This document shows, piece by piece, positions 1-32,000 of a stretch of DNA of 32,000 nt (its first letter is position 1; each line of letters begins with the position of its first letter). The stretch comes from Alkalithermobacter thermoalcaliphilus JW-YL-7 = DSM 7308. GTDB taxonomy: Bacteria; Bacillota; Clostridia; Peptostreptococcales; Peptostreptococcaceae. Below the pieces are notes generated by a model. That model saw only the letters and a program-made list of their open reading frames with translations. It made no database searches and was not told the origin of the DNA. The translations under genes and the position numbers were made by a program. The stretch covers positions 1,650,421-1,682,420 of the forward strand of contig NZ_LSFY01000001.1 of NCBI RefSeq assembly GCF_001584565.1, read 5' to 3'.

Positions 1-977
1 TTAGTGTCACTTCCTCCACCTGTTGAAGTTATGTATGATTTTACTCCCATATTTTCAAACGCTTTTTTAAGCATAGTTATTATCTCGTCATCTTCTGAAA
101 TATTGAATGCTCCATACATTCTTTCAACATTTATTTCAACTTGAGCGTTAGAGTCCTCAGCAGCCTTTTTAAATGTTTCTACCATATGTTTTGTTTGCAT
201 ATCTAGTTTTTCGTCAACTAAACTTCTTGATTCAGCTTTTATTTCAAGCTCTGGCATAACTATATTTGTAGCTATACCACCTTTTACTATTCCAATATTT
301 GCTGTTGTGTCTTCATCTATTCTAAGAAGTTTCATATTTTCTATAGCTCTTGCAGCTACCATTATAGCACTTACTCCTTCCTCAGGAGCAACTCCTGCAT
401 GAGCTGGTTTTCCTATTATTTTTACATCTATTTTATCTTGAGCTGGTCCTTTTACTATTATTTCTCCAGGAGATCCACCGCTATCTAATACAAATGCATA
501 CTCAGCATCTATCTTAGAATAATCTAAGTACTTAGCTCCAAATAGTCCTCCTTCTTCCCATATACTAAATACTACTTGTATATCCCCATGGTCTTCATTT
601 TTTTCTTTTAATATTCTTATACCTTCAAGTATTGCTGCTATTCCACCTTTATCGTCTGCTCCTAAAACAGTAGTTTCATCACTTTTGATTATTCCATTTT
701 CTTCATCTATTATAGGATTTACCCCTTCTCCTGGGCTTACAGTATCCATGTGTGCACTAAACAGTATTTTCTTTCCTGGTCTTGTTCCTTTTAAAGTTGC
801 GATAACATTTCCTGTTTGACCACCTACTTTAGTACCTGCATCATCTATTACTACTTCAAAACCTAGTTTTTCAAGTTTTTCAACTAATACTTTAGCAATC
901 TTTTCTTCTTTTGAAGAAGGACTGTCTATTTTTACAAGTTCAATAAATTCATTTACTATTCTGTCTTTATTTACCAT
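1..977 (-). CDS. M20-family metallopeptidase (peptidase T / tripeptidase-like); C-terminus runs off the window
   Basis: Open minus-strand frame from ATG at 975-977 (GGAGG 7 nt upstream) to the window edge. My translation is MVNKDRIVNEFIELVKIDSPSSKEE...SAHMDTV...GADDKGG...WEEGGL...GKPAHAG...GGGSDT. It shows the M20 metal-ligand pattern (HxD, D, EE, H). The ORF is absent from the track because there is no stop codon in the window. Confidence 0.75.
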   Translation of the reverse strand, partial: MVNKDRIVNEFIELVKIDSPSSKEEKIAKVLVEKLEKLGFEVVIDDAGTKVGGQTGNVIATLKGTRPGKKILFSAHMDTVSPGEGVNPIIDEENGIIKSDETTVLGADDKGGIAAILEGIRILKEKNEDHGDIQVVFSIWEEGGLFGAKYLDYSKIDAEYAFVLDSGGSPGEIIVKGPAQDKIDVKIIGKPAHAGVAPEEGVSAIMVAARAIENMKLLRIDEDTTANIGIVKGGIATNIVMPELEIKAESRSLVDEKLDMQTKHMVETFKKAAEDSNAQVEINVERMYGAFNISEDDEIITMLKKAFENMGVKSYITSTGGGSDT

Positions 978-1062
978 ATCAGAACCTCCATACATTTCAT
1001 GAATACGTTTTCTTTTTCTTATTCCATTATACAACATTTTCATTGAATAAAACTATCTATAC

Positions 1063-2664
1063 TTAATTTTTATTTTGTGGTATAATAATGGCTATTTTAA
1101 AATAACCTTTATTTTCTACTATTATTTGACCTCCCTCTGACTGTATTATTTTTTTACTTATTTCAAGATCCAAATTCTTATCATTAGGTATTTTTCCATT
1201 TTCTATTTCATATACTACACTTTGTTTTTGTGATTTTAAATTTATATTCAATGTTTGTCCTTTTTCTATTTCACTGCAAAGCTTTTGAACTAAATTAAGT
1301 ATTATAAATCTTAGATAGTCTTTATTAAATTTTATTTTTTCATTTACGTTATCTATATTGTACTTTATATTTATATCTTTTAAAAGTCCTATTGCCTCTA
1401 GTATTGTTCCTATTTCTTTTATAACATCATGAGGATAAAATTCTTTTTTTCCTTCCTCTAGGGGCTTAGATAATTTTAAAAAATAATTTAAGCTTTCTTC
1501 TATTTTTTTCATTTCAGTTAGAGCAATATTTGAAAGCTCTGTTGGGTTCATTGTATGTTCTATTTGTATATACCCCTTTATACTCGATAATGGGTTTCTA
1601 ATCTCATGAGCTATACCAGCAGATATCTGCCCTAACATTTGTATTCTTTCCATATTATAAACAAGAAAATCTTCTTCTCTTTTCATTTGAAGAAAATAAC
1701 TTCTAAGTATCAAATACAAAGATAAAGCTACAATTACTATTATATTTATATTTATAACTAGCTGTTTTACTAAAGGAGTGTAAACTTTTGATATATGCTT
1801 TACACTTAAAACTGCCCAGTCTGTATTTTTAATAGCAGAATATGAAATTATTTTTTGCTGATTATCAAGTTCTGATAATAAGTTCATTGTTCCTTTATTA
1901 TTTCTATTTATTTGATATATCAAACTTTCTAAAAAATTACTTTCACTTACAGACTTTCTAGCCTTTTCTAAATGTGGATGATAAAGAATTTCAGAGCTTG
2001 TATTTAAAAGTACTACATAATCTTTATCATCTACATTATAGTTTTCAAAAGTATCTAAAAGATAATCTTTATTTATAGAAAAAGCTATCGTTCCTTTAAA
2101 AAATCCATTCTTATCATAATGAGGAATAGATATTATCAATATTTCTTTATTTGTAACTAAATCATTCAAAAGTTTGAATGTGGTTTTTTTTCCAAGCCTT
2201 GCTGCTTGAAAATAAGTTCTGTGAGATATATTAAGCCCTAAGTAATTATCGGGCTTAAACATCTCATTATTAGATATAAACATTACTATGTCTCCATATC
2301 TATTTGATTTTGATAAAGAATTTATATCTGGATATTTTTGTATTATATCTTTTAGTAAAACATTTATTTCTTCTTGTGAATATTTTTTCTCTTCCATTGA
2401 ACTTATAAGCTGCATTATACTTTCTAAAAGCTTGTGTTTTTCGCCTAAATATTCTTCTACTTGGTATCTTATTAGGTCTGATTTTTGTTCATTTGCCTTT
2501 ATTACTGCATTTTTTACTCCTATTACATTATAAAATAAAAGATAATAAGATATTATACTGAATACAGCCACAGCTATAAGCGGAATATAAAATTTTTTAT
2601 AGTTTTTTATAAAGTATCTCACCTTTGATCTTCCCCTACTATAATTTTTCAAAATTGCCCCCAA
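1063..2664 (-). CDS. Orphan membrane sensor histidine-kinase-like protein (TM - Cache-like extracellular domain - TM - HisKA - degenerate HATPase)
   Basis: 533-aa ORF with two hydrophobic segments (aa ~27-45 and ~302-322) flanking a ~250-aa Cache-like region. H-box is GIAHEIRNPL (His353, nt 1606-1608). The C-terminal domain is short and lacks canonical N, G1 and G2 boxes (see findings). The track start is TTG. A second TTG at 2650-2652, preceded by GGGGG, may be the true start. No response regulator gene is adjacent. Confidence 0.8.
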   Translation of the reverse strand: MGAILKNYSRGRSKVRYFIKNYKKFYIPLIAVAVFSIISYYLLFYNVIGVKNAVIKANEQKSDLIRYQVEEYLGEKHKLLESIMQLISSMEEKKYSQEEINVLLKDIIQKYPDINSLSKSNRYGDIVMFISNNEMFKPDNYLGLNISHRTYFQAARLGKKTTFKLLNDLVTNKEILIISIPHYDKNGFFKGTIAFSINKDYLLDTFENYNVDDKDYVVLLNTSSEILYHPHLEKARKSVSESNFLESLIYQINRNNKGTMNLLSELDNQQKIISYSAIKNTDWAVLSVKHISKVYTPLVKQLVININIIVIVALSLYLILRSYFLQMKREEDFLVYNMERIQMLGQISAGIAHEIRNPLSSIKGYIQIEHTMNPTELSNIALTEMKKIEESLNYFLKLSKPLEEGKKEFYPHDVIKEIGTILEAIGLLKDINIKYNIDNVNEKIKFNKDYLRFIILNLVQKLCSEIEKGQTLNINLKSQKQSVVYEIENGKIPNDKNLDLEISKKIIQSEGGQIIVENKGYFKIAIIIPQNKN

Positions 2665-2684
2665 ATTCCAATTATATCAATTCC

Positions 2685-2721
2685 AAAAAAAAATCAAGAA
2701 TAGGATGATCCTATTCTTGAT
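2685..2721 (-). terminator. Rho-independent terminator after the acidic repeat protein gene
   Basis: 13-bp stem ATCAAGAATAGGA / TCCTATTCTTGAT (2693-2705 / 2709-2721) with a 3-nt loop, followed on the minus strand by a U-tract (2685-2692). The stem overlaps the last codons and the stop codon. Confidence 0.8.
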
Positions 2722-3904
2722 CTATACTTATTAATCTAGTTTTGCAGTCTATATAACAAATCCAATATCCATATTCATCATCTTCATTTTTACAACCTAA
2801 AAACTGATTAAAACCTGTTTCACCTAAATCTGGTTGTTCATTTTTTTTGCCTGGAATAGCATATACATAATATTTTCTTTGCCCATCTTCGTCATAGTTT
2901 ATTCCAAATAAGTAATGTCTATATTTATATGCTAAAAATCCTATGTCTGAATACGCTGTATAATTTAAATAATACATATATCCTAGGTAAGGTATATCAT
3001 ACCCAAACATACTCATAGGATTTATATTTATCTTCCACCATCTTGTATCGTCTATATCTTTTATAAAAGGCTTTACTTCTTTATATTTTTTTAAGTTTTT
3101 CTTTAATCTTCTTGGAATAAAATATGTTTTATCTTCTATTCTTTCTTTTTCTTTTTCAAAATAAGTCTTAATATCTTCTTCTTTTTCTTCTTTTTTTTCT
3201 TCGAAATATTCCTTTTTTTTTTGAGGTTCCTCTTGTACTGTTTCTTCTATTCTTTCCTCGTCTATTTCTTGTTCATCTACTTTTTCTTCTTCTATTCTTT
3301 CTTCTTCTATTTCTTGAGGTATCTGTTCTTCTACTCTTTCTTCTTCTACTATTTCTTTATTTATTTCTTCATCTTCTTCTATTTCTTCTTCTATTCTTTC
3401 TTTTACATGTTCCTTATCTTCTTCTATTCTTTCTTTGTCTAATTCTTCTTCATTTATTTCTGTTTCTATATCTACTTGTTCACTTCTTTGATTTTCGTTA
3501 TCTTCTTGTACTTGATCTATATTTTCTTCTTTCCTTAATAATATATCTTCATAATTTTTTGTTCTTCTTCCTTTATATGATATTAAAGGGATATTATCTT
3601 CATAGGTTAAAGCTACACATTGTATATCTATATCATCTTTATTTATGTCTATTCTAGCTTCACCTTTTCCGCTTTCATCTACAAGTATTCTACCTATATC
3701 TATTTTGTTTAGCTGATTGTCTATAATAACTATTCTATATCCTTCGCTTACGTATTTAATATTTTCAACATAAAGCGAAAACTTTGATTTATCGTCTCTT
3801 GTTATTAAATTTGCATATCCTCTAGGTTTATATCCTCTTTTTATTTCAAAAGATGTATCATTGCAATACAGCATTATGTTAGCTCTTTTATTAGATCTTT
3901 TCAA
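2711..3904 (-). CDS. Hypothetical protein with a central, highly acidic Glu-rich repeat linker (two globular ends)
   Basis: 397-aa ORF with a TTG start 5 nt after AAGGGGGGG. It has an N-terminal ~120-aa domain, then aa ~125-259 dominated by E/K with six copies of (K/E)ER(I/V)E(E/D), then an aromatic-rich C-terminal domain (WWKININP...YLGYMYYLNYTAY...YGYWICYID). I recognise no family. Confidence 0.7.
   Translation of the reverse strand: MKRSNKRANIMLYCNDTSFEIKRGYKPRGYANLITRDDKSKFSLYVENIKYVSEGYRIVIIDNQLNKIDIGRILVDESGKGEARIDINKDDIDIQCVALTYEDNIPLISYKGRRTKNYEDILLRKEENIDQVQEDNENQRSEQVDIETEINEEELDKERIEEDKEHVKERIEEEIEEDEEINKEIVEEERVEEQIPQEIEEERIEEEKVDEQEIDEERIEETVQEEPQKKKEYFEEKKEEKEEDIKTYFEKEKERIEDKTYFIPRRLKKNLKKYKEVKPFIKDIDDTRWWKININPMSMFGYDIPYLGYMYYLNYTAYSDIGFLAYKYRHYLFGINYDEDGQRKYYVYAIPGKKNEQPDLGETGFNQFLGCKNEDDEYGYWICYIDCKTRLISIDQE
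3128..3532 (-). repeat. Low-complexity purine-rich (coding strand) region encoding degenerate ERIEE-type repeats
   Basis: The plus strand is a run of ttcttc / tattctttc units. The translated minus strand gives KERIEED, KERIEEE, EERVEEQ, EERIEEE, EERIEET, KERIEDK. The 73-aa plus-strand ORF at 3221-3442 is a compositional shadow of this region. Confidence 0.7.
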
Positions 3905-3953
3905 ACGTACCCCCCCTTAAAGAGAATCTATATTAACATATATGATAAAACAT

Positions 3954-3987
3954 AAAAAAAAAGTACTTTATTATTTAAAAGTACTTT
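3954..3987 (-). terminator. Rho-independent terminator after rsmA
   Basis: AAAGTACTTT (3960-3969) pairs with AAAGTACTTT (3978-3987) across a 7-8 nt loop. A U-tract follows on the minus strand (3954-3959). The structure overlaps the rsmA stop codon. Confidence 0.7.
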
Positions 3988-4843
3988 TTTTCTTCATTAT
4001 ATTTGCTAGTTTAACAAATTCTTCTATACTCAAAGTTTCTCCTCTTCTAGTTTCTTGTATATTAGCCTCTTCAAGTGCACTTTTTATTTCATCTTTTGTA
4101 AACTCAAGTCCGTATGTGCTAAGCGCATTTAATATAGTTTTTCTTCTCTTTGAAAAAGATGCTTTTACAAGTCTAAAAAATAAATCTTTATCTATTAGAT
4201 CGTATTTTGGTTGTGTATAGCTTTTAAGTCTTATAACTGTCGACTCTACATTTGGTTGAGGTATAAACATTGTTTTTGGAACAGTAGTTATAATATCTAC
4301 ATCTGAATAATACTGAACTGCAACAGATAATGCTCCATAATCTTTCGTCCCAGGAGATGCTTTCATTCTATCTGCCACTTCTTTTTGAACCATCACTACT
4401 ATATGGCTAACAGGAATATCTTCTTCTAAAAACTTCATAACTATAGGAGTTGTTATGTAGTAAGGAAGATTTGCAACAAGTTTTATAGGTCCACCATTTA
4501 ATTTTTCATCAACTATCTTTTTTACATCACACTTTAATATATCTTCATTTATAACTTCTACATTCTCATTATCTTTTAATGTCTCTGAAAGTATAGGAAT
4601 CAACTTTTTGTCTATTTCTACAGCCACTACTTTTTTTGAAAGTTTTGCCATTTCCTTTGTTAAGGTTCCAATTCCAGGTCCTACCTCTAATATATAATCA
4701 TCTTGACCTATTTGTGCTCCATCTAATATTTTTTGTATTATATTAGAGTTTACAAGGAAATTTTGTCCTAATGATTTTGAAAATTTAAATCCATATCTTT
4801 CAACTATTTCTTTTGTAGTCTTTACAGAAGAAAGTTTGTCCAT
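3971..4843 (-). CDS. rsmA: 16S rRNA (adenine1518/1519-N6)-dimethyltransferase RsmA/KsgA
   Basis: 290 aa. Opens with the KsgA signature FKFSKSLGQNFL, then SAM motif EVGPGIGTLT and LVANLPYYITTPI. It sits in the conserved position after rnmV. Confidence 0.95.
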   Translation of the reverse strand: MDKLSSVKTTKEIVERYGFKFSKSLGQNFLVNSNIIQKILDGAQIGQDDYILEVGPGIGTLTKEMAKLSKKVVAVEIDKKLIPILSETLKDNENVEVINEDILKCDVKKIVDEKLNGGPIKLVANLPYYITTPIVMKFLEEDIPVSHIVVMVQKEVADRMKASPGTKDYGALSVAVQYYSDVDIITTVPKTMFIPQPNVESTVIRLKSYTQPKYDLIDKDLFFRLVKASFSKRRKTILNALSTYGLEFTKDEIKSALEEANIQETRRGETLSIEEFVKLANIMKKKSTFK

Positions 4844-4853
4844 TTTTTCACTC

Positions 4854-5390
4854 CTATTTTTCTATGTTTTTTATAACTTCTTCAAATTCTTTTCTAGTTA
4901 CACCATAATTATTTAGTCTGTTTAAAAACTGCTTTGAATTTGCATATCCTATCCCTAATATTTTTCCAAGTTCATTTCTTCTAAAAGAAGCATCTTCTGT
5001 TCCTATTAAATTATACTTTATAAGGTCTATTTGGGTAAACTCATTTCTTTTTTGAACTGATTCACTTCTTACTTTCATTAAAGCTTGTCTTATACTTTCA
5101 ACTGATGCATTTTCTATTCCTATATCTTCATCTTTGGTAGCTTCATCTCTTGATAAAAAGGCATGCTTGCATCCACTTACTTGTTTTGATATTATACTTC
5201 TTATTTTTTCTCCTGCATAATCAGGATCTGTAAATATTATAACTCCTCTTCTTTTTTGAGCTTCTTTTATTTTATTTATAACATCTTTTTGAAATCCAAA
5301 TCCTCCTGTTGCCAAAACTTCTGCATCTACAGCTCTTTTAACTGCTGCTATGTCATCTTTTCCCTCAACTACTATTACCTCTTTTATCAT
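4854..5390 (-). CDS. rnmV: Ribonuclease M5 (5S rRNA maturase, Toprim domain)
   Basis: 178 aa. IKEVIVVEGKDD...IIFTDPDYAGEKIR is the Toprim pattern of RNase M5. There is a 10-nt gap to rsmA with a GGAGTGA SD. Confidence 0.9.
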   Translation of the reverse strand: MIKEVIVVEGKDDIAAVKRAVDAEVLATGGFGFQKDVINKIKEAQKRRGVIIFTDPDYAGEKIRSIISKQVSGCKHAFLSRDEATKDEDIGIENASVESIRQALMKVRSESVQKRNEFTQIDLIKYNLIGTEDASFRRNELGKILGIGYANSKQFLNRLNNYGVTRKEFEEVIKNIEK

Positions 5391-5416
5391 CTTCTCACCC
5401 CTTTAACAAACTTAAT

Positions 5417-5437
5417 GCGACACTCAAAGAGTGTCGC
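5417..5437 (-). other. GC-rich 9-bp hairpin between yabE-like gene and rnmV (attenuator / processing or stabilising structure)
   Basis: GCGACACTC-AAA-GAGTGTCGC. The downstream minus-strand sequence AUUAAGUUUGUU is only a weak U-tract, so I do not call it a full terminator. Confidence 0.45.
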
Positions 5438-5442
5438 AATAA

Positions 5443-6441
5443 TTATTTTAATACATATATTTTGAGTGTTCTTCTTCCGAACCTCCGTGCTTTTTCTAAA
5501 CTTTCCATATATATATCTATTTTATTTCCTTTTACAGCTCCACCTGTATCTTCTGCTCTATATATACCCATAGACTCTATATAAACTGTCGATCCTAAAG
5601 GTATAACTTTCGGGTCTACTGCAATAACTCCTGGTCTTACCCTAGTTCCTAAACTGGTTATTCCATATTGAGGATGAGAAGGAGTTTTTCCAGTACACTG
5701 ATACCCTGCTGTATATGCAGTAGCAGTTACAGTCATTGATTTTGTAAAAGTTCTTCTTTCCCCTCTTGATGTTATTATAAAGTTTTTAGATCCCTTTTTT
5801 ATTATTTCATTTTTAGGCTCTTTTACAACTGTTTCTGAGACTAATATTCTATTTACTTCCTTCCCATCTTCCTCTATTACTTTGTATGCTAGTTCTTTTT
5901 TTCCAACTGATCCTTTTTGAACATTTATTACTTTTCCTATTTCTAAATTGTCATCATATACAGTATTTACTACAAATGGTATTTCCTTAGTTTCTTTAAC
6001 TATTCTTTCTGTAACCCTTACTATTTTTACCTCATCACCAGGCTGTAATTTGTGATCTAAAGAAGGAAAGATTTTGTCTATCTCAGAAAAATAAATATTG
6101 TTTTGTTTTAACAAATCCTCAACTGTTTGTTCTATAGTGGTTATAACTTTCTCTTCCCCATCAGATACTAACTTCACATCGAAGGCCCTTTTTATTACTA
6201 TTTCCATGCCGTCTTTCAACTTAGTGTCTATATCTGGGAGGACTTTATCATCTTTTTGTATACTTATATTGTTTTCTTTTAAAACATCTTCTACTGTCTT
6301 TGAAAATGTGCTTACAGCTATTACTTCATCTTGAACACGTATTTTTACATTTTTATTTAAAGCTTGGTATATACCTGTTGTACATAGTATAAAAAATGCT
6401 ATCGTTGTAAGTATATAAATATATTTTTTACTTCGGCTCAT
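5443..6441 (-). CDS. yabE: YabE-like cell-wall protein (signal anchor, DUF348 repeats, G5 domain, C-terminal 3D / RlpA-like domain)
   Basis: 332 aa with an N-terminal TM segment and repeated (V/I)xV..DG motif modules. The C-terminal VTATAYT...GITSLGTRVRPGVIAVDPKVIPLGSTVYIE...YRAEDTGGAVKGNKIDIY is the 3D-domain signature. Synteny matches tatD - yabE - rnmV - ksgA. Confidence 0.85.
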   Translation of the reverse strand: MSRSKKYIYILTTIAFFILCTTGIYQALNKNVKIRVQDEVIAVSTFSKTVEDVLKENNISIQKDDKVLPDIDTKLKDGMEIVIKRAFDVKLVSDGEEKVITTIEQTVEDLLKQNNIYFSEIDKIFPSLDHKLQPGDEVKIVRVTERIVKETKEIPFVVNTVYDDNLEIGKVINVQKGSVGKKELAYKVIEEDGKEVNRILVSETVVKEPKNEIIKKGSKNFIITSRGERRTFTKSMTVTATAYTAGYQCTGKTPSHPQYGITSLGTRVRPGVIAVDPKVIPLGSTVYIESMGIYRAEDTGGAVKGNKIDIYMESLEKARRFGRRTLKIYVLK

Positions 6442-6499
6442 AAAGATCCCGTTACAGAAAACTTAAAAAACTTTTAAAAGTTTATGTTTCCTTCCTTGT

Positions 6500-6700
6500 T
6501 CATCGTGTCTAGTTTCGAAAAATCTACTCCTGTTTATTTGACACTCCGAAGGCTTAAATTCCCGACTAACGAATCGGTACATATCAATAATAGCTTTAGG
6601 TGCTATGCTATTGATTTACCATAATTTTTTAGGTTTATACTTGCATTTAAGTCTCTATCTATCTCATAGCCACATTCATCACATATAAATGTTCTTTCTG
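6500..6700 (-). ncRNA. Putative TnpB omega-RNA (reRNA) scaffold / IS right end; boundaries approximate
   Basis: TnpB guide RNAs are known to start inside the 3' end of tnpB and run through the right end. The 100 nt after the tnpB stop is locally GC-richer and has stem-loops, for example CCGAUU-CGUU-AGUCGG at about 6564-6579. No alignment is possible here, so this is an inference. Confidence 0.3.
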
Positions 6701-7650
6701 ATAAAGAAAATTTGTTTTTTAAAGCACCACATATGCTACAAGTTTTAGATGAAGGATAGAATGTATCTGCAAGTATAAATTTAATATCATTTAAGGCACA
6801 TTTATATTCCATTTGTCTTTTAAATTCGTAAAATAGCTGCTCTTGTATTGATTTTGATAATCTTTTATTTTTCAGCATTCCACAAGTATTTAAGTTTTCC
6901 ATAACTACATACTCTGGCTTGGCTTTCACCAAAGATGCAGTTATCTGATGAATATAATTATGCCTTATGTTTTTAAGCCTTCTTCTCATTTTTAAAACAA
7001 GGAATTCTAACTTTTTTATATTGTTAGTTTTTCTGTAACGGTATTCACCTCCGTTCATTTGAATTTTGTTTAATTCATATTTTTTAGATAGCTTTTTTTG
7101 TAATCGTTTTTGTCTTTTCTCAAGTTTTTTAACTTTACTTGTTTTATTTATGTTTTTGTACTTTTGTCCTGTACTTATTGTATCTTGATAAAAGCTTGGC
7201 TTACTTTTTTTCTTTGATTTAAACTTAGGAAAGTTTGCTCTGCCTTCAAAGAAGTTTTTATATGCAATACAGGCATCTTTTATAGCTTGTTTTGTTATAT
7301 TATTTGAATAGTCATTAAGCCATGAGTATTCTTTTGTCTTTTTTAGTTCAGTTAATCTTTTTCTAAGTTCACAATCACTTAAAAACTTACTACAATTTTT
7401 ATAATTTTCTTGCTCTGTTGCTAACGCAAAGTTATATGCCCATCTTGCAACTGAAGCACACTCAAATAATTTTGTTCTTTGTTTGTTATTAGGCAAAAGC
7501 ATAACTTTATAAGTTTTAATCATTGGAATTATCACATCCTAATGAATTCAAATCTGTAAAATAATTATAGATATTTATATAATTTTATAAATATAATTTA
7601 ACTGTTAATGTCCTCCTTTTTACGGAAAAAGACTCTCCCTATTTGAAGCC
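6520..7650 (-). mobile_element. IS200/IS605-family (IS1341-like, tnpB-only) element remnant; ends not determinable from a single copy
   Basis: A solo tnpB without tnpA lies in the otherwise conserved tatD-yabE intergenic region. It is flanked by GC-richer structured segments at 6530-6600 and 7610-7660, both containing a GAAG(G/C)CTT motif. Confidence 0.35.
6603..7523 (-). CDS. tnpB: TnpB-like RNA-guided nuclease homologue, internally deleted (lacks RuvC-I segment)
   Basis: N-terminus MIKTYKVMLLPNNKQ...ARWAYNFAL is the OrfB_IS605 N-terminal helix region. VVMENL (RuvC-II Glu), the zinc finger CSICG...CDECG and IDRDLNASINL (RuvC-III Asp) are all present. It is 306 aa from the ATG at 7521-7523, versus about 370-410 aa for typical TnpB. 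The track's GTG start at 7535 has no usable SD spacing. Confidence 0.85.
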   Translation of the reverse strand: MIKTYKVMLLPNNKQRTKLFECASVARWAYNFALATEQENYKNCSKFLSDCELRKRLTELKKTKEYSWLNDYSNNITKQAIKDACIAYKNFFEGRANFPKFKSKKKSKPSFYQDTISTGQKYKNINKTSKVKKLEKRQKRLQKKLSKKYELNKIQMNGGEYRYRKTNNIKKLEFLVLKMRRRLKNIRHNYIHQITASLVKAKPEYVVMENLNTCGMLKNKRLSKSIQEQLFYEFKRQMEYKCALNDIKFILADTFYPSSKTCSICGALKNKFSLSERTFICDECGYEIDRDLNASINLKNYGKSIA

Positions 7651-7657
7651 TTCATCC

Positions 7658-7686
7658 ATTCTAAACTATTTTTGAATCATTGTCAA
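7658..7686 (-). promoter_or_regulatory. Near-consensus sigma-A promoter reading toward tnpB and the yabE operon
   Basis: Minus strand reads TTGACA (7681-7686), a 17-nt spacer, then TAGAAT (7658-7663). Confidence 0.5.
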
Positions 7687-7816
7687 ATTCGAGCCTCCTT
7701 TATATAGGTTTTGCTACTTATTCATATTATTTCCATGAATTCTATTTATTATGTATAAATCTTTAACTAACATCAATTGTATTCTTTAAACTATATATTT
7801 ATGAGTATAATCTGAT

Positions 7817-7845
7817 CAAAAAAATAAAGAGGCAAGGCCTCTTTA
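7817..7845 (-). terminator. Rho-independent terminator after tatD
   Basis: AAAGAGGC / GCCTCTTT stem (7826-7833 / 7837-7844) followed by a U-run on the minus strand (7817-7825). Confidence 0.8.
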
Positions 7846-7847
7846 TT

Positions 7848-8612
7848 TTATATATTAAAAAGTATCTTTGCATTTTTTGTTGTAATTTCACATACTTTCT
7901 CATACGAAATACCTTTTTCTATTGCTATCTTTTCTGCAATATATCTTACATAAGATGGATCATTTCTTTTTCCTCTATGAGGATGGGGTGCTAAGTACGG
8001 GCAGTCCGTTTCTATAAGTAAATATTCTAGTGGTATTTTTTTTATTACTTCAACAGTCTTTACATTATTTTTAAAAGTTACAGGACCTGCTATTGATATA
8101 AAGCATCCCATTTTTACATACTCTTTTGCAAGTTCTAAGCTTCCTGAGTAGCAATGTAAAACACATCCTATATCTTTGCTCTTTGTGGTTTTTATAATAT
8201 CAAATGTATCTTTGTGAGCATCTCTATCGTGAACTATTATAGGAAGTTTAACTTCATTTGCTAGCTGTATTTGTCTTTCAAACCATCTTTTTTGAATTTC
8301 TCTAGGAGAGTTTTCATAATAATAATCAAGTCCAATCTCTCCTATTGCTACTACTTTTTCATGTTTTGAAAGTGTCTTTAATAAATTTATAGTATCTTCA
8401 TTCATATCTTTTACATCGTGGGGATGTACTCCCACAGATGCATATATAAAATCATATTTTTCAGAAAGATGTATACTTCTTTTAGATGATGCTATATCAG
8501 CTCCTGCATTTAAGACATATTTTACATTCTCACTTTTTATTTTTTTTATAACCTCATCTCTATCTTCATCAAATCTTTCATCATCTAAATGTGCATGACT
8601 GTCAAAAAGCAT
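7848..8612 (-). CDS. tatD: TatD-family metal-dependent DNase/hydrolase (YabD)
   Basis: 254 aa. MLFDSHAHLDD...GEIGLDYYY...HDRDAH...HCYSG...ETDCPYL is the full TatD motif set. There is an 11-nt gap after metG. Confidence 0.95.
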   Translation of the reverse strand: MLFDSHAHLDDERFDEDRDEVIKKIKSENVKYVLNAGADIASSKRSIHLSEKYDFIYASVGVHPHDVKDMNEDTINLLKTLSKHEKVVAIGEIGLDYYYENSPREIQKRWFERQIQLANEVKLPIIVHDRDAHKDTFDIIKTTKSKDIGCVLHCYSGSLELAKEYVKMGCFISIAGPVTFKNNVKTVEVIKKIPLEYLLIETDCPYLAPHPHRGKRNDPSYVRYIAEKIAIEKGISYEKVCEITTKNAKILFNI

Positions 8613-8623
8613 TTTTTCCTCCT

Positions 8624-10561
8624 TTAACGTACTTCTACCCCTGAAGGCATATTCTCAACCGTAGGAAGAACTAATTTTTCATCATCATCAGTAGCAGCTG
8701 CTAATATCATTCCTTGAGACTCTACTCCTCTTAGTTTAACAGGTTTTAAATTGCATACAACTAAAACATTTTTTCCTACTAACTCTTCAGGTTTATAGTA
8801 TTTTGCTATACCAGAAACTATTTGTCTTTTCTCACTTCCAAGCTCAAGTTGAATAACTAATAATTTATCTGCTTTAGGATGCTTTTGAGCTTGTAATACT
8901 TTTCCTACTCTTATTTCTACTTTATCAAATTCATCTATTGTTATTGCTTCTTTGTGATTTAGAGGCTTTACTTGCTCTTTGTTTTCAAACATTTTTTCCA
9001 TCTCCTCAAGTTCCTTTTCTATATCTATTCTAGGGAATAGTGGATCTGATTTTTTTACCTTTGTTTCTTGTTTTATTTTTCCAAACTCTTTTATACTATC
9101 CCAAGTTAATATTTCTTTATCATTTTCTATTCCAAGTTGAGAGTATATCTTTTTAGAAGTTAACTCCATAAAAGGAGTAAGTGCAACTGCAATTATTCTT
9201 ATACTCTCACAAAGATTGTAAAGAACTGTATCTAGTTCATCACTTTTTTCCTCATCTTTTGCTATAACCCAAGGCATAGTTTCATCTATATATTTATTAC
9301 TTCTTCTTACAAGCTTCCATATTTCTTCTAAAGCTTCACTAAAGTTTAACTTATCCATATTTTCTTCTACTTTTTTGTGTAGATTTTCTCCTATTTCCCT
9401 AACCTGACTGTGAACACCTTCAAATAATTTTGCTGAAGGAATATTGCCTTGTCTGTATTTTTCAACCATAGCTACTGTTCTACTAACTAAGTTTCCTAGG
9501 TCATTACATAAATTTGAATTTATTCTGTTTAAAAAGTTTCTATTTGTATAACTTCCATCTTGTCCAAATGTAAACTCTCTAAGAAGGAAATACTTAAGCG
9601 CATCTATACCATATCTTTCTATAAGTGGCTGTGGATAAACTATATTTCCTTTAGATTTTGACATTTTGTCATCTGCAAATAAAATCCAACCGTGTCCAAA
9701 TATTTGTTTTGGAAGTGGTATTTCTAAAGCCATAAGTATCGCAGGCCATATTATACTATGGAATCTAACTATTTCTTTTCCTACTATGTGAACATTAGCT
9801 GGCCAAAATTTCTCATATTCTGATTGGTCATCAGTTAAATATCCTAAAGCAGTTATATAGTTACATACTGCATCAAACCAAACGTATATAACGTGTTTTT
9901 CATCAAACGGAACCTTAATTCCCCAGTCAAAAGTTGTACGTGAAACACAAAGGTCTTCAAGTCCAGCTTTTAAAAAGTTATTTAACATTTCATTTTTTCT
10001 ACTTTCTGGATAACAAAACATTGGGTTTTCTTCAAAATGTTTTATTAAAGCATCTTGGTATTTAGATAACTTAAAAAAGTATGCTTCTTCTTTAGCTATT
10101 TTAGCTTCTCTATTACAATCAGGACATTTATTTCCTTCTAAAAGCTGAGTTTCTGTCCAAAAGCTTTCACAAGGAGTACAATACCATCCTTCATATTCAC
10201 TTTTATATATATCTCCTTTTTCATATAAAATTGTAAATATTTTTTGCACTATTTTTTTGTGTCTATCTTCCGTAGTTCTTATAAAATCATCATAAGATAT
10301 ATCCATTGTCTTCCATAATTTTTTTATATCCTCAACTATATCATCTAGGTATTCTTTAGGAGATAATCCTTTTTCTATAGCTGTTTTTTGAATTTTTTCT
10401 CCATGTTCATCTGTTCCTGTTAAAAATTTTACATCATATCCTGTAAATCTTTTAAATCTAGCTATAGCATCTGCTGCTACTGTTGTATATGTATGTCCTA
10501 TATGAAGCTTTCCACTTGGATAATAAATAGGAGTTGTTACATAAAATGTTTTATTTTTCAT
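8624..10561 (-). CDS. metG: Methionine--tRNA ligase with C-terminal tRNA-binding (Trbp111/EMAP-like) domain
   Basis: 645 aa. HIGH motif (KLHIGHTYT), KMSKS motif (DKMSKSKGN), zinc knuckle CxxC...CPDC, and a C-terminal VEIRVGKV...KLLV...VCNLKPVKLRGVESQGMILAA. Confidence 0.97.
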   Translation of the reverse strand: MKNKTFYVTTPIYYPSGKLHIGHTYTTVAADAIARFKRFTGYDVKFLTGTDEHGEKIQKTAIEKGLSPKEYLDDIVEDIKKLWKTMDISYDDFIRTTEDRHKKIVQKIFTILYEKGDIYKSEYEGWYCTPCESFWTETQLLEGNKCPDCNREAKIAKEEAYFFKLSKYQDALIKHFEENPMFCYPESRKNEMLNNFLKAGLEDLCVSRTTFDWGIKVPFDEKHVIYVWFDAVCNYITALGYLTDDQSEYEKFWPANVHIVGKEIVRFHSIIWPAILMALEIPLPKQIFGHGWILFADDKMSKSKGNIVYPQPLIERYGIDALKYFLLREFTFGQDGSYTNRNFLNRINSNLCNDLGNLVSRTVAMVEKYRQGNIPSAKLFEGVHSQVREIGENLHKKVEENMDKLNFSEALEEIWKLVRRSNKYIDETMPWVIAKDEEKSDELDTVLYNLCESIRIIAVALTPFMELTSKKIYSQLGIENDKEILTWDSIKEFGKIKQETKVKKSDPLFPRIDIEKELEEMEKMFENKEQVKPLNHKEAITIDEFDKVEIRVGKVLQAQKHPKADKLLVIQLELGSEKRQIVSGIAKYYKPEELVGKNVLVVCNLKPVKLRGVESQGMILAAATDDDEKLVLPTVENMPSGVEVR

Positions 10562-10589
10562 AAATTTTCCTCCTTCATTTTATATTTAA

Positions 10590-10838
10590 GCAAAAAAACT
10601 CACCCCTAAATTTAGGGGTGAGTTTATCTCACGGTACCACCCTAGTTTTTACTCTAGTAGGCTATAACGTGCCTTTACGTTCCATCTTACTTAGTTTCAG
10701 ATGAAAGGCTCAAGGGCCATGTTCAATAAAGCTTTCAACGCTAGCTTTCACCCACCCTAGCTCTCTATTAGAAGAAAACTTTATCTACTCTTCCTTTCAA
10801 CGCCTTTAACTTATTTTTGAATGTTTACTTTTATTTTT
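10590..10838 (-). promoter_or_regulatory. T-box riboswitch leader with AUG (Met) specifier, controlling metG
   Basis: The minus strand shows GAAGAGUA and AGAGAG...GGUGGGUGAAAGC stem-I elements. The specifier context is GAAC-AUG-G (codon at 10708-10710). The T-box sequence AACUAGGGUGGUACCGUG lies at 10630-10647. A terminator AAACUCACCCCUAAA/UUUAGGGGUGAGUUU plus U-run lies at 10592-10625, about 30 nt before the metG SD. Confidence 0.88.
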
Positions 10839-10844
10839 AGCAAA

Positions 10845-10873
10845 ATTCTATATAATTATTCCTTTTATGTCAA
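10845..10873 (-). promoter_or_regulatory. Sigma-A promoter for the metG T-box leader
   Basis: Minus strand reads TTGACA (10868-10873), a 17-nt spacer, then TAGAAT (10845-10850). Confidence 0.6.
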
Positions 10874-10934
10874 GTATTACTTGTTTTATTTTACCTTTTT
10901 AATATAAAACTAAATGTAAAGGCAGGTGAAATTT

Positions 10935-11648
10935 ATGAATTTGATAGAAAAAGCATATTCTAAAGCTTTACAAGTATATTTTTCTATTATTAATCCTTTA
11001 AAAAAGAAAGTAATAAATACCCACTGCAAAGTTCATAAGTTTATAAATGCTCAGGCATTAAAAATTTTAAGAAATGATAAATATATAGATGAATTTAACT
11101 TTTTTTGCAATTATATAACTGCAATTAATGATGGAACTGTTTGGGCAGATCAAGATTTTAAAAGTAATGGTCATTTTTATAGTGTTAAAACTAAAAAAGG
11201 TCTTTATGGTGGGTATAGTGCTATGAATTTAGCTAAAGAATATTACGAAAATGCTCTTAAATTTTGGAATATAAGCGATGAATATAATTCTTTATTTTAC
11301 TTAGGAGCATGTATTCACATAATTCAAGATATGACTATACCACAACACGCTAATGTTAAGCTTTTAGATAACCATAGACAATACGAAAATTTCGTTAAAA
11401 AAACTTATAGGTATATACAAGATTTTAAATGTGATAAAGGAGCTTATCTTCTAGATTCAGTAGATGAATACATAAGGTTTAATGCAAGAGTTGCTATGAA
11501 GATATATAGAAAGTTTAAATATATAAAGGAAGATAATGAAAGATTTTATAGAATATCAAGATGTACAGTTCCACTAGCTGAAAGGACTTCCGCAGGAGCT
11601 ATGATTATGTTTTTTAAAGATATAACAAAATCTTCTTTGAAAAATTAA
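10935..11648 (+). CDS. Zinc-dependent phospholipase C-fold family protein, no signal peptide
   Basis: HKFINAQAL...WADQD...GHFY...LGACIHIIQDMTIPQHAN matches the Zn-ligand pattern of the bacterial PLC zinc-binding domain. The ATG at 10935 follows AGGCAGGTGA. The track's GTG at 10926 is unlikely to be the start. Confidence 0.7.
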   Translation: MNLIEKAYSKALQVYFSIINPLKKKVINTHCKVHKFINAQALKILRNDKYIDEFNFFCNYITAINDGTVWADQDFKSNGHFYSVKTKKGLYGGYSAMNLAKEYYENALKFWNISDEYNSLFYLGACIHIIQDMTIPQHANVKLLDNHRQYENFVKKTYRYIQDFKCDKGAYLLDSVDEYIRFNARVAMKIYRKFKYIKEDNERFYRISRCTVPLAERTSAGAMIMFFKDITKSSLKN

Positions 11649-11703
11649 TAAAAAAGACTTTGCTCTAACACATGATGGAAATTATCACTTTCTCACAATT
11701 TAT

Positions 11704-11731
11704 AAAAAAAACTCCATTAAGGAGTTTTTTT
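11704..11731. terminator. Bidirectional terminator between the PLC-like gene and a small ORF
   Basis: AAAAACTCC-ATTAA-GGAGTTTTT, with A/T runs on both sides. Confidence 0.8.
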
Positions 11732-11919
11732 TATTTCTCGTATTGCTTTCTTATTGATATTACTTTTTTTCCTTTTTGTTTTCCATGTTGAATAACATTT
11801 TCTTCTTTATCTATGTCATATGCTCCAAGCTCTTTTGCAAATTCTAAATTTCTTTCATTGCTTCTTAGCTTTGCTACTTTTTCTATTCTTGTTTGTTTAT
11901 TTTTATTTTTCTTTGCCAC
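11731..11919 (-). CDS. Small lysine-rich hydrophilic protein, possibly a YfhD-like forespore protein
   Basis: The likely start is GTG at 11917-11919, 9 nt after AGGAG, giving VAKKNKNKQTRIEKVAKLRSNERNLEFAKELGAYDID... (62 aa). The track extends it to 11970. The EFAxEL core resembles the YfhD family as I remember it. The gene has its own terminator. Confidence 0.45.
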   Translation of the reverse strand: MAKKNKNKQTRIEKVAKLRSNERNLEFAKELGAYDIDKEENVIQHGKQKGKKVISIRKQYEK

Positions 11920-12000
11920 TTTAACACACTCCTTTTTTATAATTTCATTTTTATTTTTTGAAGAAAGCAAAATTAAATTCTATGTAAATTTTGCATAAGA

Positions 12001-12027
12001 ATAGGCAAAGGTTTTCCCTTTGCCTAT
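12001..12027 (-). terminator. Terminator-like hairpin after the 56-aa ORF
   Basis: ATAGGCAAAGG / CCTTTGCCTAT 11-bp stem with a 5-nt loop, overlapping the stop codon. The trailing U-tract is weak. Confidence 0.5.
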
Positions 12028-12194
12028 TTTCCCATTCTCTCTGTTACTCCTTGTTTGTAAAAGTTTCCATTTTGTTTGTTGTTTTCTCTATAAGAAAATA
12101 TGTTTTCTTCACTTATATCAAAATCTTGTGCCATTTCTGTTTTTAAGTCCATATTTTTAGCTTCTTTTGAAATTTTTTTATCCTTTGTATCCAT
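12024..12194 (-). CDS. Unlisted 56-aa hydrophilic ORF (below the track's length cutoff)
   Basis: GAGGGATG-tgt-ATG start context. My translation is MDTKDKKISKEAKNMDLKTEMAQDFDISEENIFSYRENNKQNGNFYKQGVTERMGK, with TAG at 12024-12026. A hairpin follows. The plus-strand 91-aa ORF at 12167-12442 is a hydrophobic shadow. Confidence 0.45.
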   Translation of the reverse strand: MDTKDKKISKEAKNMDLKTEMAQDFDISEENIFSYRENNKQNGNFYKQGVTERMGK

Positions 12195-12291
12195 ACACAT
12201 CCCTCTTTTCTTTTATTATCATATTTATTATTTCAGTATTTTTAATATTAATTCTGTGTAAGGTATGGATAAAGTGTAATTTATTAGATAC

Positions 12292-12486
12292 TTATCTTAT
12301 AAGTTCTAAACTTTTATACACTTTGCTTTCTAGTATTTCTTCTTCATTAAAGTTTTTTAATAGAAAATCTATCTCAAGTGCTAGTGATGTCATTGCTAAT
12401 TCTCTTTCATCAGTTGTTATTATTCCCATATTTAATAAATAATTCATAGCCTCAACAGCGTAAGCTTTTATTATATTATTTTTCAT
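12292..12486 (-). CDS. 64-aa helical hypothetical protein
   Basis: Good SD (CAGGAGGGATATGT-ATG). Predicted helix-turn-helix-like hairpin MKNNIIKAYAVEAMNYLLNMGIITTDERELAMTSLALEIDFLL. The family is unknown. Confidence 0.55.
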   Translation of the reverse strand: MKNNIIKAYAVEAMNYLLNMGIITTDERELAMTSLALEIDFLLKNFNEEEILESKVYKSLELIR

Positions 12487-12723
12487 ACATATCCCTCCTG
12501 AAAATTATCTGAAAATTGATTTTTTTATATTTATATGCATCAAAAATTGCTTTTGTACGTATTGATATAAAACAGACGCTTCACAAAGTCTAGTATTTTA
12601 AAACTATACAGAGCTTAAGATGTTCATTGTACTGCATAGTTTTTAATTTAACATATTTATTTTTGAATAATTTTTTTTTATTTTTTCATTTTCAGGAGGA
12701 ATAGTATATATTTTTTAACATAG

Positions 12724-13245
12724 TTATCTAAAAACAATACTACATATAAATATAGATGCAAGCACCCCTGCCATATGACTTACAAGTGCACAAAATAATG
12801 TGTATCTTATATTTTTTATTTTTAAACTCCCATAATATATTGCCATAGTATAAAATATAGTCTCTGAAGATCCTAAGATAGTTGCTGCCATTCTTTCTGT
12901 TACTGTATCTATTCCAACTCTTCCTATTATATCTTTGTATAAAGCTAAAGATCCACTTCCAGATAATGGCTTTACTATAACTAGTGATATTAACTCTCTT
13001 GGTATATTAAATATTCTAAGTATTGGATATAAAATCGCCTCTAGAATTTCCATCCCATAGCCTTCTTTAAATATTCCAAGTGCTAAAAATATTCCTATTA
13101 GATATGGAGCTATTTTGTAGGCTGTTTTTATTCCTTCATATGCTCCTTTAACAAAACTATCATAAACATCTATTCCTTTATATTTTCCATATATTATTAT
13201 TATTAATATAATTAATGGAATTACTGTATTAGAAAATGTATTCAA
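12724..13245 (-). CDS. spmB: Spore maturation protein B
   Basis: 173-aa polytopic membrane protein. TTG start 1 nt after the spmA stop, with AAGGAG upstream. The nucleoside-recognition-domain half partners SpmA. Confidence 0.85.
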   Translation of the reverse strand: MNTFSNTVIPLIILIIIIYGKYKGIDVYDSFVKGAYEGIKTAYKIAPYLIGIFLALGIFKEGYGMEILEAILYPILRIFNIPRELISLVIVKPLSGSGSLALYKDIIGRVGIDTVTERMAATILGSSETIFYTMAIYYGSLKIKNIRYTLFCALVSHMAGVLASIFICSIVFR

Positions 13246-13246
13246 A

Positions 13247-13819
13247 TCAACTGCTCCTTTCCATTAGTTTACAAGATACTATACCAACTAGTGTTGATAT
13301 AGCTGTTGCAAACAATGTAGTAAAAATTATTTCACTTGGATTTACAGACCCTTCATCTAGTCTTATCTTTAAAACTGTTATAGGAACTAGTTGTATTGAT
13401 GACATATTTATAACTAAAAACATTATCATATCACTTGATGCACTAGTTTTGTTAGGATTTATCTGTTGCATTTTTTCCATAGCTTTAAGCCCAAAAGCAG
13501 TAGCTCCATTAGATGCTCCAAGCATATTTAATGACATATTCATTAATATGTAAGAAACTGCTTCTTTTGATTTTACTATATTTGGAAACAAGAACTTTAT
13601 AACTGGTTCAAGCCATTTTCCTATCAAGTCTACAAGGCCAGATTCTTTTGCTATATTCATAATTCCCATCCAAAGGGCCATAATCCCTATAAGACTTATA
13701 GTAAAATCTACCCCTTTTGCACTTTCAGTTATTATTACTTTATTTAGTTCTTGTAATCTTGAAAATATAAAACTGTTTATTATTCCTATACATATCATAT
13801 AAATCCATATTTTATTCAT
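13247..13819 (-). CDS. spmA: Spore maturation protein A
   Basis: 190 aa. It appears collinear with B. subtilis SpmA as I remember it (WMGIMNIAKESGL, FPNI, NMSLNMLGASNGATAFGLKAMEKMQ, MIMFLVINMSSIQLVP). Confidence 0.85.
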   Translation of the reverse strand: MNKIWIYMICIGIINSFIFSRLQELNKVIITESAKGVDFTISLIGIMALWMGIMNIAKESGLVDLIGKWLEPVIKFLFPNIVKSKEAVSYILMNMSLNMLGASNGATAFGLKAMEKMQQINPNKTSASSDMIMFLVINMSSIQLVPITVLKIRLDEGSVNPSEIIFTTLFATAISTLVGIVSCKLMERSS

Positions 13820-13853
13820 AAAAAAAACCTCCTCATGTAATCTTATGAGGAGG
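13820..13853 (-). terminator. Terminator-like hairpin whose 3' arm is the spmA Shine-Dalgarno sequence
   Basis: CCTCCTCAT (13828-13836) / ATGAGGAGG (13845-13853). The minus-strand RNA reads CCUCCUCAU-loop-AUGAGGAGG-UUUUUUUU-AUG(spmA). Confidence 0.6.
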
Positions 13854-13862
13854 CCATAATTT

Positions 13863-14501
13863 TTATTTTATTTTTTTAATGTATCCTATTATGTCTTTGA
13901 AATTTTCATATTCATAAAATTTTATGTCTTTACCTTTTAAATACTGAGCAAGTTCTCCTTTTGCAAATATGTAATCTCCAAGCTTTGATGCACACCTATC
14001 TGAATATCCATCACCTATGTATATTATTTTTTTGTTGTCTATATTTATATTTTCTATTATGTTTTTTTTGCAATTCCCACACTTTGTGCACTCATCGTTT
14101 TTATTAGGAAAAATTCCAATTATTTTATCGTTGTCAAATTTTAATATGTTTGAAAATGTCATTATTCCATTAATTTCATTTTCCTCAAGAATGTTATCTA
14201 TATTAAAGTCAAATCCATCACTAAGTATGTAAAATTCTAGACTATTTTTTCTTATATAGTCTATAAAGTCTTTAAAGTATGGGTCTATTTTTATAGATCT
14301 TATATATTCTTTTAGTTTTTGCTCATTTACATCTAGCATATCTAATATTTTTTGACTTATATACTGTGCATCATGCTTTCCTTCTATCCACATTTTTTCA
14401 AGCTGATCATAGTTTCCCTTAGCAAACTTTTTGGCCATAGCAACGCATGTATCTTCAGTTGTTATGGTTCCATCAAAGTCACAAATTACTATATATTCCA
14501 C
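13863..14501 (-). CDS. HAD-IB family phosphatase, MtnX-like
   Basis: 212 aa. DFDGTIT motif I, SDG motif II, GDGYSD motif IV, and the CTKCGNCK cysteine cluster seen in MtnX-type enzymes. Confidence 0.75.
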   Translation of the reverse strand: MEYIVICDFDGTITTEDTCVAMAKKFAKGNYDQLEKMWIEGKHDAQYISQKILDMLDVNEQKLKEYIRSIKIDPYFKDFIDYIRKNSLEFYILSDGFDFNIDNILEENEINGIMTFSNILKFDNDKIIGIFPNKNDECTKCGNCKKNIIENINIDNKKIIYIGDGYSDRCASKLGDYIFAKGELAQYLKGKDIKFYEYENFKDIIGYIKKIK

Positions 14502-14633
14502 AATACCACCCCTGTCTACTTAGAGAAAAAATAACAATCTCATTTTTTGAATTATTTGTGGTATTATATATATTATCATAAACTTACTAAATTTTTCATC
14601 AAAAATATTAATATTATTAAAAGGATGGTAGCT

Positions 14634-16064
14634 ATGAGAAACTTAACACTACTTACAGACCTTTATCAACTTACAATGATGAATGGATATTTTAAAGAAA
14701 ATGTACATGACGATATAGTTGTATTTGATATGTTCTTTAGAAAAAACCCTTCAAATGGTGGCTATACTATTGTCTGTGGTATAGAACAGCTTGTAGAATA
14801 TATAAACAATTTAAAGTTTGAAGATGATGATATTTCTTACCTTAAGTCATTAAATATGTTTGATGATACTTTTTTAGAATTTTTGAGAGAATTTAAATTT
14901 ACAGGAGATATATATGCTGTTGAGGAAGGAACAGTTATGTTCCCTAATGAACCTGTTATAAGGGTTAAATCTCCTTTATACCAAGCTCAACTTATAGAAA
15001 CTACTTTGCTTAATATAGTTAATTTTCAGTCTTTAATAGCCACAAAGGCTTCTCGCGTTTGCTTTGCTGCTGGATCTGATCCTGTTTTAGAGTTTGGACT
15101 AAGAAGGGCACAAGGACCTGATGCTGGTATTTATGGCGCAAGAGCTGCTGTAATAGGTGGATGTAGTGGTACTGCAAATGTTCTTGCTGGTAAAATGTTT
15201 AATATTCCTGTTATTGGGACTCACGCTCATAGCTGGGTTCAAAAGTTTGATTCTGAACTTGAAGCATTTAAAGCTTATGCTAATACATATCCTAATAAAA
15301 CTTTGCTTTTAGTTGATACTTACGATGTATTAAATAGTGGTATGCCAAATGCTATAAAAGTGTTTAAACAACTTAAAGATAAAGGATTTAAGCCTTTAGG
15401 TGTGAGAATAGATTCAGGAGATATGGAATACCTTTCAAAAGAAATAAGATCTATGCTAGATGAAGCAGGATTTTATGATGCATCTATTGTAGCTTCAAAT
15501 GATCTTGATGAGTATAAAATACTTGAACTTAAATCTTCAGGAGCTAAAATAAACAGTTGGGGCGTTGGAACAAAACTTATAACTTCTAGTGATTGTCCTG
15601 CACTTGGAGGAGTTTATAAATTATGTGCTGTTGAAGAAAATAATAAGTTAATTCCTAAAATAAAAATATCTGAAGATCCTGAAAAAATTACAAATCCAGG
15701 ATTTAAAAATGTTGTTAGAATATACAACAAATATAATAAAGCAGAAGCTGACCTTATCATCCTTGAGGATGAAGTAATAGATGAATCAAAAGAACTTACT
15801 ATATTCCATCCTATATATACTTGGAAGAAAAAAACATTCAAAAACTTTACAGCAAAAAGACTTCTTAAGCCTTTATTTATAAATGGTAAATGTGTTTATG
15901 AAAAACAAGATATAATGAAAATAAGACAATTTGTAAAAGATGAACTAGATACTTTATGGCCACAATACAGAAGAATAACTTCTCCTGAAGAATATAAAGT
16001 AGACCTTTCCGAAAAACTTTGGACACTTAAAAATAACATGATAAATGAAATGAGAAAAAAATAA
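14634..16064 (+). CDS. pncB: Nicotinate phosphoribosyltransferase
   Basis: MRNLTLLTDLYQLTMMNGYF is the canonical N-terminus, at an ATG 6 nt after AAGGATGG. Also GTHAHSW and VRIDSGD motifs. The track's 29-aa upstream extension (from 14547) is Y/I/K junk without an SD. Confidence 0.9.
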   Translation: MRNLTLLTDLYQLTMMNGYFKENVHDDIVVFDMFFRKNPSNGGYTIVCGIEQLVEYINNLKFEDDDISYLKSLNMFDDTFLEFLREFKFTGDIYAVEEGTVMFPNEPVIRVKSPLYQAQLIETTLLNIVNFQSLIATKASRVCFAAGSDPVLEFGLRRAQGPDAGIYGARAAVIGGCSGTANVLAGKMFNIPVIGTHAHSWVQKFDSELEAFKAYANTYPNKTLLLVDTYDVLNSGMPNAIKVFKQLKDKGFKPLGVRIDSGDMEYLSKEIRSMLDEAGFYDASIVASNDLDEYKILELKSSGAKINSWGVGTKLITSSDCPALGGVYKLCAVEENNKLIPKIKISEDPEKITNPGFKNVVRIYNKYNKAEADLIILEDEVIDESKELTIFHPIYTWKKKTFKNFTAKRLLKPLFINGKCVYEKQDIMKIRQFVKDELDTLWPQYRRITSPEEYKVDLSEKLWTLKNNMINEMRKK

Positions 16065-16125
16065 GAACCTACAGTCACATATTTTTATAAATTATATTCA
16101 ATACTATTATCTAGGAGGTGCTTTT

Positions 16126-16311
16126 ATGCAAATTAGAAGAGCGAAAGAAATAGTTGCTTCACCTGAAAATGTAGAAGTTATATACAAGGGTAAACCAGTT
16201 TGGATTGAAAGTATTAACAACCAAACAAATTCTGCTTATGTAAGATACCTAGATAATAGTGAAAGAATGGAAGTTCCAGTAATGGAGCTAGTTGAAAACG
16301 AAAAACACTAA
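16126..16311 (+). CDS. sspH: H-type small acid-soluble spore protein
   Basis: 61 aa. MQIRRAKEIVASPENVEVIYKGKPVWIE...EVPVMELVE follows the SspH family pattern (RAKEI..SP....V.Y.G.P..I). AGGAGGTG SD. Confidence 0.85.
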   Translation: MQIRRAKEIVASPENVEVIYKGKPVWIESINNQTNSAYVRYLDNSERMEVPVMELVENEKH

Positions 16312-16334
16312 AAGGATGGATTATCCATCCTTTT
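16310..16334. terminator. Bidirectional terminator shared by sspH and herA-like gene
   Basis: AAAAGGATGGA-TTA-TCCATCCTTTT, overlapping both stop codons. Confidence 0.8.
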
Positions 16335-18174
16335 AGTCTATTTTATTATAAGTTACGCCAAATATCCCTTCTTCTTTTGATATTTTCCCATCTTCAACTA
16401 ATCTTTCTAGCTCATCTATTAAATTTTTTGCACTGATTTTTATATCTTTTTTTTCAAGAAGCAATACTATATCAGGTATTTGCATTTCTCTTATAGGAAA
16501 ACTTTCTTTTATATTTTCATATATATAGTTTTTGCTCTTTTGTATGAACTGTTCAAATTCTTCAAATGGATTTTCAGTATGCGGGCTTGTAGTCTTTGCC
16601 ATTCTAATTCTAATCGGTATAGTTCTTCCCATTATTGCAGATGATACAAAGCTATCTCCTGATTTTAAATATGGAAGTCTTTTTGACTCTTCTGAAGTTA
16701 TATCTGTTTCTTCTTTTATTATACTTATATCTTGTCCTCTTACAGTTCTAAATACAAACTTTGTATTTAACTGTGCAGTTACTGTTTCATCGAGTAAATT
16801 TGGCCTTTGTGTTGCTAAAATTAGAAACACTCCATACTTTCTACCTTCTTGAGCTATTTCCTTTATTATTCCCTTTGAAGGCGCATCTTGTCCTTTCGGA
16901 GCAAAATTGTGAGCTTCATCAGTTACTATTATAAAAGGAGGGAAAAATTCACTTTCTATATGCTTTGATTTACAGTCTTTGTATTCTCTTCTTTTTAAGT
17001 ATAATTTGTTTAGTACATAAGTTGAGAATACTTTTATCAATCTCATATCCCCTTGTATTACAACAAGTTTTCCTTTTCTTAATCCGTCCTCTATAAAAGT
17101 TATGTCTTTTCCAAATATACCTTCGTGATAAAGTCTATTTAATCTCCATATAATACCATTTACTGATGCTGCTGGACAAGTCTTTTCGTATTTAGAATAA
17201 ATATTTCTAATTCTTTCATATGTCTGCCTTTGTATCTGATCTTGAGCTTCAATTATTTTTTTATCTATTTTGTCTAATGAACCAATAGCATGTCCTTCGC
17301 TTAAATCTTTAAGCCTTTGAATAAATGTATCATAAGTATCTTTATTTTGATGAAGAGTATCTACTACATTTATCATAGAATCTGTCAAAGACGAAGATAT
17401 AGCAAGAAGTTTTTTGAGCTGATTTTTATCTAATTCTTCAAAATTAATTCCAACATCTACTCCTACTCTATATACATTAAATTTTCCAGCAAAATCATCT
17501 CTATATTTTGCATCTAATTCTATACAAGGATTCGAAAAATCCATTTCAAAATGAGGATCAAACACAACAGTTGGAACATTAAGTTTCATAATTTCTTCTA
17601 ATATAACTCTAATACCAAAACTCTTACCAGATCCTGATCCCCCGAATATTCCTATATGTGGATATTGCTGCATTTTTCTTATATCAAATATAAAAGGAAT
17701 ACCTGTTTGTTTTCTTATATTTGCTTTATCATATATACAAAACAAATCTTTCAAATCATCATCAAGGCTATTTAATATATCCTCTGTTGATCTAATTTCT
17801 CCTAATACAAGTCCTTGTTCTTTTTTACACTTTACAAATATATCTTTCACTTCTTCAAACTTTGGTTTTCTTACTTTTGATCCTGTTTGTATAGGATAAT
17901 CAGCTTCTACTAACAACCTAGCTTTTGCTATATGTATAGTTTCCTCTCCTACTTTATATCCTATATTATTTAGTATTTCAGTCATATTAGAATCAATAAA
18001 TCCTTCATTTACACTTAAAGGAATATACTTATTGTATGATTTTGTATCATAAACTTCTACTAATTGATCCCCCTGATACTCATCTTGTACTATCAGTATT
18101 TCATTTATCTTAAAAGGCCTATCTTTTCCTGCTATATTAACTTCTTGTTGAGTTGTAAAACCTACTACTTGCAT
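16333..18174 (-). CDS. HerA/FtsK-like (DUF87-type) P-loop ATPase with C-terminal extension
   Basis: 613 aa. Walker A GIFGGSGSGKS (aa 175-185, nt ~17620-17650), Walker B FIIVTDEAHNF (aa 414-424, nt ~16903-16935) and LILATQRP (aa 451-458). It has an N-terminal barrel-like segment, and aa 530-613 form an extra helical module. GGAGGAG SD lies in the 10-nt gap after the NurA-like gene. Confidence 0.85.
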   Translation of the reverse strand: MQVVGFTTQQEVNIAGKDRPFKINEILIVQDEYQGDQLVEVYDTKSYNKYIPLSVNEGFIDSNMTEILNNIGYKVGEETIHIAKARLLVEADYPIQTGSKVRKPKFEEVKDIFVKCKKEQGLVLGEIRSTEDILNSLDDDLKDLFCIYDKANIRKQTGIPFIFDIRKMQQYPHIGIFGGSGSGKSFGIRVILEEIMKLNVPTVVFDPHFEMDFSNPCIELDAKYRDDFAGKFNVYRVGVDVGINFEELDKNQLKKLLAISSSLTDSMINVVDTLHQNKDTYDTFIQRLKDLSEGHAIGSLDKIDKKIIEAQDQIQRQTYERIRNIYSKYEKTCPAASVNGIIWRLNRLYHEGIFGKDITFIEDGLRKGKLVVIQGDMRLIKVFSTYVLNKLYLKRREYKDCKSKHIESEFFPPFIIVTDEAHNFAPKGQDAPSKGIIKEIAQEGRKYGVFLILATQRPNLLDETVTAQLNTKFVFRTVRGQDISIIKEETDITSEESKRLPYLKSGDSFVSSAIMGRTIPIRIRMAKTTSPHTENPFEEFEQFIQKSKNYIYENIKESFPIREMQIPDIVLLLEKKDIKISAKNLIDELERLVEDGKISKEEGIFGVTYNKID

Positions 18175-18184
18175 TTTTCTCCTC

Positions 18185-19123
18185 CTAACTTCTCTTTTCT
18201 CTCTTTGGATTTATAAATATTTCTAAAAGCTCTTTATCTATATAAGTTTGTGCTAATACATTTATCATTTCATTAGATATTTTCACTTCTTTATCAACTA
18301 TGTCTATCCATATAGGAATTCCTCTTCCCGATGGATTTGTAAGTGTATATATAATAGAGCATATAGTATCTATATAATCTATTTGACTTTTTAATATATC
18401 TATCCCTATAACACTTGGATCTTTCGATGTTCTGAAAAAACAAGATACTATTCCTTCTTTATTTTTCTTTGATTTATCTGGCTCTATAATTACATATTCC
18501 CCCTCATCTAATACTCCAAATAATAAATCTTTATCATATATTTGATCATCTATATCTATGTGTTTAGATAAATGAAAAGAAATTTCCTTTGTTTTAATTT
18601 CTTCTATTACACCTACTAACAAGCAATTATTTTCAACTGCTAACTGTCTAAGTTCATCCCACTCCTTACCACACCTTATCCTATAAGTCATTAAAGATCC
18701 ATCTACCATTACTAAGTAAGGGGTATATTTTTTTATAGCCTCTATACTAACCTGAGCTTCTAGTTTTGCCATCATACTTTTTTCCTTATTTTCATCATCT
18801 TCATCTCCTTCTATCAAAGGACAATAAATCTGATTTAAGTAAATAGGTTCTTTAGTAGAGTCTACAGGCTTTGCAAGAGCCTGTATAGCTATTATGTAAT
18901 GAGGATATAAATTTCCTATTTTATTTTTACTTCCATCTACACCTACTATATCTTTATTGTTCAATATATTTTTCATTTCGTCTTTATTTAGCTTTCTAGC
19001 TTTTTTTATATCTAAAAGATCTCTTAATTTTTGCTTTTCTACTTTTTTTATTGATCTTAATTTTTGTTTTAGATTTTCATTAGTTTTTTTAAACTCTTGT
19101 ATCAATAATTCATTTATTTCCAT
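18185..19123 (-). CDS. NurA-like 5'-3' nuclease
   Basis: 312 aa. GVDGS (aa 61-65), KLEAQ (E122), VMVDGSL (aa 138-144) and GIPIWIDIVDKE (aa 268-279) occur in the order of the NurA catalytic motifs. The first ~55 aa form a charged helical extension. Confidence 0.75.
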   Translation of the reverse strand: MEINELLIQEFKKTNENLKQKLRSIKKVEKQKLRDLLDIKKARKLNKDEMKNILNNKDIVGVDGSKNKIGNLYPHYIIAIQALAKPVDSTKEPIYLNQIYCPLIEGDEDDENKEKSMMAKLEAQVSIEAIKKYTPYLVMVDGSLMTYRIRCGKEWDELRQLAVENNCLLVGVIEEIKTKEISFHLSKHIDIDDQIYDKDLLFGVLDEGEYVIIEPDKSKKNKEGIVSCFFRTSKDPSVIGIDILKSQIDYIDTICSIIYTLTNPSGRGIPIWIDIVDKEVKISNEMINVLAQTYIDKELLEIFINPKREKRS

Positions 19124-19165
19124 ATATACTCACCCTATCTATTTTTGTTAAATTTAACACTTTTA

Positions 19166-19194
19166 TTGACTTTTTTTTACAACTTTGCTATTAT
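19166..19194 (+). promoter_or_regulatory. Sigma-A promoter of abrB
   Basis: TTGACT (19166-19171), a 17-nt spacer, then TATTAT (19189-19194). Confidence 0.55.
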
Positions 19195-19208
19195 ATAAAT
19201 AAAGATGT

Positions 19209-19215
19209 TGTCGAA
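19209..19215 (+). promoter_or_regulatory. Spo0A box (TGTCGAA) just downstream of the abrB promoter
   Basis: Perfect match to the 0A-box consensus TGNCGAA, in the position where Spo0A~P represses abrB in Bacillus. Confidence 0.45.
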
Positions 19216-19241
19216 AAATGTATAAAAAAGGAGGGTGTCCC

Positions 19242-19484
19242 TTGAAATCTACTGGAATAGTAAGAAGAGTTGACGAACTTGGAAGAATTGTTATACCTAT
19301 AGAACTTAGACGTACTTTAAATATATCAGAAAAAGATGCACTAGAAATATATGTAGATGGCGAAACTATAATATTAAAAAAATATGAACCTGCTTGTGTA
19401 TTTTGTTCAAGCGCAAAAGAAGTTAAATCTTTTGAAGGAAAAAATATCTGCTCAGAGTGTATATCTAAAATAAGTTCTCTTTAA
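19242..19484 (+). CDS. abrB: Transition-state regulator AbrB (SpoVT/AbrB swapped-hairpin DNA-binding domain)
   Basis: KSTGIVRRVDELGRIVIPIELRRTLNI...LEIYVDGETIILKKY is the canonical AbrB N-domain. The TTG start at 19242 lies 6 nt after AGGAGGG. The track's ATG at 19218 adds 8 unsupported residues. Confidence 0.9.
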   Translation: MKSTGIVRRVDELGRIVIPIELRRTLNISEKDALEIYVDGETIILKKYEPACVFCSSAKEVKSFEGKNICSECISKISSL

Positions 19485-19495
19485 TATTTAATTTA

Positions 19496-19529
19496 AGGCC
19501 AATTATGTTACAATAATTGGCCTATTTTT
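19496..19529. terminator. Bidirectional terminator between abrB and rsmI
   Basis: AGGCCAATTAT / ATAATTGGCCT 11-bp stem with a 6-nt loop and a T-run after it on the plus strand. Confidence 0.8.
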
Positions 19530-20364
19530 CTATATCTAAAACTTCTTTATATACTTCATTTTTAGGAAGATTTCTTTCTTTTGCTACTTGTTTTATTGCA
19601 TCTTTTTTCCTTATTCCATCATTCATCAACTTAACTACGTATTCTTTTATACTTAAATTTTCATAAATATTTATTTCTTCTTTTTCTCCTTTAAATCCTT
19701 CTAATACTAAAACAAATTCTCCTTTTACTTGTCTATCACTAAATATTTCTAGTGCAGTTTTTAAATCACTTCTTATATATTCTTCATATTTTTTTGTAAG
19801 TTCTCTGCATATAGCTATATTTCTATCTTCTCCAAATGTTTTAGCAATATCTTCTAGTGTGCTTTTTAGTCTATGAGGAGACTCATAAAATATTATTGTT
19901 CTTTGTTCATATTTTAATTTTTCAAGCTGCTTTTTCCTTGAAGATTTATCTCTTTCTAAAAAGCCTTCAAATACAAATTTTGATGTTGAAATGCCTGATC
20001 CAACAAGCGCATTTACAAATGCACTTGGCCCAGGTAAAACTATAACATTTATATCGTTTTGTATACTAAGCTTTATTAAATCTTCACCAGGATCTGATAT
20101 TCCAGGCATACCTGCATCTGATACTAAAGCTACATTTTCTCCATTTAGTAGTTTATTTATTATATTTTCTCCTTGAGTATATTTATTGTGCTCATGATAA
20201 CTTATAAGAGGTTTTGATATTCCTAGGTGGTTTAAAAGTTTTATTGTATGTCTAGTATCTTCTGCTGCTATTAAATCTACACTTTTTAGTGTATTTATTG
20301 TTCTAATAGTTATATCTTCTAAATTTCCTATTGGAGTTGGACATATATAAAGCGTTCCCTTCAT
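19522..20364 (-). CDS. rsmI: 16S rRNA (cytidine1402-2'-O)-methyltransferase RsmI (YabC)
   Basis: 280 aa. GTLYICPTPIGNLEDIT...AAEDTR...SDAGMPGISDPG is the RsmI tetrapyrrole-methylase-fold signature. Confidence 0.93.
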   Translation of the reverse strand: MKGTLYICPTPIGNLEDITIRTINTLKSVDLIAAEDTRHTIKLLNHLGISKPLISYHEHNKYTQGENIINKLLNGENVALVSDAGMPGISDPGEDLIKLSIQNDINVIVLPGPSAFVNALVGSGISTSKFVFEGFLERDKSSRKKQLEKLKYEQRTIIFYESPHRLKSTLEDIAKTFGEDRNIAICRELTKKYEEYIRSDLKTALEIFSDRQVKGEFVLVLEGFKGEKEEINIYENLSIKEYVVKLMNDGIRKKDAIKQVAKERNLPKNEVYKEVLDIEK

Positions 20365-21120
20365 TTAATTCTCTCCTATATCTTCTTTTGAGTATATTTC
20401 TTTTATTTGATCTGTATAATTTCCTTCTTCATCGTAAACATAAATAGGGTCTAATATTTTCAGCTCTGGTTTTGAGTCTTTTGCAAAATGAACTAGCATA
20501 ATATTTGGAGCTTTGTTTGCCTTTGGATGTATAAATCTTATCTCCTTAGGCTCTAATCTATACTTTCTTGAAAGTACAATTATATCTGCAAGGCGAGTTG
20601 GTCTGTGTATCATAAAAAATTTTCCATGAGGCATTAAAAGTCTTGAGGCAGCTTTAATAACATCTTCTAAATTACACATTATTTCGTGTCTTGATATAGC
20701 CTTTTTATCATTAGGATTTTTAAGTCCGTCTGGATGCATATATGGAGGATTAGACAATACTACATGAAATCCATGTGTTTGTAGTTTTCCTTCTAGGTTT
20801 TTTAAGTCTTCATTTATTATTTTTATTTTATCTTCTAAGTTGTTTAGTTTAACAGATCTTTGTGCCATATCTGCTACTTGTTTTTGTATTTCTACTCCTA
20901 TTATTTCCTTTGCCTTGCTTTTTCCTGCTAAAAGTATAGGAATTATTCCTGTTCCAGTACCAAGGTCTACAACCTTTGCGTCTTTTTTTATTTTTGCAAA
21001 GTTTGCTAAAAGTACTGCATCTATTCCAAAACAAAATCCACTTTTATCTTGAATTATTTTTAAATTTTTTATTTGAAGATCATCTATTCTTTCATTTTCT
21101 TTCAAAAGTACATCAGCCAT
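20365..21120 (-). CDS. tRNA1(Val) (adenine37-N6)-methyltransferase-like SAM methyltransferase (YabB/TrmN6)
   Basis: 251 aa. SAM motif VVDLGTGTGIIP and catalytic NPPY (LSNPPYM). The stop abuts the rsmI start, as in the Bacillus yabB-yabC arrangement. Confidence 0.85.
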   Translation of the reverse strand: MADVLLKENERIDDLQIKNLKIIQDKSGFCFGIDAVLLANFAKIKKDAKVVDLGTGTGIIPILLAGKSKAKEIIGVEIQKQVADMAQRSVKLNNLEDKIKIINEDLKNLEGKLQTHGFHVVLSNPPYMHPDGLKNPNDKKAISRHEIMCNLEDVIKAASRLLMPHGKFFMIHRPTRLADIIVLSRKYRLEPKEIRFIHPKANKAPNIMLVHFAKDSKPELKILDPIYVYDEEGNYTDQIKEIYSKEDIGEN

Positions 21121-21132
21121 ACCATTTCTCCT

Positions 21133-21669
21133 TTAGTTATCTAATAATTGTCTTATTTCTTCTTCAAGTCTATTAGTTATCGGACCTACTATCATTTTTC
21201 TTATTATTCCTTCTTCATCTATTATATATGATGTTGGAATTGCAGCTACACTATAAATAGATGCAGCATAAGACTCATCATCATATAAAAGAACAAAATC
21301 TTTTGAATATCTAAAAAGATAATCTCTTATTTGATCTTTATTTATTTTTTCAAGTTCAGTTAAATTTACCATTAAAAATTTTATATTTTTGTATTCATCT
21401 TGTAAAGAAGCTATTTTTTGTTTATCTATTTCGCAATATTTACACCAGCTAGCCCAAAAGTTTAAGAATACTTTTTCTCCTTTAAAATCTGATAAGGCTA
21501 CCTTTTTTCCATCTGAATCTGTCAAAATAAAATCATAGGCTTTATTTCCTTCATGTATTCCATATTGTATATTTTTATCTTCTGTTATAGTCTGCTTTTC
21601 TTTTTTTTCACAGCCTACTGATGATATCATAAAAATAATTAAAAATAAAAATAATATAAACCTTTTCAT
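21133..21669 (-). CDS. TlpA/ResA-like thioredoxin-fold thiol-disulfide oxidoreductase lipoprotein
   Basis: 178 aa with a signal peptide and lipobox (ISSVGC). FWASWCKYCE carries the CxxC active site. Confidence 0.8.
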   Translation of the reverse strand: MKRFILFLFLIIFMISSVGCEKKEKQTITEDKNIQYGIHEGNKAYDFILTDSDGKKVALSDFKGEKVFLNFWASWCKYCEIDKQKIASLQDEYKNIKFLMVNLTELEKINKDQIRDYLFRYSKDFVLLYDDESYAASIYSVAAIPTSYIIDEEGIIRKMIVGPITNRLEEEIRQLLDN

Positions 21670-21694
21670 TTTTACTCTCCTTCCTATGTATTAG

Positions 21695-21724
21695 AAAAAA
21701 TTAAGGTAGGAGTTCCTACCTTAA
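21695..21724 (-). terminator. Rho-independent terminator after yaaT
   Basis: TTAAGGTAGG / CCTACCTTAA stem with a 4-nt loop and a U-run (21695-21700) on the minus strand. It overlaps the yaaT stop codon. Confidence 0.75.
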
Positions 21725-22614
21725 TCTTCAAGCTTTTTGAGTTCTTCTTCTAACTCTTTATCTAAATTATCTTTGCAACATCCACCACATTCATTAGATT
21801 TTTTTATTATTTTTATATCTTCTAACTTATAATCTTTTATATCTCCTTCTTTTTTTTCAGTTCCTTCAAACTGAACTTTTACTTTTTCCTCAAGTGTATA
21901 AATATCTATAACTTTTCCTTGACCATCTGGAGTTTGTACTATTGAATTTACAGGTGGCATATTTTCTAGTATATCGCTATAAGTTTGATGTTCATATTTA
22001 AGACAGCAAAATAATCTTCCACATATTCCAGATATTTTTGTAGGATTTAGTGATAACTCTTGATCTTTTGCCATTTTTATAGATACAGGCTGAAAATCCC
22101 CAAGCCAAGTAGAACAGCAAAGTGATACTCCACAAGGGCCAAGGCCTCCTATTGATTTTGCTTCATCTCTTACTCCTATTTGCCTTAATTCTATTCTTGT
22201 TTTAAATATCGAAGCTAAATCTTTTACTAATTCTCTAAAGTCTATTCTTCCTTCTGCTGTAAAATAAAATATTAGTTTGTTTCTATCAAAAGTGTACTCA
22301 CAATCTATTAAGTTCATATCTAAATTGTGTTTTTTTATTTTTTCGATACATATATCGAAAGCTTCTTTTGATTTTTCTTTGTTTTCTTTATTTATAGCTT
22401 TATCTTCATCTGTTGCAATTCTAACTATAGGTTTTAGAGGATGAACTATTTGACTTTCTTCTACTTCTTTAATACCAACAACTACATTTCCGTATTCAAA
22501 TCCTCTAGCTGTTTCTACTATAACCTTATCGTTTACTTTTAAATCAAAGTCTAACGGGTCAAAATAGTATATCTTACCAGCTTTTTTAAATCTAATTCCA
22601 ACAACTTTTGTCAT
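21721..22614 (-). CDS. yaaT: PSP1-domain stage 0 sporulation / RNase Y-regulating protein YaaT (RicT)
   Basis: 297 aa. VVGIRFKKAGKIYYFDP..., the cysteine-rich core GPCGVSLCC...CGRLFCCLKYE, and a 4-nt ATGA overlap with holB. Confidence 0.9.
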   Translation of the reverse strand: MTKVVGIRFKKAGKIYYFDPLDFDLKVNDKVIVETARGFEYGNVVVGIKEVEESQIVHPLKPIVRIATDEDKAINKENKEKSKEAFDICIEKIKKHNLDMNLIDCEYTFDRNKLIFYFTAEGRIDFRELVKDLASIFKTRIELRQIGVRDEAKSIGGLGPCGVSLCCSTWLGDFQPVSIKMAKDQELSLNPTKISGICGRLFCCLKYEHQTYSDILENMPPVNSIVQTPDGQGKVIDIYTLEEKVKVQFEGTEKKEGDIKDYKLEDIKIIKKSNECGGCCKDNLDKELEEELKKLED

Positions 22615-23546
22615 TTGATCACCTCTTGTATATTCAAAGCCATAACCTCTAATGAAAGATTAAAGTTACAGTTACTTTTTATATATTTACTAGTTTTATC
22701 TATTATATCAATAACTTTACATATTTGAAAATAGGTAAGTTTTCTGCTTAAATCCTTTACAAAATCTATTTGATCTAAATTAATAATAATCTGTTCGTCT
22801 CCTTCTTCTTTTACTATTAGACTATCTCTAAAGTATGCCATCATAATATCTAAAATATTATATATATTTTCTTTATAACTTTCCATATCTTTTACTTTAT
22901 CTAAAACAGGTATTTTTTCTTGTTTAAATAAAGTATTTATAAATTCAACTATAAAGTTTCTATATTCGTCTATATTTTCTTTATATATAAAATCTAAAGC
23001 TCTTGATAATATACCTGAAGAAAAACAAGATATAAATCTTGCTCTATCTTTTGGTATATTTTCTTTTTGTATCAAGTAATTTTCTATTTCTTGCTGAGGA
23101 AGTAATGTAAATCTTACTATTTCGCATCTTGACTTTATAGTATCTAAAAGAGAGTAAATATTATCTGTAATAAGAATTATAACTGCATAGCTAGGTGGCT
23201 CTTCAAGAGTTTTTAAAAGTGCATTTTGGGCTTGTATTGTCATTTTATCAGCTTGATTTAATATATATATCTTTTTGTTTGAGTAAGGTCTTACAGATAT
23301 ATCAACAGTAATTTGCCTTATTTGACTTACTTTAAAATATGCTCCTTCTGGATTTAATATTTTTATATCTGGTGAATTTTCTATTTTTTGAGTGTTTAGC
23401 ATAAGTTTTGCAAACTCAATAGCAAATTCTTTCTTTCCTACTCCACTTGGGCCATGAAATATATATCCATGACTTATTCTGTTTTGATTTAAAGAATTTA
23501 TTATAAATTTTTTTGCTCTTTCCTGTCCTAAGATATTATCAAACAT
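22611..23546 (-). CDS. holB: DNA polymerase III subunit delta'
   Basis: 311 aa. HGYIFHGPSGVGK P-loop-like motif, LLKTLEEPP, and SRC motif (IKSRCEIVRF). Confidence 0.9.
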   Translation of the reverse strand: MFDNILGQERAKKFIINSLNQNRISHGYIFHGPSGVGKKEFAIEFAKLMLNTQKIENSPDIKILNPEGAYFKVSQIRQITVDISVRPYSNKKIYILNQADKMTIQAQNALLKTLEEPPSYAVIILITDNIYSLLDTIKSRCEIVRFTLLPQQEIENYLIQKENIPKDRARFISCFSSGILSRALDFIYKENIDEYRNFIVEFINTLFKQEKIPVLDKVKDMESYKENIYNILDIMMAYFRDSLIVKEEGDEQIIINLDQIDFVKDLSRKLTYFQICKVIDIIDKTSKYIKSNCNFNLSLEVMALNIQEVIK

Positions 23547-23548
23547 AT

Positions 23549-24172
23549 CTACTTCTCCATTGCATTTTGTATAAGTTTTATTATTCTTTCATGAACTTGC
23601 TTTACTGTCCCATTTGCATCAACATTTTTTATTCTTTCAGGATATATATCTTTTAATATTTTATATCCTTCATAAACTTTTTTATGAAACTCGTCTTTTT
23701 CACATTCTAATCTATCTAAATTTTTTCGTCTGTTTTTTCTTCTTTGTATTTCTTCTTCCTCTATTTGGAATATAATTGTAATATCTGGCAATGTATCTTC
23801 TATTGCAAATAAATTAAGATTATATATTTTATCTATACCTAAATTTCTACCTATTCCTTGATAGATTAAACTAGAATCTATAAACCTATCACATATTACT
23901 ATTTTTCCCTGTAATAAAGATGGCTTTATAAGTTCATCTATATGTTGTGCTCTAGATGCTGCATATAAAAGTGCTTCTGTTTTGTATGACATATTCTTGT
24001 TTTCTTTATCTAATATTAAAGCTCTTATTTTTTCACTTATTAGTGTTCCTCCTGGTTCTCTTGTTACTACTACATCGTATCCTTTATCTTGAAAATAGTT
24101 TTTCAAAAGATTTATTTGAGTAGATTTTCCGCAGGCGTCAGGCCCTTCAAAAGTTATAAAAAATCCGTTCAA
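23549..24172 (-). CDS. tmk: Thymidylate kinase
   Basis: FITFEGPDACGKST P-loop, TREPGGT, and the DRF motif (CDRFIDSS). The probable start is TTG at 24170-24172, after AGAGGTGA. The track's TTG at 24190 would overlap the decarboxylase gene by 8 nt. Confidence 0.92.
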   Translation of the reverse strand: MNGFFITFEGPDACGKSTQINLLKNYFQDKGYDVVVTREPGGTLISEKIRALILDKENKNMSYKTEALLYAASRAQHIDELIKPSLLQGKIVICDRFIDSSLIYQGIGRNLGIDKIYNLNLFAIEDTLPDITIIFQIEEEEIQRRKNRRKNLDRLECEKDEFHKKVYEGYKILKDIYPERIKNVDANGTVKQVHERIIKLIQNAMEK

Positions 24173-24182
24173 AATATCACCT

Positions 24183-25568
24183 CTAGTCAATTACTTGTAT
24201 ATAGTTTAAACTTTCATCTTCAACTCCTGTTATTGTCATTCCAATTTCTTTTAAGTGTATTACATAATCTACTATTTCCTTTGTTATCTGCTCTCCTAAA
24301 GATATAACTGGTATTCCAGGAGGATAAGGTATTATATATTCTCCACAAACTTTTCCTATAGCCTCATTTATTCTTACTTTTTTCTTTTCTTTATAAAATG
24401 CCTCTTTTGGATTTAAAATCTTGTTTGGATATATATTTTTATAAAAATAAGAAATATCTTCATCTCCAATTAAATTATCTATATCTAAAAGAGCTTTTTT
24501 TAATCTTTCAAAGTCATCTTTAGTATTTGCTATACTACTTACCAACAATACTCCACATAAATTAGAAAGCTCTACTTGTATATTATACTCATCTCTTAGG
24601 AGTTGTTCAATTTGATAACCAGATTTACGTATCTTTTTTGTTATTATATATATTTTAGTCATATCGTCATTTTCAAATATAGTTATATTTTTAAGGCTTT
24701 TGCAAAACTTTTTTAGGTCTAATATGTTTTCTATAAGTTGTTTCATAAGGTATTTTCCTTCTTTTTCATATATATTAACTGCCATATCTAAAGAAGACAT
24801 CAATATATACGATGGACTTGAAGACTGTACAATTTTTAAGATGGATTTTAACTTTTTTATATCTACTTTATCACTTTTTACATGAAGCATTGAAGATTGT
24901 GTAAATGATGGAAGTGTTTTATGGGTACTTTGAACAACCATATCTGCTCCATTTAAAATAGCACTATCTACAATAAGATCACTAAGTCCTAAGTGAGCTC
25001 CATGTGCTTCATCTACTAAAAAGTATTTATTTTGTTTTTTTAATAGATCAGATATTCTTTTTATATCTGAAGCTATGCCAAAATAATTAGGAGATGTTAT
25101 GATAAGCCCTTTTGCATCAGAATTTTCATCTAGTGCTTTAGCTACATCTTCATAACTTACTCCCATAGAAATTCCTAACTCTTTATTTATTTTAGGATAT
25201 ATATATATAGGCTCTATATCTGCTAATATACATGCATTTATTACTGATTGATGACAATCTCTTGCAATTATTAATTTATCTTTAGGCTGTGTAACTGTCA
25301 TTATCATAGCATATATTCCACACGTTGAGCCGTTTACTAAAAAAAATGTATAATCGCTTTTAAATACTTTACTTGCTTTATTTAGTGAATCTTTTATAAT
25401 CGATGTACATTCATAAAGATTGTCTGTTCCTGGTATCTCAGTTGTATCTATTTCAGGAATATTTGTGTAAAAATCTTTGTATTTATCAATTAATCTTCCA
25501 TATTTATGTCCTGGTACATGAAATGATACAAGATTATCTGTTATGTCTTTGATTTTTTTGTAAAACAT
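24183..25568 (-). CDS. PLP-dependent Orn/Lys/Arg decarboxylase family protein (YaaO-like)
   Basis: 461 aa. HVPGHK near the N-terminus and QSTHKTL (PLP-lysine). It sits in the syntenic position upstream of tmk. Confidence 0.85.
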   Translation of the reverse strand: MFYKKIKDITDNLVSFHVPGHKYGRLIDKYKDFYTNIPEIDTTEIPGTDNLYECTSIIKDSLNKASKVFKSDYTFFLVNGSTCGIYAMIMTVTQPKDKLIIARDCHQSVINACILADIEPIYIYPKINKELGISMGVSYEDVAKALDENSDAKGLIITSPNYFGIASDIKRISDLLKKQNKYFLVDEAHGAHLGLSDLIVDSAILNGADMVVQSTHKTLPSFTQSSMLHVKSDKVDIKKLKSILKIVQSSSPSYILMSSLDMAVNIYEKEGKYLMKQLIENILDLKKFCKSLKNITIFENDDMTKIYIITKKIRKSGYQIEQLLRDEYNIQVELSNLCGVLLVSSIANTKDDFERLKKALLDIDNLIGDEDISYFYKNIYPNKILNPKEAFYKEKKKVRINEAIGKVCGEYIIPYPPGIPVISLGEQITKEIVDYVIHLKEIGMTITGVEDESLNYIQVID

Positions 25569-25616
25569 ATACTCCTCCTTTAAACTTTATATTTTTTATT
25601 ATACACTTTATTCATT

Positions 25617-25645
25617 AAAAAAAGAGTAGAAATTGCTTTCTACCC
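25617..25645 (-). terminator. Rho-independent terminator after gin/csfB
   Basis: The minus strand reads GGGUAGAAA-GCAA-UUUCUACUC followed by U7. Confidence 0.75.
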
Positions 25646-25649
25646 TTTT

Positions 25650-25841
25650 TTATGAGAATCTGTTTTTCCAAAGACTTTTTATATTATTTTTATAATATTC
25701 CATTTTAAGTTCATCTAGATCTTGTCTTATCATTTCTTCTTCACATCTTCTACATATGTAGTTTCCTAAAACTTCTATTCCTCCTGATTTTTCTTCATTG
25801 CACATATAGCATATTCTATTTCCCATACCATTATCTAACAT
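25650..25841 (-). CDS. csfB: Anti-sigma-G factor Gin (CsfB)
   Basis: 63 aa. The CYMC...GIEVLGNYICRRCE zinc-binding pattern is typical of Gin. It sits in the syntenic position near yaaO-tmk. Confidence 0.8.
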   Translation of the reverse strand: MLDNGMGNRICYMCNEEKSGGIEVLGNYICRRCEEEMIRQDLDELKMEYYKNNIKSLWKNRFS

Positions 25842-25891
25842 ATTCTCATCTCCTTCCTAAAAATTATTATTCCCACTTTTATTTTTTGCAT

Positions 25892-25915
25892 ACAAAAAAG
25901 GGGCATTTGCCCCCT
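25892..25915 (-). terminator. Rho-independent terminator after the DUF378 gene
   Basis: The minus strand reads GGGGGCA-AAU-GCCCC followed by U6. Confidence 0.75.
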
Positions 25916-25917
25916 TT

Positions 25918-26121
25918 TTATGTTAATTCTCTTTTTTCTGTATCTCTAAATAAAAATGTTATAGCATAAATTCCAGCAAGACCTACTAGTATATATACTA
26001 ATCTGCTTATATAACTATACATACCTCCAAATAAAGTTGCTACTAAGTCAAATCTAAAAAGTCCAATAAGACCCCAGTTTAGTGCACCTATTATAACTAA
26101 TAATAAGGCTAATCTATTCAT
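25918..26121 (-). CDS. DUF378-family small membrane protein
   Basis: 67 aa with two TM helices. IGALNWGLIGLFRFDLVA is the DUF378 signature. Confidence 0.8.
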   Translation of the reverse strand: MNRLALLLVIIGALNWGLIGLFRFDLVATLFGGMYSYISRLVYILVGLAGIYAITFLFRDTEKRELT

Positions 26122-26267
26122 AATTTCACTCCTTTTGAAATGATTAATTATTTATTATTAGTATTACAGATATAACTAAAAACATATTAGGTTATTGGAG
26201 CCTTCATAGGATTTTTTATGATTTTTTTCTATTTTTTTCATGTATATTTCCCTGGGAATAGACAAAA

Positions 26268-28217
26268 TTAGATTAAATCTTCGACATAACATCTCAATAT
26301 TTCTGCTACAGACCAAGCTTGAGCAAAACATCCTCTAGGAATTATAGGTTCATTTCCATCAAATATCTCTGCTATCTGACCTACGCACTGGTCTTTTATG
26401 TGATCTTTAAAAGGATCTATAAATTTCTTTATAAGATTATCACTTTTTCCATATACTTTTACATATGCAGTTATAAAGTGCCCTATAAGCCAAGCCCATG
26501 TTGTTCCTTGATGGTACGCTGCATCTCTTTTATATCTATTTCCTCCATATACTCCTATATATTCATCTTCATAAGGACTTAGTGATCTTATTCCATATGT
26601 TGCGTAAAGTTCTTTATACACTCTATCTACTATATACTTATGTTTTTGACTATCTAATACGCTATAAGGTAAACTTACTGCAAATATCGCATTAGGTCTT
26701 ATTTTATCGTCTTTAATATTTTCATTTATAACATCGTATAGATATTTTTTATCTTCATTCCAAAACAATTTATTAAAGTTTTCTTTTACCTTTAAAGCTA
26801 TATCCTCATAATATGAATAATCTTCTTTAAATTCTTTACAAAGGTATTCCATAACCTTTAAAGCATTGTACCAAAGAGCATTTATCTCAACTGCTTTTCC
26901 ATGTCTTTCAGTTACTACCCAATCATCTACCTTTGCATCCATCCAAGTCAATTGAGTTCCTTTTTCACCTGCAGTAATCAAAAAGTCATTATCCATTTTT
27001 ATATTATATTTTGTTCCGTTTATATGATAATTTATTATTTCTTTTAGCTTTGAGTATATGTTATTTTTTACAAAATCATAATCTTTTGTGTATTCTAAGT
27101 ACTTATATACACCATAAAAATACCATAGTGTTCCATCTACTGTATTATAAAGTGGATCATATCCTTCATCAGGAAACATATTAGGAATAAGGCCTTGATC
27201 TAAATAGTTTATAAATGTAAGTAAAATTTCCTTTGCATCATCAAATCTTTTTGTAAGTAAAGTAAGGCCTGTTAAAGATATCATAGTATCTCTTCCCCAG
27301 TCTGTAAACCAAGGATATCCTGCTATTACTGTTTTAGTATTTGTAGATTTTCTATAAACTAAAAAGTCATCACATGCTCTTACTAATTTGTTTGCAAATT
27401 CATCTTCATAGTGTGCTTTTTTTACTATATCTTTATATCTTTGTTTTACATTTTGTATCATTTTAAATCCATCTAAGTCATCGAAATCTTTTGTAGATGC
27501 AATAAATGATATTTTTGTTTTAGTATTTGGATTTATTTTAACTTCAAAATACCCTGGTATAAAATGATAATCTATAGGATCTAATCCTCTGTATTCTTCG
27601 TTGTCATAATACATACCTTCAAACCACTTTTCGCTTTGTATATATTCTCCAATATCTGTTTTAATATATATGTTTATTTTTTCATTTTCCTTTAGGTTTA
27701 ATCTAACTCCATTTTCTATTTCAAACTGTTTGTATATAAAATCATTCTTCTTAGAATTTTGATGATGATCTTTATAATTAGTGAAAGGATATAACCTAAA
27801 AATAAAGCTGCTATCTTTACTTTCTATTTCATATGTAACTACAACTTTATCTTCTTTATATACAAGAGCTATTTCCTTTTCTATAAAAATATCTTCTACT
27901 GAATATATAAATTTTGGAACATCTTCAAATATAAACTGTTGAAGATAAAGATATCCTTTATTTTTTATTCCGTTTACTGTTTTGTTAGTGCCTAGATAAT
28001 AACTTTTATCACCTATTATTATTTCTTCATCTAATTTAGATAATAAAACAGTTCTATTAATAGGTGGATTTAAAGAGACATTTAAAAGTGCATTATATTT
28101 TCTTATATTACAATTTACTATGGTAGATGATGCAAAGCCTCCAAGTCCATTGGTAAGTATCCACTCTTTTTGGATACCACTTTCATAAGTTTTCCAATCC
28201 TTTTTTCCAAATCTCAT
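26268..28217 (-). CDS. Glycogen-debranching-enzyme-type amylo-alpha-1,6-glucosidase family protein
   Basis: 649 aa. The N-terminal GDE_N-like region starts with GLGGFASST. The C-terminal (alpha/alpha)6 region carries GYPWFTDWGRDTMISL...TWMDA...HQGTTWAWLIG...AQAWSVAE motifs. Confidence 0.85.
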   Translation of the reverse strand: MRFGKKDWKTYESGIQKEWILTNGLGGFASSTIVNCNIRKYNALLNVSLNPPINRTVLLSKLDEEIIIGDKSYYLGTNKTVNGIKNKGYLYLQQFIFEDVPKFIYSVEDIFIEKEIALVYKEDKVVVTYEIESKDSSFIFRLYPFTNYKDHHQNSKKNDFIYKQFEIENGVRLNLKENEKINIYIKTDIGEYIQSEKWFEGMYYDNEEYRGLDPIDYHFIPGYFEVKINPNTKTKISFIASTKDFDDLDGFKMIQNVKQRYKDIVKKAHYEDEFANKLVRACDDFLVYRKSTNTKTVIAGYPWFTDWGRDTMISLTGLTLLTKRFDDAKEILLTFINYLDQGLIPNMFPDEGYDPLYNTVDGTLWYFYGVYKYLEYTKDYDFVKNNIYSKLKEIINYHINGTKYNIKMDNDFLITAGEKGTQLTWMDAKVDDWVVTERHGKAVEINALWYNALKVMEYLCKEFKEDYSYYEDIALKVKENFNKLFWNEDKKYLYDVINENIKDDKIRPNAIFAVSLPYSVLDSQKHKYIVDRVYKELYATYGIRSLSPYEDEYIGVYGGNRYKRDAAYHQGTTWAWLIGHFITAYVKVYGKSDNLIKKFIDPFKDHIKDQCVGQIAEIFDGNEPIIPRGCFAQAWSVAEILRCYVEDLI

Positions 28218-28237
28218 ATTAAAGCCCCCTTAAATTA

Positions 28238-28257
28238 AGCTCCCAAAAGGGAGCTTT
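28238..28257 (-). other. Intercistronic hairpin between permease and glucosidase genes
   Basis: AAGCTCCC-AAAA-GGGAGCTT. There is no clear U-tract, so it is probably an mRNA-stability or partial-termination element. Confidence 0.4.
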
Positions 28258-28260
28258 GAT

Positions 28261-29097
28261 CTATTCTTTTACACCACCAACAGTAAGTCCTGATACTATA
28301 TATCTTTGGAAAACTAGATATAATATTGCAAGTGGTGCTGCAACTATTATCGAACCTGCGGCAAATAATGGCCAAGGTATATTTCTAGGATCTGATGCCC
28401 ATTGGTAAAGCCCCATGGCTAAAGTGTATTTATCTGGATCTGATATGAATAAAAATGCTGCTGCAAAATCTGTCCAAGGAACTATGAATATAAATAGTGC
28501 TGTTATTGCAAGAGCAGGCTTTGATAGTGGAAGTATTACATTTAAGAATATTTGAAGTTTATTAGCTCCATCAACTAATGCTGCTTCTTCTAAAGATTTT
28601 GGTATTGTATCAAAATATCCTTTTAAATTCCAAATAGAAAACGCCATAGCTCCTGCAGAGTAAAGAAGGATCATACCTATATATTTATTAAGTAGTCCAA
28701 ATGTTCTAAAAATTCTAAACTGACCTACCATAGCAGCTGTTATAGGTAACATCATTAAAACTATAAAAAACATAAGCCCAACTTTTTTTCCTTTAAAATC
28801 AAATCTTGAAAATGCATATGCAGCTATGGTTGCACAAAATAAAGTCAATAAAGTTGTTCCTACCGAAAATATAATTGAGTTTCTAAGCCAGAGTGTAAAG
28901 TTTTTATTCCTAAATACTTCAATAAAATTGTTAAATGTAAAGCCTTCAGGAATAAGCGAAATTTGTGTTGATGCAATCGAAACTCTATTGCTAAGTGCAG
29001 TATTCAAAACCCACCAAATAGGAATTATTGTAAGTATACACGCTATAATCAGTATTATATGGCTTAATATAAGGCCTAAACTTATTTTTTTCTTCAT
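28261..29097 (-). CDS. Carbohydrate ABC transporter permease (MalG-like)
   Basis: 278 aa with 6 TM segments. The EAA loop is LEEAALVDGANKLQIFLNVILPLSKP. Confidence 0.9.
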   Translation of the reverse strand: MKKKISLGLILSHIILIIACILTIIPIWWVLNTALSNRVSIASTQISLIPEGFTFNNFIEVFRNKNFTLWLRNSIIFSVGTTLLTLFCATIAAYAFSRFDFKGKKVGLMFFIVLMMLPITAAMVGQFRIFRTFGLLNKYIGMILLYSAGAMAFSIWNLKGYFDTIPKSLEEAALVDGANKLQIFLNVILPLSKPALAITALFIFIVPWTDFAAAFLFISDPDKYTLAMGLYQWASDPRNIPWPLFAAGSIIVAAPLAILYLVFQRYIVSGLTVGGVKE

Positions 29098-29109
29098 AAT
29101 ATCACTCCT

Positions 29110-30318
29110 TTATTCATCAAAGGCCTTTGATACTTTTGTATTTATAGTTGTAAATATTGCAAGGATTATAAATGTTATAACTGAATAAGTAGCAGCTAAT
29201 GAATAGTTTCCTCCAACTAAAGCATTATACTGATAAGTTGCTATAAGTTCTGTTGACTTATTTGGCCCTCCTCCAGTTATAAGGTAAACTACGTTAAAGT
29301 TTGTAAATGTCCAAATAGTACCTAATATTGTAGCTGGAATCATTGTAGGTTTTATTAAAGGTAAAGTTATCAGTCTTAACTTTTGCATAGGCGTTGCTCC
29401 ATCTATATCTGCTGCTTCATATAAACTTTTAGATATACTTTGAAGTGCTCCTGTTGCTACTAATATCATAAATGGAAATCCTAGCCAAATATTAGTTATT
29501 ATAACAGATACAAAAGCCCATCTTTCGTTTATAAGCCATGGAACACTTGGAATTCCTACTGAGTTTAAAAGTTTATTTATAAATCCAAACTGTGAATGGT
29601 ACAGTATCTTCCAAATAAGAGCTGTTATAAACTGAGGTACAGCCCAAGGAAGTATTAGTATTGTTCTATAAAGTCCTTTCATTTTTAAATCTTCTCTATT
29701 TAAAAGCAGTGCAAGGAATATTCCTATAGTAACATGGAAAAATACATTTATTATTGTCCAAATTATTGTTCTAAAAAGTACCTTAACAAATTCAGAATCT
29801 AAAGACTGTAAAGATCTTTTATAATTTCTAAGGCCTACAAATTTTATAGGCTTGTAAAATTCTTTATTTTCTAATCTTTCATTTAAATACTCAAGTTCAT
29901 TTTTATATCCTTCTATTTGTATTTGTTTTTCTATTATTCTTTTATTTATCTTTGGATCGTCCTTATTTTCATTTAATCTTTCTATTTCATTTTCAAGTGT
30001 TGAAATTGTATTTTTTACAGATTGTATCTTAGATTTTGTTAGATTATCTCTTTGCTCTTCGTATATTTTAAGTTTTTCTTCGTATTTTTTAACTAAATCT
30101 TGTCTGTTTTGTTTTTTAGCAGCATCTATAATATTAATTGTATTTTCCATATTACTTTGTATTTCTTTTATTCTATTTTCTTCTCCCATAGTGTATAAAT
30201 TTACATTTAAAAACGATAGCCATATCCCATAAAGTATTGGTCCAAAAGATATTATCATTACTATCAAAAAAGCTGGTATTAAGTACAAATATGCTATTTT
30301 ATTATCTTTTTTAACCAT
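29110..30318 (-). CDS. Carbohydrate ABC transporter permease (MalF-like) with ~110-aa coiled-coil insertion in the first extracytoplasmic loop
   Basis: 402 aa. The EAA loop is YEAADIDGATPMQKLRLITLPLIKP. The charged heptad-like segment at aa 44-155 lies between TM1 and the conserved GLRNY motif. Confidence 0.85.
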   Translation of the reverse strand: MVKKDNKIAYLYLIPAFLIVMIISFGPILYGIWLSFLNVNLYTMGEENRIKEIQSNMENTINIIDAAKKQNRQDLVKKYEEKLKIYEEQRDNLTKSKIQSVKNTISTLENEIERLNENKDDPKINKRIIEKQIQIEGYKNELEYLNERLENKEFYKPIKFVGLRNYKRSLQSLDSEFVKVLFRTIIWTIINVFFHVTIGIFLALLLNREDLKMKGLYRTILILPWAVPQFITALIWKILYHSQFGFINKLLNSVGIPSVPWLINERWAFVSVIITNIWLGFPFMILVATGALQSISKSLYEAADIDGATPMQKLRLITLPLIKPTMIPATILGTIWTFTNFNVVYLITGGGPNKSTELIATYQYNALVGGNYSLAATYSVITFIILAIFTTINTKVSKAFDE

Positions 30319-30340
30319 ATTGATCTCCCTTTCTTAGAGT

Positions 30341-30365
30341 AAAAGGGCCTTTAAGGCCCCTTTTT
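30341..30365 (-). other. Stem-loop after the binding-protein gene (differential operon expression element)
   Basis: The minus strand reads AAAGGGGCC-UUAAA-GGCCCUUUU, located between the SBP stop and the permease SD. Confidence 0.5.
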
Positions 30366-31623
30366 ATTTACCTCTCATTTCCTTTATTTTGTTTATTATA
30401 GTATTTCTTGCGTTTTCTACTGCTACTTGTGGAGTTTGTTTTCCGCTTAATACTTCATCTACCATAATTTGAGCTGGCTCCCATACCTGTGCCATCTCTG
30501 GTATACTTGGTATTGGTTTTGCAAATTTAACTTGATCTTGTATAGCTTTTATTTTCCAGTTATCTCCTAAATCAACATTTTTGTTAGCTGGAACGTGACC
30601 TGCTTTTTCTGCAAATATTTTTGATATTTCAGGAGATGTCATGAATTTCATAAACTCAACTGCGCCTTCTTTATTTTTAGCTGCTTTAGGTAAGAATAAC
30701 ATTTTTCCTCCCATAAAAGGCTCAGCTTCTTTATTAGTTTCTGAAATAACTGGATAGTTAGCTGCTCTCCAGTTTATACCTGATTTGTCTAAATCTCCAA
30801 AAGACCAAGGTCCATTTATCATCATAGCTGCTTTTCCTTCTGTAAATAGGCTCATCATAACATTGTAGTCTATTTCTTTTGGTATAACTTTCTTTTCATT
30901 TCTTAGAGTATTTAGGAAGTTTAAGTATTTTACTGTAGGCTCAGTTTCAAACCCTATGTTTGCATTTTCATCTGTAAATATATTTGCTCCAAATCCTGCA
31001 AAGAAACCTTTGTTAAAGTAGAAATTGCTTATATCCATTACAAATCCATATTTTCCTTCAGCTTCATTAGTATGTTCTACTGCTAATTTTATTAACTCAT
31101 CAGTAGTTTTTGGAGCCTCTTTTATTAAGTCTGCATTATATATAAGAACTGGAGATTCTATAGACTCAGGAAGAGCATATAGCATACCTTCATATGTTCC
31201 TGCTTCAAGTCCTGACTCTATATAATTGTCTTTAACATCTGCTAAATAAGCATCTAAAGGCTCTATTTGATTTAGCGTTGCAAATACTCCAACCCAGTCA
31301 TTTGGACCTAAGAATAAGTCTGGAGCTTCTCCTGCTTGCATAGAAGCTTTTAATTTGTCTTGTAATTGTTCAAATACTACTGGAACAGGATTAACTTTAG
31401 CTTCTGGATATTTGTCTTGGAATAATTTTATTACCTCTTTAAGTGTTTCTTCTTCTGCTCCTGACCAACCATGCCAGAATACAATGTCCCCCTTGATTTC
31501 CTTAGAAACTTCCTTTTCTAATTCCTCTAAATTTACCTCGTTTTGATTAGAGCATCCACTCAATACTCCTGCAAATATAAGAAGTACTGACAGTATCATG
31601 CTTAATTTCTTAAGCAGTTTCAT
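30364..31623 (-). CDS. Maltose/maltodextrin-type ABC substrate-binding lipoprotein
   Basis: 419 aa with a signal peptide and lipobox (LSGCSN). It has a family-1 SBP pattern (WHGWSGAE, PDLFLGPNDW, MMINGPW). Confidence 0.88.
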   Translation of the reverse strand: MKLLKKLSMILSVLLIFAGVLSGCSNQNEVNLEELEKEVSKEIKGDIVFWHGWSGAEEETLKEVIKLFQDKYPEAKVNPVPVVFEQLQDKLKASMQAGEAPDLFLGPNDWVGVFATLNQIEPLDAYLADVKDNYIESGLEAGTYEGMLYALPESIESPVLIYNADLIKEAPKTTDELIKLAVEHTNEAEGKYGFVMDISNFYFNKGFFAGFGANIFTDENANIGFETEPTVKYLNFLNTLRNEKKVIPKEIDYNVMMSLFTEGKAAMMINGPWSFGDLDKSGINWRAANYPVISETNKEAEPFMGGKMLFLPKAAKNKEGAVEFMKFMTSPEISKIFAEKAGHVPANKNVDLGDNWKIKAIQDQVKFAKPIPSIPEMAQVWEPAQIMVDEVLSGKQTPQVAVENARNTIINKIKEMRGK

Positions 31624-31656
31624 TTTAAAACCTCCCTTTAGTTTAATATATATTAT

Positions 31657-31672
31657 TATGCAATCGCTTGCA
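31657..31672. promoter_or_regulatory. LacI-family operator palindrome upstream of the ABC operon
   Basis: ATGCAATCGCTTGCAT has 15/16 dyad symmetry with a central CG. It lies 34 nt upstream of the SBP start and directly downstream of the LacI-family gene. Confidence 0.5.
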
Positions 31673-31688
31673 TAAAGCCTAAAAAAAA

Positions 31689-32000
31689 TTACTTAGTAGA
31701 ATCTCTAAAAATAATTTCATAATCTACTACTAAACTTTTTGACTTATCATTTTTATCTATTGAATTTATAAGTATAGATGCTGCACTCATTCCTAATTTC
31801 AAAGGATTAACATCAACAGATGTAAGTGTTGGAGTTGAAGTTTTTGCTAATATACTATTATTAAAGCTTGCTATAGATATATCCTCTGGTATTTTTAGAT
31901 TTTTTTCTTTTATAGCTTTTATAACTCCAAGTGCCATAATATCATCTGCTACTATTATTGCATCGGGTATATTTTCTAAACTTAAAAGCCTTTTAGCTGA
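31689..32000 (-). CDS. LacI-family transcriptional regulator, C-terminal sugar-binding part only (N-terminus off window)
   Basis: The frame stays open to the window edge. ...IIVADDIMALGVIKAIKEKNLKIPEDISIASFNN...TSVDVNP..LG is the periplasmic-binding-fold core of LacI/GalR regulators. Confidence 0.8.
   Translation of the reverse strand, partial: SAKRLLSLENIPDAIIVADDIMALGVIKAIKEKNLKIPEDISIASFNNSILAKTSTPTLTSVDVNPLKLGMSAASILINSIDKNDKSKSLVVDYEIIFRDSTK

Follow-up and report, generated by a model that had tools for sequence, protein, structure and literature searches.

Within the window (the whole 32,000-nucleotide stretch of Alkalithermobacter thermoalcaliphilus JW-YL-7 DNA that was analysed), a tnpB open reading frame lies inside an IS607-family insertion sequence, which in turn sits just upstream of a YabE-like host gene (Table 1). 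Pfam assigns HTH_OrfB_IS605 to residues 1-43 of the 306-aa product (E 4.5e-13) and Cas12f1-like_TNB to residues 231-298 (E 2.8e-22). PF01385 (OrfB_IS605/RuvC) was not found by Pfam in this ORF; the full-length paralogue described below does match it. The earlier note had described a “solo” tnpB, a description that does not survive: left end (LE), right end (RE) and reRNA scaffold are all in place around the gene and make up a complete IS607-type element.

Table 1. Features of the tnpB-bearing element and its insertion site (window positions).
Feature	Position	Strand	Remarks
Whole IS607-family element, 1163 bp	6449..7611	-	ACATTAACAGTT... to ...TTTCTGTAACGG; GG core dinucleotide at both junctions
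LE, 88 nt	7524..7611	-	Diverged variant of the family LE
Promoter-like TTTATA-16-TATAAT within LE	7591..7564	-	
tnpB ORF with internal deletion, 306 aa + stop	6603..7523	-	Keeps REC helices, RuvC-II Glu, Zn finger/TNB and RuvC-III Asp
Deletion junction, codons T115/I116	7176..7181	-	Between 7179 and 7178; 264 nt / 88 codons absent vs full-length (FL) protein (FL residues 116-203)
Guide-RNA (reRNA/omega RNA) scaffold region, tnpB stop to RE tip	6449..6602	-	Conserved in all copies
RAGATH-18 RNA motif (RF03064), core of IS607 TnpB guide RNA	6492..6552	-	61.8 bits vs gathering score 44.9, E 2.2e-11
Flank, would-be 20-nt guide/target	6429..6448	-	Directly past RE tip; position as in ISFba1
Orphaned host Shine-Dalgarno AGGAGG	7612..7617	-	TAM (AGGAG) plus GG crossover; parted from its gene by the insertion
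Host promoter TTGACA-17-TAGAAT of yabE-like gene	7658..7686	-	11/12 consensus matches; now reads into element
Host gene, YabE-like (DUF348/G5/3D-domain)	5443..6441	-	ATG 7 nt past RE tip

The window gene is confirmed as a genuine TnpB that has lost 88 internal residues, one catalytic aspartate among them. The genome also encodes two paralogues of 394 aa, P0002 and P0003, whose identity to the window ORF is ~96% downstream of the junction and ~89-90% upstream of it; both carry 88 additional residues exactly at ...FYQDT/ISTGQKY (the slash marks the junction), in a block that includes GIGIDLGVKDLA. Across the same point the 306-aa form reads ...SFYQDTISTGQK.... Gone with this block are the GIGIDLGV RuvC-I motif and the entire second segment of the TAM-interacting (TID, WED-like) domain. 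The RuvC D-E-D triad is incomplete, D195 having gone with GIGIDLGV; the E (VVMENL) and D (IDRDLN) are kept, as are all four zinc cysteines (CxxC...CxxC). Much of this had been anticipated from the letters alone: an in-frame loss of 80-90 aa that removed the RuvC-I aspartate, a junction at about 7165-7185, and an open 306-aa frame retaining the RuvC-II Glu (VVMENL), CxxC...CxxC and the RuvC-III Asp (IDRDLNA). Each of these points is borne out, alignment to the paralogues placing both the loss and its position within the predicted ranges. An independent assembly of the same strain (GCA_900142555.1, 99.95% identity) has the identical junction at the identical locus, so the deletion is not an assembly artefact. 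In full-length copies the block is bordered by an imperfect direct repeat, TATGTAGATACA / GATTTAGCTACA, and the deletion comes in two junction variants of equal length, YQDT/IS and Y/LATIS.

The closest solved structure to the full-length paralogue is that of ISFba1 TnpB, an IS607 nuclease with a RAGATH-18-derived reRNA (PDB 8iaz; Ren et al., 2024, Cell Res, PMC11061315). The two align end to end over residues 1-388 (E 5.6e-69), with the ISFba1 catalytic D194 opposite D195 of the full-length protein. By this alignment the TAM readers N121/N122, the reRNA contacts R130/H131/R132/R142/Y148, and S160 fall inside the deleted block. Most of the listed ISFba1 reRNA backbone contacts (in REC2, RuvC and RBD) map to the retained part, whose domains hold 10 of the reRNA contacts given for that protein. 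Loss of the TID makes RNA-guided DNA binding by the 306-aa protein unlikely; the retained contacts might still allow some RNA binding. AlphaFold2 models of the deleted and full-length forms provide soft evidence only, with a mean pLDDT of 70.7 for the deleted form vs 79.6 for the full-length control and a pTM of 0.49 for both. Scores drop below 50 in three stretches of the deleted form: residues 1-20, 105-120 (spanning the junction) and 213-228. In the full-length model a strand at 2-10 and barrel strands at 110-179 are predicted, and the barrel strands are missing from the deleted model.

Element boundaries were taken from an alignment of the 13 genomic copies of the family and checked against the empty site in the same-genus genome G001. 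There the orthologous site is uninterrupted, AAAAGGAGG running directly into GATCTAGTATG, which confirms the boundaries in the window, and the host promoter is kept upstream of it. The family shares with ISFba1 a RAGATH-18 motif that lies just past the tnpB stop and up to the RE, a GG core at both junctions, a serine-recombinase TnpA partner, and an LE flank, AGGAG(G), that fits an AGGAG/GAGGG TAM, 5'-AGGAG being the TAM reported for RAGATH-18-type IS607 TnpBs (PMC11061315). GG is also the crossover dinucleotide shown for IS607-type TnpA. Unlike ISFba1, the window copy and 10 others lack the 88 residues of the second TID segment and RuvC-I D195, and the window copy has no tnpA: its diverged LE runs straight into the tnpB ATG, at the position that the tnpA ATG takes in other copies.

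On the RE side, the layout of the scaffold region agrees with that of the ISFba1 reRNA, which begins just past the stop codon. RAGATH-18 is also present in other copies of the family, and homologous elements from other genera have it too. For the reRNA region, MFE folding was uninformative (z-score 0.42). A 22-nt gap in the window RE was considered as a sign of guide-RNA decay and rejected, since homologous elements in four other genera have an equally short RE after RAGATH-18 (~41-43 nt). Judged by these sequences, the short RE is a natural length variant. The would-be 20-nt guide flank takes in the host gene's spacer and start codon.

All 13 copies have LE and RE in common, with an RE tip ...TTCTGTAACGG and GG at both junctions. 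Full-length 394-aa tnpB is found in only two of them; the other 11, at 11 loci, share a deletion of the same size, 264 nt. A second tnpB deletion in the family, of 123 nt, is likewise in frame, and both it and the tnpA deletion are also bordered by short repeats. Intact tnpA genes, encoding 200-aa serine recombinases with MerR-HTH and Resolvase domains, occur in two copies (c165k and c1455k); the earlier statement that no tnpA is present is thus right for the window copy and wrong for the family. Five of the six possible combinations of deletion state and tnpA state are seen. Informative sites reveal pervasive mosaicism, including blocks common to deleted copies and the full-length copy c1477k, and the window copy is itself a mosaic: its LE is ~75%-diverged and its RE is a short variant, and its tnpB body is 94-96% identical. 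Read from these sites, the mosaic copies are the product of gene conversion. The class-1 junction keeps Q113, a residue that neither resident full-length copy has and that homologues outside the genome do have.

The deleted form appears to be confined to this strain. No copy of the family was found in G001, the only same-genus genome searched, which has an empty site at the window locus; the orthologous deleted copy in relatives that the earlier note had proposed looking for as a mark of function is therefore missing there. The best match among 40 relatives searched reaches 66% identity. In a search of 5.8 billion proteins, the sole 306-aa cluster among the matches listed comprises this genome and its second assembly, and the other close relatives listed are 377-399 aa long with PF01385, save one 333-aa protein. 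Another genus has a TID deletion of independent origin, likewise in frame, within an open reading frame of 336 aa.

The 13 insertions share a striking position: each precisely parts a Shine-Dalgarno sequence, which is the known AGGAG TAM, from the host start codon that follows it. Thirteen different genes are affected, with the start codon on the same strand 5-10 nt downstream of the element. This regularity arises because the TAM is AGGAG. The host genes include glmM, coaBC, nusB, ftsY and murI, which are widely essential in bacteria, and our literature search found no paper discussing insertion between Shine-Dalgarno and start codon by such elements. The RE of most copies contains a putative outward promoter, TTGATA-17-TATAAG, read from the sequences by eye. 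IStrons, which join a group I intron to an IS607/IS605 element (Zedaveinyte et al., bioRxiv 10.1101/2023.11.20.567912), invite comparison, as they too are TnpA/TnpB elements that insert into transcribed host DNA wherever a GG-containing motif matches the TAM, and they raise the same question of host tolerance. Unlike IStrons, the window copy and four others gave no group I intron signal in an Rfam scan at E <= 1, and LE lengths in the family are only ~90-190 nt. From these five copies, an intron was rejected as the reason why the insertion is tolerated, and host tolerance cannot be ascribed to splicing.

The earlier note had raised two readings of the short gene, a guided repressor of the TldR type and a recently decayed IS copy. 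TldRs carry mutations in two or more residues of the triad and/or lack the C-terminal ZnF/RuvC; they still bind DNA under RNA guidance and lie outside a transposon, tied to a specific non-transposon gene and with promoter-directed guides (Wiegand et al., bioRxiv 10.1101/2023.11.30.569447). The window gene resembles them in that its product is related to TnpB, its RuvC site is broken and a guide-RNA scaffold lies next to it. Unlike TldRs, it has lost RuvC-I only, together with the TAM- and RNA-binding TID, and keeps ZnF, E and D. The deleted gene is still within IS ends in 11 copies, the 13 family members stand at 13 different host genes with no conserved non-transposon partner, and the 306-aa form is found in this strain only. 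Searches with the 16-nt guides gave no second genomic target, the sole perfect match of each being its own flank; matches with 1-3 mismatches occur at chance level only. In front of these own-flank matches stands GTAACGG, the tip of the RE, where a TAM would read AGGAG. On each TldR feature tested (triad/ZnF loss, exaptation, distinct target) the window gene falls outside the class, and the repressor reading is weakened by the lost TID/WED, the multi-copy, transposon-borne setting, the TAM-less guide and the absence from G001.

Decay comes closer, in the form of an amplified derivative and not of a single decaying copy: the unique deleted copy envisaged earlier is in fact one of 11. The window copy keeps both ends, has no transposase of its own and shares its internal deletion with copies at many loci, in a genome that also holds autonomous or tnpA-bearing relatives. 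These are traits of MITE/PATE-type non-autonomous derivatives. Most non-autonomous IS derivatives of that kind lose nearly all coding sequence; the window copy differs in that it still encodes 306 aa of the accessory nuclease in frame and has a complete guide-RNA scaffold.

The window element is probably a non-autonomous deletion derivative, mobilized in trans and/or spread by gene conversion, and its tnpB is most likely a crippled passenger copy and not a newly domesticated gene. It belongs to an IS607-family insertion sequence of the RAGATH-18/reRNA type, in which TnpA is a serine recombinase, TnpB an RNA-guided nuclease and AGGAG the TAM. Slippage between short direct repeats would have taken out 88 tnpB codons, and with them the second TAM-interacting (WED-like) segment and RuvC strand beta1 with its catalytic Asp. 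The remaining nuclease would be cleavage-dead and very probably unable to read the TAM or to hold the guide RNA properly. IS607 transposition requires only TnpA and the two ends, so the deleted element could still move in trans via the two tnpA-bearing copies, whose intact 200-aa Resolvase/MerR genes supply a candidate cognate transposase. Alternatively or in addition, the deletion may have been copied from element to element by gene conversion until it occupied 11 of the 13 copies. The window copy entered at a GG within the AGGAGG Shine-Dalgarno of the yabE-like gene, and is predicted to be transcribed from that gene's promoter as well as its own LE promoter. The short protein probably has no selected function.

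That last point has to be set against the view, which we regard as unlikely, that selection maintains the RuvC-I/TID-less TnpB as a nuclease-dead product, its spread to 11 of 13 copies reflecting an advantage to element or host. It might, for instance, hold the reRNA by way of REC2/RuvC/Zn-finger contacts and thereby counter cleavage by the two full-length TnpBs, or modulate TnpA or the host transcript that carries it. Several observations speak for selection. Both tnpB deletions are in frame, the window copy keeps the catalytic E and D and the four zinc cysteines, the 10 ISFba1-listed contacts lie in retained domains, the RAGATH-18 scaffold is intact, and a TID deletion with an open frame has arisen independently in another genus. 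Pairwise dN/dS among deleted copies is 0.08-0.39 (at dS 0.05-0.29), and at 90 positions invariant across 33 full-length homologues deleted copies have changed at only 1-2. The intact deleted copies carry 17 nonsynonymous and 20 synonymous copy-specific changes, where neutrality would give ~2.6:1 (P = 7e-4). Because deleted copies are mosaic with a full-length copy, however, low dN/dS cannot be put down to selection acting on the short form, and as proof of function it was discounted: it may predate the deletion, and the polymorphisms are ancestral haplotypes, common to a full-length copy, that have been shuffled. The singleton test is significant overall, but its signal is carried by the two divergent-end copies, without which the ratio is 11:9 and by hand estimate no longer significant (P roughly 0.08); the two frameshifted copies, at 7:7, show the same ratio as the intact ones. 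Frames are open in 9 of the 11 deleted copies, yet with 0-10 copy-specific changes per copy (mean ~4) and an expected nonsense fraction of ~6%, recent origin alone predicts as much. The protein has also lost the residues that read the TAM and anchor SL3, along with strand beta1 at the centre of the RNase H-like RuvC fold, AlphaFold2 confidence falls at the N-terminal strand and the junction, and there is neither conservation beyond this strain nor a second target for any guide. A narrower form of the idea, in which selection keeps the 306-aa protein as a remnant that can neither cut nor see the TAM but still holds the RAGATH-18 guide RNA and acts as antagonist or regulator within the IS607 family, seems to us rather unlikely; such a remnant might, for example, damp the two full-length nucleases or free a start codon otherwise occluded by a TnpB-guide complex.

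Selection could also act on the frame and be indifferent to the protein. The element sits within the host gene's 5' leader, where an early stop, by leaving 0.9 kb untranslated, might cause transcriptional polarity on the downstream, often essential gene, so that nonsense and frameshift variants would be purged. The in-frame internal deletions fit this idea, as do the same-strand host starts 5-10 nt downstream of all 13 copies, five of them in widely essential genes, and a host promoter that reads into the window copy, inside which no terminator-like site was found. It is nonetheless improbable: the deficit of missense changes is left unexplained, two copies survive with frameshifts, including the one upstream of ftsY, and the putative RE outward promoter, if real, would make read-through unnecessary. 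Recurrent slippage is more doubtful still. Many independent deletions between ATnTAGnTACA repeats, in full-length copies already inserted, would account for the direct repeats around the block, the two junction variants of identical length, the short repeats bordering the tnpA and second tnpB deletions, and the five combinations of deletion and tnpA state. Eleven identical events vs two unaffected copies would, however, need a very high rate, the Q113 of class 1 points to a different, already-deleted founder, and gene-conversion mosaicism is directly visible and accounts for the combinations. A naturally short TnpB clade with its RuvC-I aspartate elsewhere, which the earlier note had named as the finding that would overturn its deletion, has practically nothing to recommend it; nothing was found in its favour, and it is refuted by the alignment to full-length homologues of the same genome, in which the 88 residues are present and the deletion maps precisely, together with the protein database search, with its longer PF01385-bearing relatives and the domain undetected in the 306-aa form.

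Should the short protein prove functional, TldR would be joined by a second, architecturally different class of nuclease-dead TnpB; as a TAM-blind regulator, it would also mark a new route of functional decay in TnpB, distinct from that of TldR. For comparative work the family carries a caution, that low dN/dS among paralogous IS copies is no evidence of domestication where copies recombine. Insertion between Shine-Dalgarno and ATG, including at widely essential genes, poses the question of how the host genes are still translated. As a probable deletion derivative, the window element illustrates the decay of an RNA-guided nuclease gene within a living transposon family, in which a single in-frame, domain-sized deletion, through trans-mobilization and gene conversion, would have displaced the active gene in 11 of 13 copies.

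The tnpB reading frame of the window copy is uninterrupted for 306 codons, and a search of its own genome (1.93 Mb, 30.2% G+C) yields two paralogs of 394 aa (P0002 and P0003). Both paralogs match the central OrfB_IS605/RuvC model (PF01385), which is left unmatched by the 306-aa ORF in a Pfam search; the latter matches HTH_OrfB_IS605 (the TnpB N-terminus) at residues 1-43 and the Cas12f1-like TNB zinc finger (C-terminal) at 231-298. Nucleotide alignment of all copies shows that the window ORF is short by exactly 264 nt, or 88 codons, equivalent to residues 116-203 of the full-length protein, and that the missing block holds the RuvC-I motif GIGIDLGVKDLA. The identical junction occurs at the same locus in an independent assembly of the strain (GCA_900142555.1, 99.95% identical). 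An earlier note had proposed an in-frame internal deletion of 80-90 aa with its junction at nt 7165-7185, removing the RuvC-I aspartate and sparing the RuvC-II Glu (VVMENL), the zinc finger (CxxC...CxxC) and the RuvC-III Asp (IDRDLNA). The full-length alignment and the second assembly bear out its coordinates and size estimate, and all three motifs are present.

The same note took the gene for a solo tnpB. This holds for the window copy itself, which has no tnpA, but BLASTN with the window region reveals a family of 13 loci, two of them with an intact tnpA (c165k and c1455k). The encoded protein (200 aa, MerR-HTH and Resolvase domains) is the IS607-type serine-recombinase TnpA, which places the family with IS607 and rules out an IS200/IS605 type. 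Full-length tnpB is found in two copies, c1455k with tnpA and c1477k with only a 24-codon tnpA remnant. Eleven copies carry the 264-nt deletion: five have an open 306-aa frame, three a second in-frame deletion of 123 nt (265 aa), one (on contig 3) a further 3′ deletion, and two are frameshifted. The 123-nt deletion, common to c680k, c718k and c1171k (L010, L011 and L009), removes 41 codons in REC1 and is bounded by the short direct repeat GCTATAAAA. Apparently the sole complete, potentially autonomous element among the 13 is locus L013, inserted 5 nt ahead of sucD: its tnpA is intact, its 394-aa tnpB keeps the whole D-E-D triad, and it has a guide RNA (reRNA). Copy c165k pairs intact tnpA with deleted tnpB within what looks like an arsenic-resistance operon, flanked by a 105-aa ORF (ArsR-like by eye) and an SBF/ACR3-type transporter.

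Features of the window copy and of related loci (SD, Shine-Dalgarno sequence; RE, right element end)
Feature	Position	Strand or direction	Remarks
Guide-equivalent flank	window 6433-6448		16 nt
Flanking positions of SD-start placement	window 6442-6449 and 7612-7617
Element	window 6449-7611	minus	1163 bp
RE beyond RAGATH-18, short form	window 6449-6491		~43 nt
RAGATH-18 motif	window 6492-6552		61.8 bits
Deleted tnpB ORF	window 6603-7523	minus	306 codons
Deletion junction	between window 7179 and 7178
Orphan SD	window 7612-7617	faces element	sequence and empty G001 site
Host yabE promoter	window 7658-7686	faces element	promoter-motif scan; conserved in G001
L013	G000:C1:1454113-about 1456160	minus	window's own genome
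c165k	L002:492-2600
RE beyond RAGATH-18, long form (example)	L003:2533-2597		~65 nt
336-aa TnpB homolog of G035	L032:1186-2196	minus	another genus

All copies end at the RE tip in ...TTTCTGTAACGG, and start just past a GG. The orthologous site in G001, the one same-genus genome searched, has no element and reads TTGACA-17-TAGAAT ... AAAAGGAGG|GATCTAGTATG, which fixes the limits of the window element and shows GG at each junction, in line with crossover by serine recombinases (literature on IS607-type TnpA). The RAGATH-18 motif lies in the stretch of 154 nt that separates the tnpB stop from the RE tip; it is the core of the reRNA in one clade of IS607 TnpBs, which average ~390 aa and use the TAM 5′-AGGAG or GAGGG (PMC11061315). 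The full-length paralog aligns end to end with ISFba1 TnpB of that study (8iaz, E 5.6e-69). By descent the window copy is a member of this family, but functionally it departs from ISFba1 TnpB in its RuvC triad and TAM-interacting, WED-like domain (TID). Its left end (LE; 88 nt, ~75-80% like the others) abuts the tnpB ATG where others have the tnpA ATG, and its RE is 22 nt shorter, both features of the distinct sub-lineage to which it belongs. Decay of the RE was discarded as an explanation: the identical short form occurs in homologous elements of four other genera and is thus a natural variant. The long form of the other 12 copies has an extra palindromic unit and a possible outward promoter, TTGATA-17-TATAAG. 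At 3 mismatches the guide-equivalent flank matches ~14 genomic sites, each with AAGGACA before it, which suggests that it resembles the start of another multi-copy sequence.

What does the deletion take out? Mapping the alignment with 8iaz onto published ISFba1 contacts (PMC11061315), the lost residues are catalytic D194 (full-length D195), the TAM readers N121/N122, the reRNA SL3 anchors R130/H131/R132/R142/Y148, and S160, which in ISFba1 TnpB helps seed the heteroduplex (PMC11061315). REC1 with K80/K83, REC2, RuvC-II/III and the zinc-finger RBD are kept, and most listed reRNA backbone contacts fall in these domains. AlphaFold2, run on both forms with the same 40-sequence alignment, gives the deleted form a mean pLDDT of 70.7, with values below 50 at 1-20, 105-120 (the junction region) and 213-228; the full-length control (79.6) has a predicted strand at 2-10, barrel strands at 110-179 and RuvC β1 at 192-196. 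This is soft evidence in agreement with loss of a whole domain and of the central RNase H fold strand. The 306-aa protein is predicted to be incapable of cutting and very probably cannot read the TAM. TldRs, in contrast, retain guided binding (Wiegand et al., bioRxiv 10.1101/2023.11.30.569447), and the window TnpB lacks those TldR features that could be tested, so the earlier suggestion of a TldR-like guided repressor is weakened. A 336-aa homolog in G035 has lost ~55-60 residues within the TID/WED barrel through an in-frame deletion of independent origin, with RuvC-I GIDVG kept and RAGATH-18 adjacent.

The deleted element is quite probably an amplified, non-autonomous derivative of a known IS607/RAGATH-18 element, with a TnpB that has lost its nuclease activity and probably guided binding as well. 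In full-length copies an imperfect direct repeat, TATGTAGATACA ... GATTTAGCTACA, brackets the deleted block, and the junction comes in two variants of the same length (YQDT|IS in seven copies, the window's among them, and Y|LATIS in four); together these are the mark of a deletion by slippage or microhomology. Comparable repeats accompany the tnpA and 123-nt deletions. Gln113, kept in the YQDT|IS junction, is the consensus in outside homologs but is missing from the two resident full-length copies, which points to a different element as founder. Block-wise mosaicism across all copies, including deleted ones against full-length c1477k (87 informative sites), five of six possible combinations of deletion and tnpA state, and the foreign ends on a family-typical tnpB body in the window copy argue for frequent gene conversion. 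Conversion and trans-mobilization by TnpA would have brought the deletion to 11 of 13 copies, the window copy being one such amplified derivative. The earlier option of a recently decayed IS copy comes closer, though not as a single decaying copy, given 11 amplified deletion copies.

A selected role for the remnant TnpB is unlikely. Nei-Gojobori pairwise dN/dS among deleted copies is 0.08-0.39 (dS up to 0.29), at face value a strong argument for function, but the copies are recombinant mosaics sharing haplotype blocks with a full-length copy, so these differences may predate the deletion. Singletons (copy-specific changes) in the nine deleted open-frame copies number 17 nonsynonymous and 20 synonymous, where the empirical spectrum predicts ~2.6:1 under neutrality (P = 7e-4), and at the 90 positions invariant in 33 outside homologs the deleted copies show only one or two changes, one common to a full-length copy. 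However, the two frameshifted copies give 7:7, and the signal drops to 11:9 (P ~0.08, hand estimate) without two divergent-end copies, left out because their "singletons" probably derive from lost haplotypes. At 0-10 singletons in each copy (mean ~4) and an expected nonsense share of ~6%, most frames are expected to be open by chance, and nine of 11 is unremarkable. As to the same-locus conservation with dN/dS below 1 to which the earlier note had looked, the search of one same-genus genome, G001, found no member of the family, and the low dN/dS values are those of paralogous mosaic copies.

The 13 copies share one kind of site. (A/G)G(A/G)GG lies left of the LE in 13/13 copies, including each of the 12 whose LE can be defined, and in all 13 a same-strand host start codon follows 5-10 nt past the RE tip, so that each element is wedged between SD and start codon; the SD is itself the TAM. 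The downstream genes, confirmed by Pfam, encode an RlmB-like methylase, GlmM, an SBF/ACR3-type transporter (the one behind the ORF judged ArsR-like by eye), a PfkB kinase, an M16 peptidase, CoaBC, NusB, FtsY, a DUF2344 protein, SucD, an SNF transporter, a YabE-like protein and MurI. By a crude test only ~40% of AGGAGG and 23% of RGRGG sites in the genome are SD-like, so the placement exceeds motif frequency alone, an excess that likely reflects purging of intragenic insertions. The arrangement recurs in L025, L027, L029 and L032, four of the seven related RAGATH-18 elements analyzed from other genera, where ...(C/T)(A/G)ACGG is followed at 5-11 nt by a start codon (in L029, by eye, probably of chorismate synthase). 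Insertion between SD and ATG may be a general feature of this IS607 clade. The literature searched yielded no discussion of SD targeting. At the window copy, sequence supports an omega-RNA tail that extends to the start of yabE and, likewise, displacement of the yabE promoter with its orphan SD. A scan found no terminator-like site within the element; yabE is presumably transcribed through it and would be translated from residual GG-G-GAUC complementarity at the junction.

What the first reader, a model, noticed from the sequence alone, without database searches (positions are those of the whole stretch)
16333..19123. Translationally coupled NurA-like nuclease + HerA-like ATPase operon in a sporeformer: candidate uncharacterised DNA-processing or defence module
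What the sequence shows:
- A 312-aa protein carries NurA motifs in the expected order: GVDGS, E122, VMVDGSL and IPIWIDIVD.
- Ten nt downstream, with GGAGGAG in the gap, a 613-aa protein carries Walker A GGSGSGKS, Walker B IIVTDEAH and an ATQRP segment typical of HerA/DUF87 hexameric translocases.
- Both proteins have extra modules. The nuclease has a ~55-aa charged helical N-terminal extension. The ATPase has an ~80-aa C-terminal tail (DIVLLLEKKDIKISAKNLIDELERLVEDGKISKEEG) that looks like a winged-helix.

What is established:
- NurA-HerA is the archaeal double-strand-break end-resection machine and has been studied in Deinococcus-Thermus.
- HerA-family ATPases also scaffold anti-phage systems (Sir2-HerA, DUF4297-HerA).

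Inference:
- In Firmicutes, which use AddAB for end resection, the role of such a pair is not established.
- The pair sits in a block that is absent from the B. subtilis abrB-metS junction.
- It shares a divergent control region with abrB that contains a Spo0A box.
- It could therefore be a sporulation- or stationary-phase-linked DNA-end processor, or a defence module.
Basis: partly seen in the sequence, partly recalled or inferred. Interest (0 to 1): 0.72.

Follow-up and report, generated by a model that had tools for sequence, protein, structure and literature searches.

The report
Conserved NurA–HerA nuclease–motor pair
This is a genuine two-gene DNA-cutting machine (NurA nuclease plus HerA ring motor) of a kind already known from archaea and a few bacteria; here it is an ordinary, vertically inherited chromosomal gene pair shared by many Clostridia-type bacteria, not a mobile anti-phage module, and its cellular job is still untested.

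Summary
On the minus strand of this Alkalithermobacter thermoalcaliphilus window, nurA (18185-19123, 312 aa) sits 10 nt upstream of herA (16333-18174, 613 aa). An AGGAGGAG ribosome-binding site overlaps the nurA stop codon.

- **Family assignment:** Pfam, AlphaFold models and Foldseek all place both proteins with the archaeal NurA and HerA structures. The proposed motifs and D63/E122/D141/D274/D277 are invariant in 83 relatives.
- **"Novel defence or sporulation module" reading:** not supported.
  - In 74 of 74 informative loci the pair lies at the same core-genome site (holB-yaaT-yabB-rsmI-[abrB]-nurA-herA…metG-tatD). These loci span Peptostreptococcales, Tissierellales, Clostridiales, Halanaerobiales and one Bacillaceae.
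  - Its divergence is similar to that of its housekeeping neighbours.
  - NurA has no PADLOC or phage hit, and no defence genes lie nearby.
  - The Spo0A box belongs to abrB: 18 of 43 loci with abrB have it, against 0 of 24 without.
  - No LexA box or sporulation-sigma promoter was found.
- **Extra modules:** the NurA "N-terminal extension" is standard NurA architecture. The HerA C-terminal tail is real, family-wide, winged-helix-like and acidic.

Best reading: a housekeeping linear-DNA end-processing complex. It is a new member, in a distinct Bacillota clade, of a known kind. Interest is modest.

The parts
18185..19123 (-). nurA: 312-aa NurA-family RNase H-like nuclease, annotated in GenBank as 'NurA domain-containing protein'.
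   Evidence: ORF. Pfam NurA 85.4 bits, residues 58-282. AF2 model pLDDT 92.7. Foldseek top hits are T. kodakarensis and S. solfataricus NurA, TM 0.62-0.63. 100% identical to P0001.
18278..18952 (-). NurA catalytic core (aa 58-282). Candidate metal ligands are D63 (beta-1), E122 (helix 110-133), D141 (end of strand 137-141) and D274/D277 (helix 271-280).
   Evidence: These residues are invariant in 83 homologues. Their order and spacing match Sso D58/E116/D133 and Pfu D51/E105/D126. Secondary structure. Convergence on one site in 3D was not measured.
18953..19123 (-). NurA N-terminal helical region (aa 1-57; helices 5-26, 30-36, 47-56). This is the standard NurA N-terminal extension, not an added module.
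   Evidence: pLDDT 83-97. Family members match the profile from position ~1. Sso NurA's N- and C-terminal helical extensions form the flat face that carries the HerA-binding patch. The Dra NurA N-terminus acts in dimerisation and regulation.
18175..18187 (-). nurA-herA junction: TAG stop (18185-18187), Shine-Dalgarno AGGAGGAG (18179-18186), 10-nt spacer, then the herA ATG at 18172-18174.
   Evidence: Across relatives the stop-to-start distance has a median of 12 nt, and 50 of 74 loci have 25 nt or less (three overlap by 4 nt).
16333..18174 (-). herA: 613-aa HerA-type (FtsK-HerA superfamily) ATPase with an N-terminal HAS-barrel-like beta domain, a RecA-like core, a helix-bundle insertion and a C-terminal tail.
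   Evidence: ORF. Pfam DUF87/HerA 72.7 bits. AF2 pLDDT 87.3. Foldseek top hit Sso HerA 4d2i (E 2.5e-28, TMt 0.75), then Tko HerA in the HerA-NurA complex. 100% identical to P0121.
17620..17643 (-). HerA Walker A / P-loop, GGSGSGKS (aa 178-185).
   Evidence: Invariant in 80 homologues.
16912..16935 (-). HerA Walker B, IIVTDEAH (aa 414-421; D419 and E420 invariant).
16336..16569 (-). HerA C-terminal tail (aa 536-613): a long helix (536-558) followed by a winged-helix-like unit (helices 563-575 and 582-594, hairpin 598-611). It is acidic.
   Evidence: pLDDT 77-87. Only sub-threshold Pfam hits, but they recur on winged-helix families. Nothing significant in the PDB by sequence. Net charge is -5 here and the family median is -4. 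Present in every family member checked, including Peptoniphilus.
16307..16337 (.). Bidirectional intrinsic terminator (14-bp stem) shared by herA and the convergent sspH gene (16126-16311, +).
   Evidence: sspH identified by Pfam SspH, 76.6 bits.
19124..19241 (.). nurA-abrB divergent intergenic region. It holds the abrB sigma-A-type promoter (TTGACT-17-TATTAT, 19166-19194, +) and a Spo0A-type box TGTCGAA (19209-19215, +) between that promoter and the abrB TTG start (19242). No nurA promoter is recognisable. This is context only: the box is an abrB element.
   Evidence: The box co-occurs with abrB only (18/43 against 0/24). No sigma consensus is enriched on the nurA strand.

Best explanation
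nurA-herA encodes a chromosomal, vertically inherited NurA-HerA helicase-nuclease complex of a distinct Bacillota clade.

**Proposed mechanism, by homology with the solved archaeal and Deinococcus complexes**
1. HerA forms a hexameric ring.
2. ATP hydrolysis at the Walker A/B sites between subunits drives double-stranded DNA from a free end through the central pore, entering at the helix-bundle face and leaving at the HAS-barrel face.
3. A NurA dimer docks on the HAS-barrel face. It separates the strands and cuts them at two RNase H-like, metal-dependent active sites (D63, E122, D141, plus D274 or D277).
4. The result is either a 3' tail for RecA or complete degradation of linear DNA.

**Expression and cellular role**
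- The two genes are co-transcribed, and translation is probably coupled (10-nt spacer, strong SD over the stop codon).
- In the cell this is most likely a constitutive, housekeeping end-processing or linear-DNA-degrading activity. It would act in recombinational repair or DNA quality control and would be partly redundant with other end-resection enzymes.
- The acidic winged-helix-like C-terminal tail of HerA probably mediates a protein contact or self-regulation, not sequence reading.

**Shown here:** gene structure, family and fold membership, residue conservation, conserved synteny, and the absence of SOS, Spo0A and sporulation-sigma signals for nurA.
**Inferred:** oligomeric state, the HerA-NurA contact, DNA polarity, the cellular role and the tail's function.
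For: **Family and fold**
- Pfam NurA and HerA scores are well above threshold.
- The AF2 models are confident.
- Their best structural matches are NurA and HerA from NurA-partnered archaeal machines, ahead of the anti-phage HerAs.

**Active sites**
- The D-E-D(-D) residues of NurA and the Walker A/B and ATQRP motifs of HerA are invariant in 83 and 80 relatives.
- Their spacing matches the mutationally proven residues of Sso, Pfu and Dra NurA.

**Obligate pairing**
- nurA lies immediately upstream of herA in 74 of the 74 loci where the upstream DNA is present.
- The median spacer is 12 nt.

**Housekeeping and vertical inheritance**
- The position is the same, holB-yaaT-yabB-rsmI-[abrB]-nurA-herA-(spmAB)-...-metG-tatD, in Alkalithermobacter, Tepidibacter, Tissierellales, Caloramator, Fonticella, Halanaerobacter, Peptoniphilus and the Bacillaceae Halalkalibacter suaedae. 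In the last, the pair sits exactly between abrB and metG.
- In 12 loci nurA starts 45 nt or less after rsmI on the same strand.
- HerA identity (median 54%) is like that of RsmI (58%) and MetG (61%), and it co-varies with the neighbours (rho 0.57-0.66).
- The window's flanks are all housekeeping genes.

**Mechanistic template:** PMC9960219, PMC3326311 and PMC12977600.
Against: - No experiment exists for any member of this clade.
- Deletions of bacterial nurA or herA in Deinococcus and Thermus give modest or even improved resistance to DNA damage, so a repair role is itself 'controversial'.
- A 2026 study finds that T. kodakarensis HerA-NurA degrades both strands, and its authors doubt the end-resection role.
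- There is no LexA/Cheo box upstream of nurA in 0 of 67 loci, so the pair does not look like a classical SOS repair gene.
- No nurA promoter could be identified.
- Sequence similarity to characterised NurAs is too low for HMM detection against the PDB. HerA falls far below every NCBIfam equivalog cut-off.
- Complex formation and the geometry of the active site were not modelled.
- The loci examined are the 80 best of at least 328, so synteny in more distant members is unknown.
Confidence: 0.72

Rival explanations
1. It is an anti-phage or anti-plasmid defence system. HerA would act as the sensor and scaffold motor that loads on the free ends of invading linear DNA, and NurA would be the effector nuclease that destroys it. 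This is analogous to Sir2-HerA and DUF4297-HerA, or to the anti-phage side of RecBCD.
For: - HerA hits generic PADLOC HerA models (best 1.7e-27) and the mad8 model.
- Solved anti-phage HerAs are close structural and sequence neighbours (8xau E 7e-18 by sequence; Foldseek ranks 5-28).
- The authors of the 2026 Tko HerA-NurA study propose an antiviral role, because the complex shreds both strands from any end.
- A core-genome location does not exclude a RecBCD-like dual role.
Against: - NurA has no PADLOC hit and no hit in 50,697 phage records.
- The partner is NurA, not Sir2 or DUF4297.
- The PADLOC HerA matches mostly cover only the C-terminal ATPase half. The NCBIfam anti-phage HerA equivalogs score 54-64 bits against cut-offs of 800-850.
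- The pair sits at a fixed housekeeping position across at least five orders and shows neighbour-like divergence. That is the opposite of the patchy, island-borne distribution typical of defence systems.
- No defence genes lie in the 32-kb window.
- The plasmid-borne relatives are 35-37% identical paralogues without NurA.
Confidence: 0.13
2. It is a sporulation- or stationary-phase-specific DNA processor. It would be switched by Spo0A or a sporulation sigma factor and would act on the chromosome during spore formation or outgrowth.
For: - In this genome nurA is divergent from abrB, and a Spo0A-type box lies in the shared 118-bp region.
- sspH is convergent with herA and shares its terminator.
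- spmA/spmB-like genes follow herA by 55-133 nt on the same strand in about 14 relatives.
- Most hosts are sporeformers.
Against: - The 0A box lies downstream of abrB's own promoter and is found only where abrB is present (18/43 against 0/24).
- The conserved intergenic blocks are abrB's promoter elements.
- No sigma E, F, G, H or K consensus match occurs on the nurA strand in 62 upstream regions, which is no more than in shuffled controls.
- In 24 of 67 loci abrB is absent and nurA follows the housekeeping rsmI gene.
- Peptoniphilus and Aedoeadaptatus, non-sporeformers to my knowledge, retain a full-length pair.
Confidence: 0.08
3. HerA works mainly as a DNA pump in chromosome segregation, replication-fork handling or DNA transfer, as in the FtsK/SpoIIIE-type roles once proposed for HerA. 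NurA would be only an accessory.
For: - HerA belongs to the FtsK-HerA superfamily (Pfam FtsK_SpoIIIE 2.5e-08; FtsK structures at E 5e-06).
- HerA is much more conserved than NurA (median 54% against 38% identity).
- The locus lies among replication-linked genes (tmk, holB).
- NurA-less paralogues exist on megaplasmids.
Against: - NurA is always present and tightly coupled to herA, and its catalytic residues are invariant. A dispensable accessory would be expected to decay.
- The HerA tail is acidic, unlike the DNA-reading gamma domain of FtsK. The FtsK comparison rests on my own knowledge.
- There is no membrane anchor or other segregation partner in the operon.
Confidence: 0.07

Closest known systems
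Archaeal HerA-NurA (S. solfataricus 4D2I/2YGK; P. furiosus 3TAI; T. kodakarensis complex 9X1L-9X1P)
   Same: - Best structural matches for both proteins.
[quoted passage not shown]
- HerA with a HAS-barrel, a RecA-like core and a helix-bundle insertion.
- The two genes are linked.
   Different: - Sequence identity is only 12-19%.
- The NurA family profile does not detect the archaeal proteins by sequence.
- The pair is not in an mre11-rad50 operon; neither gene is in the window.
- The fourth active-site residue is probably acidic (D274 or D277), not the His411 of Pfu.
- HerA carries an acidic winged-helix-like C-terminal domain of about 55 residues behind a long helix.
- NurA is shorter (312 aa, against 339-451 aa from my knowledge of the archaeal proteins).
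Deinococcus radiodurans / Thermus NurA-HerA (7WRW, 7WRX, 7F6D)
   Same: - A bacterial two-gene nurA-herA module with no mre11-rad50 partner.
- HerA of about 610-620 aa.
- The N-terminal region of NurA is functionally important.
- The mechanism is the template used here.
   Different: - Very distant in sequence: HerA phmmer E is only 7e-4 to 7f6d, and it ranks 29th or lower in Foldseek.
- Deinococcus-Thermus lacks RecBCD/AddAB, whereas Bacillota generally have AddAB. That is my own knowledge and was not tested for this genome.
- Dra HerA has no reported winged-helix tail; its last 14 residues are disordered.
Thermotoga maritima NurA (1ZUP)
   Same: A bacterial NurA of similar size (330 aa) with an acidic residue (E280) in place of the archaeal catalytic His. 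This parallels D274/D277 here.
   Different: It was not among the top 50 Foldseek hits or any sequence hit. The D-to-E spacing differs (D49...E140, against D63...E122 here).
Anti-phage HerA systems (Sir2-HerA 8XAU/8WIV; DUF4297-HerA 9C1M/8ZIQ)
   Same: The HerA fold and the ATPase-half sequence similarity, and the principle of a ring ATPase paired with one effector gene.
   Different: - The effector is NurA, not Sir2 or DUF4297.
- NurA has no PADLOC hit.
- The pair occupies a fixed core-genome location, not a defence island.
- The NCBIfam anti-phage HerA equivalog cut-offs are missed by more than tenfold.
HerA-like ATPases of Firmicutes megaplasmids (B. thuringiensis BTB_502p, P. polymyxa SC2, C. 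perfringens pJFP838A, C. difficile BI1 300-kb record)
   Same: Full-length alignment that includes the C-terminal tail, and the same domain set.
   Different: Only 35-37% identical. They have no NurA partner: the upstream genes are a coiled-coil protein, a Bax-inhibitor-like protein or a hypothetical protein. They sit on giant mobile replicons.

Membership tests
NurA nuclease family (Pfam PF09376) | Match to the family profile above the curated threshold | tested here: met
   85.4 bits against a cut-off of 21, covering model positions 2-254 of 254.
NurA nuclease family (Pfam PF09376) | [quoted passage not shown] | tested here: met
   AF2 pLDDT 92.7. Foldseek top hits are 9x1m_G and 2ygk_A (E ~5e-11, TMq 0.62-0.63), followed by EndoV and PIWI folds.
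NurA nuclease family (Pfam PF09376) | Conserved catalytic Asp (beta-1), Glu (helix) and Asp (beta-4), as in Sso D58/E116/D133 and Pfu D51/E105/D126 | tested here: met
   D63, E122 and D141 are invariant in 83 sequences and lie on the matching predicted elements.
NurA nuclease family (Pfam PF09376) | Fourth metal-site residue on the C-terminal helix (His in Pfu, acidic in Tma) | tested here: inconclusive
   D274 and D277 are invariant on helix 271-280. Which of the two corresponds to Pfu H411 or Tma E280 was not resolved.
NurA nuclease family (Pfam PF09376) | Toroidal homodimer; Mn2+-dependent nuclease activity that depends on HerA | not testable with these tools
   No multimer prediction or biochemistry is available.
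HerA ATPase (FtsK-HerA superfamily) | HerA/DUF87 central domain with Walker A and Walker B motifs | tested here: met
   PF01935 scores 72.7 bits against 23.2. GGSGSGKS and D419/E420 are invariant.
HerA ATPase (FtsK-HerA superfamily) | Three-domain architecture: N-terminal HAS-barrel, RecA-like core and helix-bundle insertion | tested here: met
   The model has a beta-rich region at 1-105, a RecA-like core and helices at 250-366 inserted after the second core strand. TMt is 0.75 to Sso HerA 4d2i. Domain definition.
HerA ATPase (FtsK-HerA superfamily) | Equivalog-level identity with a curated HerA type (archaeal DSB-repair HerA NF040937/NF040819; anti-phage HerA NF042943/NF042944) | tested here: not met
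   Scores of 54-85 bits against cut-offs of 800-970. This is a separate clade, not an equivalog of any curated type.
HerA ATPase (FtsK-HerA superfamily) | Hexameric ring that translocates dsDNA | not testable with these tools
   Inferred from homology only.
Archaeal mre11-rad50-herA-nurA end-resection operon | Genetic linkage of herA-nurA with mre11 and rad50 | tested here: not met
   All ORFs of 110 aa or more in the 32-kb window were annotated. None is Mre11/SbcD or Rad50/SbcC.
Bacterial nurA-herA two-gene module (Deinococcus-Thermus type) | Adjacent, co-oriented nurA and herA without other dedicated partners | tested here: met
   10-nt spacer here. Adjacent in 74 of 74 informative loci, with a median spacer of 12 nt.
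Bacterial nurA-herA two-gene module (Deinococcus-Thermus type) | Host lacks RecBCD/AddAB, so the pair is the main resection machine | not tested
   Only 32 kb of the genome was available, so addAB, recJ and sbcCD presence could not be checked.
HerA-based anti-phage systems (Sir2-HerA, DUF4297-HerA) | HerA paired with a Sir2 or DUF4297 effector recognised by defence-system models | tested here: not met
   The partner is NurA. NurA has 0 PADLOC hits, and the HerA hits are to generic HerA models.
HerA-based anti-phage systems (Sir2-HerA, DUF4297-HerA) | Patchy, mobile or island-associated genomic distribution | tested here: not met
   Fixed position between rsmI/abrB and metG across at least five orders. 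No NurA in phages. Plasmid relatives are NurA-less paralogues.
HerA-based anti-phage systems (Sir2-HerA, DUF4297-HerA) | Experimentally shown protection against phage | not testable with these tools
LexA (SOS) regulon of Firmicutes | Cheo box CGAAC-N4-GTTCG in the promoter region | tested here: not met
   0 of 67 nurA upstream regions (200 nt) have a match with 2 mismatches or fewer.

The most novel reading that the evidence does not exclude
The Bacillota clade could be an ancient, vertically inherited NurA-HerA machine kept alongside AddAB for a distinct housekeeping task. One candidate task is RecBCD-like wholesale degradation of linear double-stranded DNA, which would serve both chromosome quality control and exclusion of foreign DNA. 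Its family-specific acidic winged-helix tail on HerA would act as a regulatory or adaptor domain, for example as an autoinhibitor or DNA mimic, or as a docking site for a partner protein. If so, this genetically simple clade would be a bacterial system in which the disputed function of HerA-NurA (end resection or DNA destruction) could be settled.
Probability: 0.15. Interest if true: 0.55.

Novelty: new member of a known kind. Interest (0 to 1): 0.3.

Why it matters
What HerA-NurA does in cells is an open question. Bacterial deletion phenotypes are weak or paradoxical. A 2026 structural study argues that the archaeal complex shreds DNA and does not resect it.

This analysis shows that a compact, Bacillota-specific clade is a core-genome module and not a defence island:
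- it comprises only 237 50%-identity clusters out of 1.84 billion;
- it sits at a fixed position next to rsmI/abrB and metG;
- it evolves as slowly as its housekeeping neighbours.

That narrows the hypotheses worth testing. It also flags one clade-specific feature for mutagenesis, the acidic winged-helix tail of HerA. For annotation, the 'ATP-binding protein' or 'hypothetical protein' downstream of nurA in these genomes can safely be called HerA. The finding does not reveal a new kind of system.

Tried and rejected
1. **Residue-level alignment to solved NurAs.** Sequence and profile searches of NurA against the PDB found nothing. Catalytic correspondence therefore rests on Pfam, Foldseek, secondary-structure position and published residue numbers.
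2. **LexA/Cheo box.** A search upstream of nurA found none in 67 loci, so SOS control was rejected.
3. **Promoter scans.** Scans for sigma A, E, F, G, H and K found no enrichment on the nurA strand. An alignment of the closest intergenic regions showed only abrB's elements conserved. The nurA promoter remains unidentified.
4. **Spo0A control of nurA.** Rejected because the box tracks abrB.
5. **FtsK-gamma-like DNA-reading role for the HerA tail.** Considered because both are C-terminal winged helices on motors of the same superfamily. Down-weighted because the tail, including its putative recognition helix, is acidic and has no significant Pfam or PDB match.
6. **Long ORF-free nurA-herA spacers in some Tissierellales (100-470 nt).** No Rfam family was found in the four such loci scanned. 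Occasional inserted ORFs are unrelated: a GIY-YIG/YazA-like protein, an HD-domain protein and a four-helix-bundle protein.
7. **Megaplasmid HerA-like genes.** Checked for a hidden NurA partner and none was found.
8. **Apparent loss of the tail in Peptoniphilus.** The tblastn match stopped at residue 561, but this was an alignment artefact. The ORFs are 615-618 aa with a divergent tail.

Full report
**Source and gene structure**

The window is from Alkalithermobacter thermoalcaliphilus JW-YL-7 = DSM 7308. Both proteins are 100% identical to GenBank entries from that genome.
- On the minus strand, a 312-aa ORF (18185-19123) is followed after exactly 10 nt by a 613-aa ORF (16333-18174).
- The Shine-Dalgarno sequence AGGAGGAG (18179-18186) overlaps the last two bases of the upstream TAG stop.
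- A 14-bp-stem bidirectional terminator (16307-16337) ends the operon. It is shared with a convergent sspH gene.

**Family assignment**

*Profile searches*
- The first protein matches Pfam NurA at 85.4 bits (cut-off 21). The second matches HerA/DUF87 at 72.7 bits (cut-off 23.2).
- HerA scores far below every NCBIfam equivalog cut-off, archaeal or anti-phage: 54-85 bits against 800-970.
- NurA has no hit in NCBIfam, in PADLOC or, by sequence, in the PDB.

*Structure models*
- AlphaFold models built on 83- and 80-sequence alignments are confident, with pLDDT 92.7 and 87.3.
- The NurA model's best PDB matches are T. kodakarensis NurA in the HerA-NurA complex and S. solfataricus NurA (E ~5e-11, TM 0.62-0.63). 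Endonuclease V and PIWI domains, which are other RNase H-like folds, come next.
- The HerA model's best matches are S. solfataricus HerA (E 2.5e-28, TMt 0.75) and T. kodakarensis HerA. These rank ahead of the Sir2-HerA and DUF4297-HerA anti-phage ATPases and of Deinococcus HerA.

**Residues and modules**

*NurA*
- D63, E122, D141, D274 and D277 are invariant in 83 homologues.
- They sit on the first beta-strand, a long helix, a short strand end and a C-terminal helix.
- The order and spacing match the proven catalytic residues of Sso NurA (D58, E116, D133) and Pfu NurA (D51, E105, D126, H411). In Thermotoga NurA the His is replaced by an acidic residue (E280).
- The first catalytic Asp is at position 49-58 in every characterised NurA. 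In Sso NurA the N- and C-terminal helical extensions together form the flat face that carries the HerA-binding patch.

*HerA*
- The Walker A, Walker B and ATQRP segments are invariant.
- The C-terminal 78 residues are predicted as a long helix plus helix-helix-beta-hairpin.
- Alone, the tail gives only sub-threshold Pfam hits. These recur on winged-helix families: EutK_C, Mnd1 HTH, Cullin_Nedd8, FeoC and MCM_C.
- The tail gives nothing significant against the PDB.
- It is present in the whole family, including Peptoniphilus.
- It is acidic, with a median net charge of -4. This argues against a DNA-reading role like that of the FtsK gamma domain.

**Genomic context: the decisive evidence**

*Synteny*
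- A scan of one genome per species found relatives in at least 328 genomes. The best 80 loci were analysed.
- nurA lies directly upstream of herA in all 74 loci where upstream DNA is present.
- The stop-to-start distance has a median of 12 nt and is 25 nt or less in 50 of 74 loci.
- The upstream side, tmk-holB-yaaT-...-yabB-rsmI-[abrB]-nurA-herA, is conserved in nearly all loci that have enough upstream DNA.
- spmA/spmB-like genes follow herA within 55-133 nt in about 14 loci. metG and tatD were found downstream in roughly 25-30 loci.
- This order holds in Peptostreptococcales, Tissierellales, Caloramator and Fonticella, a Halanaerobiales genome, Peptoniphilus, and the Bacillaceae Halalkalibacter suaedae. 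In the last, the pair is the only thing between abrB and metG.
- In 12 loci nurA begins 45 nt or less after rsmI on the same strand.

*Divergence and window contents*
- HerA identity to the window protein (median 54%) resembles that of RsmI (58%), MetG (61%) and Tmk (51%). It co-varies with the neighbours, with Spearman rho 0.57-0.66.
- The window's ORFs of 110 aa or more were annotated. The identifiable ones are housekeeping, regulatory or transport genes (ksgA, rnmV, yabE-like, tatD, metG with a T-box leader, pncB, holB, tmk and others), plus one TnpB-type insertion.
- One 397-aa ORF (2711-3904) has no Pfam match. There is no Mre11/Rad50 and no defence gene.

*Mobile elements and family size*
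- NurA has no hit in 50,697 phage records.
- Plasmid hits to HerA are 35-37% identical paralogues on 300-720-kb replicons, and they lack a NurA partner.
- The NurA subfamily profile matches only 237 50%-identity clusters among 1.84 billion.
- Nearly all named members are Bacillota. One MAG is labelled Methylocystaceae and may be mis-binned.

**Regulation**

- The 118-bp nurA-abrB spacer contains a good sigma-A-type promoter for abrB (TTGACT-17-TATTAT, 19166-19194).
- A TGTCGAA box (19209-19215) lies between that promoter and the abrB TTG start at 19242. To my knowledge this mirrors the Spo0A-repressed abrB promoter of B. subtilis.
- abrB is divergent from nurA in 43 of 67 loci. The exact box occurs in 18 of those 43 and in none of the 24 loci without abrB.
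- The only conserved blocks in the spacer are abrB's -35, -10 and the box.
- No Cheo (LexA) box occurs upstream of nurA in 67 loci.
- No sigma A, E, F, G, H or K consensus is enriched on the nurA strand. The abrB strand does show sigma-A enrichment.
- The nurA promoter is therefore unidentified. Nothing in the sequence ties the pair to Spo0A, SOS or sporulation sigma factors.

**Interpretation**

The pair is a bona fide NurA-HerA helicase-nuclease of a separate Bacillota clade. By homology, a HerA hexamer should pump duplex DNA from a free end into a NurA dimer docked on its HAS-barrel face. There the strands are separated and cut.

Whether the output in vivo is a recombinogenic 3' tail or wholesale degradation is unknown. 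This is debated even for the archaeal enzyme. Bacterial deletion phenotypes are weak.

The fixed core-genome position, the neighbour-like divergence and the absence from mobile elements argue for a housekeeping DNA-end-processing role (confidence about 0.7). The alternatives are a dedicated defence system (about 0.13), a sporulation-specific function (about 0.08) and a pump-centred role (about 0.07).

The positional part is fulfilled. The phenotype part could not be tested.

**Novelty and limits**

- NurA/HerA homologues in Firmicutes are already mentioned in reviews. NCBI already names the nuclease 'DNA double-strand break repair nuclease NurA'.
- This is therefore a new, uncharacterised member of a known kind.
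- Two features are worth noting: the conserved synteny, and the acidic winged-helix tail on HerA.
- Limits of this analysis:
  - Only the 80 closest loci were inspected.
  - Oligomer and interface models were not possible.
  - The rest of the genome (addAB, recJ, sbcCD) was not available.
  - No experimental data exist for this clade.

Noticed in passing
window 6492-7535 (-): A TnpB-like ORF (310 aa; Pfam HTH_OrfB_IS605 plus Cas12f1-like TNB) is inserted between the yabE-like gene and tatD. A RAGATH-18 RNA (61.8 bits) lies immediately downstream at 6492-6552 on the same strand. This looks like an IS200/IS605-type TnpB with its associated RNA, sitting in an otherwise conserved housekeeping cluster.
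   Followed up: no
window 10611-10809 (-): A T-box leader (122.7 bits) lies upstream of metG (8624-10561). The same element precedes metG in L037 and L074.
   Followed up: no
L081 (C. difficile BI1 NC_017177), L082 (B. thuringiensis BTB_502p), L083 (C. perfringens pJFP838A), each at about 6200-8850: 300-720-kb Firmicutes 'megaplasmids' carry a full-length HerA-like ATPase (~600 aa, 35-37% identical, tail included) with no NurA. The upstream gene is variable: a 222-aa coiled-coil protein with a weak SMC_N hit, a 216-aa hypothetical protein, or a Bax-inhibitor-like membrane protein. Neighbours include dnaE, secA, DNA methyltransferases and a CBASS pair. This appears to be a paralogous branch of unknown function.
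   Followed up: partly
L009, L011, L017, L021, L025, L030, L033, L034, L036, L043, L046, L056, L067 (downstream of herA); window 12724-13819 (-): Two 'Gate/nucleoside recognition' membrane proteins resembling spore-maturation proteins SpmA and SpmB follow herA by 55-133 nt on the same strand in many Tissierellales. In the window they are separated from herA by sspH, pncB and a HAD phosphatase. It is unclear whether they are co-transcribed with herA.
   Followed up: partly
L037 9636-10000, L073 9559-9904, L074 9653-10000, L031 9746-10000 and about 15 further loci: About 20 of 74 loci, mostly Tissierellales, have a nurA-herA spacer longer than 100 nt (up to about 470 nt without a convincing ORF). 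The usual spacer is 10-13 nt. No Rfam family was detected in the four loci scanned. In other loci the spacer holds an inserted gene: GIY-YIG/YazA-like in L051 and L080, a 366-aa HD-domain-like protein in L008, and a 124-aa four-helix-bundle protein in L058.
   Followed up: partly
L078 (Halalkalibacter suaedae, Bacillaceae) 7075-14451: A Bacillaceae genome carries rsmI-abrB-nurA-herA-metG-tatD. This is the B. subtilis gene order (from my knowledge) plus the pair, and its HerA is 52% identical to the window's. It suggests either ancestral presence with loss in most Bacilli or a site-specific acquisition.
   Followed up: no
window 19218-19242 (+): The mechanical ORF for abrB starts at ATG 19218. 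Homologues begin MKSTGIVR..., which corresponds to the TTG at 19242, and that codon is preceded by AAAGGAGGG. The real start is therefore probably TTG 19242, giving an 80-aa protein.
   Followed up: yes
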